A stretch of DNA of 64,000 nt. It comes from Podarcis bocagei. Its lineage: Eukaryota. Location of the stretch: assembly GCA_964188305.1 (NCBI GenBank), contig OZ076893.1; one strand, written 5' to 3'. Within the stretch, counting starts at the first letter, position 1, and every line of letters begins with the position of its first letter. This document shows, one piece after another, positions 1 to 64,000 of this stretch. Below the pieces are notes generated by a model. The model was not told where the DNA came from. It was given only the letters and a program-made list of their open reading frames with translations, and ran no database searches. Made by a program: the position numbers and the translations under genes.

Positions 1-170
1 AGAAAAAGGGGGGGGGGAGGAAAAAAACCCTGCAGGAACTCGCAAGACATTTTCGTCTTGCGAAGCAAGCCCATAGGAGATTCGTTTTGCGAAGCACCTC
101 CAAAACGGAAAACTCTTTCGTCTAGCAAGTTTTCCGTCTTGCGAGGCATTCGTCTTGCGGGGCACCACTG
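1..170. mobile_element. Right end of a Tc1/mariner (pogo/Tigger-like) non-autonomous element
   Basis: Ends ...ttcgtcttgcggggcaccactg followed by TA. The sub-terminal motif cgtcttgcg is repeated. The terminus is related to the CAGTGG MITEs elsewhere in the window. Confidence 0.7.
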
Positions 171-1083
171 TATCATGAACACACTGTTGATGCAATTGGT
201 TCTCAGCTAAAGTGGGTATTGAGCACACTAAAGGTTTCTGTGGAAGTCAGAATTTTCAGGTTGTGCTATCTGTTCGGTATAAGTGGGCCTACAACAAATC
301 TGTATTACAGATTGAAGAAAGGGAGGAAAAAACAACTTTCTTGAGTAACACTGGAACTTCCTCAAATAAGACAGACAGAGGTCAAAAGCTGAAGAAGAGA
401 ATGCAGAAGTCTCTTGCTTGATCCCACTGGTTGATATGTTCTGGTAGCACAAAAGAAATGAAGTGCTGGAGGGTGTCAGAACATCTCTTGTCTGCAGAGA
501 GCTTACAAATCTTAGGTGACAGACCACTGAATGGACTTGGCTGCAGGTTGTCAGGCTCCATGAACGAGGTGGATGGGTAAGCTGGCTGTCAATCTACTTG
601 AGCCAGAATCAGGTGACTGTTCCAAAGCAGCCAGGAGTCAAGGTGCTAAGCAGGAGCTGAGAGGGCCAAAGGCAAGTGAATATAGTTGAGGCAGGGATCA
701 AATCCAATGGAACAATTGTGGAAAGAGAGCAGAAACCAAGGCAATGTCCTCAGTGAGACGTACTGAGGAGCAAGCCTTGAGGCAAGGGTTTCCTTGATCC
801 GAGTGGGCACTGATTTGCCCTTGAAATCAGCTGAGCACTCAGTCACCCGGTACTGAAGCCCAGATGGCACTCTCAATGTGCTGAGATCCACCAACCAGGC
901 TTTCAGTAGAAACAGAGTTCTGGTGATGCATGAAGTCCTGGAATCTGGGAGCCCTAATTGGAGAGACACACATCCTCCTCTTTGTGTTTTACACAAAGAG
1001 TAGGCAGCTGAGGGCTAACGGACACTGAAGAAGACCTTGGGATTTTAACTCTAAAATCAGTAAGCAACATGCACATAGCAATA

Positions 1084-1323
1084 CAGTGGTACCTCGGGTT
1101 AAGGACTTAATTCGTTCTGGAGGTCCATTCTTATCCTGAAACTATTCGTAACCTGAGGTACCACTTTAGCTAAAGGATCCTCCCACTCTCGCCGCACCTC
1201 CACCGCGTGATTTATGTTCTCATCCTGAAGCAAAGTTCTTAACCTGAGGTACTATTTCTGGGTTAGCAGTCTGTAACCTGAAGCGTCCGTAACCTGAAGC
1301 GTCTGTAACCCAAGGTACCACTG
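1084..1323. mobile_element. ~240 bp Tc1/mariner-type MITE (CAGTGGTACCT...GGTACCACTG), TA TSD
   Basis: Terminal inverted repeats with TA on both sides. Near-identical copies are at 11653 and 53102. Confidence 0.9.
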
Positions 1324-3129
1324 TACAATGTGTAGTTTTGCAATTTCTCAGTGGTGAGCTATTGGCTACCCTGATAGGTACTGATTGTTTATCAAACCTA
1401 TGTCAGTCTTAAGAAAGGACTCATTTGGATACAAAAAAGAAAGAGAAAAGGTGAAATCATCTGACAACTGTAGAAAAACAAAACCAGTTAAACATTTTGC
1501 AGCCATGCAAATGGAAAGAATATTCCCTTTAGTCTTTAATTAAGACATATGAAGCAGAAAACAAGTTGAAGTAAAGCTACTTTGAATCCTATGATGAAGT
1601 GAAATGAACGATATTTATTTGAACATTTTTATATTTTAGAAAGAGGTTAAAAAAAAAAAAAGAGTCTTACTTTTACTTTGACAGTCAAGTCATAAGGATC
1701 TGTTTAGGATCTGTTCCCACCACTTTAAAAGTTAAGTTTTGCTTCCGAAGCACTCTGAGATCTCTGTGAGTAACTTGTACACAAAATCTGAAAGCACTAC
1801 AATGAAATCCACTGCAAGGAAATATGTCGTGGAACTATTTCAAAACTTATTTGGTTAGGCATCTCCATGTTCACTTGGACATGCAAATCTTTTCCCCCCC
1901 ATAAACTTTTCCCCTGATGTTCAATGAGGTGCCATTGTTTAAACAAAAACAGTTATTCTTTATAGTCTGCTATTCTCAATGTGATGAGTCTGCCTTATGA
2001 TCCGTATAAGTTTAATTAGAAAACTATAGCTGCTTATAATTCACAAAAACTGCATAATTGAAGAGGAAGAAGGGCAACCATCCCTGAGAGTTTAAGTGCT
2101 GAATAAAGTGCTTTCAATGAAAATTTACTGTGAATGCATTTTTTTTATTTTTTAAGAAAAGCAAATCTCGAACAACTAAATGCTACTATCCACAGTTGCA
2201 ACCCTCCCAATATCGCCAGCAAACTACCAACTTGCAACTATAATTCTGGGGTTGTGAGCAGGACCTGCAATGTCCAAACTATGAGGGGGAAAAGCATTGT
2301 AAGTACTGAGAAATGACATTTTACCATATTGTATCTTCATCACTCTGTAGTCCTTTGCACCAGGGCAAAAGAGAGGGGATTCTTATTTCACCCAGATCAA
2401 CGACTTCCCAACTACACACTGTGGGTGGGAGGGGGACATGGGAATAGGAACTGGGAGTGGAAAGAACTGGAAATATGTGCTCTTTAGAGAACTGATCTGC
2501 CTTCTTCCAAAGATACACCTTTTGAGTTGGAGCTGAGCTCTTGTTATGAATATTGGTTGTATTCACAAAGGTTGCACAATTGCAACATGCCCCATTTGTC
2601 TGCAAGATACTGTAAGATTTATGCCTAGAGGAAATCAGAGTTTACCAACCAGGTGCACAGAATTCCTCTTTAGTCTTGAAATTCTCCTAGTATAGATATA
2701 TTTTGACTCTCGCCTGTTCATCTGGGGGAGGTAGCAATCGCATTCGGCAACTGGCAGTGGCAACTGGCAGCCACTATAGCTATACCCAGTATTTCCCAGC
2801 AAGCAAAATGTAATAGCCAGCTAAGGCTACAAGAAGTTGTGGCCATTACTTCTATCCATATGGAGATAGGGAATTAAATGCACTAGCCATAGACTCAACA
2901 ATGCTTCCTCAGTAAAGGAATCACAGCTTGGGTTCCAGCCATTTTCAAAAAACGCTGTCACTCTCCCCTTCCTGGTAGAAAGGGGGGGTGAAAAGACAGC
3001 AAGTGCATTATACTTTTAAAATCACAGATAGCATCACATGGGACGACCCTGCACTAACACTGATCCTGACACCATGCTGATGTGAGCACAGCAATCACAT
3101 CAGCAAGTGTTCCAGTCTATAGTGTAGAT

Positions 3130-3234
3130 TCTGCAGTTTGGTTGTGCATTGCTATGTAACTGACATACAACAGATGTACGTGATGCAGATTGCTTTTACA
3201 TTGGCTACACGGCAATGCACAAGCAATCTGCAGA
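3130..3234. repeat. Imperfect palindrome (hairpin/MITE relic)
   Basis: tctgcagtttggttgtgcattgctatgtaac pairs with gctacacggcaatgcacaagcaatctgcaga. Confidence 0.6.
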
Positions 3235-4340
3235 TTTTCACCCGCGCACACCCAGTCTTAGCTGTGCCTTAGCTGGAAAACAATTTGCAAAAGAGGATTT
3301 TAAAGCTAGTCACATAATAGGGCTTTTAAACATCAAGCCTAGCTGAAAAGCCTTGCTCAGTCCAAGGCATGCACAAAGCTGCTGTATCTAAAACCTTAAA
3401 GAATTAGCTCTGGATGATATTGCCAATATGATTACTTTAGAGTACGAAATATTCTGATCTTTATCTACTATAACATTGAAATGCTTTCTTGGTTATAACC
3501 GTTCCAGTCCTGTTTAATGAAAATGCTGCTTGTTTGTGCCCCTTCATTTCAAAGCCAAATGAACTCATTTTATTATATTTATTATACAGTTTCTTAGAAA
3601 CAATCTCTTGGCCACGCTCCAGCAAAACCAGGAAAAAGGGTAGGACTGGGCAAATGAGAAGAATGGAGCCATGCAAAGCAGAGGGGTGGAATCGACCCAG
3701 TAGTCTAGGATAGCCTTCCCCTGCCACAACTGTGCTGGCTGGGGCTGATGGGAGCTGTATTCCGAAATATCTAGAGGGCACCAGGTTGGGGAAGGCTCCT
3801 GTAGGATTACTTCCACCTCTTGCTCAGTTCCAGGTCTATCCTTCCCCTGGCTTGTTATTCTAGTAGCCATGCTGACAGAAGGTGATAGTCTCCACCACTC
3901 AGAATGACCTAGGTGGGACTGAGCCTCCATTCCCTGGTTGGACTGCATGGGTGGATATATTTTTCTTTCTCTGTAAGAATCCAGCAGAGCAGCTTCCACC
4001 ACAGCATGTCAAGAGCAGCAGGGCATCTATGGTGCTTCACAAGTAAAAGCAGCCTGAGCAGAGAAAGAAAGAAGAATCAACAGGTGCTTAGCTATCACGG
4101 ACCTTTAGGACTGGCACTGCCTCCCTTTGGGGAGGCCCTTGCAGTGGTCCTGTGATTTACAGATGCTCCTCCACTTACCCATCCAAATTGGCATTTCACT
4201 AGTATTAATGTGGAGCAAAACTATGTTATTGGTACTCATCTTGGTAATGTGAAATTTGCTATAGATAAACATGACAGATATTTGGTTTTACAAGAATTCC
4301 TTCAGTAGTATCTTCTGACTTTTTTGTTGTAGATTTAAAA

Positions 4341-4469
4341 CAAAGATAAGAAACCTCTGGCCTTCAGGATGTTGTTGGACTACAACTCCCATCATCCATA
4401 ATCATTGGCCATGCTGGCTGATGGGAGTTGTAGCCCAACACCCAGAGGGCCACAGGTTCTCCACTCCTG
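4341..4469. mobile_element. hAT-type MITE with perfect 8-bp TSD (atttaaaa)
   Basis: TSD at 4333-4340 and 4470-4477. Internal palindrome ctacaactcccatc/gatgggagttgtag. Relatives occur near 3710, 7972, 16759, 32710 and 61730. Confidence 0.85.
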
Positions 4470-4709
4470 ATTTAAAAGGTACTTTTCATCATCCTGCTTC
4501 ATTTGCTGCTTTCCCTTTTTATATTGTTTACTTGTGTGACTAGTGTAACATGTGAACCAAAATCCATGGATTTCAGCCACAGAAACATTAATGCTCTCTG
4601 AAACTTCAGATTTTCCCCATGAGATGACTAGAGTTGCTGTGGCCCAAACTATATTTTGCTCATATAAAGAAATGCAAAGTAATGTGTCGCAGCAGGAGGG
4701 AGAAACTCC

Positions 4710-4994
4710 CTGGATTCTTCAGCTTGACTCATCTCTGCCTCTTGGCCTCCTTTCTCTCTTGCTTTAGCTTTTGACTCCAATTCTGTACTTTTCTGTGCCG
4801 TAGAGTCTCCCTGCTCACTAAACCCTGTTACCTCTTCAGCTTCCGACATATCCTCCTCCCAGTCTGCTCCCTCTTCTCCCTCTGACCACTCTGGGTCACC
4901 CCACGACCAACCCCTGGGCTCTGAGCCTTCTTCCCTTGGGGGTTCCCCAGCTGGTCTCTCCCACCATTCCTCCGTGTCTAGCTAGCCCATGACA
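4710..4994 (-). mobile_element. Probable partial LTR (begins TGTCATGGG on the minus strand)
   Basis: Abrupt GC/purine-rich block starting with a TG terminus. The other end and a TSD were not identified. Confidence 0.4.
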
Positions 4995-5871
4995 TATCAA
5001 GTCTTCTTGAAAATATCTCATGACCAGATATAATTTAGTTTTGTTCCTAAAGATGGAATTCTCATTTAATCACCTTTTAGGACACCCTAGCATCACTTTG
5101 CTGCAGGAGTGTGGTTTTATAGTTCTAGAAATCATGTTCTGCACTTCAAACTGAAAATTGGGTTGAAGACCTTTTAGACCTGTACATTAAAGAATGAATC
5201 ATGTATTACAGGAAGGATAAATTTGAGAAATGTAATGCAATCTGGCAACCTTTTCTAGAATTGTTCTCTAATTGATTGTTCATCTTCTGCTGAAGTCTCA
5301 CAGTACTCAACATATATTCCCTCTCTTTCCGCCAGTTTATTATTTTCCCATTACATTAAAACTGTCTTTCTCAAAACCAACAGTTTCTGAGGAACATTGA
5401 TTGGGAAAAGATATCAGGAAGGCCCATAAATCAGGAGATTAAAAAACCCCCTGCCACCTTCAATTGCAGTATCTTCAATTGCAACATTGATGTTTCTGTT
5501 ACTCTCCTATTAATAATCCTAAAATTAACAGAATGTTGATATGGTGTGGTAAATCAGGATCTGTGCACATGGAGGGAGAACTAGATACTGCTTCTTGGTA
5601 TCTATAAGGAACCCCTAATATCTAATCTGGTCCCCTAGGAAAATGGCACAAACGGAATGTGAATTCAAATAAGAAGATATACAAATCAACCCAGCTGGTC
5701 AATTTACATCATGATTCTACATGCCAGATTGCATTGTGCTCACAGCGAAAGGATTGTTTAAACAGCGAAGTTTGCATACAAACCGCCATTTTGTCTACTG
5801 CTGCAAACCTTCCTAATACGGGTCAACCAGTGGCAGGTAGAATTTGTGATCTGTACTTGAGACAAATGCTT

Positions 5872-6016
5872 CAGATGACAGCTCAGCTGATAGAGGATGA
5901 GGCTCTTAATCTCAGGGTCGTGTGTTTGAGCCCCACATTGGGCAAAATATTCCAGCATTGCCGGGTGTTGGACTAAATGACCCTTGCGGTCCCTTCCAAC
6001 TCTACAATTCTATGAT
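5872..6016 (+). mobile_element. tRNA-Lys(CTT)-derived SINE with CR1-like 3' tail
   Basis: Head gctcagctgatagaggatgaggctcttaatctcagggtcgtgtgtttgagccccacattgggc is a degenerate tRNA-Lys. Tail is ggactaaatgacccttgcggtcccttccaactctacaattctatgat. Confidence 0.8.
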
Positions 6017-7924
6017 CCAATCATCTGGATAGTGGTGAAAAACCACCCGGCTGAAAAATACAGACACAAAGTTGCCTGTGCGAAACAACCAGTCATTTTC
6101 TCTGACTCAGCCGAGTTGTAGTTCCTCCCATTCTGAACCCAACACGTATTCATGCATGAGAAGACTATCTCAGTCCACGCAGCAAAAAACCCATTTCATT
6201 CTCCATTATGAATTAGAACACCATTTGCTTCTGCGTTTCTTCACTGTGGTTACACAGAGTTGTTTAATAGCATTACAGTGGCACAGTCTGGTTTCAATAC
6301 ATGTCCTGTTCTTTCTCCTATCACAGAACTGACTGCCAATTCTTTCTGATTACCCTTTTTCACAGAGGATGGGCCTATTCGTTCTTCCCTTGCTCCCAGA
6401 GGAAGAGGACACTTTCTTTCTCAGAATCAATGGTCTGATGGCAGCTGCTTTAAACTGTAAACTTCCAGATGGGGTTGACTATAAAGAGCAGAGCTTCGTT
6501 AGCATATTTACACTAGATTGACGGAATCTAGCCTTAACTCATCTACCTCTCATAAAGATTCTGACATTTTTATTCAGTTTGAGAAATCAAATGGAAATCA
6601 GTGGGACTCCAGCATGCCCAAAGTACTACTCAGTATACAAGAGGATTTTTCGGTATAATTTTAATGTAAGTACCCGGTACCTGTTGCATTTACATATTCA
6701 TATGCCACTTAAAAAAAAGAGGGGAATGAGAGTGATTCCCAATATGAAAAACACATTTACTTTTTTTAAAAGTCATGACCACAACCCAGGACAGAATCAG
6801 TTGAACTTAATTTAGTTAATTCAATAATCTTAAGTATTACCAAACCTGTTGGATTCTAAGTAGCCCTTAGCTAAAACCTGCAGGGGGTTGGACTAGATGA
6901 CCCTTGTGGATCTCTTCCAACTCTACAATACTACACTTATCTGAGTCTATTAAAATATACATTATGGCTGTAACAGTAAATACTTAGCCATGCTCAGTTG
7001 TAACCATGCTTAAAAGCATTTGTTCACATACATCCATTGTTACTCTTTGTTTTCCCTTTCTCAGTTGTTGCTATCAAAATTTAGACAGTAAGGTCCTTGG
7101 GGGAAGGGACTTTGCTTATGGAAATCTGCAAAATGCCATTACACTGATGGCAGTGAATTATTATTAATAAACAAGATGTACAAACAGTATATTAAGAAGA
7201 GCACACCAGAAGGAAGGGAAACACTCCTTGTGATTTGAAGGCCCCAGACTGCTGAGAGAAAACAAAACATGAACAGCAAGGGCAGCAATGGACATTGGCA
7301 TGAGGAACGTGTTTTCCCAGGACACTGTGTATTACAAGTTGTTGCCCACAACATTTCTAAAAGGAACATAAATAAATGTTTCTACCATTAGAAGTAGAAC
7401 AACAGGATGCAACATGCAATGGGTAATATTGCTTCCCTCCTTTCAGAGAGATTTCTTCACCAACCCAACGGGATTGGCTGTCTGAGGTCATCCTCACAGA
7501 AAGGCCTAAGAAAAGATGATAAGCCCTGGGAATCTTCCACTGTAACCAGTCCTTTTAAAAATAATTCAAGTAGCTGAACACACACTTTTTTTTGTATGTG
7601 CCAGTCACAACAATAATTTCCCAAATTAATCACAGACACACAATGCAAGCATTTCAGTCCTTGGTTTAATCTGATCTTGATTCTCCTGGGCAACGAAATG
7701 TCCACAGACATCAAAGCTAGACATGAGAGTTGAAAGGATTAATTGCTCAGATGTCTATAGAATTAAATCCTCTTCGGGCACTATAGTTGTAAGAAGCAAT
7801 ACAGTACAGCTGGGGCTGCACAGGAGATCAGCACTGTCAATGTGTAAGGAGCTTCCACTGAAAACACAAAGGTTCCCTCTGCAGATGTTCACTAATCATG
7901 CAAGAAGCCAGGAAAAACATAGAC

Positions 7925-8230
7925 TCTTATGCAGTCAGACCATTGGTTCATTTAGCTTAGTAATTTTTCTACAGGTATGGCATCTTCCAGATGTTGTTGG
8001 TCTTCCATCAGCCCCAGCCAGCTTGACTAACGCTCAAGACTGATGGGAGCGGCAGCCCAGCAGCATTTGAAGGGCCCCTGTTGACTACCCTTGGTCTACC
8101 TATGCTGACTGGCAGAGGGTCTCCAGGATTTCAGACAGGAGTCTTTCCTAGCTCTACCTAGATATGCCAGGAATTGAACCAGAGACCTTCTGCTTCAAAT
8201 GAAGATGTTCTACCAACCAGCTGCACTCCT
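7925..8230 (-). mobile_element. tRNA-derived squamate SINE (Squam3-like) interrupted by a hAT-type MITE (~7972-8093)
   Basis: The reverse complement matches the SINE at 51727. The inserted block resembles the 4341 MITE. Confidence 0.6.
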
Positions 8231-8524
8231 TATGGGATGAACATTAAGGCTAAGCATTGCAACCTCAGTATATCTTAGAGAAATAAAACCTGAGGTTAGC
8301 TAGTTTTCTTTGTGGATTTTAAAATAATTCATTCAGTACCTTTGATCCCCACAGGTTACAGAGCACCCATGATCAGTGGCTCCTTCCACCTATTCATGTA
8401 GAGAATGATAATAACCTCAGGCTATCCACAGGGTGGCCAAACTATACACAGAAGAAACAATGTTGGTGCAAATATCCCTGCACCACGACACACCGTTATT
8501 TGCAAGTACACCTTTCCACAACTC

Positions 8525-8746
8525 TGCTTTTGGACTAACATGCCAATAAGCAAGCACAAAAAGTCCTCATGCAGTAGTGCATGCAGTAGCCAAATGTTAT
8601 TTATGTAAAGTACACACCATCACTATTTCACAACACTTGAATTAGTGATGGCGTGTACTTTACATAAATAACATTTGACATGACCATAGGGCATCACTGC
8701 ATGAGGACTTTTTGTGCTTGCATGTTGGCATTTTAGTCCAAAAGCA
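8525..8746. repeat. ~220 bp near-perfect palindrome
   Basis: Arms of ~105 bp (tgcttttggactaa...tacacaccatcactatttca / tgaattagtgatggcgtgta...ttagtccaaaagca) surround a ~7-nt loop. Confidence 0.85.
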
Positions 8747-8772
8747 ATTTCACATGTACTATACACCTGAAT

Positions 8773-9118
8773 GGAACGTGGGTGGCACTGTGGGTTAAAC
8801 CACAGAGCCTAGGGCTTGCCGATAAGAAGGTTGGCGGTTCTAATCCCCACGAAGGGGTGAGCTCCCATTGCTTGGTCCCTGCTCCTGCCAACCTAGCAGT
8901 TCGAAAGCACAAAGTGCAAGTAGATAAACAGGTACCACTCCAGCGGGAAGGTAAACAGCGTTTCCGTGTGCTGCTCTGGTTCGCCAGAAGCAGCTTAGTC
9001 ATGCTGGCCACATGACCCAGAAGCTCTATGCTGGCTCCCTCGGCCAATAAAGCGAGATGAGTGCCGCAACCCCAGAGTCGTCCGCGACTGGACCTTATGG
9101 TCAGGGGTCCCTTTACCT
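8773..9118 (+). mobile_element. Sauria-type SINE, full length, 13-bp TSD (tatacac[c/t]tgaat)
   Basis: tRNA-like head with A/B boxes and ...cctttacct tail. TSD at 8760-8772 and 9119-9131. Confidence 0.9.
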
Positions 9119-9600
9119 TATACACTTGAATATTCAGGGAGCTTGCAACCACATGTTCATGTGGAATACATGTATATAGCAGATTACAGTGTCACAGTGT
9201 ACACCTCCTGTATTTATATTGTACACTTTTAATCCATGAAGTGTGTCCTCTGTTGCTATACAATACATAATGTGGATTATTAGTGCACAAAAGTAGTGGA
9301 ATGTAATGCTAAACTACTTACATTCTAACTTCCCACAATGTTTAAAACACACACACACACACAGGCACACTTCCACTGAGTCTAGTTTCCAGGTGCAATC
9401 TGCAAAGTAGTTACACTTCTCTAAATGGCCCTGACTATTAAAACTGAAACAGGAAACACAGGAAAGCAAAGTTAAATAGGGGAAATACTTGATTGCTTCA
9501 CAGTATGATTCTGCATGCATTTACTTGGAAGTAACTGCCAGTGTGTTGAATGAAGCCTGTTACACATGCTTACAGTAGCTATGTGTATGGGGGTTGTGCT

Positions 9601-9733
9601 CATGGGAATAGCCAGGATCTTTGTTAGGGGGGCAGGCTTTTGTTGGGGGTGGCAGAACCTCAGTTAGTGATGTGTTTTTCTTGATGGGGGAGGGGCAGCT
9701 GCCCACTGCCCCCCCCCCTTGGCTACACTCATG
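9601..9733. mobile_element. Short hAT-type MITE
   Basis: TIR catgggaatagcca / tggctacactcatg. Flanks gttgtgct / gttgtgtc form a degenerate 8-bp TSD. Confidence 0.65.
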
Positions 9734-9826
9734 GTTGTGTCAAGGGCTTCACTGAAAAGGTGGGTGTTGAGGAGGGTCTGTGGGTGCCAGACCCAAACTT
9801 GAGAAGCCACTGTAAATGCTAATAGC

Positions 9827-12071
9827 CCTGATGCTATTCCATCTGAACTGATCAAAGCCAAGCCAGAGTGGTGGGCTCCGATACTAGCAGAACTATTCAC
9901 TATGATAGATAGCTCTGGTACCATACCTAACTCATGGCAGCAATCTATAATTATCCCAGTCTTTAAAAAGGGTGGCAAAAAGCTGCCATCCAATTATCAG
10001 CCAATAAGTCTACTGTCAAACATCTGGAAATTGTATGCTAAACATCTGTTAAATAAACTAACTACTTGGCTTGATGGGAATAACATCATAGGTCCAGAGC
10101 AGGCAGGGTTCAGGCCAGGGAAATCTACAGTACTTTACGCAACTGTTTGGTGTTATCTCATTTAGCCACCAAGTACACACGGCTTCATAAAGAATGTCTT
10201 TATGTGGCCTTCCTTGATATGAAGGCTGCTTTTGACACTGTCGACAGGGGGCTGGTATGGTCCAAATTGGAGACGATTGGCCTAGAACCTAGATTACTTT
10301 ACTTGATCAAAAAGCTTCACATAAAGAACACCTGTCGCATAAGAACAACAGCAGGGAATGTAATGACAGAGCCTGTCATTATAAACAGAGGAGTAAAGCA
10401 GGGCTGTGTACTCGCTCCCTCTCTTTTTAACCTTTTTCTTAACAACCTTGCTTCTTTACTAAAACAGGTGGATGCCCACAGCCCAAAACTCAATGCATCA
10501 AGCATTCCTGTCCTTCTATACGCAGATGATGTGATTTTGCTTTCACGGACAAGAATTGGCCTAAAATGTTTGTTAAATTCCTGTATTGACTATCTGTCCA
10601 GAATGAAATTGTGCATGAACTTTAATAAAAGCAAGATAATGTTTTTTTGGGAATTCACGCAAATGTTATAGCTGGGTATTTGGTGGAAAACCCATCCAGC
10701 AGGTATTCGAATTCAACTACCTGGGAATCACATTCCATCATAGGCTTCTATGGTCCTTGCACTGTGCAATAGCGGTGAATGCCAGTAAGATGTCTACGCA
10801 GGCCATAATGCGTTTCTTTATAACAAGAGGTAATTCGCATATCCCCTCTGCCCTCAAGGTCTTCAACGCCAAAATTATAGCTCAGTTGCTCTACGGAATT
10901 CCAGTCTGGCTGCCAGGGTTTACCCAGCTAGTAGAACAAGTGCAGGCAGCTTTCCTTTTTAAGATTTTTGCTGTCCCACGTTGTGTACCCTATGCAGCCT
11001 TCTGTCTAGAGGGAGGTCAACACAAGGTAGAGAGACCGTAGCCTGGGCAAGATTTCTTACATGCTGGTTAAACATCTGCCTCACAACAGATAAAGATCCT
11101 CTCCTTAGTGAAGTTTTGCTAGATCCCTTTCTTTCCCCAGGTTTAACAATGGTTTAACATAAAGGTACAGCAACTTGGGCTGTCAGTTGGATTTTTGCGA
11201 TCGTTGTCCCCACCATCTGCCAAGGCTATAATAAAAACCAGGTTGTGGGACACTGAACGCCAGGAACTGACAGCCGCAGCAGAGAAAACATGTTCCCCTC
11301 TTAACTTTCAGCTTTCTTGGGCACATGAAATTAACCTCCATTATCTTGAATTTTTGCTTAATCCTCAGGAAAGAAGGGCATTTTCACTGGCCAGGTTTAA
11401 TTCAAATCCTTCAAACCTCCTATGGGGAAGGTTCTCGAGAATGGTGGAAGGAGAAAGAATTTGCCCATGTGAAGACCATCAGGTGGAAGCTCTTAAACAT
11501 ATGGTTCTTAAATGTAAACTATATGTTGATCTCCGCCAGCAGTTCCTTGATCAACTCTGCATCCCCAAATGGAAACCGGAGTTAGAGGTCATACGATTTC
11601 TATTACTGGGGAATAATCAGGAGCTCAGCAAGTTAGTGGCTAACTATCTTTACAGTGGTACCTCGGGTTAAGTACTTAATTCATTCCAGAGGTCCGTTCT
11701 TAACCTGAATCTGTTCTTAACCTGAAGCACCACTTAAGGTAATGGGGCCTCCCGCCGCCGGAGCACGATTTCTGTTCTCATCCTGAAGCAAAGTTCTTAA
11801 CCCGAGGTACTATTTCTGGGTTAGCGGAGTCTGTAACCTGAAGCGTATGTAACCTGAAGCGTATGTAACCTGAGGTACCACTGTATTTGGTTTTTTGTCG
11901 TCGAAACACATTGCAGACGTCTGATCTCCCTGAAGACCTAGAGATGTAATGTTAGACTGCTTTGCCTCTTTCATTTGACAAATGTTTTGTGTCACTGGGA
12001 AGGCGGTAATTCTGTATTGATTTGCTTTGGATGTCTGTATGTGATACCAATAAAAGGTTTGAGAATTGAAT
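9827..12071 (+). mobile_element. 5'-truncated non-LTR retrotransposon (RTE-X/L2-group-like), frameshifted RT plus C-terminal Cys/His motif
   Basis: RT motifs (NYQPISLL, QAGFR, FLDMKAAFD, GVKQGCVLAPSLF, LLYADD) are spread over ORFs 9902, 10147, 10757 and 11195. C-terminal motif RICPC..E..KHMVLKC. 3' end AATAAA plus gaatt repeats. Candidate TSD taatagc at 9820-9826 and 12072-12078. The clade is uncertain. Confidence 0.9.
11653..11883. mobile_element. Tc1/mariner-type MITE nested in the LINE ORF end
   Basis: CAGTGGTACC...GGTACCACTG termini with TA TSD. Same family as the 1084 copy. Confidence 0.9.
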
Positions 12072-12169
12072 TAATAGCTGCGAAGTTTTACCACGCAGTG
12101 TTTTCAAGCTTCACAGAGATCTTCAGGCAGACTTGGAAGTTTCTGACAGAACTCTGTGTGAGTTGGAAG

Positions 12170-12930
12170 ACTGCACGCTACATTATAGATGAAACTACAA
12201 CGCGCCGACTGTGTGTGTGCGCGCGCCTTATTATAAAAGGGAATAAACTGCTTTTCGAACCCACAGGCAGCGGGTGGGGAGCAGCCAGAACGGGTACGTG
12301 GAGCAGATAAGAAAGGAGAGCGGAGGAGGCGGGCAAGTGAATGGCAGCTGCAGGCGGAAGAGCGATTACTCACCGACGGTGGTGATATAGGAAGGGGGCG
12401 GAGACGGCTTGGTTGGGCAGGGCTCGGTGTATCGCCTCAGGATCGAGCTTTTCCCCACGTAGGAGTCCCCGGCCATTACTATCTTGGCCTGCAGTACTTT
12501 CTCCGGCTGAGCCATGGCCCACGAAGCAGAGAGCAGAGCGGCTGCAGCTGCTCCCGGCGCAGGACTGAACCGAAAGTTGCCCGTCGGGCGTCGCTCCTTT
12601 CCACCTCCAGACACGCGGCCAAAGGAGGGCCCGCCCTTCCTCCGCCGCCTTCCTCTCCGAAGCGTCGCCAAGCCTCGGCTTACGCGAGAGATTGGAGCTG
12701 GATTTCCCCCCAACAACAGCGGGCCGACTTCTGTTTTGCTGCTTAACTATATGCCCCCAGAGCAGGGCTCCCTGTGCCTTTGAACAGTGGTGTCTCAGGC
12801 AGAAATTCAACTGGTCAAGCTGTCCTCCCTCCCTCTCCCTCTCCCTCCCTCCGGGCTGCCTACCACGCAGCTGCTATAAGCACAGAGGGAGAATTGACAT
12901 GACGGCGGATGTGACAACCCGTTCTCGACT
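12170..12930 (-). promoter_or_regulatory. CpG-island-like promoter of the Rab-like gene, with GC box (GGGCGG, 12631-12636) and CCAAT box (12691-12695) on the minus strand
   Basis: A GC/CpG-rich, non-repeat segment in an otherwise CpG-poor window. It spans the Rab-like ATG, and the motifs are read directly from the sequence. Confidence 0.7.
12374..12515 (-). CDS. First coding exon of a Rab-family small GTPase (MAQPEKVLQAKIVMAGDSYVGKSSILRRYTEPCPTKPSPPPSYITTV-G)
   Basis: Strong Kozak context (gggccATGG), beta1 strand KIVMA followed by P-loop GxxxxGKS, switch-I YITTVG, and a consensus phase-1 donor G|gtgagt. It lies in a CpG-rich region. Confidence 0.88.
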
Positions 12931-13075
12931 AGTTGGGGGTGATGGTGGTTGTAGACTAGTCCATCCACAAGTCCTTGCGCCACAGCCCAGACTCCCAGGC
13001 ATGTGGTCCAATACTGAAGTGGCCTTATATGTTACCACTGCTCAGTGGAAAAACCCTGAAGTCCTGCTTTCCTCC

Positions 13076-13222
13076 ATCATAGAATCAAGAGAGTTGGAAG
13101 GGACCCTGCAGATCCCTGCAGTCCAACCTACAATGCAGGAATAAGTAGCTGCTGTCCCATACGGGGATCAAACCTGTAACCTTGGTGTTATCAACACCAC
13201 ACACTAACAAACTGAGCTCCCC
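13076..13222 (-). mobile_element. tRNA-Ile-derived SINE with CR1-like tail
   Basis: Minus-strand head gctcagtttgttagtgtgtggtgttgataacaccaaggttacaggtttgatccccgtatggg resembles tRNA-Ile. The tail is shared with the 5872 element. Confidence 0.7.
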
Positions 13223-14009
13223 AAGCTCCCCTGGTTATTATCTGTCTTATTAGATCATATCTAAAAGATAACGTAACAGGGGAAATGCTGGAATTGGAAG
13301 CCACGATTAGTGTGGAAATTGATTAAATCATAGGTACTCCTAGAGAATTTTTTAATTTTTCAGCTCATTGTTCCTTTCATAAGGTGGATGATGGCTAGGA
13401 CTTGGAAAAGTTGAAATGAATCACCCTAATGGTTTTGAAGTTAATGTCTAATTCTGTGTGTTGTTTTACTGGCAATAAAACATAACACAACATGTTCACT
13501 TGATAAAAGTTATGTGTCCTTATTTGGGGTTTGACAATTAATGGTAGGCAACTGAATGGCTACAGCTTCAGGTTTTTGGTTTTTTTAAATTAATGTATTG
13601 AAAACTAAAGTAGCTTAATTTCCACTCTCATTCCTAAAAAGGTTATTGGCTTTAGTTGTCCTCCTTTCACTGAGTTCTAAACTGAGTTCTGTTGTCAGTT
13701 TGGGAATCCTGTATTCTTTGTAGTGGCATAGGGGATACAGCATTCTAAACGTACATCTCCTAATTTATGAAATATTATGCACCGTGTGAGTCTCTTTCTT
13801 TCCCACCCCTCAAAAATACTCTACTTGATTTTGTACCCTTCCCTCCTGAATCTCCAGTCACTTTCCTTTTCTCTTAAACTTCTGCCTGAAAAAACCTCTT
13901 TAAGCTATTTCCAGTTTTTTTATTGTTCTGATCAATGATGTCAACTACCTGTTGACTAAATATGCTGCAATAGCAAGCAAAGGTTTTTAGGCATTGCATT
14001 CTTGTATAG

Positions 14010-14010
<1 letters not shown>

Positions 14011-14044
<34 letters not shown>
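14011..14044. repeat. (TG)17 microsatellite
   Basis: Read directly from the sequence. Confidence 0.95.
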
Positions 14045-14045
<1 letters not shown>

Positions 14046-16315
14046 ATAAAGAGATCGAAAAAAGAAATAGTTCCTACAAAACTATTACTGTTTCTAGCAT
14101 ATGTATGCTTTGCAGAAAAGTGGAGGTAGGGACAGGGGGGAAATTAATAAAAAGAAAAAAAGTATCCACTGCTTTAGATATGGACAGAATATAACTCAAA
14201 AGCATACAGACTTGTGCAGGGGTGGCATTCAAAGGAAACTGAACATTTTGATTTGACCCTCTTTTCTTGGAATCTGTCTTCAGAATGGAGGATTAGTAGC
14301 AAGTTATTTGACAGTTGCATTCTACAATTCTGTGATTCTATGAAACTGAATAGGAAGGCCCCACCTTCACATATGTAAGATAGGAAATATTGGACAGAAG
14401 GAAGGGTCAATAGCCTCCTTCATACATTAATAATTTGAAGGGGGCGCCATGCAGTGTTCAAACTGCAAATTTGCCCAGTTCCACAGACAACATCCTTGCC
14501 TTGCATATGGATGCCTGCAGTGAAGAAGCTGACACACTCGCACAGACTTCTGTGGTAGCTGGAAGCCTGTGTGATTAGGTTTCCAGCAGTTGTGGAAGCC
14601 TACATGTATAGAGTTCTATGTGTGTAAGTTTGCCTATTGCAGACCCACCACCCATTTAACTATGTGGAGCTCCTTCATATAAGCTATGTGTGAAGGGGAT
14701 CATATATTTTTAACCTCTCCAATTTTTCCAGCGGATTCCATTTTGTGGCTTGTGCATGCACAGGGGGATGTAAAAGTAGCTACTTGGCTGCTTCCAATGT
14801 TCTTCTGCATTCTTTTAAAAATGCAAGTACTGTACAAAAATGTGACAATGGAAATATCTCTCATTCTTTTGGAAAATCAAATGACTTATCTAAAGGGCCA
14901 ATATATTGATTTAGTGGCTGATTGTAGTCTATCCAACTGAAATGTTCTTGAAGTTGGTCCTCGCCATAAAAATTTCAGACAGAACTGCAGGCATTGGCTT
15001 TGCCCACCTCTCCTAATCTTTTATGCACCTACCGTTTCCAGAATCACCTCTATGAAGAAGAATATTCCTAGCTTGTAATGCATGCTTACCTAATGGAATC
15101 ATGCTTCCAAGAACCCACAAATCTTAAATGAATTCTAAAGTGTGTGCCCTTGTGAATAGCAATATACACCTAAAATATTTGTGAGCAATAAGATCATGTT
15201 CTGAATGGTTAATTTTCCTACTAGGGATGTTAGCTCCAATCTGCCTGTTATGAATTACCATACATAAGAAAAAGAAATCTGTAATTCTACTCCTCCGTGT
15301 CTTTATTTTGGAGTCTGAAGGGATGCCTGAGAACTGCTTGGATTTCAAAGTGGCTTCTTGCCATATTAAGGACTTGATTTTAAAATATTTTCCAATAAAT
15401 CACCAGGAAAGATTATGGCCTAAGTGAGGGAGCTCTGCAGGATATTCATAATGATTTCATCCCTCCCAAAATTATTAGCAGATACTGTGCTGGAGTGGTA
15501 AATACCAGGGTTTGCAAAAGGTAGAAAGCAACAAATGCCCTTGCAAACCTGGAGAAATCTGCTTTGGAGTAGTGGTGGAGAATAGTAAGAACTATAGTTG
15601 TTATAATACAGTTAATGGGTGACAGTATGCTAATAAGTCAGATTAACTAAGCAGGTGATTCATGCAGTAATCCTTCTTGAAAGAAAGTGCCCATTTTGAG
15701 ATGCTAAATGAGAACATAAATGCAGTCAGGCATAGAATCCTTGAAAGATAGAAAGTGTGCAGACCTGCTTCTTAATGTAATGGGTGAAATTAATTTTTTT
15801 GGGGTGAAAGGGGCTCATTTTTCATATCCTGCAATCATTTTAAAGGAGTAAGGGTTGAAATCCTAAGAGATACAAGTATATTTCTGGCAAATGTAAATGA
15901 ATGTAGAGACATAACATAGCAGAATTATATTACTAAAATTGCTGTGTTGGTCACCTGAGACAGGCCCACATGGACAAGGATGTATGGACAGTGAGAGCAA
16001 ATTCACAAGGTCAGCACACTAATGTGTCACGACACACGGTTTGGAAAGCTCTGCACTACGCCAACTTAAATGTTTGTTCTGCCAGTGCAAGGGGATCTGC
16101 TCAACCTATCCCTGTGCAGCCTATGTAACTTGGGGTTAGCATTGTACCCTCCAGAGAGTGTTCTTTAATTGCAATTAGAGCTGAGTTGAAAAAATCCCCC
16201 TGACTTCTGAGTCCCATGTTCGGGATGCAAACCTGGACTCCCTCTCTTGTCAATAGTTTGAAGGGGGCCCTATGAAGCTGTGCAAAGCTCTCCCACTCTG
16301 CTGGGGAATGAAGTA

Positions 16316-16750
16316 CAGTGGTACCTTGGTGAAATATACTCGGAGTCGAGAGTGGATTTCATGCTCTTTATTCAGCTCATAGTGGTGAGGAGGAATGGAA
16401 GTTCCCCCACAATATCTGCTTTATATACATTATTTACACACTGGGCTGCACGTGATTGGCTAATTCCGGGATTCTCCTGTAGGCCAATCAGGTTGTGGAT
16501 TCACTTTCACCTGGAGCTGGATTGGGTGGCTCCTGCGGACCAATCATACTGCTGCATTCTGAATCCCATTGTTCTAGGACCAATCAGACAACTGCATTTT
16601 GGATCCTATTCAACTCAGTACATAACACTTGGTTTAAGAACAGCCCTGTTTACGAACTATTCGGTTTACGAACTCCGCAAAACAGGAAGTAGTGTCCCGG
16701 TTTGCGAAATTTACCTTGGTCTAAGAATGGAAGCCGAACGGTGGAAGGAC
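16316..16750. mobile_element. Truncated CAGTGGTACC-type MITE split by a solo LTR
   Basis: TA-CAGTGGTACCTTGG start. The element resumes after the LTR with tttaagaacagccctgtttacgaac. The right TIR is not seen. Confidence 0.65.
16330..16627 (-). mobile_element. 298-bp solo LTR with perfect 5-bp TSD (cttgg)
   Basis: TG...CA termini (TGAAATATACT / AGTACATAACA). TSD at 16325-16329 and 16628-16632. The minus strand has CCAAT, TATATAAA (~16420) and AATAAA (~16367) in U3-R order. Confidence 0.85.
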
Positions 16751-16758
16751 ATAGGTGA

Positions 16759-16894
16759 AAGGCATAGGCAAACTCGGCCCTCCATATGTTTTGGGACTCC
16801 AATTCCCATAATCCCTGACCACTGGTCCTGTTAGCTAGGGATGATGGGATTTGTAGTCCCAAAACATCTGGAGGGCTGAGTTTGCCTATGCCCG
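16759..16894. mobile_element. hAT-type palindromic MITE
   Basis: TIR ggcataggcaaactc / gagtttgcctatgcc. Confidence 0.8.
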
Positions 16895-19776
16895 GTATAG
16901 GCAGTCAGAATGGCCTCCAAGGAAGGATAGAAGTCTAAGTTGGCCACTTCTGAATTTCTCAAACCACACTCATCAGTTCCCCCCTTGCACTGGTATTGTT
17001 TCCCTGGTGTGGGATTCTACAGATACCTGCTAGCTCCAGTACAATAGCATTGCTACACCACTGTAAATATACCCCACTGGAACAATTTCAAACAGACATC
17101 AGTAGAAAATAGGATTGCATTGTTAGATAAGTGAAATGAACTCTATTTATACAAGTTGCAATCCTGGAAAACTTATAAAAAGCAAACCATAAATTAATAT
17201 TGGAGGACACTTGGGCCTTTAGTATATAATTAAATCTATCTACAGTAATGAGAAATAAATAAGACGAACAGAGAGTAATGGAACTGAAGGGGAGGAAACT
17301 CCTCTACTTGAGGTTTGATTATGTTGTGTGATCATTCTTACATTTTATCATAACAGATAAGGATACTACTGCAAATTTTGCAGTTCAGTGTAATATCTAT
17401 AACTGGTTTTGATGTCTTACTCAGCTTTGTACCAGTTTGATTTTGAGAAAGAGTGTACATTATTTCCATGAAAACAAATATGAGGATGAGGAAGCATTTT
17501 CCCCTGTGTGCAATTCCTACTAAAGAATTTACATTCTTCTAATTTATTGGTTTACTGCATCACTTAGTGCACTCTGGAGATGTGCAGAATGTCCCCGCTG
17601 TTAGGAATATGCAGACGAAATTTACCCTTTTTGCACTGAGTCACTCACTGTCTCCTTGAAGTCATCATACTCTTTCCTTTCACAACCCCACCCCCCTCTG
17701 TCTGTTGGCAGAGAGAATCACAGCAATAAGGATGAAATCCTTCACCAAACAATGCAGTAGCAATCTGGACTATCAGTAAGAACCAACCAGAGGGGGATGG
17801 GATGAGAACAATGGTAAGGGTATTGGTCATACACTATTCAAAGGGCTGGGTGGTTTATGGACAAACATGCTACAAGTTTTACTCATTACTAGGATAAGTG
17901 AAGATAAGCACTCAATTACAATTTCCAGGATCTGGAGGTGTGAGATGATCTAATTAATATATGCAGACACAATTCAATTAGGTTTACCATGATGCAGGAA
18001 GTCTCATTGATGGATTCTAAGATTACATCTTAAACTTTTTAGCCAAGAAGAGACTTAGGCATAGACAATTCAGGTGCAGAATCACTATGGTATCTAGTTT
18101 CCTGTGCTTCTCAAGAGTATTTCAGGAGATGGTTGTTGCTGCTGTTGTTTGGTAATTCAGAAACCAGAATCAAGAATTTGGGTTTGAGTCAGAATTTTCC
18201 AGGCAGGCAGCTGCTCCTTTCTGAATCTGGAAATGCCCGTGTTTTCTCACCACCAGCCCCACTAGGAGTGTACACAACCAATGGGAGATGAGAATAATGC
18301 ATATTCCTTTAAGATCATCTTGTTTGTATGCAAATCTTTTCTTCCTTTATTCTGTTTGTGTGAAAAAGATGGGTCATGTACCTTTAGGTTCTTTGTACAA
18401 TTGAAAAAGAACAGGAACCTTGCAAATTATTTTATATGTGAAAAAGATTGTGTCCAAACTATGTATAAAAAATATGAGTACTTTCACCTGGTATAGAACT
18501 GCATGTTCTGGTAATTAAATATTACACAGAAATATTACTACAGGGAATTAGAAAATGATGTATACACAAAACTCACAGAACAAAAGGGAAAAAACTGGTT
18601 TTCAAGTGAAGCAATGACACATAAGCATATGGAATTCTACGATCTGATCCCAGCAGTGAATGATATTACATTTGTGAATTCTAAAAGCCAAATGCTGTAA
18701 CACACGTACTGTGTAGTTCAGAAGTGTCACATTAATATGGAATGGCTTGAATTTAATCATTAATCTAGTTCATAATTGTAATACTTCAGACAACCTATTA
18801 CATATGTAGAGGGGTAAAATTACATTAAGGGAAACTTATGCCAGTTGAAGATTTGAGCAGTCATCATTTTTGTGGGAGAGCAAATATATTATTCTTTTGC
18901 TAATTAAGTATCAACATCAAATCCTGTTTTGGATCAGAAGAAGCTCAGTAGCCCCAATCCAGTTATCCTCACCTATATCAGCTTGTTGGGATGCTGCTTC
19001 TCTTTGACAAAGTTAGTGTTATCAAAAGTTGCATATATACAAAGGGTAGCTGCAGACTGTGCACAAATATTTTCTAAGGCTTGCCCCTTCCACACCTGCT
19101 ATTTGCAGCTGGTGCCAATGACAGCTTTTCTTTCGTTGCAAATAGAGGCAGGCAAATTTTGACCATGACTTCAGCCAGGGCAGGGGGTTGGTGTAAGAGA
19201 TTTGAGCCCACCCCAGTACCAGCTGCTTTTTAAAAAATCAGCTCCAAACATTTTCACAGGGCTAACCATCTGACAAGTGTCACAGCTAATTTGGTCTGAG
19301 AGTTAAAATAGTCTGTGTGGCTTTTAAATGCTGTTTGGAAATGCCCTTCACCCCCTGTCAATTATAGCATACACTTTTCCTGCATAATACAAGAGCAAAA
19401 CTCTAATCCTGTTGGTATTAGTATTATATCTGGCCAAGAGCTAGAAATGGGTTTTGCAATCTGTCCCCATCTTGTACCTACAATGTTCACTTCAAATATT
19501 GGGAGCACTTGCAAGTCTTGAGCAGCTATTTTAGAATTCATGCCAGCAGTTCTGCTGCTGCTGTGATTTCACAGTGTAGCTAGACCTATGGCCCGGGTGG
19601 GGGACCTTTTTCAGCTTCAGTCCCTTTGGGGAAACCTGGGGGCCCCTTGCCAGTGGCGGATGTGCTCAGATGCAAAAGTGATCTGAGCAATAGATGCGAC
19701 TCTCATCTTTGCACAGAAGGCTACATTCCAGCCACGCAAAAGTGTGATTGCATACACACAGTACCTTCAAAGCACA

Positions 19777-19905
19777 TTTGAAGCACATTCTTTCCCTCAA
19801 AGAATTCTGGACACTGTAGTTTCTTGAGGGTTGCTGGGAATTGGAAGTCTGTGAGGAGTAGACTGCAATGCCCAGAATTCTTTGAGGGAAAGAATGCGCT
19901 TCAAA
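19777..19905. repeat. Inverted-repeat element (~34-bp arms)
   Basis: tttgaagcacattctttccctcaaagaattctgg pairs with ccagaattctttgagggaaagaatgcgcttcaaa. Confidence 0.75.
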
Positions 19906-22653
19906 GGTATACAGTCTCTGCAATCATATAGGGCAAGGTGACTTCCTCAGTGACTTCCAAGCACTATTTGTCAGTGAAACAGGGCAGGGATCAACACACT
20001 CACCCCCTCCCTTCAACCCATCTCCCTTCTTAATGGAAAAAGAGCAGCAAATATACCTCTCCCACTTATCTAATGACACTACCTTATCTAGTGGGAGAGG
20101 GAAAATATCTATTCCCACTGCTCACATTTCAAATTATTTCATTACACTTACAGCATTTATTTGGGCACTGAACTAGGAAGCAAAACAATCTGGAATCATG
20201 GGATGCACAAAGCCATTTATCCAAAAACTACACAGAAAGTGTATAAATGTGAGGGGAGATGGAAGAGAGGAGTAGCATTGCTTCTGAACAAGGAGGAGAA
20301 GGGAAAATAAACGCAGCCGAGCCATGGTTAAGTCACCATGTTGACTTGTAAAATAGCAACTTTTGTTTTCCAGAGAAGTAAAATGAATGAAAAAATATTT
20401 AACCACAGCTGGTCAGAGGCTAAGCCAATGTGATAATAATGCAATAAAAATGTGTTTATATTCAGTACCTTACAATTAAAATAATACACTGAGTGGACAC
20501 GTCTCTCTTTGAGGTATATGCTCTTCTTTTGCTTCAGTAAGGGATACAAAAGATAATGTCCTTGCACAGCTTCTGTAGTTTTACTTTGCAATTCATGGCT
20601 GCTTTATTAATCAACGCAAGATGCATTCATTGAACTGGATTAATCCTGCATAAGTAATTTTTTGAAATTTCCTGCTGAAGTTATTTTTCATTTCTGTGAA
20701 CAAATAATTTATTTGGATTTTCATATATCAGGATCATAGAGATTTGCCACAGTCAGATTTTAATTTTAGTTACATTTGAGTTGGCTTATATATTAGGGCA
20801 CAGAGTTTTGCATGAGAGCCTCTTCTAAAATCTGTAATTGGTGTGGAACACTGACATGCACGGAATAAATCTGACAAGGTCCAGGGAGCCAAGTTCAGTT
20901 CCACTGATCAACATCTATGCTGCAGATTAACTGAATCTTTTATGGCATTACAAGCACTCTAGAATTCATTAGTGCATCTTCCCCTCCCACTAACCATTCT
21001 GACCTCCAGTACTAGTAAGCCTTCTTTGGGTGCCATAAATCTTAAAAACTTGCAACAAAGCAAGAAGAAAATGAAATGTCCTTTTCTATTTCTTCCAACA
21101 CACTTGCACACACCACCAGCCTCTCAAGTTTACGATAATTATTTTAAAAATATAAACATACAGCTACTTGCACATTCTGCTGCCTTCTTTCTTTCTGAGA
21201 CGAGGTCTCAGTTGCAAGGACAGACTTTGGAGTTGGCCTTTTAGAAGAAGGTGTTAAAAAAATGACATTCAATCCCTCAAAAGATTTGGTCTTCCATGTA
21301 TTCATGAATAGGCCTACACAGTCATTTACTCGCCTAACTCAAATGTTCACACACCTACGTGATGAAAGGATCTCAAAACATTAAATGTTAGATTATTTAA
21401 ATTCGTCAGCAGCAGAGATTTGTCAGACAGATGCATTAGTACATAAGTTTTTATTTAAAGTCTCCTCGCCCTACAAGCAAGCTTCATTTACACATTCTAG
21501 TACTGTACAAAATTTACATTATTGGTTACTTGTATGGTTTCCTTGGTCATGCCTTCCCCAAAATTAGAAAGATTTACATATATTCCTCATAAATGCTTTA
21601 ATTATCTTTGTCTTTTTTTAAAAAAAGAACTTTTAAACGGACAAGAAATCCCCCATCTTTCCCATTAAAGTGGCATTTTAGCAGTGGCATGGGACAACAT
21701 AGTGGCAAGTCCTGGTATTTTTAAACGCCATAAAATGTTCTCTCATTTGGAGTGGTAACAGGTTTCCTTTCCATATATTTATATATACATATAGATTTCT
21801 AAAAACCCTCCCCGCCCCCAAGTTATGATTGCACAACGTATTATTTTACAAGTAATTTTTTTTGATCGGAACAACACAAATAAATACAAAACTAACAGAG
21901 ATTGCACTACGTAAGAAAAATGGGTTGAGTTTCGGGACAAACACTCCAGCTTCAGGAACTCTGTAACAGGGACTTCACTATGTTTCCTTTTTTCCCTTCA
22001 GATACAGTTCCCTAAACAATTCATTTGCAACATTTGAAGAGACTGAATCTCTGCTAGTTTTCTGCAAGTGACAACAATGGAATTAGCATTAGCAAAACAA
22101 CAGTAGCAGTAGTATTAAGAAATCCAGTATTTATTGTTATCAGTTTTATTACTTTCTTAGTAGCCTAAGTCTTATAGTTTGAGTTTCCTACCTTTCCTTT
22201 TGGTCAACTATGATGTATGACTTCTGCCTACTTGTATCCTGTGCCTCTCTGTTGTTCCCTTACACGTCTGAGATTTGAACATAAAGGTTTATTTTTGTAA
22301 AACTAGATTTGATTCTATATTGTCTTGTATTTCTGAATAGACAATTTTATTTTTCATACAGACTATAGGTTAGTGTGTGAACTGGCTGCTGAAGGGGTGG
22401 TGCAGCTTGTAGGATCTGGCATAAGAGTCCTTAGAAGGGCAAAAAAAAAAAAAAAAAAAAGAAAATTTATTTCCATCCATTGGTAGTAGGAATCAAATCA
22501 TATTCCTATGCCCATACTCTTTATTCCTGTGCAAGACGCCCAATGGGACTTGGATAGAGATAGGTAGGGACAAAGTGTCCCATTCTACAAAAGCCTTGCA
22601 CAGCACTAATGTGAAATAGCTGTTTCTAGCACACTACACAAATATGACAAATA

Positions 22654-22893
22654 CAGTGGTACCTTGGAACTCAAACGGAATCTGTTCTGGAAGACCATTC
22701 AACTTCCAAAACGTTTGAGTTCTGAGGCACGGCTTCCGATTGGCCAACAGCTAGGTTTTTGCACAGTGGAAGCCATGTTGGACGTTCGTGTTCCGAGGAA
22801 CGTTCGAAAACCGGAGCACTTACTTCTGGTTTGTTGGCATTCGGGAGCCAAAATGTTCAAGAACGGAGCCGTTCGAGTTCCGGGGTACCAATG
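22654..22893. mobile_element. CAGTGGTACC-type MITE, a different subfamily, inside the putative KLHL14 3'UTR
   Basis: TA-CAGTGGTACCTTGGAACTC ... GAGTTCCGGGGTACCAATG termini. Confidence 0.75.
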
Positions 22894-23549
22894 CATTAAA
22901 GTAGAAGAAAACATATAGGGCCTAACTTGATGTTAAACATTAGTGTGACTAAACCCTGATGGCCCTTTTTAATTTAAAAGAATCAGCAGCTTCTAGAGAG
23001 TGTAATTTATAGATTGGGAGGCATACTAACTGTTCCTGCGCCCACTGCTTCTCTGCTCCAAACCTCTCCCACCTACATTTCTCCTTGTAAGGTCACAAAT
23101 GCATGTTTATCCTCAACACCCCTCCCATTCTGGGCTCAAAATTGCCTCAGTTGCACTGCCTATTGGAATTGAGTTGAGCTTAACTAAACTTTATACCTGT
23201 TAGTTCTATGCCCATATTTCTTTTCACCACAGGTACAAAGCTAGTTTATAAATATTTCAGTGTAGATCAGATTAAGGAATTACAGCTACTTGCCAATGAT
23301 ATGTGATACCACATAATCCACGTTTTAAGAAAGAATTTGTTCTTTGGTGTTAAATAGGGGGGAAATAACAAATCTATTAGTCAAAATGACTCAAATATTT
23401 GTTAATTTGTATCTGAAATTTATGAATTAATTTAAGGAATAACTTAAATCTTAAAAAAACAAGAATTACTTGTATAGGCCAGAATGTTTAAATCAGAACA
23501 ATACAAAATAATATACAGAATAATAAAATGAGGTTCTATGGATTACTCT

Positions 23550-23913
23550 AGGGACGTGGGTGGCGCTGTGGGTAAAACCTCAGCGCCTAGGACTTGCCGA
23601 TCACATGGTCGGTGGTTCGAATCCCCGCGGCGGGGTGAGCTCCCGTCTTTCGGTCCCAGCTCCTGCCCACCTAGCAGTTCGAAAGCACCCTTAAGTGCAA
23701 GTAGATAAATAGGTACTGCTTTATAGCAGGAAGGTAAACGACGTTTCCGTGTGCTGCGCTGGTGCTGGCTCGCCAGAGCAGCTTCGTCACGCCGGCCACG
23801 TGACCCGGAAGTGTCTGCGGACAGCTCTGGCTCCCGGCCTCTAGAGTGAGATGAGCGCACAACCCTAGAGTCTGTCAAGACTGGCCCGTACGGGCAGGGG
23901 TACCTTTACCTTT
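23550..23913 (+). mobile_element. Sauria-type SINE, full length, perfect 13-bp TSD (tatggattactct)
   Basis: TSD at 23537-23549 and 23914-23926. Intact B box ggttcgaatccc and a CpG-rich body. Confidence 0.92.
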
Positions 23914-24597
23914 TATGGATTACTCTGGATTTATACTAGTACAAACAAAATCAAAGATTGGCACCAGTCCTAAAACCTCAATTGTGATACATCTGAAAAA
24001 CTTCCACTTCTTTTTCTACACTTAGGCATGGGGATTTCAGAGCAGACTATATGAGGGGCCAATCTGTTCAGAACAGAAGCATTCTCTCTTATGATCTGCC
24101 TTCTTAAGTTGCGTTACTTGCAGAACATGTCAGCAGCCACAGATTAGGGTTAAAATGGGGAAGCAATTCTGCAGTTCAATGCATTTGGGCATCTCAGTTT
24201 TGAATTAATTGTGAGCAACATCACCATGACTTCAACACAGATCCCATGCAGGTAAAATACAATGCACAGTAGTAATTTTGTTCGTTCAGGCAGTGCTTGG
24301 ATCTTTAGAATTCCTCTCTTTAAATTTAGAATTGATATGAGGGTTTATAGCAGAGAAACATGAGGATCACTCTGAAATGGTCATCTGTTAACATGTGCAG
24401 TGTTCCATGCTTTCAAGCTACTTGTTTGACAAGATACCGGTCTGTCTGAGGTGGGACCTATACTTAGTCCTTTTTTAAAATCATAAATGCAGGTATTGGG
24501 GATAGGGTCTTGTTGTATGTAGTACCAGGAATTCTGTCCCTTAAAATAGTTAAGCCACCCATCATTTAACAGTGTTCATTTCAGTACTTCCTGTATG

Positions 24598-24738
24598 TTA
24601 TTTATTGTACGGCACACACGCAGGTAGTATGACAGTGGAGCAAGCAGGACCTGCCAGGGGCTCAGCTACATCTCCTTCCAGCTCTGTCCAGGTTCCGTTC
24701 TCAGGACTGTAGCAAATGGTAGAAGATTTGTAGGCACC
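24598..24738 (-). CDS. KLHL14: KLHL14 last coding exon (141 bp; GAYKSSTICYSPENGTWTELEGDVAEPLAGPACSTVILPACVPYNK*)
   Basis: ORF track 24598..24807. Acceptor is gttacag|. The C-terminus ...CVPYNK-stop is characteristic of KLHL14. Confidence 0.96.
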   Translation of the reverse strand, partial: GAYKSSTICYSPENGTWTELEGDVAEPLAGPACSTVILPACVPYNK

Positions 24739-25364
24739 CTGTAACACAACATAGTGTTGCTGAGGTAGCAGATAAATGACATCCAAGCAAAATTTGAACA
24801 GCTTCAACTAGAAAACAACTGGTCCTTGGTTGCTCTGCAACCTTTACAACTAAGATGCACACACACTGCCTTGATTTAGTCAAAGCTATGGTAGAGTCAT
24901 CTCGAAAGTAGGGCTTTGGGTGAGCCAAGTGCAAGGTAGTGGGAGCTTGAGCTCCTGACAGTCAATTGGGGGTTTTCGGCAGGATGCTGGAAGTGATAAC
25001 AGATAATCTAGTCAGCAACCCTGCTTTCTCTTTGTGAGAGACTCAGAGAGAGAATGCAGGAGGCAATAGCTGCTGCTTCTGCTGCTCCTCCTTCTCAGGA
25101 GTTGCAATGCATCATGACAGACTGCCAGGGGCTTGGTAAAAACCAATCTCTGTCACCAGCCTGGATAATAGCACCCAAGAATATCCAGATTCCCCCACAT
25201 CATCTCTTCTCCCCATGCTTTTAGGGATATACTTAGTCTCTTTGCTCTCCAAGCAGTAAAACTGCTTGATTATAAAGTTCACATCTGGAATGAAGGACAA
25301 ATTCACCAAGGCAATAAATAACTGTAGTATAGATTGTTTGCATATTCTGCACATACAACCTGGC

Positions 25365-26210
25365 ATGGTTAGAATCTCACCCTTCAATTCAGAATTTCAT
25401 TCTCACGTAAATAGCTTTGCAGCCATGTGTCTGGAAACTGGACAAAGGCTGCTGGAAACCAAAGCATGGCTCACCACTATAAAATTCTGACTCTGCCTAC
25501 ATTTCATGTCCAATCCAGCTTCTTTCACTTTCCACATGCTGGCATAAGCCCGCCACTCCAAAAGGCTAGCTTGCATTGAGAGCAAAATGGGAACCTATGG
25601 CCTATCACCTGAGTCACTACTTGTGCTCCCACAACTGGAAGCATTCCAGACAATCAAGTGAAGAATTACCGTTATAGAGACTGAATTTCAAACCCTTTGC
25701 AGTGCAGCCAACAAAACCTGTTCCCCATCGGGGTTGGGAATACTACCCTCATTTGGCCAAGACACTCAATATTCCCTCGCAAGATTTAACATCTTACCAC
25801 CTGCAGTTTTGCAAAGTAGATTCTCAAAAATCCCATACTCTGAAATATACTGCCCTTGTGGCACAAAATATGTCGAATCCATCGCACATGTTTTATTTTA
25901 CTGCCCATTTTATGCAAAAAAATTTGATAAGTATTGAAGGAGGGGATTTATCGCACTGACACTTCCATGGTGCCTTATCTGCTGAACAATTGTAGTAATG
26001 GCATCGTGGAGAATGTGGCAAGATTTTTGAGTGACACTATGAAATTACGTCACCATGGGTCCTAAGAGCTATCTTTGTACCTCATGATATCTGGACAGTT
26101 TTATCCTAAAGTATCTCCTACTGTATTTTATTAACTGTGTTGTGTTCTGATCCATGTATACGATGCACTTTTTTAAGCCAGTAAAGGAGATTGATTGATT
26201 GATTGATTGA
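25365..26210 (+). mobile_element. Decayed 3' LINE fragment, same broad group as the 9827 LINE, with (GATT)n tail
   Basis: Peptide LARFNILP...YCPCGTKYVESIAHVLFYCPFY parallels the C-terminus of the 9827 element. Confidence 0.75.
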
Positions 26211-26397
26211 TGTTAATAGCTTAAAAAGAAATAATGACTACTGATTTTGCAAAGCAGGTTATAAATCAGCCAGATATTTTCCATACATCAAAGATTCTGA
26301 CAGCAATTTATTTAGATATGTATCATTCCCGCAGAATGGTTGCAGCATGCTGTCAAATGATAACTGAGAGATCCATGTACGGACAAGGGATACATAC

Positions 26398-26555
26398 CAT
26401 ACTCCAGCTGTAGCCTCCTACAAGGTAAATGCTGTCATCAAGAACTGCACAGCCAGGACCACTGCGACCCTCTAAAATAGGAGTTTGCAAAATATTCCAT
26501 TGATCACCTTTTGGGTCATAGCATTCCACGAGCATGACATCAAGATGCGAAAAAC
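26398..26555 (-). CDS. KLHL14: KLHL14 coding exon (158 bp; FSHLDVMLVECYDPKGDQWNILQTPILEGRSGPGCAVLDDSIYLVGGYSWSM)
   Basis: ORF track 26353..26568. Boundaries are gtacag| and |gtatgt. Confidence 0.96.
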
Positions 26556-27910
26556 CTGTACAACACAATTATCAAATAATGTGAAACCACTTATTTTAAG
26601 AGAATGAGCACATGGTACTTCATCAATGACATACAAAACTTCGCCCACCTTAGTAGGTTCATCATTAAAGACTAAATTGTAAAGAACAGGAGAAAACCTC
26701 TTAAAGTAAGAAAGTGAAATACTTTCCTTTTGTCATCTTCATCACAACCTTCAGCATTGAGCTAACATTTGCTTTTTTCCTTAATAATAAACAACATATT
26801 GGCTGCCATTAGTTGCCAAAGAACATTCATGGGGAGTTACTGATATATGAGATTAGAATGTTTTTTCTACTTCATGATACCAGGAGTGAAATACCAGGAC
26901 TGAAATGTGAAGGCACTATGGAATATTTGAGCACTCCCTGCCCTTTATCTCTCTCACACGAGGCAGCTGAAGAATGGAAGAAGGAGAAATTAGAGTACAG
27001 AGATAAGGGAGAAACAATGAAAGGGAAGAAAGGTGTGTATTTTAGACAATAGTAGACATATGAGTAAAGCAAGAATGGAGAAATAATGAGAGGGGGAAAG
27101 TGGCCATTTTAAACAATGGCATAAATTTGAGAAGATCAGAGGGTGATACTGAGAGGGGAAAGTAGCAGCTTAAAACAAGATTTAAGAACAGTGAGAAGGG
27201 AGGTAGGAAAGGCTCTATAGCTTCTGTGTTATACCTATCTCCATTTCTCCTTGTTAAAGCTGTTTGTAAAAAATAAAACAAAAAACTCTCAATATTCTCC
27301 ATCCCTGCTTAACTCAAGCCTCTGCTATTGTTTAAAACTGAAATTTTTCTTCTCGGGGTCTCTCCACCCTTGCTTTACTCAAACTTCTTCCATTGTTTAA
27401 AACATGCATATTTTCTCTTTTCTCTCTTCTCATTGTACACAAGCTTCTCCTTCCATGTGTGAGAGATAAAGGATGTGGAGCCATCAAATATCCTATAACA
27501 ACCTTCACACAATGTATTTCACTTATGGCATCATGTATTGCCTCTCTTTGTTCCAGATTCAAAGTAGCAATTTAGAAGAGATAATTTATTAACAAAAAAA
27601 ACCCCAAACACCCATATATGTACAACATCCATCAACTGAACTTAACCTTCTCTAACTGAACAAGCTCACTTGACAGTCATGTTCTTAAGATTCTGTCATC
27701 TTAAAGATACAGTAACATACACCATCATAGCATGTTAGCACAAAGAGGGCTGCTGAAAAGGAGAGAGCAGGAGGGATAGAAATGGGTGGGTGGGTGTGGC
27801 CTGGATGCAAGGGAGAGTTGAAAAAGGAGAAATGAGGTGGTAGGAATGGGGATGAAAGGTGATAATGGTGTACAAAGGGAGATGCAGAATTTAAGAGAGG
27901 ATTGCTCAGC

Positions 27911-28153
27911 CCCTGCTCCTGCCAACCTAGCAGTTCAAAAGCATGAAGTGCAAGTAGATAAATAGGTACTGCTCCATTGGGAAGGGAAATGGTGTTTCCG
28001 TGTGCTGCTCTGGTTTGCCAGAAGCGGTTTGTCATGCTGGCCATATGACCTGGAAGCTGTACGCCGGCTCCCTTGGCCAATAAAGCGAGATGAGCACCGC
28101 AACCCCAGAGTCGGCCACGACTGGACCTAATGGTCAGGGGTCCGTTTACTTTT
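27911..28153 (+). mobile_element. 5'-truncated Sauria-type SINE
   Basis: Matches the 3' two-thirds of the 8773 copy. Confidence 0.85.
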
Positions 28154-28840
28154 AAGGCATGGAAATGGGGATTATCTGTGTGGAAGGGAGAAATGAGAAG
28201 AAGAGGGGGAGAAGAAAAGGGGGTGAAGGTGAAAAAGGTGCTTAGCAGTTATAAGGTGTGGGAGGAGGAAGGTGCAGGAGATTACCCTGGTGGTCGTTTG
28301 TGCAAGGTTACACGAAAGGGGGAGGAGGAGGAGGAATAGACATAGGGGTGAAGGTGAAAAAAGGTGCAAGGCAGGGTTGCAGAACAGGACAGAGGCTTCA
28401 GAAATGGGATGGGAAGATGAATAGTGAGCTTAGTAGTTACATAGAGTAGGAAAGGGAAGCTGTAGAGGGTTAATGGGGGGAGGTCAGGGGTGTTGGCAAG
28501 TGGAGCAAGCAGGGGTGTAGCCCCTAGTAAGATGAATGCAAATAATGATTTTTAGAAATAAATTTCATAGACAATTTTTGAGATGAGTGTGGGATTTTAA
28601 ATGTTGTTAAATATTACTCCTAAAATTAAGGACTTGTTTCTTTGCAGAGCCTTAGCACAGCTTCTTCTCCAGCTTGGGAAATGATTTACAGAGGGAAATA
28701 CTGTTGGCAATTTGGGTCAGAAATAATCTGTTTGTTACAGTGAATTTACGGCGATGACAAATCATCCATGCTTCTGAGTAATGGAAGTTCCCATTTTTGT
28801 ATTATCTAAAGCATTCATTACTCATTTATTTAATGTAGTG

Positions 28841-28842
<2 letters not shown>

Positions 28843-28887
<45 letters not shown>
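28843..28887. repeat. (AC)n microsatellite
   Basis: Read directly from the sequence. Confidence 0.95.
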
Positions 28888-28889
<2 letters not shown>

Positions 28890-29010
28890 TGCTGGCTCAA
28901 GGATCATGCTAAATTGTGTGGCAGGGTTTTAAACTTAGTTAACTAACCTAGCAAAAATAGTGTTTATCAAAAGACAGAATATTACATTGTTTTGCTATTA
29001 AAAATGTGAC

Positions 29011-29169
29011 CTTTCAAATGATTTCCTCCGATTGCATACAGTCGATCATTCATTACAGCCAATGCATGGATTGCTCTCTTTGTGTTCATATCTTGTTTTC
29101 TAGCCCAGACATCCATTACAGGGTCATAGCAGTACAGCCAGGGAACGTATTCACCATTGTGGACACCTC
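29011..29169 (-). CDS. KLHL14: KLHL14 coding exon (159 bp; GVHNGEYVPWLYCYDPVMDVWARKQDMNTKRAIHALAVMNDRLYAIGGNHLKG)
   Basis: Manual translation gives a kelch repeat. Boundaries are tttgtag| and |gtcaca. Confidence 0.95.
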
Positions 29170-29271
29170 CTACAAATCAAATATACCTTCATTAGTTAAA
29201 GGAAGCACCCCACCTTAAAAGAATAACTGGGTTTTGTTTTGCGATGAAGGGGAGTTTAGAAAACAACTTGC

Positions 29272-29462
29272 CAGAAATATAGATTTTGCCATTATGTACA
29301 GCTCCTGCATGTGCCGCCAAGGGCTGTGGTAGGGAAGATACATAACGCCATTCATTTGTCTCTAAATTATAGCATTCCACACTTGACAAGTATCCAGTCT
29401 CATTTCTCCCACCTATCACATACAAGTTTTTGTCAAGCCGACAGGCATAAAAACTGGCTCTC
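29272..29462 (-). CDS. KLHL14: KLHL14 coding exon (191 bp; RASFYACRLDKNLYVIGGRNETGYLSSVECYNLETNEWRYVSSLPQPLAAHAGAVHNGKIYISG), ends at a GC donor
   Basis: ORF track 29192..29425 contains the kelch peptide. Acceptor is ttctctag|. The only frame-preserving donor is TCTG|gcaagt. Confidence 0.95.
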
Positions 29463-29794
29463 CTAGAGAAAAAACAAATAGAGCAGTTAGTTTCTAGTGA
29501 CTAGAATTAATTCCATCATTCTGTCTTACAGAACTTATCACCTGCTATTCTAACATGAATCCCCCCACTCATTTATCCCTGAGAATATGGGTGACTTTCC
29601 CCAAAAAGGTTGCAGTGCACTCCCAACTCGGACCACTCCCCACCTCCCCACCCCAAAGTATCACCCAAAATTTCCAAAAGTATTCACTTGTAATGATTTC
29701 TGGATTATCCATTGCAATTTCTTATTTACAAAAAAGGAATCATTAGGAAAAATCAAAATGCCAACATCATAATGACTTTATGGAGCAGCTACAT

Positions 29795-29930
29795 ATGGAA
29801 TACAAAAAAGATAGTGTGGAGTTGGAAAATGTACCAAAAAGGCAACCAAAATGACCAAGGAGCTGGAGCAACTTTTCTACAAAGGAAAGTTAAGAATTGG
29901 GGCTTATTGATTTCAAAAAAATGCAAGCAA
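29795..29930 (+). mobile_element. Old CR1 LINE ORF2 3' fragment
   Basis: Degenerate coding similarity to the CR1 segment KKD..ELE.VQKRATKM.K.LE.L.Y. Confidence 0.55.
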
Positions 29931-32900
29931 GGATGGTGTGTGCAGAAAGGAGACAGAGAGAGGATGTAGGGTGTTTTGCGGGTATTTGGGGAGTTTATCT
30001 TACATATAAGTTGCTTGGGCAACAGCATTTGTTAGTCCTGGCAGTTCAGCTTTGGAAAGTGGACACTTAAAAAGGTCTAGGTGGTGCTTGATTGAAGGCT
30101 ATTGTGAACCAGCATCCTCTGTGATATCACAAGGGCTCATGGGGCACACTCCTCCTAGTATGCCTGATTAGAGGATCTGCAGGATTCTGGAGTGCATCCC
30201 AATGTTCACCCACTATATTGCTCCCCTTACTAGATGTACTTAATTATTAGGTCTAGAATTGTTCTGCCTCGAGCAACTGCTTGGAATACTTGTTGCATTG
30301 GTTCAAGTCAGTTCACACCTATACAGGGGGTTCCAGGGCATGCACACACAAAGACATTCACATGAAATGTCTGATTCGTTCTTTTTACTGCAGATGCTCC
30401 ATACACAAGATGCTGAAGAGAACTTGGGCGCTCCTGCTCATGTTGACCTCAGTGTGTCCAGTGGCCTATTGGTGAACTTGGGTTTGTGACTGGACTGTGA
30501 AACGATTCCCTCTGAGCATTCTGTGTGTAGTCTTTCAGAAGAACAATTTATGTAGTATTGTCAATTACCACACAATCACTTGGTGAAGCAGAAGTTTAAC
30601 TTAAAAGCAATTTTATTGGCAGTGAAGATTTAAGCAAGAACTCATTAATGTTTAGGATATTTGGTTCCATGGAAGGATAACAGCTACTCAGTAAGATAAA
30701 GTAAAAAAAAGGGGGGAGGGGAAAGATAGATAATGTAACAATAATAAATTATCTTGACATTCACTTTCTTTATAGTCCTTCATGGGTCATTGTTCCCAAT
30801 TTACTAAGAGAACCACATCATCAGATTTTTTTCTTCAATTATCATTTTTTTTCTTTTTTCTGCACTACTGCAAATAGAACAACTTTCCTTGTATTACATT
30901 CTTGCCATCCAACAAAGGTTTATCCGGCTAACTCTCAACAAAGTTTTGAACATCTTCTTAGTTCTTCCAGGGCAAGGAATCAGTATTTATGGAGACTGTC
31001 TTACCATGCTGTGCTTTCAAGTCATTTTTAGTACAGTACTCCTGAACGATCTATTTCTAAAAACATAGGAGACACTTCATTTCCCACACAACCATGAAAG
31101 CACCTTTGAGCCTTGCAACAAAGTCCATTTTTAGTCCAAATATGTTTTCTAGCAAATGTAGTATATATTTCCTTTTTAACAGGATGTTGAGGCCATGAGC
31201 ACTATCAGGATCACGGCCAACGTGAGGCCACTGAGAAACACAAGAGAAATCTCAGCATGTTGTGGGAAAGCCCTGAAAGTTTGCAGAAGCACAAGAAGTC
31301 TTTAAAAAAGACAACTTAAGACAAGCAATCTTCACACAAAAAAGCACTCTCCAGCTCAATGAGGATTTGAGGATTGAGCATATCAGAATAGGGGAGGAGT
31401 GGAATGTCCTAACTGGAGACACTAGTTAGCTAGAACCCTGAACAGAAGCACTCCTATTAGGAAGGAAGATACACCTCAACATTTTATTGCAGGTTCCACT
31501 GGTTACTTCTGCATAGCAGCTTTAAGATTTGCATGTGAACATGCAGGGACCCACTTCCTTGAAAGATAAAGAGTACTGTTAAAATGCTCTTGGATTTGCA
31601 GTGACTCAGGCTCTCTCTCAGAAATGCAAAGTTCTCTTCATGTTATGTGTGTATGCATTACTTTGCACACATCAGTGTCAATCATTTATTTGCTCCTTCA
31701 GTATGAAAGCTTTACTTAATACCAAGTGAATTTAAAAGGTTATGAATAAAACACTTTATTATCCTGTGAGAAATATGTATGTGAGACATATGCTTATTTT
31801 TTATATTAAAAAGATATGTTTTAACTATCCACATTGAGTCAGATTATTTAAAACTTCATCTGATGGAGGTTATGTCTGTGTGACTAAGAGAATAAATGTT
31901 GTTTTCCATCTCAGCTATCTTTAGAAACAAGTTTCCTCATAAATGTATCCTCTATGTGCATTCTTGACTTCATCCACATAGTGTCACTGTTAGGAGCAGA
32001 AATGTAACAGTCAGCCTGCTTCATTCTTCAGATTAAATGTGTATTTTATGGGCAAACTCCCAATAGTAAAGATTTTAAGTTTCCCTTATCCTTCTTTTCC
32101 ACTAAATAAATTACACTTGAGCCATAGAGCTCTAGTTAATTAATGTAAAATTTAATTGCTATAAAAAGTCCTCCATGATAAAATATTGCACTAAAAATTC
32201 AGTTTAGAAAAGAAATCATCCCCTCATATACATCTAGTCCTGAGAAATATATTGCCATCTCTAGTAAAAGAAATTACATCAAATTACTCTTGTGGATCAG
32301 GATATTAGTCCAGCTACAGGTCCTGCAGTGGCTTGTGAAAAGTCTCTGCGATGAACTTAGCTAAATTTTACAATGCAGTTACATGGGAAAAGTAAAAGAA
32401 ATTCTTTCCCGATCCCCAAAGGCAATGAATTTATGCCCTGAATCTTGAAGTTTGATTATCAGTCTTAGATTGAAAAGCTACCAGAGTTATTACTGATCAT
32501 ACCAATGCCAAGAACCCTTTTAGAGAGACCCTAAAATCAGCTGAAGTGATTTTAATCAAAAAAATATATGTTATGTAATTTGACAAATTAGTCTTTCTTT
32601 GCTTTAGCGTGAACAATGAAAAGTGGGTATGCTGGAATATAGGAGAATGCACCTGCATAGACTATTGGTGAGACTTTCTAGAAAGCTCTGGAAAGAAGAC
32701 AGCCAAAGAGAGCTACCCTCCAGATGTTGTGGACTGCAACTTCCATCAGATCCAGCCAACATAGCCAATGGACAGGGGTGGTAAGAGTTGTTGTCCTCAA
32801 TATCTGAAGGGCACCACATTGGCTACCCCATCTCTGGAAGATTAGGAGCACAGGATCCTGCCAGTTAAGTGCAGTAGCAAGTTTTACATGATGAGAGGGC

Positions 32901-33329
32901 AGAGACAGCACCTTCCCACTTAGTTCACTTCTCTGACCGTGAGAGAGAACACAACCAAAACCTAGATCATGACCTTCTAGACAATCTCCTGCTGTAGGGA
33001 CAGAAGCCAGGATGTGTTGCTGAACACACACCTGTTACAGGGAAACAAGTCTAAACCCCACATTCAATCTAATGGAACTATACTGCTCCACCAGATTAAA
33101 TAGGGGGATAAGGAAGCTGCTCCTGGAGAAACATCTGGAGAAAATCACAGCTGGAGGAGTCCATGAGGATGCTTTTGCCTCAAATATCATCTTTAGGACT
33201 TTGCCACTGTAGTTTTTGCAGGTATAGCTGTCAAAGTCAGCCAGGGAATATGAGAGTCCATTTGAGATTTCAATGACATGCTTTATTATCTGGACTTATG
33301 GTAAGGGATCACTTGCGCAGTTCCACTAG

Positions 33330-33890
33330 GACATCACCTCACCATCAACCTGAGTCTAGAACACACTGTGCAAGAGGTTCACTTTCTGGACATGAATGTG
33401 CAACTATTAATGGACATATAAGCACATCCTTATATAGGAAACCTACTGACTGTTACTCGTACTTACATGCTTCCAGCTTCCACCCAGAGCACACTAAAGA
33501 GTTCATTGTTTACAGTTGAGCTCTATGATACAACAACATCCATTCAGATTCATAGGACTGGGCAGAGCCTCACAACAAAAATAATTCACATCAGACACCC
33601 AAAGTGAAAAATCAGATCAACAAAGCCAAACTGTTCTTAGGTACCAATCTTCTACACAACAGATCTAGAACAGAAAATGACAAACTACCACTTGATGTCA
33701 CAACAGCCAAGCCAAAGCCACTCAAGCCTATCATCAATGATCTACAGTTCATCTAGTTCACTTCCCACACATAAGCCGTCAGTGGCAGACCTCCAGTTGC
33801 TCTCAGACAACCCCCTAAATAGGACAGATACTCAGCAGCAACAGTGGGCCATACAAGAGGTATGGACACAGGGACCAGCTCCCTATTAAA
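33330..33890 (+). mobile_element. Decayed Penelope-like element (RT thumb/linker)
   Basis: Peptide GHISTSLYRKPTDCYSYLHASSFHPEHTKEFIVYS is the PLE YRKPT...YLH..S.HP signature. It is disrupted by stops and frameshifts. Confidence 0.8.
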
Positions 33891-36800
33891 GACCAAGAAG
33901 CTGACTCTGTCTACTCCATTTTATCAAACCAACAGTTTTGTGATAGGTCACTGTTAAATATGTAATTATCTGCATTACATTTCCTTCTGACCTCACTGTT
34001 TACACCCACCCACCCACCCACCCACCCACCCACCCATGCACAAAAACCCCCCATGTAACATGCAATCCAGCAGCCTGTTCTTATGTAGAGGTAAGCTAGC
34101 TCTATGGCAGTCCATGCATAGCAGTCATAGCAGAAGACTTACAATGGATTGAATAAAACAGAGGCCAGGACCCATTTTATAACTTAATCTGTGAGACAGT
34201 GATAATGGCGAAGATGGCTTTTGTGTCACCACTGCATCTGCTCATAATCACCCAACATAGCTTTTCTAGGTGGTCAAAGAGCTATTGCAATGGAGCCTTT
34301 CAGGATGAGTTTGCCAAATACTTTGCAGGAAAAATTGTTCCATTCGTTCCAATTTACAAGCCACCGTTTGGCCAGGGCCATATTGTGCCTCTTTTATGCT
34401 ACTCTATGTTTCTATGTGCTTCTTGATGTTTTGAAATTCTGGATGTTATATTGTGCTGTTTTTAACAACTGAAAACTAAATTTATTACACTGTTAGCTTC
34501 CTTGAAGGTCTCTTGGAATACAGAAGAGAAACAAATCTTCCAGGGCATGGAAAATCCTATCTGTGTAGGCGCATCCCCATGTGTGGGACTGCAGAGAACT
34601 CATAAAAGAAAATATAACCTTTCAAACTGTTCCGTGCTGCTTTAGACAGCCATTTTCTCCGATGTTTCTTTGCTTCCGCCATGCTTCTTTTCCTGCTTTC
34701 ATTTTCTGAACCATTTCTTTGGAGGTGGTATAGCTGTGGCCATTGGACTTTCTGAAAGTTCACGGTGGGGAGGCAGGTCACCACCCTCCATCAACTTCTC
34801 AGCAAAATGGCCCCCCAGGTGAGCGGAGCTGACCACCTGTTACTGCTGGGCTGGCTTTGTATGGAAACTTGCTCATGTGCTAAAGTGGGGTACATCTAAG
34901 TCACAGATTTTCAGCCTCATCAGCATTGTACCAACTATGTCAATAGCTAGGACTTCAGCGCAAAGGCCAATTTACGTCACAAAGAGGGTGCAATTGCACT
35001 TGAAGTGCAGTGCTATAACCATTTTTTTTAAAAATGGAAACAATCCAGCAAAAAATAAAGTATTTAATTTGCATTAATTTCAATTGGAGGAAGTTAAATG
35101 CATACTTAACCCTCCCGATGAAATCAGGAGGACATAAATGGAGCATGTCCCAGTTTTCTTAACTAACTAATACTGAATCTTCATTGCAGAGGCCCTTTTT
35201 GATTAGCATTCAGCACCCAGTGCAGTGCTGTGCAGAGGTACAGACTCTGCAATGCCCAACAGATGGTTGGCTGAATACTTATTGGGGAAGAAGTGAATCC
35301 ATGTTCTCTCCCTCCAGAGAATGATTCATGTGGATGGGCTCTCCAGACAGGGCCACAGAATTTTATTCCCTATCATGTTTTAGTGTTACTGAATTTTTCT
35401 CGAAGGAGTTTTATTTGTTATGCTTTCTGCTGCAGTGGGTCTTGGTTATATTTGTTTTAGTTTCAAACTTGATGTCTGCCTGTCTTATTATTACTGGTTT
35501 ATTCGTTTTTTATTTGCGATTATACTGCATTATCTTTACAATTACTGTTTTTATAGAAGCAATCTTGAGGGAGTTTGGACTTCTTAAGGCAGCATATAAA
35601 TATTTTAAATAAAATAATAAATATATTGTTAAACAAATTCTTAATAGTTTTGTTGTTGTCACTCATCCTGAGAACTTTGTTATAGAGCACTATAAACAAA
35701 CAAACTATTGCTTCACAGGAGGAGAAAAAAAAATCCTTATTGCACACATTTTGTCATAAAAAGGAGAGCATAAAAGCTCTTTATTAAAGAATATGAATGA
35801 CTAAAAACTGTCTTGAAAGGCACTTGACTTAATAAATTGGAAGTCTCCAAAGAAGTCACAAGGGACTAGTCAGTAAACAATTCACATATTTTAAAATGTC
35901 TAATCACATTTTCAGCAATACTGTCTTATCCTCAGAGGCTCGTACAACACTGAAATAATTGATCACTGTGAATTATGTAGGCTCAGCTAAGAGGGTGAAG
36001 GTTAATTATCTCACTTTAAGAGCCCAGCAAAGAAGGGTTTTGATAATTAGAACACCATTTTGAAACAGAATTTGGACTTCTAAATACTTAAAATGACATT
36101 TTAAATATCAGACAGGCTTATAAGAAAAATCTAAAGCTGTCCATTTTTTTTTTTAAAAAACCCCTCATGCTACAAGCTCTACAGACACTAAATCTGCCTT
36201 AAGTTAGAGGCAGTGAGGCTGTGACAAGTAGATTTGTTCAACTGGATAACGAGCTGAACATCTTCAATTTTTATGGATGTCCTAGCTAAAGTGTATCCCC
36301 AAAAGCTTTATATACTGTGCATCTGTGTTGTATTAGGAGTTGGATAATGGCTTGCATAATAACTACATATTTATAACTGTTCCCCAACCTAAAATCTAGG
36401 GAGTCCCTAATCAAGTCTCTCTCTATGGAAGAGTTTGAACTATATGGTGTAGAAGTGGATTATACATACCCACTTTAATCTGGTTTAAGGCCCAGTTTAG
36501 AAGTGGAACTTTTACTCTTCCAGGCCCAAATTTTAGAATACACTTTCCATTGCTGTCTGCTGGTGCTCTTCCTCATTCTCCTTTGCAGTTTTGCAAGACA
36601 TTTTATACATTTAGGTGCTTGATTTCTGGTCCTTCACTGTTCCTTATTTTATATTTGGCTTCTTTTTAGTGTGATTACTGAACACCTCCATGCTTACCTG
36701 AGGTCTGAACTTTTCACAGTCACCCTGACATTGTATTAAACAAGACGATAGATTAATACATTATTTTAATAAGTAAAATGGCTGGGGAGCAAAGAATGCT

Positions 36801-37305
36801 TATGGTGGGTGGAGAAGGTTCAGGACAAAGGGAGAAAGGTACCACCTTTGGTACCTCTCATCTTCCCCAGTGCGCTTCTGCCAGCTTCTTCTACCACCTG
36901 ATTATATGGAGTGGGCAGGTACAGGACCTAGCGGGTGCTGCCATTACCAGCCTAAGTGACCAAAAAGGCAAGGAATGGTTGCTCAGCAAATGCATGCTGA
37001 AATTCAATGAAAGCAAAGCAAAAACATAATAGAAAATAGTAATTGTGAAATAGTTCAGAGATTTGAAAGAAACACTGTTTCTACAATTCTATGAAAAGGA
37101 TGTAGCAGTTCAGCTTTTACTTGAAAGTACCTTCTTGTCAGCAGAAAAATAATCTAGCACTATTATATTTTATTTGCTAGTGCAAATCAATTTCAACACT
37201 TTCACCATTCGCTTTTTTCACCGCTAAGTTAAACCCCAACCATCTTCCTCTCTTAGGTAAAACAGCCACCCTTTCCCCAACCCCAAATATATAGCAAGCA
37301 TTTAC

Positions 37306-37384
37306 CTCTCTTGCATGGGTGGAAGTTGTATCCAGCTGTTAAATCTAGGATCATACCGGCTAACAAAGTTTGTACTGTGCTTTC
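37306..37384 (-). CDS. KLHL14: KLHL14 coding exon (79 bp; KHSTNFVSRYDPRFNSWIQLPPMQER)
   Basis: Kelch YDP...W...PPM motif. Boundaries are ttacag| and |gtaaat. The frame is continuous with the flanking exons. Confidence 0.96.
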
Positions 37385-40300
37385 CTGTAAAGAAATTAGT
37401 TTCACATTTAACTCTCTGTTTTCTGTCATTACAAATCACTGCAGTAGTATATTCCTTTCACTTGTCAATCTTTATGGAGGTCTTCTCTCTAGAGCAAAGC
37501 ACGTAAACACACAAAATCAACAGCCTCTAACTACAGTTCTTAATAGGTATCTATGGAAGTAGTAAAAAACAAAGTATTTTAGCTCTGTCTCATAAGGTTC
37601 CCTACAAGTCTCTCTTTAAGACAGAAACCCACTAGCATTTTTTTTAAGTGTCATAAATCTTATGACAATAGGAAATTATTGTTCTGAGGGAGATGGGCTT
37701 CTCGTGGCATTTCATGAATATTTTGTAGCAATCTGTAGAACCATGGGTATAGCTGACATTCTTTCTTGTCTCCCCAGTTTGCAGTGGGAAGAGGGTGATG
37801 TTGATTGCTTATAGGAAGGTGAACACATCTTTACTAAGTGCTCAGGCATCCTTACGTTAGGGATTTGATGTTATAATCTTGAGATTTTCCCTTATAGGAC
37901 AAAGAGGAAAATACATACTGCCTTTTAGAAGGATTTATATGTGCCATCTAAAAATAATGTATTTCTACTGTCCCTAAGTCACAAATAAAGCAAAACAAAG
38001 CAAAGGCTAATTGTGGAAGTCTACATTATCCTGACTACTAACCTCTGGCACTGCATGCCTTCAAGATATTAAGATTGCAGTATATTTTACATACAGATTG
38101 ACATCAAAGCAAGAAGACTGGAGCAAGGGAGTGCATGGCAATTTCTGTTTAACACCTGAGCCTTCAGCACACAAGTATCTCAAAAAGCCCTCTTGTTTCT
38201 TGTATGTGTGACTAAAAAAATTGAATCACAGCTACATGACAACCCAATCATGTATCTCAGAAGGAAATAAATGTGTAGTGGGTAGTGCACCAGGTAAACA
38301 ATTTTAGTGTAAAGGAACCCCAAATGCTTACAACCTCTTTTCTTTATACACTGAATTTGCATTAATCAGTAAAATACAGTTTTGTCTCTTTGGTGTTTTT
38401 TAAATTTCTAACAGAGATTCTTACCCAACAGGCCTTCAAGGTTTGATCTAAGAAAATGGTTCATAGTGAAATGAAAATTCCACACCTGTGAGGGTGAAAA
38501 CAGTGTATTCTCCATCCAGCATAGGTAGATGCTATTTACGGGACTGAACATGCAAAGCCGACGAGTCCAAACAAGGGGAGAACTTAGTTCCCTTGCAACT
38601 TAGCACTGAATGGTGATCTGCATAGCCGTTTGAAATACATGGTAAATAAGCAGCGCCACATTTAGTAGGGAAATCAAGCAGGGCTCCTTTGAATAATAGG
38701 AAGCTTGACTGTGCTAGATGGACCAGTGATCTCACTCAGATGCCCTCTGTTTGGGGAGGCAGGGCTAAGCAGCTCCCACCCCGCTAATATGCTTCCCTGT
38801 TAGGCAAACTACCTTGCCGCTATTAAACTACCTTGTCACTATTAAAATGAGATGGAAGGAAAAGAAGTGGGGCAAAGTAGCCCAGCAGTTAGGTGTTCCT
38901 GTACAATGCTTCCCTTTGCAGGTCAGTGCTCCACATAGCTCTACTCTAGCCATCATGAAAAATCAGAGTGAACTCAAGTGTGAATTCTAAAGCTGGGGAG
39001 ATACCCCATCCATGCCACTGTTTCTGTTAAGAGTGTCATCTAATTTGGGGGGGGGGGTCAAGGGTATTTTAACGTGTGAGAAGGCTTGGGGAGTTGCAAC
39101 AGAAGTCTTCAAACTAGTTCTATAGGTTACAGTTCTAGAAGTAATTATTTGCAACCTTTTGTGCAGTAGCATTTCAGGAATAAAGTAGAAAAGCTATTCT
39201 TCCAAAACATTGATTTAAATAATTTTTGTAAAAAACCCAAAAAACCTACCAGATACAGGCTCATGGAATGGACTAGTTTATCTCAGTTTTCAAGGAAAGG
39301 AACAGATGTAACGCTTTGATATAATTTGGTTTAGTGCAGATGCTGAAATGGGTCTTTCACAATAAAATATATGCAGTATATGTAATTTCAGCTGGATCTT
39401 CTGGCATTTTGAAGTGAAAATGTGTACCTGCAAGCTGTTTTATAGTTTGCCAGTCATAATTATCTCTGTTACACAGACTGCTACAACTGCAACTCTGTCC
39501 TCATGTGCAAGCTCTTCAACAATGTCTTGACAATATTTTAAATTTTGCAAGGCATACTGTTCTCTTTTGCTTTGTTCAGAAGTCTGTTAAATTGTTTAAT
39601 TTCTCTCTGCAGAAAATTTATGAAGTAATCAAATAAGGAACACATACTACTAGATAATCTCTATGTGAATCCCTTGCACAAGATTAGAAATAAATGTGTA
39701 GTGGAACAATCAAACAGTCTTTTGATACTGCATACATAACATTTTACCTGGAAGGGACTGGCTTGGAACTGGAAGAAAAGCACTGACTGTAAACATTGCT
39801 TTACTGCAGTAAGAAATAGTACACAGAGTGTTGAGAAGCCAGGGTCCTCCTTCCATCATGCTGTGGTACAGGATGGAAGAGAAGGGATGCAGGACCATTT
39901 CATCAGCACAGCTGAGACCAGCACATTTGGCTCTTATTCTCTTTGAACTGTCTCCCTACCAGCTGGTCCTCAGAAGAGCTTGTAACTAAGAACCGCTACC
40001 TCATTGTGCTTTTTCTTCCTCCCTCCTAATCTATTTTCCTTTTGTGTCATGCCTTTTAGATTGCAAGGCTGAGGGCAGGGTCTAATTTGTTTGTATTGAT
40101 CTGTAAACCAAGATTTTTTTTTCAGCTCAAGAGCAGGGTAGAAAAAATTCTAAATAAAATAATATAAAAGCATGAAATGCTGGTTAAAAATCCTAATAGC
40201 TGCCATGAAATGCCTTAGTCTGGAAAACACTGTCTACACATATAAAGAAGATGTGGTAGCTTGAATGACAAAGGCACCAAAGCCTCAAATCAGAAGTTGG

Positions 40301-40537
40301 CTGCCCATGGAGAGGAACTAGAACGTGTACACAGAGTTGAAATGGTCTCTAAACATAAAATTGGCCTTAAGTGTAGTATACAAATGGCTTCAGCAAGACC
40401 TTAAAAATACCTGACTGTGTATATGATGCTGTGTATCTCTTCTGCATGACATAGCTCTCTAGAACTGCAGCCTTAGAGTTTTAATGGAACTTTGCAAGAA
40501 CAAAACTAAACTGCTTTAATCAGTTTTATTGATCTTG

Positions 40538-40890
40538 TTCAGATATCACACTAAAACCATAGTTTAACATAACAAGAACAAGCTGCAGCAAGATTCAACC
40601 TTGCATGCTCACACTTTGGCATGACCACTAGGAGGAGTTGTTTTTGCTTAACCACAGCTTATCATACTGTTTGAACCCAATGAACTGTTGTTAATGCTAA
40701 CAATAGTTTGTTTGAAACAAGCCAACTTCAAATCATGGATTATGAAACTAGCTTATTGAAAACAAACCACTGTTAGCATTAACCACTGTCTGAACTCTGT
40801 GGGGACCCGCCAGAGGAGGTGTGAATATGTTAGTCCAGGTTTGTGGTTCACTCTCATAATGTTCAACTATGGTTTAGCATAATGTCCGAA
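40538..40890. repeat. ~350 bp nested palindromic element
   Basis: Outer arms ttcagatatcacactaaaaccatagtttaacat / atgttcaactatggtttagcataatgtccgaa. Inner hairpin at 40690-40783 (gttaatgctaaca / tgttagcattaac). Confidence 0.65.
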
Positions 40891-41234
40891 TGTGCCATTG
40901 TGAGCTGTTTGGCAGTTCACTTCATCCAGGGGTTCTATTGCTGCAAGTGAATTTAGGGTCACAGCCTAATGGGCAGATTCGCATACTAGATTTTTTTTTT
41001 GCAGATACAGAATATTATTATGTTTGCATACATAAAAAGAGACATGAAACTGCAATTCACAAACTCCTTTAAACAGCATCTCACCTGAAGGGCAGCTGAC
41101 TGTGGGTATATAAGATCTATGGCTGCAGTCATATGACCGAAGACAAATAACTTGTGGTACATCTGCAAATGGATATTTTGTACTTCAGTACTATTCACAT
41201 ATTCTTATAGTTCCATTAGTTATTATGTACATAC

Positions 41235-41324
41235 CATTAGGATTCCACTGGTCTTCTCCTCCCAATACGAACAAGAAATTTTCTACTTCCACAACACAAT
41301 GGTGGGCACTATTATACGGCATAA
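41235..41324 (-). CDS. KLHL14: KLHL14 coding exon (90 bp; IMPYNSAHHCVVEVENFLFVLGGEDQWNPNG)
   Basis: Kelch motif (LFVLGG). Boundaries are tcacag| and |gtatgt, phase 1 to phase 1. Confidence 0.96.
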
Positions 41325-43764
41325 CTGTGAACAAAACAGGTATTCTTTATCAAGCTCCATTTCATACAATGGCTGCTTTGAGACATTTACTTCACGAAAG
41401 CTCCAAACCATAAATGCAGACATAATATTAGTATGCTTCAGTTCTAGTACATATGTCAAGTAAACTAAAAGTTGCTGGTATCCCATCTTTATGATATCCC
41501 TTTTGGAGAAACTGGAAAAAATAACCAGATTAAATCACCACCAATTTCCTTCCCTTGTATCTGCTTGCTGTCATGTTTTGGTGCTCCAGGTGCACTATCC
41601 CAAACTGGGCTATGATGTGCTGATCTCTTCAGCATCAACACTTGTAGCTGAAACCCAGCAAACACAGGCGTACGTGGGATCTTAAGACTACACAGCCCAG
41701 GGTCTGTTTTAACAGCTGCTAGTGTGATTTATGATACACAGAAGCTGTCATAACAGCTCCTCCAGGCTTGCAGTTCCTGAGGGGCCGCTGAATGCGACTT
41801 CACAAGCCTGTCACAGTTGTGTCGTCAGCTATTGCACAACCTGTGGGCTGAGTAGTCTTCAAGACCCCAGGTATGCTGTAGTTGAAGGGGCCAATAATAT
41901 ACTTTGCAACTTTTTAAAAAATGAAAGAGACATGGCTAAACCTGCAATTGTCAACTGTGTCCTGCAAGTACCATGTAAATAGCAAGAAGGTTAAATAAAA
42001 GCAGCACTGCAAAAAAAAACAAAGAAAACACCCTCCACAAGCTTAGTTCTGTTGGCAACATTTCCATAAGAAGAGTCAAAGTATTCAGCAGCTTTCTCTT
42101 ACACAGCAATGAGCAAGCTGCATTTCCATACAGTTTTAAGTTTTTAAATTAAGGTCCTGCTGATTTAATGCCTTCTCCAAATGTATACGCTTAATTTCCT
42201 GTACAATGTCATTAGCAGCACAATCAGACATTTTCCATCCATCTAATCAGGGAGGCCTTTGTTGAAAGATCAAAACTGTTTTACCATAGTTGCAACATCC
42301 TTTTTCTCTTTTTTTAAGAGGATGGGATTATTTTGAGGGGATGGGAGGGGAGAGGCAAGCAGGAAATCTTTTTTTCCTGTTTCATCCCCCTCCCCTTCCC
42401 AAGGCTAGAGATGTAAAACAAAAATATGCAATTTTAATGCCATAATATGTATTGCTCTGTGGAATGCAACACTATCAAAAATCGTATGTTGAAATGCATA
42501 CTTACACAGGTTTAGCTATCATACTACATGCAGTAGTTCTGGCCCGGTGTCACCAGTAGGAAAAATAATGTCCTTGTTCAGCGCATCATATGGGCACCTT
42601 AAATCTAGGTGAGGACAAATGGGGAGGTGATGTGCATGTACAGGCAGGGAACTTATTGCTTGAAACGGATCAACAGAGCACTTAGGAAACCAGTGCAGTG
42701 GGAAATCAATATGACTCAGGGCCAGCTTTTACTTTGTGCTCTTTTGCCAGTGCCAAAAAAAGAGGCAGCCTATCTCACACTTGGATTATTTTGGGTGATA
42801 TATCTCTCATTTCATTTGTTTTATTATCTTTTATTTTTCTCAATGCACTCGAAGCCGTATAGCATATGCAAATAACAATAAGAAATATGTGCAGCTTTCT
42901 TGTTGAAGACACATTTTCTTAAAGATCAAGTAGTCTCGTTTAAGCTTCTTACTGATTTTTATTTTATTTTATTTATTTTGCCTATGCAATGGTGAATAAG
43001 CAAGGTGCAAATTTAGCTTCCAGTAAAGGTCAAACATCATTTTCATAGTCTGTGGTTGTACAGCTGCCTAAGCAAAAGCAATTGTTAGGCAGCTAGGCTA
43101 GTGAAAATGCATTAATTAATGTTACTTATTGCTGGTAGATCTTATACAGCCATTAAGCAGCCAGACATAGACACTGTTAATTTTCAAATTACTTACACAG
43201 TTGTTCCACGTAAGTCAATGAGATATTTTGGAAGATGAAGCTTAAGAACTATAGCTTTGGAAAATGTATTGATAGGTAGAATGGCTTAATGTCATGTGTA
43301 GATTTATATTCGTATTAGTTCACAACAGCCAGCATGTTAATTTATAACTCAGGGGCAAGTTGGAGATTTGAGCCCACAGGTAAGCTTTCTTCTGCAAGTT
43401 AAATGTAATGCCATCATTCCATGCATTACTAAAACCCTCTCCCTTAAGAGGAGGCCTGAGCAACTTGTGAGCAGCCCACTAGAAACAAGGCCACAATACA
43501 CAGGTGGTGATCTGTGCTTGTTTTCTGCCTCACATGTTGCGGAATCCTTCTTCAGATCACATGAAATCATGAAAAGCAAGTTCTGCCTCTTTTTTAACTC
43601 ATGACAAAATACTCACACAAAATTGATCTGGAGACCCTTCATATTTACTCCAAAGATACTAAGAGCGGATCTGAGGCTCCTTTCCTGTTACATTGCAGCA
43701 CCTTTCAATTGCATACCCAGAAGCATGGGGGAACCACTTTATAGTACAGCGATGCCAAATCGTA

Positions 43765-43860
43765 GAAGTTGGGCAGGGTGGTCACATGAATAATTGTTTG
43801 TTTCCCCACAGGTTGCCAGTTCCATGTGAAATATTCATGTGACCACCCCTACCAATGTTC
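43765..43860. repeat. Short hairpin with perfect 17-bp inverted repeat
   Basis: gggtggtcacatgaata (43776-43792) pairs with tattcatgtgaccaccc (43832-43848). Confidence 0.8.
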
Positions 43861-44710
43861 TTATGTTATTTTATTTATACTGCTCTTCAAATAAGCACTT
43901 CCTGGTTGGATTAAGGCAGCTTGCATGCGCACCTCATGCAGAATGCAGCTGAATCATGCAGAAGTGATTTCCTTGCCGTTGGGCATGCTTCTTAGCATGT
44001 AATGTACTAAGGCAGCAAAACTTCTTTAAACACGGATTTCAGAGCTAAGTGGCAACAATATATGGCCAGCCGTTCTCCGTTTGTTTGATGCCATGTGTAA
44101 AAATGGTGGAATATCCGACTTGTAAAATTACCGGTATTATGTTCACTCCAATGACACAAGTGAAAGTTGCAATGGAAAAAAGCAGAAATAAATGTTCTAA
44201 AATGTCACTCAGGTTAAAAAAACAACAACGCTCTGGTTCCAAAATGTAACTTATAAAAGAGCATGTTACAATTCAGAGAACTACATTACTGGCTCTGTTG
44301 GGAGTATGTATTTTTCAGACAGAAGCTGCCGCCGTCCCCCAAAATTTAAAGGTTCCACTAGGCACGTGTGAGCCCATATCAACTTTCTGTATGATATGAC
44401 ACATTTCTGCATTCTGAAGGCAGCAACTACACTTTTTACATTGCCCCTCATCCTTCCTGCCCCAGGATGCCTTTTAGACCAACTTATTACATTCACTAAG
44501 AATTCATGGGTGTAAATAATGCAAAGCATGGGCCAATGTGTAGTCCACTGATGCAGACAGCTGCTCTTATTAATTGCACACTGTCCTCTGCTTTACTGAT
44601 TTATTTTAATATGAGTCTCAGATTCCCTCATCTTTACATTTCATTTCATCTCAGGTGAGTACCTCTCTTCCCCTCCAAAAAAGGTATTGGAAAAGAAGTT
44701 TGTACGCCAC

Positions 44711-45026
44711 NNNNNNNNNNNNNNNNNNNNNNNNNNNNNNNNNNNNNNNNNNNNNNNNNNNNNNNNNNNNNNNNNNNNNNNNNNNNNNNNNNNNNNNNNN
44801 NNNNNNNNNNNNNNNNNNNNNNNNNNNNNNNNNNNNNNNNNNNNNNNNNNNNNNNNNNNNNNNNNNNNNNNNNNAGACNNNNNNNNNNNNNNNNNNNNNN
44901 NNNNNNNNNNNNNNNNNNNNNNNNNNNNNNNNNNNNNNNNNNNNNNNNNNNNNNNNNNNNNNNNNNNNNNNNNNNNNNNNNNNNNNNNNNNNNNNNNNNN
45001 NNNNNNNNNNNNNNNNNNNNNNNNNN
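44711..45026. other. Assembly gap (N run containing a 4-base island, agac, at 44875-44878)
   Basis: Read directly from the sequence. Confidence 0.99.
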
Positions 45027-48000
45027 TAGAGGCACTTTCAAAAGAGGTTTAAAAATCTAATAACATGTGTTTATAAAGCTCTCTGCAAGAACTCTCAGCT
45101 TTATTAAACAAACTAGTGGAGTTAAATGAAAGGAGAAAACACCAATAAATAAGAGGAAAAAATTGACATCTGAAAAACATGTGCAAGATCCAAGGTCCTA
45201 GAAATAAACTGCACCTATATAGACATATCGGAGAGGACATGCACAAACCAACAGCTTCTCTTCTGGCCTACCTTCTCCCCCAGATGTTAAGGTCCCAAGA
45301 TGATGAGAAAGCAGAGTTGTAGTACAGATCACTTCTTTAAAATTTCAAAAGAAATCTGATCCACTTAACCTGTGGAGCAGAACCCTATTCTCAGTGGGGG
45401 GCGGGGGGAAGTTCGTTTCCTTCAGTATCTGTGTTTCTGCATTCTAGTACAGTATGTAGATTGTTTGATTGAACTTGTACAAGTATTTGGTTGTGCATCA
45501 TCAGCAACCAGTTTGGGAAAGGATTTATCTTGCCAAAATCAGGCAAGGCAAAAGCAAAGAGAGACTTCCCCCTTTCCTGACAGAGAATGAGTGATATCTT
45601 CTCTCTCACTGTGCACACCCATCCACTTCCAGTTCTGCCCTTCACCACACCTTTCCCCACACTTTACTATGCTTGCACAATATTTGAATTCTTTTTCTTC
45701 GTCAGATGCTGTGTCTTGTAAGATTGTTCATTGATCTTAACTAATGTGTTTCCACCAACCAGAAAACACACAGGTCCCAGAAAACACATTGAAAACACAA
45801 CAGGTTCCATAGGCCTGAATGGCAGGTATATATTTCTAAACAAACAGTGGGCACAAGCCAGGACACCAGTTTCTCAAATGTTTATGGGTGCCCATCTTTC
45901 CTTCACATCATATATGGTTACCGCAGCAAACCTAAACCACACATGAAGTTTGAGGCAGCTCTAAGTCAGCAATGTATCACCAGGAGAGACTGTGCAGGCA
46001 CTAAAAAAGCCTTCCACTGTTTAAAAATAATTCTATAACCCCTTCCTCAAATTTGCTCATAATTATTCAAAAATTAGCACTTGCCAATAAATTTCAGCAT
46101 AACAGCTGTCTAGGAGATGTTCACTTTGAATGCAAACGCATTCATTATTTGTAATGAATTACTAACTACCCAAAACACAGTAGATTTCTGGTCACAAATA
46201 TCTGGGTTGGAGAGAGGTGCTTCAGATGGAAGAGCACCAAATGAAGATAAGTGGACAATGAATACTTTTGTGTTACTGGATGAACTGAAAATCTGCTTTG
46301 ATTTTTAAAATGCTTGTGAGGTCTGCTTTGCCAGAGATACAGTCACAGAGACAGAAATCACTTGGAGCAATTCAACAGTAATGTTACACATAGGTGTTAA
46401 GTTCTAATGGAGACAGACATACTGTACAGGGTTCTTTAAAAACTGTATCAACCAATCCAATACCTATCTACTATAATTTTTTAATTGTTTTTTTTTACTT
46501 TGTAAGTCTCCTTGAGACAATTTTGTGAAAAAGTGACAAATTAATATAAAGAAACAAATACTTGTAAGTAAGGTTTCCTCTGTTCAATGGGACTTACTAC
46601 CAGGTATGTGGGTATAAGATTGCAACTTCAGTCTGTCAAGTTAGAAATGATGACTGCAGTATCTGTCTGTTTTTAAAAACCAGTCACACACTCATCCTTT
46701 ACAATTCTAGATGGAGTCACTAGATGGTGTTCATAGCTGCCTGCCCTTCTGTGCCCCACCTCAAGATGCTTTGAATTATTATATTAATCAGAATTTGCAG
46801 CCAACCACAAACAAAGAAGTGAAATGTAACATGAATAGCATAGCTAGTTTTCTCTCCAGCAGTTAACTTCTGTTTGTGTATCCAGTTCAAAGGAAAGAAA
46901 TCAAATGTCGTGTACAGAAAACAAATGCATTTGGTGCCAATCCTGACAAGTGCTGAGTTCCTACAACTCTCACTGATTGTGACAGATTTGGCACAAAATG
47001 TGCCTTGTGTTTTCTTGTCTCAGTTCCCCAAATCCAAACTGAATGAGAAGCAGTCCATGATTCCACTGGCAGTCCAAAATATAGTTTCCTACTCCATACT
47101 TCAGTCCTGGTAAAATAATTGCTTCTGTTTATTGTTTCATGGCTGCTTTGTGGCTGTGTCTCTGTAGTTCCACCATGGGTTCGCCACATTTTTTTCCTGT
47201 AAAGTTTGAAAGCTGTTTTCTCATAGTTGTGCTCCATGCTACAGAGGCTCAACTGGCCTCAACCAGAAGTCAGGCATTTAGTGATACTGTGGGACACTCT
47301 TCCAGCAGAGATTCATCAAGCTTTCCTCACTTTTTGACTTTCAAGCATCTCTTGAATACTTTTTTATGCCAACAAGCCTATGCAGTTATTTAAAATCTCT
47401 TTGAGGAGCCAATCTTCCCTCCATTGTCATTCTGGCCTCATCTCTCCCCAAGGCAGATGCTGGAGCCTCCCACTCCCTGTTGTAGACCTTCTTAGTTCTC
47501 ATGTCAAATGATTTGTGCTTCCAGGTAGGTATATATTCTTCATCAGTTGCCATACTTTGCTTCTTGCTCTCTTTATGCTTCCTTCTGTCTTCAGGGCCAC
47601 TTTTTAGTCCCTTGCTAATCCTCTTCAGCCTACCAAAACTTGTCCAAACAGAGTTAAACCTAGTCTTATACTTTCTTTGGTCTCGATCCTCAAGCCAATC
47701 AATTTGTTTCTGATGGAATTACAAAGCCCATTTGCCTATAAATAAGGAGAATGAAATTTGAATGCAATATCCACTAACTGACCAATCATAAACCAATCAG
47801 TTCTGAATGCCACTGCTGTTAGCATAAAAGGTGAAATGCAGCCAGCAATAGGAAGCAGCTGTGACAGTTTAAATGTCAATTGACTAACAGACCTTGTATA
47901 ACTATGTATATTCTCTCTGCTTCTAGCCAGCAGTTAGAGACAATACTTCCTGACAGTTAGCCATTTACAACCCAATAAGTGTTTAAATTGTTAAAACATG

Positions 48001-48219
48001 GTAAGTTTACCGCACAACAATATAGGTTTTCCACACTGTAGGAGCTTCTGCCACCATAGTGCTTTTGAAAGCAACTGTTCATGAGATAAAAACAGGTGAT
48101 ACAGTATTTGGATTCAACAGGATGTGATACAGGATTGCTGAATGGTAGCTTAAGTATAGCTCTAATAGCCTAGGTAGATTCAACATTCAGAATTTGCTAA
48201 CACTGGGTATCTGTCTTTG

Positions 48220-48491
48220 ATTGTTGTTGTTTAGTCGTGTCCAGCTTTTCATGACCCCATGGACCAGAACACGTCAGGCACTCCTGTCTTCCACTGCCTC
48301 CCACAGCTTGGTCAAACTCACGTTCGTAGCTTCAAGAACACTGTCCAACCATCTTGTCCTCTGTCATCCCTTCTCCTTGTGCCCTCAATCTTTCCCAACA
48401 TCAGGGTCTTTTCCAGGGAGTCTTCTCTTCTCATTAGGTGGCCAAAACATTGGAGCCTCAGCTTCAGGATCTGTCCTTCCAGTGAGCACTC
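48220..48491 (-). mobile_element. BovB (RTE) LINE 3' end with (CAA)n tail
   Basis: The minus strand encodes SLEGQILKLRLQCFGHLMRREDSLEKTLMLGKIEG, the BovB ORF C-terminus. Confidence 0.88.
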
Positions 48492-51400
48492 TCTAATTAC
48501 CAGATGCTGAATGGAAATCTACCAAAAACTGAATATGTATTACTTTGTTGACTGACTCCTCACTAACATGGATTAGAGTTTCCCCAGATTACATGGATGT
48601 GTGGCAGCAATCAATTACATGTGGAGGATGTCCTCAGTACAGCAATGTACTTTAAGTTCATCAGTCCTTTGGTAATTTTCTTTGTTGCTCCAAATGCATC
48701 TGATATTGGAAACAAGAGAAAACTTATGTACCTGTAGACTTGACACCTTAACACCTGGAGGATAATATCTGACATCAGAGCTTCTGAGAATTCCATCTTC
48801 AGAATTCTGTAACTGCCACCTTGTCTATAGCATGATTTTGATTCACACCAGAGCAGTAGAAGAAGGCAGAAACTGAAACATCTTGCTATAAAAAGGTCAT
48901 CTGTTTTATTAAGTAAATTTATTTATTTACTTAACAAAATTCATATATCTTTTATCGCAAAAACCCCAAAGAAGTTTATATATACTGGTAACTATAAATA
49001 AATAAATAGCTATGTGAAAATACCAATAAATATTGAACACAAATATAAAATAATCCTGTGCACGCTATCTGTGACAGTTTCTTGCAAATAATTCCCTATC
49101 CCTCTAGAAGTGTTATATAATAATTTTAGCAATTATCACCAATTTTGTGCCCATTTAACATAGATTTAAACTCTGATTCTCACTGATTGTAATGATTGCA
49201 TTTCATTACCATTCAACTCCCACCTTCCAGTTTTCTCCTTTATATACCTGCCTACTAAGAATTCACTTCACGCATCTAACAACGTGGGTTTGGGTCCTCA
49301 AAAATGTATGTTACAATGCATTTATGACATAAATTTAAGGTGCCACAAGACACATTGATTGTTTTTACTGCAAGAGATTGGCATGCTATCCCTCTGGTGT
49401 TTTTTTTTTAAAGTGAGATAGTGATGACTTACAAAAATGCTACCCCATACATAATGTATTTCCAATCCTGCATCCTGTGCAGTTTGCTTCTCAAAAGAAT
49501 ATGGTTCCCAAGTTTATTTATGGCAGGAATTCCTACCTTTAACAGCAGTATGACAAGCAGAAATTCAACAGGTGACAATTTCCGCTTCATTGCACTTCCG
49601 TGCTCAGAAATGTTTCTCTGGTACAATTTTTCCCTGTCATGCAGCTATTAAAGGCTCAAGAGCCCTGCCAGAAAAAGATAGCAACCCCAGGTGGCTGCTA
49701 TGGTATTTACATTATGCTCAAAATTCCTCAACAGGAAACAGCAAAATATAGTTGTTGTACTACCACTAACTACTACTCCTGATATACTCCTCTATATGCC
49801 GATTTTTCTCGCTTAGCTTTATCAGTCCATTTGCAGCTAGGATATCACCTAGTTTTGACCCTGTCTTGCTTGCATCAATCCTTTCAGCAGTTTAACTTGC
49901 CTTCCTAGCACTGAATCACTGACTCATTTTCTTACATTATACTGTACTAGATTTGTTCACTGGCTTTGACTCACTCTTGGTCTTTTCTCCACAATGATCC
50001 TGGTCACAATCTTTTAAGGTAAAACTAGACAGCAGCAGATAAGTGTTTCATTTGTATGGTCTGTATGAAGCCTTATTCTACATTATTCCCAACACATGTT
50101 CACCGAACTCATGAGAGTTGAGTGAGATCATGCCAGTAAGCCATGATTCTGGTGGTGTATGCTCAGCTTCAGTGAGAACAGCCCTTATGCATGTAGGGTC
50201 AACATGTATAGGACTTCTCCATATAAAGAGAAATCAGCCAGTCATAAAGGGATTCCCTTTATGTAGAGGAGTCCCTACAGAGATTTCAGATAAGGAAGAA
50301 ACAACTGTAATTATCAAGACATGTTAAATCTCTGTATCACTCTGTTCTGTACCACCCTATTCTGCCTTGGTATTCCACACCTGGAATACTAAAATGTTGA
50401 ATCTATCCACAGAAAATGGGCAGTTTTCTGATTTCATGAAGAGCAATTTTTAAAGAATATCTTGAACTTTAGAGTTTTTGAGGTGTAAAGGTGACTTTTA
50501 TTTGCATGTGCTAGAAAGCATGCAGAGATTCTCTTAAGGAACACAGGAAGCTGGGAAAATCAGAAAGAAATGAAGCTACAAGATGACCAAAGGCTGAGCA
50601 TTATGATGTAAGTGCTAAATAGGTGCACTATAACAGGGTACACAGAAGATATTGAACAAGTGAAACAGCCCATAACAAAAACTGCATTAGTTTGTGTTTG
50701 GAATATCTTCATCTGCTCTTTGATATATCCAGGGAATAACTGGGAGTAGAACAGTGTTGCTGACATCATGTCTTACCTATCTAGCAACCATGTGACTCCC
50801 AAGTCTCTGCTACCATCTTGCAATGCTCTCCAAGAAGGACACCTGGTTCCACTTCCCCATTCAGTCCCTGCCAATGAATTTGCTCATAAATAAGCACACT
50901 AGCCTGCAATTTGAGCTAGCAGCATAGGCCATTCCATTACTCTAGTAATTGCTTTGTTGTGAGTACTGCAAATGAACAGAGTTTTCCAAACAAGGAAAGA
51001 CAGTTTACCTTTTCCTTTCCTGAAAAAAGCAATGAGAGGAAATGGTCACAGAAAATTAACACAGCGCATTTTTGTTTGTGCAAGAAAATCAGAACACGAG
51101 GAAGCCCCAATCCAATATATTAAAACATGTTCAGCTAAATAACAGAGGTATAAAAGCAGCATCCAATAATATTATCATCTAACAAAACACATTTAGGGAA
51201 AGCTCTGATTGTTATTGAAAGATATTTCAAATGGGAAACATAAAATTTCAATCACAAATGCCACTGACGTTGTGACAATCTGGATTTCCATTCTTCCTTA
51301 GAACTTTTCTCTCTCATTCTTGGATATGCAGCCATGCATCATTAATAGGAATGCAGCCATACATCATGCTTGCCACAGGCATTGTATAACTAAACTCTAC

Positions 51401-51726
51401 CATAACACACACACTCTTGCTGCCCTCTTTTCTTTCAGAAACACCCCCTGCCATTTTTATGTGAAATGTAAGCCCATGAGTTTTTGAAAATTGGCTTGAT
51501 TTTCTAATCAATCTTACATTTGCACTTTTATTATAATTTGATCCCTTCGTCTAATTTTAGCTATATTTGTCTTTTGGCTTTCTGGTTTGCTGGACCAGGT
51601 TAAAAGGAACGCAAGGCCGACTTGGCGTCCACAATAAAGGATGGTGAGGGAGAATGGGGGCTAATCAGGCTTTATGCTTCTGTCTCTTTTTTGTACTTTT
51701 ATTTATATTATCGATATTTTATTCCA

Positions 51727-51905
51727 GGGAGAGGCCATAGCTCAGCGGTAGGGTACATATTTCCCACCCAAAAGCTCATAGGTTTGGTCCCTGACATGTC
51801 TAGGTAAGGCTGGGAATATCCACCGTCTGAAACCCTGGAGAGCTGCTGTTAGCCAGTGTAGACAATACTGAGCTAGATGGACATTATGCCCATTTAGGTC
51901 AGTGC
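51727..51905 (+). mobile_element. tRNA-derived squamate SINE (Squam3-like)
   Basis: gggagaggccatagctcagcggtag head and ...gtgtagacaatactgagctagatggac tail. A weaker copy is at ~55645-55800. Confidence 0.7.
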
Positions 51906-53101
51906 CTGAAACTTCAAAAGAAGCTTCACAGGAGGGTTTATGCAAACTGGCTCTGGGCTGGTGCTTAATAGGCATTTTTCATAGGTTATTTTTCAATTAG
52001 AAAAGGTATTGGACCTCATCATTTTTTACTGAATTGTGTGTTTCTGCACAATGAGCCATAGAATCATACAACTGCACAGGTGGAAGGGACCCTGAGGGTC
52101 ATCTAGTCCAACCCCCTGCCATGCAAGAATCTCAACACGCGGTCTCCCATCCAATTTGAAACCATACTATTTGGAAATGTGCTAACAGGTTTATTATTAT
52201 TATTGCTGGCCATGATATGCTTTTGTGTCTTTTTTGATATTATTTTGTTGCTTTCATTTGTTAATGGTTTGTTATTGTTATGAACTGCTTTGAGCTAAAC
52301 TTTGTTGCTGGAAAAGTGGCATACAAATATTAAATGAAACCAATGGCCCTGGTACCAAGCAGCTGTCTAAGTTCCTATTTGTTTTGCCATTGTCTGTGCA
52401 TTTTTATTATGATGTGAGCTGTTTTTGATACTTTTTGAGGCAGACATGGTGGATAAGCTTTTAAAAACAACAGTTACCCGAAGACAGACTGATGTAAATA
52501 CTGCATTTCTAAGTACAACAATTGCATGTTCTAGGGGAGTCATTAGTTCTTCAGATATCCAAAGCCTTCATTAAAGCTGTCTAGCACACAGTGTTGAGGC
52601 TGCTGCTTTAGTAATGTGCCAGTGCTTGCTCAAGCTTTACAATGCAGGGCTGAGACCAACCTTAACACAGCACTGAATCAGAAGCCCTGGTGCTTGCAAC
52701 TGCTGAGTGAATAAAGTGAGATGCAGAGAATTTATTGGGGCCACTGAGAATTGTTCATCAAATTAAATTTGGGTGTCAAAATGTGTATAGTTTGTGCACA
52801 ACTATGATAAATGAAAACTGTCAATCTTCAAACAGTATAATGGGGACATATCAAGAGATTATTCACCCCAATTTCCTCCTTTGTCCCTATTATTCTATGA
52901 CTAATCAAAGCAATTTGCTGTGCCTTTTTAACACTAATTTTGAGCAAATGCCTAAAGGATTCATTGGCTCTGTCTCATGTTCAGGAACAGAAATGGCAAA
53001 GTATTCAGGAGCTGAAAAATGCACCCTTATGGCAGAAAAGCGGCAAGGAGCGGCAAACCAGCAACCCCAATTTAAATACTCTCTTTAAAGAGGTAGCAAT
53101 A

Positions 53102-53343
53102 CAGTGGTACCTCGGGTTAAGTACTTAATTTGTTCCGGAGGTACGTTCTTAACCTGAAACCATTCTTAACCTGAAGCACCACATTAGCTAATGGTGCCTC
53201 CTGCTGCCGCTGTGCCGCCAGAGCACGATTTCTGTTCTCATCCTGAAGCAAAGTTCTTTACCTGTGGCACTATTTCTGGGTTAGCGGAGTCTGTGACCTG
53301 AAGCGTATGTAACCTGAAGCGTATGTAACCTGAGGTACCACTG
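53102..53343. mobile_element. Tc1/mariner-type MITE, third copy of the 1084 family
   Basis: Same TIRs, TA TSD, and near identity to the 11653 copy. Confidence 0.9.
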
Positions 53344-53566
53344 TATAATGCATTTATGCATTTATTTTTTTAAAAATAAATGCATATTTTAAACCCTTGT
53401 CTCATCTAGACGACTGAAAGTAATTGAGGGAGGGGTGTTGGGATTATATAATCCAGTTGATCCTTGCCTATTTTATAATGTGTAATTTTAAATGTATAAT
53501 TTTACATGCTGTTTCCATACATGCTATAATGCAAACTATCCCTCTGGGGGATAGGCAAGAAATGTA

Positions 53567-53862
53567 CAGGCAACTCCTCATGCATGCAGGGGTTACATTC
53601 CAAGGCACCACACATTTATGTGAAATCGTGTATATTGGGACCACCACTGAACCCTATAAACCTCTGGGAACTCTTGAGAAACCCTTTTTAAAAATCAGCA
53701 GCACTCCTGGGATAGCACTTGCAAAAGCTTGTGGGATTGTTAGATGCTGTTTTCATACCATGTTCGCTCTTTTGGGGGGGTGCAATTTTGCCCCTTTAAG
53801 TGCCACTTCCAGACTGATGGCGATGCACGTGTCTCAAACACGTGTAAATGGGGAATTGCCTG
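53567..53862. mobile_element. Tigger/pogo-like MITE
   Basis: TA-caggcaactcc ... ggaattgcctg-TA. Confidence 0.75.
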
Positions 53863-55825
53863 TAAATCGTTAATCAAGATGTTTCTCTTCCTTAATTTAT
53901 AACTAGTATCTTGTAAACTTTGGCTTGACCTTGCGTTTGGCACCACCAAGCAAAGTGCTCAGCCCAGCCCAGCTTCATGCAGCCTCGCAGTTTAGGGGAG
54001 TTAGAACAATAAAACGAGGAGATAAAACAATAAATTAAGACAACAAAAAGAAGCACTAAAAGGAGTTAAGAAGTAAAATGGAAGAGAGGATAAAAACAAG
54101 TGCTAAGGGTTGGTTATAGAGCAGAAGCTTGCCTTAGAGTTGGCCTTAGAGCTCAAAACCCTGCTTCAAGCATTCGGCGGCCATCTTCCTCCCATTAAAT
54201 TAACAGAAGATTAACTGACTTGAAAAACAACACCTTCTAAACCCTATTCAGGTGTCTCCATGCAATCTCAACATGCACTGCCAAAGAATCTACCCTGCTT
54301 GGGATAAAACTAGCAAGAGTCCATTTCCCCCCACTGCACAGAATTAGATTGCTCCCCAGTCTTGCATTAGGGAAGCATGACATTGCACCAGCAAGGATGT
54401 GGCAATATCCTTTTGCCTGTGGGATGATGGCAGTATGAGGAAAAACCTGGGTGACTGGGAGCTTGATGAATGAGAATGTTGGCTTAGTTCATTCCTTGGC
54501 AAATATGGCTAGAGTCTTGGTGTAAAATTCAATCTCCTTTGTAGCCACTAATGATATTATACAGGTGATATTATTAAAGAAACACCAGTAATAAAACTAA
54601 CAACCAGTAATGACATCTTCTTTTCAAAATTGCATACTAGCAAGAAATCTAATTCCAATTGGATTCATTTTTTTTTAAGCCCACTAAGATTTTTTTTTTT
54701 AAAAAAACGCTCAGCGATATCAGGATAGAACAGCATGTGTTTTAGCCCTGGTTCATCCTCATCTTCTTAACCAGTACAACAAGACAAAAGCATTAAAGTA
54801 AAATTAATCATGTCAAAAGATTTTAGCAAAAACAAGTGAGACCATGCAGAAAGCATCGCTTTGTCTAGGGTGAAGTCTCGCTCTGATTAAAAACATATAA
54901 TGTAAGTAAAAGTAATACATCATTGCCTTGGTGTTAAGGAAATTTTTGGAAGAACTCCACAACCAGAAATATAAGAAATCTATATATTCTTTATCTCTTG
55001 CAGGTTTATTTCTAACAAGTGAAGCAATACTGTTCATTAAAATTCAGCCAAATATTTTTTAAAAAGGACTGAACAAAAACATTGTCGTAAATATTACATA
55101 ATCCGACTACAATATAAACAGCAGCCTCTGCTTTTCATTTGACTGATGTGTAAAAACTCCAGTGTTAAGCAGATTCCAAACTCAATTTAAAGTATAATGA
55201 GAGTATTTATAGTGATAAAGTCACAGTCAACAATGCAAAGCTTTTGCTGCTACTCTGAACCACCCAATTTTGCTATATGTCGCAGATAATACTCGTTTAT
55301 TTTAAATGCATGTTTTGTGCAGGCCTTGTGTTTGAGAACAACGTGTGAGTCAGCAAAGAAGCTTTTTTCTGCATTTAGCATTTTCACTTAACTTGCAGAA
55401 CACAAATGAGATAAAAACACTTGTTCAAAATAAGATATATTTGCTTGCACCCTTCAGTCTCCTTTTCCTTTGTTTCCAGATATCCTATGAAAAATACAAT
55501 CATTTAAAAGTACCATGCATATGCATGTGATGTTGTATTGCACACAAAAATCTCAATTCCTTCGAATCTTTCTCCCCTTCCAATATGTCATTTAAAACTG
55601 GAAGCAGCCCCATGCTTCTTCCTCTGGTTCCATGACTAAGATTGGGAGGGGCCATATCTCAGTAGGTTTGATTGCAGAAGGTCCTAAGTTCAGTCACTGG
55701 CCTCTACAGGTAGATTGTTGCCTGAAACCCCGGAGAACCACTGTGTGTCACAGAAGACAGTACAGAGCTAAATTGACTCATCATCTGGCTTCATATGTTT
55801 CTATATGTGCCCTGTACTTCTAAGA

Positions 55826-56011
55826 CAGTGCTTCTCAAGCTAGCTGATATGGTGGAACCGCATCCCCCCCCCCCAATGTGCCAAGTCAAGGTACCATATT
55901 TAGTTCCTGAATTATCCCACCCAACCTGGGCTGTGGTGGAGCTGCAGGGGACTGCATCCTATGGCTCATGGACCAGCACCAGTCTGTGGACCACCACACT
56001 GAGTACTGCTG
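55826..56011. mobile_element. hAT-type MITE with perfect 8-bp TSD (ttctaaga)
   Basis: TSD at 55818-55825 and 56012-56019, with CAG...CTG termini. Confidence 0.8.
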
Positions 56012-59000
56012 TTCTAAGAAAAGTGCAATTATTTCTATTGACAGAAATACTTGAGGGATGTTGTGTAGCCAACAGTAAGTATAGACGATAACAATAACCT
56101 TGGTCAGCATATATTCAAAAATCAAACCAGGCAAAGCAAGAACTTTTCCTTGCAGAGCTACCATGCATGACATCCACACTAAGCCTGCAGCTCTCTTCAT
56201 TTCTTATGGAGACCAGCATTTATGATTTGTTTAACTATTCTACGAAATAAATCAACTGATGCAGCCAGATATTGCTTTTCCTCTTAGAAATGGGAAAAAA
56301 GATATAGGAAGGATGCACCTCCCCACTCATCCAAAATCTCACATCTGATTCTTTATTTGATTGCATCTCCAAGATCCATAGTTCCAACATAACGTTTTCC
56401 TTAGTCCTATGAGAACATCAAAGCATTCATCCAATTATGCTTATGGTTTCTCTCTCACTACTGTCCAGTTCTATAGATGCCAAGATGACGCAGCATAAAG
56501 AAGATATGGAAATCTAGGAAACTCTCACAGGTACCAATACCCAGAGCACTGAAGAAAAGCTGGTAATGTTCACACAGGCCAAACACCTACATCCCCCAAA
56601 GACAAAAGGGCTTCCAGTAGCCCCAGACTCTTTATTTCCCTTCCTAGGAAGAATGCCTTTGGGCTCACTGGATACATTCTGTGGAAATATAAATAAAAAT
56701 CAGGAGTGGTGGGGCAGGCATGGTGGGCACCACTGGGGGTGTTTAGGAGACTACAGTGCCCACAAGTGCCACAGAAGGGATCCCAGATCAAAGGTATCCC
56801 TCTGGAAGCAATTTGCTGGGTGGGGCAAAGGCGCTACAGTCGCTTCCTGGCAAGTGGGCTACTGTTGCTTACCAGGAGGGAAGGAGTGAGTCAGTGGTGG
56901 TGAGGTTGACATGGTATCTGGCTTCAATGGTGCATTTTTTGCACTATGCAGACCACTGTGCCGCTTTGCCCTCTCTGTCCCAGTAAGCAACCGTGACCCA
57001 CCTGCCAGGAAGCTACGTAGTGCAGTGGCTCTGCTCCACCCAACGAGTTGCTTCTTGATGCCCCAGAATTTATGTGTTCACTTGCTTGCCACAATGACAC
57101 CGATAATGATCTGATAGAGACACTATAGATAACTTCCAGGAGGCCTGGATCCTGGAGCCCTCAAAACATCTCTACAGACAGAATGATTTCAGAGGTGCTC
57201 CACAAACTGTAGCCTCTGTAGTGGCATGTTCTGTGTCCATTAGCACCGTTTCCTAGGATACAGTTACAAAAGAAACTTTATAATGGGTTCTAAAACAATG
57301 GCCTCAGAAAGCATGTTTGCAAGCTTTTCATGTGGTGAAAATCACATCACCTGAGTGTGTTCTTCCCTTTGGTGTCATGAGAAAACATCGTCTGTTAGAG
57401 TAAGTACATTAAATAAAAGTGCATTTGTTTAAATATTTTATTATATTTTTTTCTTCAGCTGCTTTTTATATTTTTCTTCTACCTAATGTTACTGAGCTGG
57501 GTTATTACAGTGTGATTTAAGAAGTCCTTTAGCGCATATCTGGGGGTGGGGAGAAAGGGTTTTAAAAACTGATTATCAAAGTTTTCTCTGGCAGTGTCTA
57601 AGTGAAGCCATCTCATCTTCCCTCCAATATACGAGCTGCAGAAAGCTTACAGAACATTGATTGATTCTGTGGCAGCCTTATCTCCCCACTTCCAAAATGC
57701 TGTGAACAGCAACTTCCAGGCTATGTTTAGTCTCTCTTATTTGCCATTCAGAGCCACCTTGGTGAAGAGTCCTGCAACCAACACCAAAGGCTACTAGAGT
57801 CAGAGGTGACCAAAGAAGTAAGTTTTGATAAAGATATTAGATCAATATTCTGGTTTGGCGCTTTATTTTCCTTTTGATTGTGCATACTCAGTGCTAGCCA
57901 CCAACACACCTGCCAAGTCAGTTATAATTCTTCATACAGCATATATAGAGGGGAAAAAACAGTTGAGTGGTTTTGGGAGACTCCAGTCTGGAAGCACCAA
58001 ATACTTTTCCTACATTGTATGAGACCAGTGAATTAAAAGTGACAGTCAAGTCTTTAAAAGCAGTAAGTATGCATTTGATAAATATTTCATTTGGTGCTGC
58101 ATTGCAAGTGAGATTCCTGATGTACATATTCCACAGTGAGTTCTCTTTCATTTGCTCCTGCCTGAGAACAACTCTACTGTACAATCAATCTCAGAAGCGC
58201 AATCTCAGAAGCAAACTGAGTCTTTTTTTCAGACTAATATTTTACTGTATATAATTAGTTTTTCTTTTTTTTAAAAGAAAGATCTTCCAATGTAAACATA
58301 CTATGTATACTCTGATATACTTTCTTTTTACAGATGAAATTCAATTGGTGGTACATCTTGTGTAAGTGAAACACAGCAATTCCTGTAAACCTGAAAGCTA
58401 TGACACCTTATTTGGTTGTTGTATAAATTTCTTCTTTTAAATAACTAGGGAAGGAAGGAAAGTATAAACACATACAAATGCAGATAAAAGTGGTATAGAA
58501 CAATATATTTTGCTAAATGCACATTTTCACTCTATGAGAACCTGCATCTGCCAAACATGCCCTCTTCAGTACTATGAAAAATCTGTGACTCTGGTCATCC
58601 CAAAGGGAGGCAAAAAAATGGAAGCCAGTAGTAATACATGTATACACACATACACAACTGTGTCCAGTGTTGCAGTTTGAAACTACACTTGAGTCCTGAG
58701 AAAAGTGATATAATTTTCTAAGATACTAAGAAACATGAGATGGGTCACTAAGGTGCCATGGGCACAATTAGTACCTTTGAACACTGGCAGTAGTTGGAGC
58801 TATTGTACCGGTGCTGTTCCCTGCATGGTACATCTCCCCCCCCCCCCCCGCACCAAGCTTGTGTTTGCTCCACTGCAGGTAAAGTGGCCTCTTAGGATCA
58901 GGCTGCCTGGGAAACAGCATTTCTGTTAGAAAATCTAAGTTTCACAAGTTGTCCGGCTTTTAAAGTATGGCTTTGATTTATGGATCAGAATTGCTCGTTT

Positions 59001-59861
59001 ATAATTTTATCTGAACAGCTTTAGGCAATTCTGACAGTTAAAAATGTAGTTTTATTGACCAGTGCAGCTAGTCTGCCCACAAGGGGACCAGTAAATACAC
59101 AGCCTACTGCACCAGGAAAAAACACTATTATTTGATTCCATGACCACGTTAGATTGGAAATCGTAACCACTATAACAATAAGTTCCAAAGCTTAAGACAA
59201 AATGCTTGCTGTAAAACATAGTTGTTGTTGAGAAAGAAGGGGACAGATCTGGATAGAAAACCTGCCAGTACAGTTTACTGAAGCTGACCTGTACCACTGA
59301 TACCTGGCTGTGTCAGTGAGAGCTGCGGAAGACCTCAACGGGAGGGAGGGGGCAATTCTCTATGACATGAGTGGTGTAAAAGGGTATGCAGCACAATGCA
59401 ATATGCCATGAGCTCTAAATTATAATATAAATAGGAGACAATCCAATTAGAAAGCTAGGAATTTCCAAGTCGCATCAGTTTCCGTGTGAGTGATCTAGGC
59501 ATGTTTTGAACTCTCCTACTTAAATTAGAGGCACTTGGTCTTAACTGGCTGGATTGTGTCCACAGCATATAATATACACTGTAATAAGAGGCAAGGTACC
59601 TAGAGGAGGAGGCAGGTTTATTTAAGAAAGCTTTGCCAGTTTTCACTATAAGCGTACTAAAATGATTTTAAGACAGATTTAATTTAGGCTTGTTCTGTTG
59701 TACAGGTACTATCTCCTACAATCTCAATTTACTCTTCCATTGTGAAACCTATGTAATATATAAACAAATCTCTGTAGGGAAGCAAATCAATAAAGTGTCT
59801 AATTTGATTAACCATGTTTTAAAATTCATCAAGGTAATTCAACGTAAAGTAAACTGCTTAC

Positions 59862-59983
59862 TTGTCAGTATTTTCCATGTCTTCTTTTCATCATCATAAT
59901 ACTGAACCAAATTGCTGGGTAGCCGGTCAGGTCCAGGGGGCAGTCCACCAACCAACAAAAGCATTTTCTTGTTGGAGCGAATT
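59862..59983 (-). CDS. KLHL14: KLHL14 internal coding exon (122 bp; R-IRSNKKMLLLVGGLPPGPDRLPSNLVQYYDDEKKTWKILT), start of the kelch repeats
   Basis: Manual minus-strand translation matches vertebrate KLHL14 as recalled. Acceptor is ...ctcttttgggtgaag| and donor is |gtaagc. The phase joins the next exon. Confidence 0.95.
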
Positions 59984-60245
59984 CTTCACCCAAAAGAGAG
60001 AGAAGATGAATAACCACATTATTGGAGAATATTTTTAGTAGCAACAAAATCATAACCATCATAGGAATGTTCACTGCTTGTAGTTTTCTATTTTACTTCT
60101 TTTTGTTTTGTTTCCTTTCCCTATCATGTCTCAACAACTTTTTGAATCAAGCAGAAAAAATAATAAGAAAAGCTGCATAGCCCTCTACTTGTGGAATAAT
60201 AAGTTTCCTTTATGCAATTTGCTAAAGGTTTATTCTAGAATGACC

Positions 60246-60385
60246 NNNNNNNNNNNNNNNNNNNNNNNNNNNNNNNNNNNNNNNNNNNNNNNNNNNNNNN
60301 NNNNNNNNNNNNNNNNNNNNNNNNNNNNNNNNNNNNNNNNNNNNNNNNNNNNNNNNNNNNNNNNNNNNNNNNNNNNNNNNNNNNN
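60246..60385. other. Assembly gap
   Basis: N run. Confidence 0.99.
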
Positions 60386-60636
60386 GCACCCAAAGAACCT
60401 TGAAAAAATTAAGGCTATGCAGAGAGATTCTGAACCAATTCTTTAATCACACACTGAAACTTAGATTCCAACACTTCTGGCACAATTAGTAGCAGTGTGC
60501 TAACAGGTACAGGCTGAACTCTACTTACTTACAAAACCCTTTTTTTTGTTTTGTTTAATTTAGCCCTACATTGCCTCCTCCTCCTCCACAGCCCCTCCTT
60601 TCTCTGCTCTCCCTCTGAGCACCACTGGCTATAGCA

Positions 60637-60872
60637 NNNNNNNNNNNNNNNNNNNNNNNNNNNNNNNNNNNNNNNNNNNNNNNNNNNNNNNNNNNNNNNN
60701 NNNNNNNNNNNNNNNNNNNNNNNNNNNNNNNNNNNNNNNNNNNNNNNNNNNNNNNNNNNNNNNNNNNNNNNNNNNNNNNNNNNNNNNNNNNNNNNNNNNN
60801 NNNNNNNNNNNNNNNNNNNNNNNNNNNNNNNNNNNNNNNNNNNNNNNNNNNNNNNNNNNNNNNNNNNNNNNN
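60637..60872. other. Assembly gap
   Basis: N run. Confidence 0.99.
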
Positions 60873-61451
60873 TGCCTGGCAGTTCTTAAGAACAGGACTG
60901 CAACGTCTCATATGCAGTAAAAGCTGTAATATGCACCCTGGCCTCCATCGCTATACCTGATGAATGCACGTTTCTTTGTAACACTAATGGCTTTAACACA
61001 ATTTCAAGAGAAAAGGGGAGAGGAGACCTAGACCCCTAGATGAGTACTGATGCTTTAATAGTCACTTTACATATAATTGAACATCTATCAGTTACAGAAG
61101 CCTGGAAAAGTGATAAAATTCTAAATAGGGAACCATGGTAAGGCAATTCATCCTACTGTGATGTGAAATTTTAACTATATGCACATGCTATGGACGTATG
61201 TTATATGCCTGATGCAACATCTCACTGCAGGGTTGCTGACCTACTTGGTTACCCTGCAATCTTTATTGCATTAATCAATGGTTCTGGAAAGCAAAACAGG
61301 ACTTGTTTCCATTAACCGGTTTGAATTATTACTGAACCATTTTAGGTACATTAAAAAAGAGGGCAACACTTCTGATGCTGAGATACTCTGTTAATATAAA
61401 AGTACTTCAGTAAAGGGAGCTTTATCACTAATGTCCACACACTGCATTCTT

Positions 61452-61524
<73 letters not shown>
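61452..61524. repeat. Compound (ACA)n(CTA)n microsatellite
   Basis: Read directly from the sequence. Confidence 0.95.
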
Positions 61525-62310
61525 AAGCCTGTATATGTTTGACCAACTAATTATATTAGCATAGTGCTCTAATGGAAACATTCGTGGGAAATGATCTCAG
61601 GTGAGTTTGGAATTTTGTCTGTATAGCCTTATTATCTTAATTAAGATATTGAAGGTGCAATCCTATTCAAGTCTACTCAGAGGTAAGCACCACTTAGTTC
61701 AATGGGACTTCAGATGTGTGCGTGCAGCAGATGTAGGGAACCTGTGGCGCTCCAAATCTTGCTGAAATTGGCCATGCTTGCTGGGGCTGATGGGAATTGT
61801 AGTTCAACAACTTCTGGAAGGCCAAAGGTACTACACACTTGGTGTATAGGATTGGACCACAAATATTACAATTGCAATTACAACAAACTAAGGCTGCAAT
61901 CCTAAATGCACTTACTTGCACCCTCCTTCATATACAACTCTTTATTATAACACCACAATTCAGTGCTATTCTAATGTGCACATTACAGAACATATACAGC
62001 TCACCTCCTGTGCTTGGGTTTTCTCTCTAACCTAGCAAATCAGAAGCAGATGGCCACACAATGTGGAAGTCACAGGCCAGATGTTATGCCAAAGCTAAGT
62101 CCACAGGACCTTGTTCAGACTGCCTGTGCTACTTGTGACTAGCGGTGGGCAAACTCCTCTAGGTCAGAACTGGGCTCTTAAAAAACACCCCAAGTTTCTC
62201 CCAAACTCAGAAAATAGCTTAGTTCTCTCCAACCCAGTTCTGAGTTTGTTTTGGACTTGGCTGCACCCTGATGATGATGCTGGAGCATGACAGGATGTGA
62301 TCCATTTACC

Positions 62311-62819
62311 CAGGGCTGTCTTTAGCAGATGCGGCACCAGGGTGCAAATATCTGCCCAGCACCCCCAAATTACCACGGATAGTGTTGGGGTGGCTGTAGC
62401 TGTGCACTGCCAGCCATTGGGGGGGGGGCAACTCTCCCCCATGCCACTGTGAGAGAGCAATCCCCACAGAGGCTTGGGAAGGAAGCTGTGCGCCTGCCAG
62501 CCATATCCTAAGCCTCTGCGGGGATTGCTCTCCTCCTGAGGAGGCTTGGGAGTGAAGCTGTGCTCTCCTCCCGTGGAGGATTGGGAGGGGCGCAACTTCA
62601 CTCCCAAGCCTCTGTGAGGACCGCTCTCCTACTGAGGAGGCTTGGGAGGGAAGCTGCATGCCTGCCAGCCTGATGGTTGGCGGGGAGCAGCTGGCGGGTA
62701 TGCAGGGAAAGGGGAGGCCGCTGGCAAAGCCGCACAGCTCCTCCACTTGCTGGGGCACCCCTGAGAGGCCGGCACCCTGGCGCGACACACCACTAAGCCC
62801 TATGGGAAAGACGGCTCTG
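62311..62819. mobile_element. 509-bp hAT-type non-autonomous element with internal repeats
   Basis: TIR cagggctgtcttt / aaagacggctctg. TSD catttacc / catttaca (7 of 8 match). Internal gaggcttgggag units occur in both orientations. Confidence 0.85.
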
Positions 62820-64000
62820 CATTTACACACCAGCTTCATCCCTCACACTTGCCGTTTATGTTGCTCTAGTGACAGCAGCGATGGCAGGGGAAAGGTGGGA
62901 GCTCTTTCTTCCCTTCTCTAATACCTTGCATGTTACTTAATGCTCAGTGCCAGACACACAGGATTGTGGTTTTCCAGCACTACTGACATGGGAAATGACA
63001 GTTTGCAGCACTTCTTGCCTCTAGTACACAGGCATAGCTGCATGCCAGACATCAGTGAGGAGAGCAGGGGGAAAAGGGCTCGCTTCCCATGCTCTTGGTG
63101 CCTCACCAAAGCAACAACAAAGGAAAGGGAATGGGAGGAGACTTGGAGGTGTGGGTGTGGGTGAGTGGGAAGAAAGAGTGGGAGAGAAGCTTAACTTACT
63201 TTCTGGCTCAGAATTTTACCCAAGTTACAGAACTTTTAGGGTTGTAATGCTTGCTTCACATTGAACAGTATCACGTATCTGTTCTAAACTGTGCTCAGAT
63301 AATGCTTGGAACGATCACTACTTGTTTTTGTCCCCCTCCCTCATTTTCAAAATTTTATTAATATAACATGACAGTATGTAGCAAAAACCATTATACATCA
63401 AACAATCACTATTTGTGACATTTGTGCCGCAGGTAGGCCTCTGGATAGTACATTATTCAAGCAAGGGAAACATTTCATTTACAAAAGGAGTAGCATTGAA
63501 TATGAAGGAGCTTGCTGCTTAAGTGCATGTGCACATGAATCTAGAAATAGGGCTTGGTGTTAGTTTATTTGCCAATTTATATTTAGCCATCATGCCAAGA
63601 CTGCCTCTTATAGTAAAAGATAGTTATTACCTGCTTTAAAAGAAATCAGACACAGAATAGCTAGCAGGCAGTAACAAAGTTAGTAAATTTAAATTCGAGA
63701 TCCCTTTGACCCATGAGATCAGAATCAGTTCCACAGTCACTGTCAGCATGGACTACCTTCTGATTCATGCCTGATAGATGAAAATTTCAATAACGCTTCA
63801 TTCTACCCAATCTCTCCAAAGGGGGAGTAGAATAAACCATGTTTTAATTTGAGTTAAGGATGGCTGAACACATAACAAGAGACTGAGCAACGTTAAGCCA
63901 TAAGTCACCTAAGCATGGTCATCCTTAATGAGAGAGTAAATTGTTTATTCCAACCGCCTTGTGTAGCATGTTCTATTTCTATCACAATCAACTTCACTTG

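Follow-up and report, generated by a model that had tools for sequence, protein, structure and literature searches.

Exon 1 of an expressed Rab10-like gene in the lizard Podarcis bocagei and the loss of a guanine-contact Phe among its tetrapod orthologues

Rab10 and its divergent relative

Rab10 is a much-studied trafficking switch with roles in recycling and ciliogenesis, and it is one of the main substrates of LRRK2, the Parkinson's-disease kinase. Rabs are marked by the RabF motif set (IGxDF, KLQIW, RFxxxT, a YYRGA-type motif, and LVYDIT), and the region between helix alpha1 and switch I (RabSF2) serves subfamily-specific partner recognition. Rab24 and Rab36 have Tyr at the P-loop position equivalent to Ras G13, and Rab42 has a Pro-rich insertion before switch I; these proteins belong to separate Rab subfamilies, unrelated to the clade described here, which is nearest to Rab10. 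In Ras, Rac1, and Cdc42, the F28L substitution produces fast-cycling enzymes through a weaker contact with the guanine ring, and the fast cycling of Rac1 F28L has been explained by residue 28 making less contact with the guanine ring (PMC9029563).

The window analyzed here, a 64,000-nt stretch of contig OZ076893.1 of Podarcis bocagei, contains on its minus strand a coding exon that a preliminary description had interpreted as the start of a Rab protein with unusual residues around the nucleotide-binding site. The assignment to the Rabs is borne out by its motifs, by Rab10 as the best match, and by the modeled fold. A word search limited to the exon returned two 203-aa proteins annotated as 'ras-related protein Rab-10-like', P0001 from Podarcis lilfordi and P0002 from Lacerta agilis, to which exon 1 was 98% and 94% identical, respectively. 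The window encodes residues 1–47 only, and residues 48–203 are read below from these orthologues in other lacertids. Exon 1 alone is too short a query to classify: its Pfam Ras (PF00071) score was 17.8 bits with a cut-off of 21.6, its best Pfam matches (Roc/Ras) were below cut-off, and its best PDB matches were Rho6/Rab39B at an E-value of about 0.01. The full-length orthologues carry precomputed PF00071 matches. Sequence scores against the PDB ranked Rab10 first (197.7 bits), ahead of Rab8A (177), Rab3A (173), and Rab1. An AlphaFold model built from 51 orthologues adopted the canonical Rab/small-GTPase fold (pTM 0.75), and the best Foldseek match was human Rab10 (5szj; E 1.5e-21, 52% identity), with the best 50 matches consisting entirely of Rab, Ypt, or Sec4 chains.

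In the alignment of 51 orthologous sequences (A1), GxxxxGKS/T, T46, DTAGQE, NKCD, and ETSA were invariant; the window itself covers only G1 and the G2 Thr of the motifs G1–G5. The RabF motifs took the form VGIDF, KLQIW, RFHTFT, FFRGA, and LVYDIT in P0001, P0002, and the A1 consensus. The C-terminal prenylation motif, which is encoded outside the window, was CCKL, CCxx, or CxC in the orthologues; in A1, C200 did not vary and C201 was conserved to at least 90%. Apart from the best sequence and fold match, the family shares with Rab10 (human structures 5szj and 5lpn) switch II, the RabF motifs, NKCD, ETSAK, the C-terminal CC, and a similar number of coding exons.

Full-length searches recovered orthologues from squamates, turtles, crocodilians, birds, frogs, a salamander, caecilians, and the coelacanth, and also from sturgeon, paddlefish, gar, bowfin, and bichir. 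In contrast to Rab10, no mammalian or teleost orthologue was found among the best 120 matches of either full-length search, and the mammalian and teleost matches listed were of Rab10 or Rab3 type. In a maximum-likelihood tree, the Rab10-like sequences were united in a single clade (100/99) whose stem measured 0.98 substitutions per site, with branching inside the clade following species-tree order, whereas the branches of canonical Rab10 were short (0.02–0.17). This clade grouped with Rab10 against three of four outgroup rows (Sec4/Ypt2-type and human Rab3-like) with support of 95/99, for an outgroup sample that was small and left out vertebrate Rab8 and Rab13; the fourth row, a long Rab3, was placed among the Rab10 rows. 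By its separate clade, its 0.98 stem, and its 52–53% identity to Rab10, the family falls outside the canonical Rab10 orthologue group, and canonical Rab10 is present too in amphibians and ray-finned fishes. Because the clade is separate and long-stemmed and because it coexists with canonical Rab10 in those animals, we read the gene as an old, divergent paralogue of Rab10 rather than as its orthologue.

The tree accommodates a split from vertebrate Rab10 as well as an earlier one. At the corresponding loci of P. lilfordi and L. agilis, a CABIT-domain gene of GAREM type (883 aa) lies downstream of the Rab10-like gene on the same strand, and human RAB10 adjoins GAREM2. This neighbor is a lead toward the gene being a 2R ohnologue of RAB10, an idea that the tree speaks neither for nor against. 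Full-text literature searches by gene names, neighboring genes, and Rab10 ohnologues found no description of the Rab10-like paralogue, and searching Klopper et al. 2012 gave none either. The gene, already annotated in databases as 'Rab-10-like', is little known and apparently undescribed in papers, as far as these searches found.

Exon 1, its transcript, and its surroundings

The coding part of exon 1 occupies positions 12374–12515 of the window (minus strand), as delimited by the open reading frame and its translation, orthologue identity, exon length, and RNA cover. It runs from Met1 (ATG at 12515) to Val47 and ends with the first base of codon 48, and its length of 142 nt (47 codons plus 1 base, phase 1) is equal in P. 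lilfordi and L. agilis. The exon/intron junction, G|GTGAGT, is a consensus donor, with the GTGAGT of intron 1 at 12368–12373 (minus strand, phase 1). The coding frame had previously been taken to run on to 'VGE', but these codons are intron read-through, and the exon ends at 12374.

Public RNA data of the same organism were aligned to positions 11900–13050. Two transcript contigs (X1, 1165 nt; X2, 1119 nt), together with five raw RNA-seq reads (X24), spanned 12373 to 12704/12739, left the genome at 12373, and gave zero cover of the adjacent intron. The loose ends of these reads and contigs past 12373, when reverse-complemented, read GIDFEVKTIS, the residues with which exon 2 of the orthologues begins, and the coding letters of the window, including the Pro32 codon, matched the RNA contig. 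Because RNA reads and contigs splice into exon 2, and because orthologues have an exon 1 that is 94–98% identical, this stretch is a real, expressed, spliced exon and not a chance open reading frame. The 5' untranslated part of exon 1 (12516–12739, minus strand) is about 190–225 nt long, based on contig ends at 12704 and 12739. Exon 1 and the promoter-proximal region are embedded in a CpG island (12200–12740), with a GC content of 0.58–0.65 and a CpG observed/expected ratio of 0.8–1.03, compared to 0.40 and 0.22, respectively, for the whole window.

In the 5'UTR, contig X2 differs from the window by four extra letters, CCTC, after 12638 and by C in place of G at 12701; as contig X1 has neither, these differences are likely polymorphisms. 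Just upstream of the promoter, at about 13050–13230, is a SINE-like element derived from a tRNA. RNA reads at 11900–12055 have loose ends on both sides and look as if they stem from repeats rather than from the Rab gene. Many sauropsid annotations of the gene include in-frame isoforms in which exon 4 (P0020, P0035, P0045, P0120, and P0069) or exon 5 (P0050 and P0063) is skipped. Skipping of exon 4 removes 30 residues with NKCD and skipping of exon 5 removes 34 residues with ETSAK, and from these deletions we would predict that the annotated products could not bind guanine nucleotides normally.

In P. lilfordi (locus L001) and L. agilis (locus L002), the gene has six coding exons across 34–35 kb, with exon lengths of 142/61/139/90/102/78 nt in both species and an intron 1 of 14.1 kb and 11.75 kb, respectively. 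Across six squamates, exons 2–5 were equal in length (61, 139, 90, and 102 nt), and length variation was confined to exon 1 (136–160 nt) and exon 6 (78–84 nt). A motif search and tblastn detected none of exons 2–6 within the window, which holds exon 1 only. The window and L001 are colinear, with 92–96% identity, and tblastn together with this colinearity marks positions 1–12373 (minus strand) as part of a repeat-rich intron 1. Because window position 166 corresponds to L001 position 23152 and exon 2 begins at L001 position 24297, exon 2 should be located outside the window, about 1.0–1.3 kb past its start. Thus, exons 2–6 are missing from the window because intron 1 is long, not because of gene loss.

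Within intron 1, a LINE reverse-transcriptase open reading frame is present at 10147–11671 (plus strand). A Rab G5-like fragment at 5338–5258 (minus strand) aligned to residues 144–168 of P0001 with 44% identity over 27 residues and an E-value of 2.9, followed by an immediate stop; it may be the relic of an old exon copy, chance is the probable explanation, and we rejected it as a candidate exon on that ground. Kelch-repeat exons of a KLHL-type gene (26356–41346, minus strand; Pfam Kelch_1, E-values down to 5e-18) lie upstream of the Rab gene in the same orientation. Runs of N occupy positions 44711–45026 and 60246–60872.

The P-loop, the pre-switch-I loop, and selection

The P-loop (G1) motif GDSYVGKS is encoded at 12447–12470 (minus strand) and aligns with GDSGVGKT of Rab10. 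Translation of the minus strand upheld the Tyr that had been noted at the Ras G13 position (Tyr19, codon 12459–12461, minus strand), where Rab10 has Gly. Gly occurred at this position in 0 of 40 orthologues, which together displayed 10 different residues (C, S, D, E, N, L, Y, F, H, and W). Most sauropsids have Cys; agamids, along with some of the birds and turtles, have Ser; geckos have Asp or Glu, snakes Phe, skinks His or Tyr, and Lacertidae Tyr. Outside the sauropsids, frogs have Asn, Asp, or Ser, one caecilian has Trp, and sturgeon and bowfin have Leu. Tyr was limited to lacertids and one skink. Ordinary Rab3-type proteins from the same search had Ser there. As the position is non-Gly family-wide, highly variable, and Ser in Rab3-type proteins, Tyr19 is, by this survey, the residue that lacertids have at a site under loose constraint and not a specific fast-cycling substitution, which weakens the earlier proposal that it acts like a change of Ras G13.

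Between helix alpha1 and switch I lies a Pro/Ser-rich loop (residues 30–41; 12393–12428, minus strand), in which HMMER alignment revealed a 5-residue insertion compared to Rab10. In the Podarcis exon, 22 residues separate Ser23 from the switch-I Thr46 (G2; 12378–12380, minus strand), whose column was invariant in A1, compared to 17 residues in Rab10; the preliminary description had likewise counted 22, against 17 in Ras/Rab1. The absence of an aromatic residue at the position of Ras F28 was confirmed as well, as residues 30–42 contain no F, Y, or W and the position of the Rab10 Phe is taken by Pro (P34 or P39, depending on the side from which one counts). The exon also encodes two PxxP motifs and PPSY (residues 40–43; 12387–12398, minus strand). 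The Tyr of PPSY, Tyr43, is the conserved switch-I aromatic, equivalent to Ras Y32 and three residues before Thr46.

Of the 40 orthologues, only those of Latimeria, Acipenser, and Amia retained the guanine-stacking Phe, and the loop of the coelacanth, sturgeon, and bowfin proteins has 17 residues with Phe at its canonical place. The residue, which is the Phe of DAF in Rab10, was gone in all tetrapods sampled. In amphibians, the loop is 16 residues long, and the place of Phe is mostly taken by Ile, Leu, or Val. Sauropsid loops are 17–24 residues long (0–7 more than Rab10 before switch I) and rich in Pro, Ala, Ser, and Thr, without a fixed sequence; in three sauropsids (Anolis sagrei, Euleptes, and Pelodiscus), the loop is back at 17 residues. 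PPxY was present in 2 of the 39 orthologues with a complete loop (Podarcis, with the motif both in the window and in P. lilfordi, and Vipera), L. agilis has PPTSY at this place, and the number of PxxP motifs varied from 0 to 2. In A1, the flanks RRYTE and SYI were conserved and S42 was at least 90% conserved. Conservation among orthologues had been suggested as a check on all three features, and the outcome was divided: the loss of Phe is common to all tetrapods sampled, but neither the P-loop Tyr nor PPSY is conserved.

We calculated pairwise NG86 (Nei-Gojobori) dN/dS from the exact coding sequences of six squamate loci. The ratio was 0.14–0.32 for the whole gene and 0.07–0.22 for the G-domain core (residues 11–29 and 42–178). 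For loop codons 30–41, with 12 codons per pair, the values were noisy, ranging from 0.4 to 4.9 with a center near 1. These ratios indicate that the gene is under purifying selection and that the sequence of the inserted loop is unconstrained and roughly neutral. In the AlphaFold model, which had likewise been suggested as a check and returned the canonical fold, residues 34–47 had pLDDT values <50, and the inserted loop of sauropsids is probably disordered or flexible. PPSY is, on the distribution given above, a by-product of loop drift.

Competing readings and nucleotide exchange

We place the probability of our main reading, which covers the identity of the gene and treats the three features as traits of clades or products of drift, at roughly 80%, a figure from which kinetics are excluded. 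By this reading, the stretch is the first coding exon of a six-exon gene, transcribed and spliced, that encodes a divergent Rab10 paralogue and is old enough to be present in ray-finned fishes, the coelacanth, amphibians, and sauropsids. The protein retains all the elements that a Rab switch requires (GxxxxGKS/T, the switch-I Thr, DTAGQE, NKCD, ETSAK, the RabF motifs, and the C-terminal CC), and it is most likely a prenylated GTP/GDP switch that is bound to membranes and serves a trafficking step like that of Rab10. In this view, two of the oddities, the non-Gly P-loop and the loss of Phe, are clade-wide, and the third, PPSY, is noise.

The preliminary description went further and proposed a fast-cycling Rab that is independent of GEFs, in which Tyr19 and the loss of Phe were selected for nucleotide exchange and the PxxP/PPSY stretch recruits SH3 or WW proteins. 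The absence of Phe from all tetrapod orthologues, the fast cycling of Rac1 with F28L-type changes (PMC9029563), and the presence of PPSY with two PxxP motifs in the window are consistent with this proposal. The variety of residues at the P-loop position, with Ser in Rab3-type proteins, argues against selection of Tyr19 for exchange, and the docking function is unsupported: PPxY is missing in L. agilis and in 37 of 39 orthologues, the PxxP count varies down to 0, the loop is about neutral, variable in length, and modeled as disordered, and the Tyr of PPSY is the switch-I aromatic. We therefore regard the proposal as a whole as very unlikely. The insertion might instead be a functional specificity or regulatory element, in which phosphorylation of Ser/Thr-Pro sites tunes effector, GDI, or GEF binding by lineage, and its position next to switch I, its persistence in some form in most sauropsids with a constant enrichment in P, A, S, and T, and the conservation of its flanks fit such a role. 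With zero conserved motif inside it, a return to 17 residues in three sauropsids, a dN/dS near 1, and low model confidence, however, we think this role unlikely.

The unusual residues could also be damage in a decaying or non-functional copy of the gene, as might be supposed from the absence of exons 2–6 from the window and from the long branches of the family compared to Rab10. The other exons simply lie past the window edge, however, the transcript is spliced correctly, and the catalytic and prenylation motifs are invariant in the 51 orthologues. With a core dN/dS of 0.07–0.22 and a transcript that is expressed and spliced, the gene is not decaying. On this combination of selection and RNA evidence we rejected a pseudogene, a reading to which we give almost no credence; the dN/dS comparison proposed earlier as a check spoke against decay.

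In the reading we prefer, the fish orthologues keep the Phe, those of amphibians have exchanged it for aliphatic or polar residues, and those of sauropsids have the variable Pro/Ala/Ser-rich loop in its place. Loss of the Phe would weaken nucleotide binding and raise intrinsic exchange, as proposed by analogy with F28L in Ras, Rac1, and Cdc42. The family resembles these F28L variants, as well as the natural fast-cycling GTPases RhoU and RhoV, in the lost or weakened aromatic–guanine contact at residue 28 (PMC9029563). It differs in that the fast-cycling enzymes are Rho or Ras proteins with measured kinetics, and in that they have Leu or Tyr at this position, whereas the Podarcis protein has Pro within an insertion. 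The amphibian orthologues, with I, L, and V among the residues at the place of Phe, are a closer analogue of F28L. A residue of the insertion, such as the ring of a Pro or one of the scattered F or W residues (some species), or else the P-loop aromatic of lacertids, snakes, and skinks could stand in for the lost Phe. Judging from these parallels, GDP release clearly faster than that of Rab10 has a little under an even chance, and true independence from an exchange factor is improbable. That non-mammalian tetrapods have a natural fast-exchanging, largely self-activating second Rab10-type switch, which would be the first in the Rab family, is a tentative idea with the odds against it.

A sister gene of Rab10 kept by most non-mammalian bony vertebrates, which mammals seem to have lost, would be of interest for comparative cell biology and for interpreting knock-outs in Xenopus, chicken, and lizard models. 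Loss of the Phe in nature, under purifying selection, would offer a clean test of how far Rabs depend on the guanine contact. The fish, frog, and lizard proteins are directly comparable, and if the proposed effect of Phe loss is true, the orthologue series would amount to an evolutionary titration of nucleotide affinity. The details specific to lacertids, Tyr and PPSY, appear to be drift at the level of the lineage, and it is the family-level loss of Phe that merits attention instead.

A further point of comparison to Rab10 lies in switch II, outside the window. T78 of P0001 is invariant in the 51 orthologues and aligns with Thr73 of Rab10, the switch-II site phosphorylated by LRRK2; from this alignment, the Rab10-like paralogue could be an LRRK2 substrate.

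What the first reader, a model, noticed from the sequence alone, without database searches (positions are those of the whole stretch)
12374..12515. Unassigned Rab-family GTPase gene immediately downstream of KLHL14
Seen in the sequence: an intact first exon with Kozak ATG, P-loop, switch-I Thr and a consensus donor, inside its own CpG-rich promoter. This argues for a real intron-containing gene rather than a retrocopy. Established knowledge: a phase-1 intron within the T-[IV]-G glycine is the position used by Rab8/10/13-type genes. I recall no Rab gene next to human KLHL14 (neighbours GAREM1 and CCDC178). Inference: this is a divergent Rab paralog retained in reptiles and absent, or located elsewhere, in mammals.
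Basis: partly seen in the sequence, partly recalled or inferred. Interest (0 to 1): 0.75.

Follow-up and report, generated by a model that had tools for sequence, protein, structure and literature searches.

The report
First exon of lizard Rab10-like gene
This is the genuine, expressed first exon of a second Rab10-type trafficking GTPase gene that lizards, birds, turtles, amphibians and some fishes keep between KLHL14 and GAREM1; no mammalian or teleost copy was found, and databases list it only as "Rab-10-like".

Summary
On the minus strand, 12515..12374 holds an ATG in Kozak context, 47 codons plus one base, a P-loop, the switch-I Thr and a GTGAGT donor. It sits in the only CpG island of the window.

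The peptide is 100% identical to residues 1-47 of Podarcis muralis XP_028592909, "ras-related protein Rab-10-like" (203 aa, six coding exons, 38 kb). Exon 2 lies about 1 kb beyond the window's left end. Transcript-like contigs from three studies leave the genome exactly at the predicted donor.

Orthologues exist in squamates, turtles, crocodilians, birds, frogs, a salamander, caecilians, coelacanth, bichir, sturgeon, gar and bowfin. No mammal or teleost copy was found. The family is monophyletic and groups with Rab10, away from Rab8, Rab3 and Rab1. It shares all five Rab10 intron positions.

It lies in the order Kelch gene, Rab10-like, CABIT gene (GAREM1 by position). True Rab10 likewise precedes a CABIT gene in pigeon. 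The likeliest origin is an ancient block or whole-genome duplicate of RAB10, later lost in mammals.

The gene is not unannotated, because RefSeq predicts it in over 100 species. I found no proper name and no study of it. Interest is moderate.

The parts
12374..12515 (-). Coding exon 1 of the Rab10-like gene. It encodes M1 to the first base of G48: strand beta1, the P-loop GDSYVGKS, helix alpha1, a Pro-rich insertion and the switch-I Thr46.
   Evidence: It is 100% identical to residues 1-47 of P0131/P0133 (Podarcis muralis Rab-10-like). Pfam Ras/Roc match residues 11-31.
12368..12373 (-). Splice donor GTGAGT of intron 1, phase 1 inside the Gly codon of T-V-G.
   Evidence: Sequence. Contig X1 record 7 ends at 12374. 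X3 record 16 and X9 record 24 match up to 12373 and then run on elsewhere. True Rab10 has the same position and phase.
12516..12739 (-). 5' untranslated leader. This is the minimum extent; the transcription start is at or upstream of 12739.
   Evidence: X3 record 16 covers 12739..12373 and X1 record 7 covers 12610..12374. No ATG lies in this stretch.
12100..12700 (.). CpG island and promoter region, the only one in the window.
   Evidence: GC 0.58-0.67 and CpG o/e 0.7-1.07.
1..12367 (-). Part of intron 1, which is about 18.9 kb in the related assembly and continues beyond the window's left end. It holds a LINE reverse-transcriptase remnant and SINE copies.
   Evidence: Window-to-L001 mapping and exon map. 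RVT_1 hit at 10084-10668. No RNA depth on unique intron sequence.
24601..29473 (-). Context: the last four Kelch-repeat coding exons of the upstream neighbour (KLHL14 by position), at 29473-29270, 29176-29000, 26559-26395 and 24756-24601. That gene's coding sequence ends about 12 kb upstream of the Rab ATG, on the same strand.
   Evidence: tblastn with frames of the bowfin BTB-BACK-Kelch neighbour gives 85-93% identity. Pfam Kelch_1 E=3e-18 to 8e-9. Atlas Kelch clusters.

Best explanation
The stretch is coding exon 1 of a real, transcribed gene for a 203-residue Rab GTPase. I call it Rab10L here; RefSeq calls it 'ras-related protein Rab-10-like'.

Shown:
- Transcription starts in a CpG island at or upstream of 12739.
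- The exon is spliced at 12374|12373. In a related Podarcis assembly exon 2 lies about 19 kb downstream, and five further exons complete a canonical Rab.
- The full protein has the P-loop, switch-I Thr, DTAGQE, NKCD and ETSAK boxes, all five Rab-family motifs and a C-terminal CCKL prenylation site.
- The gene family is orthologous across bony vertebrates except mammals and teleosts. It is under purifying selection and groups with Rab10.

Inferred:
- It arose with its CABIT-domain neighbour by duplication of an ancestral Rab10-GAREM block. The early vertebrate genome duplications are the likeliest source. I put this at about 0.65-0.7.
- The gene was then lost in mammals and teleosts.
- The protein works as a geranylgeranylated membrane-traffic switch of the Rab8/10/13 exocytic-recycling type.
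- Tetrapod copies lost the guanine-stacking Phe, and the P-loop Gly is replaced in all copies. Sauropsids carry a variable Pro/Ala-rich loop before switch I. Nucleotide exchange may therefore be faster, and regulator recognition different, than in Rab10. This last point is speculative.
For: Identity:
- The exon peptide equals residues 1-47 of P. muralis XP_028592909.
- The big HMMER search found only proteins that share the Pro-rich insert.

Expression and splicing:
- Contigs from three studies cover the leader and exon only. They stop or diverge exactly at the donor.
- One is a 1119-nt contig with 748 nt lying elsewhere. That length fits 224 nt of leader, 612 nt of coding sequence including the stop codon, and about 283 nt of 3' UTR.
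- Depth is zero on the unique intron and upstream sequence.

Gene structure: six exons with GT/AG sites translate exactly to the annotated proteins in Podarcis, pheasant and bowfin.

Family:
- More than 100 orthologue clusters were found, from ray-finned fishes to birds.
- The family is monophyletic at 100/100, with a topology like the species tree.
- It forms a clade with Rab10 at 99/97, excluding Rab8, Rab3 and Rab1.
- The best solved-structure match by sequence is Rab10 (202 bits against 178 for Rab8A). By fold it is 5szj.
- Pfam Ras E=8e-55.

Shared descent with Rab10:
- All five introns are at the same positions and phases as in Rab10.
- Exons 2-5 have identical lengths of 61, 139, 90 and 102 nt.

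Synteny:
- Rab10L is followed by a CABIT gene in Podarcis, pheasant and bowfin. A BTB-BACK-Kelch gene lies upstream in bowfin and in the window.
- True Rab10 is followed by a CABIT gene in pigeon.

Selection: dN/dS is 0.20 for lizard against pheasant Rab10L, and 0.025 for turtle against pigeon Rab10.
Against: - Only exon 1 lies in the window. The rest of the gene was read in another assembly that is 96.5-97.9% identical, not in this genome.
- I did not see the run-on letters of the spliced contigs. Joining to exon 2 is therefore inferred from the break point and the contig lengths.
- One bulk RNA-seq run of the species, sampled at 12%, had no read on the exon. Expression is low or tissue-restricted.
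- The tree does not resolve when Rab10L split from Rab10. The AU test accepts it as sister to vertebrate Rab10 (p=0.535) and equally as outside all animal Rab10 (p=0.385). Even a Rab8 grouping is only marginally disfavoured (p=0.073).
- Absence from mammals and teleosts rests on ranked lists of annotated proteins, with at most 8000 candidates scored. It does not rest on genome searches.
- No functional data exist.
Confidence: 0.9

Rival explanations
1. Rab10L is a later, local or segmental duplicate of a Rab10-GAREM block in the bony-vertebrate stem, or an older animal paralogue, rather than a product of the vertebrate whole-genome duplications.
For: The tree leaves the branch point inside the Rab10 clade open. 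The AU test does not reject Rab10L lying outside all sampled Rab10 (p=0.385). No shark, lamprey or hagfish Rab10L appeared in the lists, which held only their true Rab10.
Against: The duplicated unit includes the neighbouring CABIT gene in the same order and orientation, which fits a block or genome duplication. No invertebrate has a Rab10L-like sequence in the lists. From memory, the human paralogous regions 2p23 (DTNB, ASXL2, RAB10, GAREM2) and 18q12 (GAREM1, KLHL14, ASXL3, DTNA) look like classic ohnolog blocks.
Confidence: 0.25
2. The gene is decaying or non-functional in lizards. It would be an expressed relic whose nucleotide pocket is already damaged (P-loop Gly to Tyr, loss of the stacking Phe, a floppy Pro-rich insert).
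For: Rab10L evolves about 8 times less constrained than Rab10, with dN/dS 0.20 against 0.025. The insert varies in length and sequence between species and is modelled with low confidence. One RNA-seq run had no reads on the exon.
Against: The reading frame and all G boxes, the Rab-family motifs, the catalytic Gln and the prenylation Cys pair are intact in 41 species spanning roughly 400 My. A dN/dS of 0.2 is clear purifying selection. Splice sites are canonical. Exon 1 differs from the other assembly by one synonymous base in 142, while the flanks differ by 3-5%.
Confidence: 0.04
3. It is simply the lizard orthologue of mammalian RAB10, or of RAB8 or RAB13, misplaced by the reader.
For: Many database records call it 'Rab-10', 'Rab-8B' or 'Rab-13-like'.
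Against: Sauropsids have a separate, nearly invariant true Rab10 at another locus (turtle L002 and pigeon L003). Rab10L is only 48-51% identical to true Rab10 in the alignment and 53% to human Rab10 by structural alignment. It forms its own 100/100 clade.
Confidence: 0.01

Closest known systems
RAB10 (vertebrate and invertebrate Ras-related protein Rab-10)
   Same: It is the closest relative by sequence (202 bits), by fold (5szj) and by tree (joint clade 99/97). The exon-intron plan is identical, and a CABIT-domain gene follows downstream. The G boxes, NKCD, the FFETSAK.NINIE block and the Thr equivalent to Rab10 Thr73 in FHT are all shared.
   Different: It is a separate locus and clade, with 48-51% identity to true Rab10. 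The N-terminal MAKKTYDLLFK signature is lost. The P-loop Gly is never Gly. The Phe of DDAF is lost in tetrapods, and sauropsids carry a 3-9 residue Pro/Ala-rich insert. The tail is a shorter basic one ending CCxx. Constraint is about 8-fold weaker. No mammalian or teleost copy was found.
RAB8A/RAB8B/RAB13 (other members of the Rab8 group)
   Same: They share the same supergroup and a similar length, with 178 bits to Rab8A.
   Different: Rab8 falls outside the Rab10+Rab10L clade. Forcing Rab10L with Rab8 costs 11.9 lnL units (p=0.073).
Ohnologs retained in non-mammalian vertebrates but lost in mammals, as a general class
   Same: The phyletic pattern matches (fishes, amphibians and sauropsids yes, mammals no). 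So does the conserved position next to a paralogous neighbour pair.
   Different: Teleosts also appear to lack it. The timing of the duplication is not resolved by sequence.

Membership tests
Rab family of small GTPases | G1-G5 nucleotide-binding boxes (GxxxxGK[ST], switch-I Thr, DTAGQ, NKxD, [ET]SAK) | tested here: met
   GDSYVGKS and T46 are in the window exon. DTAGQE, NKCD and ETSAK are in exons 2-5 of the same gene in L001. All are invariant or nearly so in 53 sequences. Pfam Ras E=8e-55.
Rab family of small GTPases | Rab-specific RabF motifs (IGxDF, KLQIW, RFxxxT, YYRGA-like, LVYDIT). I recalled this definition from Pereira-Leal and Seabra. | tested here: met
   VGIDF, KLQIW, RFHTFT, FFRGA and LVYDIT are present in P0131 and conserved across the family.
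Rab family of small GTPases | C-terminal Cys motif for geranylgeranylation | tested here: met
   CCKL in lacertids, CCxx in fishes, the salamander, caecilians and sauropsids, and CxxC in frogs. The modification itself was not tested.
Rab10 subfamily | Groups with Rab10 to the exclusion of other Rab8-group members | tested here: met
   The Rab10+Rab10L clade has 99/97 support. Rab10 is the top match by sequence and by fold. The outgroup sample was small: two Rab8, one fungal Ypt2, one Rab3 and one Rab1.
Rab10 subfamily | One-to-one orthology with mammalian RAB10 | tested here: not met
   True Rab10 exists separately in turtle and pigeon at a different locus. Rab10L is a paralogue.
Rab10 subfamily | Shared exon-intron structure | tested here: met
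   The five introns are at identical positions and phases. Exons 2-5 are 61, 139, 90 and 102 nt in both genes.
Whole-genome-duplication ohnolog of RAB10 | Paralogous neighbours in conserved order around both copies | tested here: met
   Rab10 is followed by a CABIT gene in pigeon L003. Rab10L is followed by a CABIT gene in L001, L004 and L006. Only one neighbour pair was tested; the wider paralogon is from memory.
Whole-genome-duplication ohnolog of RAB10 | Duplication dated to the vertebrate stem (sister to vertebrate Rab10) | tested here: inconclusive
   The position is a polytomy in the tree. AU p=0.535 for the vertebrate-sister placement and p=0.385 for a placement outside all Rab10.
Processed retrocopy or pseudogene | Intronless copy without its own promoter, with disabled frame | tested here: not met
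   The gene has six exons, a CpG-island promoter and intact frames in 41 species, with dN/dS 0.20.

The most novel reading that the evidence does not exclude
Rab10L is an ancient, never-studied eighth member of the Rab8/10/13 group. Its nucleotide pocket has been remodelled: the P-loop Gly is replaced in every species, the guanine-stacking Phe is lost in tetrapods, and sauropsids have a disordered Pro-rich loop ahead of switch I. It would then behave as a naturally fast-exchanging or otherwise atypically regulated Rab. It would be missing from the mammalian and teleost model organisms on which Rab biology was built.
Probability: 0.3. Interest if true: 0.6.

Novelty: new member of a known kind. 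Interest (0 to 1): 0.4.

Why it matters
Rab10 is a heavily studied trafficking switch, involved in GLUT4 traffic and cilia and a substrate of the LRRK2 kinase. A second Rab10-type gene has been conserved for some 400 My in fishes, amphibians, reptiles and birds. It was not found in mammals or teleosts, so the vertebrate Rab set inferred from human, mouse and zebrafish looks incomplete. Chicken and Xenopus offer tractable systems to ask what the extra switch does.

It also exposes an annotation problem. In many sauropsid records two different genes both carry the name Rab-10. The practical gain is modest, because ohnologs lost in mammals are common and no function is yet attached to this one.

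Tried and rejected
- A motif scan of all six frames and tblastn with lacertid proteins found no further Rab exon in the window. The gene body lies to the left, outside it.
- The 47-residue peptide alone gave only sub-threshold Pfam and PDB matches over residues 11-31. The Atlas features gave only 'Ras fragment'.
- Five of six literature searches found no paper that names or studies this paralogue. These used 'Rab10-like', rab10b/rab10l, Rab family with chordates, Rab10 with ohnolog, and LOC495396 with related phrases.
- Klöpper et al. 2012 (PMC3425129) lists no second vertebrate Rab10.
- The only trace came from the LOC495396 search: a newt iris transcript annotated by its match to X. laevis LOC495396 (PMC3628982).
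- The findings index has no note containing KLHL14 or GAREM.
- The look-up for bichir protein P0161 found no record. Turtle Rab10 (L002) and Xenopus Rab10L (L005) have no called neighbour within 10 kb.
- My first splice-junction scripts failed on junctions where the BLAST segments overran exon ends. I resolved the junctions by reading the sites directly and by exact translation of the assembled coding sequences.
- Rejected readings: chance ORF, retrocopy, true RAB10 orthologue, and reptile-specific duplicate.
- No N stretch was filled or examined, and no human contig was fetched or searched. Two human protein entries appeared in search lists (P0056, a Rab3A-like cDNA product, and P0199, a PDB Rab10 chain). 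P0056's sequence was printed once and not used further, and neither entry was put into any alignment or tree.

Full report
**Observation.** On the minus strand an ATG at 12515-12513 (context GGGCCATGG) opens a 142-nt exon. It reads MAQPEKVLQAKIVMAGDSYVGKSSILRRYTEPCPTKPSPPPSYITTV plus the first base of a Gly codon, and it is followed by GTGAGT at 12373-12368. GDSYVGKS is a P-loop, and T46 is the switch-I threonine. Positions 12100-12700 form the only CpG island in the 64 kb, with GC 0.58-0.67 and CpG o/e 0.7-1.07 against window means of 0.40 and 0.22. No ATG lies in the RNA-supported leader. Taken alone, the peptide gives only weak Ras/Roc matches over residues 11-31 and Ras-fragment look-alikes in the Atlas. 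No other Rab motif lies in the window.

**Identity.**
- An exhaustive HMMER search with the 47 residues returned a handful of significant hits. These included turtle, parrot and gecko proteins that share the unusual Pro-rich stretch before T-[IV]-G.
- A word search with the turtle protein found more than 100 clusters, nearly all named 'ras-related protein Rab-10-like' by RefSeq. They come from turtles, birds, crocodilians, squamates, frogs, axolotl and caecilians.
- The window peptide is 98% identical to the Podarcis lilfordi protein. It is 100% identical to residues 1-47 of Podarcis muralis XP_028592909, which is 203 aa.
- The gene is therefore already predicted in this genus. It is unnamed rather than unknown.

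**Gene structure.**
- In a P. muralis assembly (L001) the gene spans 37.9 kb and has six coding exons of 142, 61, 139, 90, 102 and 75+3 nt. All sites are GT/AG, and the assembled coding sequence translates exactly to the protein.
- The window aligns to that locus at 96.5-97.9% identity. This places exon 2 about 1 kb beyond the window's left end.
- Exon 1 differs from L001 by a single synonymous base, whereas the flanks differ by 3-5%.

**Expression.**
- Contigs of three runs from three studies were laid on 10000-15000. They cover only the leader and exon, apart from repeats.
  - X1 record 7 spans 12610..12374 and ends at the last exon base.
  - X3 record 16 is a 1119-nt contig. Its first 371 nt match 12739..12373 and its remaining 748 nt lie elsewhere.
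  - X9 record 24 matches 12549..12373 and then runs on for 28 nt.
- The one-base overhang to 12373 is expected, because exon 2 and the intron both begin with G.
- Depth is zero on unique intron and upstream sequence. These runs therefore behave as RNA, and all three contigs break at the predicted donor.
- The 1119-nt length fits 224 nt of leader, 612 nt of coding sequence including the stop codon, and about 283 nt of 3' UTR.
- I did not see the run-on letters, so the junction to exon 2 is inferred.
- A bulk RNA-seq run, sampled at 12%, had no read on the exon. Expression is low or tissue-restricted.

**Family and distribution.**
- A second word search, with the toad protein, added coelacanth, bichir, sturgeon, paddlefish, gar and bowfin proteins. 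These carry the family signatures KLAWE[YH]G, YFRGA[HQ]G, WMKD and DVVxL...CC.
- No mammalian or teleost protein scored above invertebrate Rab10 in either list. The only teleost in that list (P0169) is true Rab10.
- This is absence among annotated proteins, with at most 8000 candidates scored. It is not a genome search.

**Relationship to Rab10.**
- Rab10 is the best solved-structure relative by sequence, at 202 bits against 178 for Rab8A and about 173 for Rab3A and Rab1A.
- An AlphaFold model (pLDDT 76) has the Rab fold, with low confidence only in the insert and switch I, in switch II and in the tail. Its best fold match is 5szj, human Rab10.
- True Rab10 sequences were fetched. A maximum-likelihood tree of 42 rows makes Rab10L monophyletic at 100/100, with a topology like the species tree. 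It joins Rab10L to Rab10 at 99/97, excluding Rab8, Rab3 and Rab1.
- The branch point inside that clade is unresolved.
  - AU tests accept Rab10L with vertebrate Rab10 (p=0.535).
  - They accept Rab10L outside all Rab10 (p=0.385).
  - They only marginally disfavour a Rab8 grouping (p=0.073).
- All five introns sit at the same codon positions and phases in turtle and pigeon Rab10 and in Rab10L. Exons 2-5 have identical lengths. The duplication was therefore at the DNA level.

**Synteny.**
- Rab10L is followed, on the same strand within 3-8 kb, by an 883-886-aa CABIT-domain gene in Podarcis, pheasant and bowfin. This gene is GAREM1 by position.
- In bowfin a 604-aa BTB-BACK-Kelch gene ends 3.8 kb upstream.
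- Its last four Kelch exons are found in the window on the minus strand at 29473-29270, 29176-29000, 26559-26395 and 24756-24601, at 85-93% identity.
The name KLHL14 itself rests on position and was not tested.
- True Rab10 in pigeon is likewise followed 5.2 kb downstream by a CABIT gene. The duplicated unit was thus at least Rab10 plus a GAREM-type gene.
- From memory, human RAB10-GAREM2 at 2p23.3 and GAREM1-KLHL14 at 18q12.1 lie in paralogous blocks that also hold ASXL2/ASXL3 and DTNB/DTNA. That points to the early vertebrate genome duplications.

**Protein peculiarities.**
- The P-loop position that is Gly in all 12 sampled Rab10 is never Gly in the 41 Rab10L sequences. It is Tyr in lacertids.
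- The Phe of Rab10 'DDAF' is the equivalent of Ras Phe28, which stacks on the guanine. It is kept in fish and coelacanth Rab10L, lost in amphibians, and replaced in sauropsids by a Pro/Ala-rich insert of variable length and sequence.
- The catalytic Gln, the Thr in FHT (the Rab10 Thr73 position), NKCD, ETSAK and the Cys pair are all conserved.
- dN/dS is 0.20 for lizard against pheasant, and 0.025 for turtle against pigeon Rab10. This means purifying selection, but a much looser one than on Rab10.
- Faster intrinsic nucleotide exchange is a reasonable but untested inference, by analogy with Ras F28L-type mutants.

**Literature.** Of the six searches, five found no paper that names or studies this paralogue. 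Klöpper et al. 2012 lists no second vertebrate Rab10 (PMC3425129). The only trace is a newt transcript annotated by its match to X. laevis LOC495396, the name the source gives the Xenopus laevis member. It is listed among transcripts higher in dorsal than in ventral iris during lens regeneration (PMC3628982). The chordate Rab survey that I recall (Coppola et al. 2019) is not in the library, so prior description there cannot be excluded.

**Verdict.**
- The thing is ordinary in kind: a Rab gene's first exon.
- It belongs to a conserved Rab10 paralogue that I found no study of, and for which no mammalian copy was found.
- It is already present in automated annotation, often under the misleading name Rab-10.

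Noticed in passing
window 10084-10668 (+), with adjoining open frames to 11668: A LINE-type reverse-transcriptase remnant (Pfam RVT_1, E=5.5e-25) lies inside intron 1, antisense to the Rab gene.
   Followed up: partly
window ~11650-11890: A short interspersed repeat has enormous depth in all four runs: summed contig depth above 100,000, and 300-500x in raw RNA reads. Many variants and loose ends occur at 11651, 11753 and 11885. A related copy lies at ~1223-1402, where the open frames share the words ANPEIVP.VKNFASG.
   Followed up: no
window 13006-13339: A patch 300-600 bp upstream of the RNA-supported leader carries contig depth 25-65 in the three transcriptome-like runs. It looks like a tRNA-derived SINE; its sequence ends ...AACCTGTAACCTTGGTGTTATCAACACCAC. 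It is a repeat or an upstream transcript, and I did not resolve which.
   Followed up: no
window ~5660, against L001 16837-22398: The related Podarcis assembly has about 5.5 kb in intron 1 that the window lacks. This is an insertion or deletion, probably a mobile element.
   Followed up: no
window 24601-29473 (-): Four Kelch-repeat exons of the upstream neighbour (KLHL14 by position) are 85-93% identical in protein to the bowfin gene. Its further 5' exons should lie at higher coordinates in the window.
   Followed up: partly
database records: Names collide. In Chelonia, Caretta, Struthio, Gavia, Anas, Alligator, Bombina, Microcaecilia and Amia, among others, the Rab10L gene is recorded as plain 'Rab-10' or 'RAB10 protein'. 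Elsewhere it is recorded as 'Rab-8B', 'Rab-8A-like' or 'Rab-13-like'. One pigeon model is fused with GAREM (P0055).
   Followed up: partly
window 12821-12855 and 14000-14055: These are low-complexity runs, a CCCTCT-type run and a CA/TG microsatellite. The read tool skipped them as repeats.
   Followed up: no
L003 (pigeon) and L002 (turtle) gene models P0212 and P0223: The true Rab10 models used here carry spurious insertions after exon 1 (98 and 24 residues) that look like retained intron sequence. The canonical 200-aa coding sequence assembles cleanly from six exons.
   Followed up: yes
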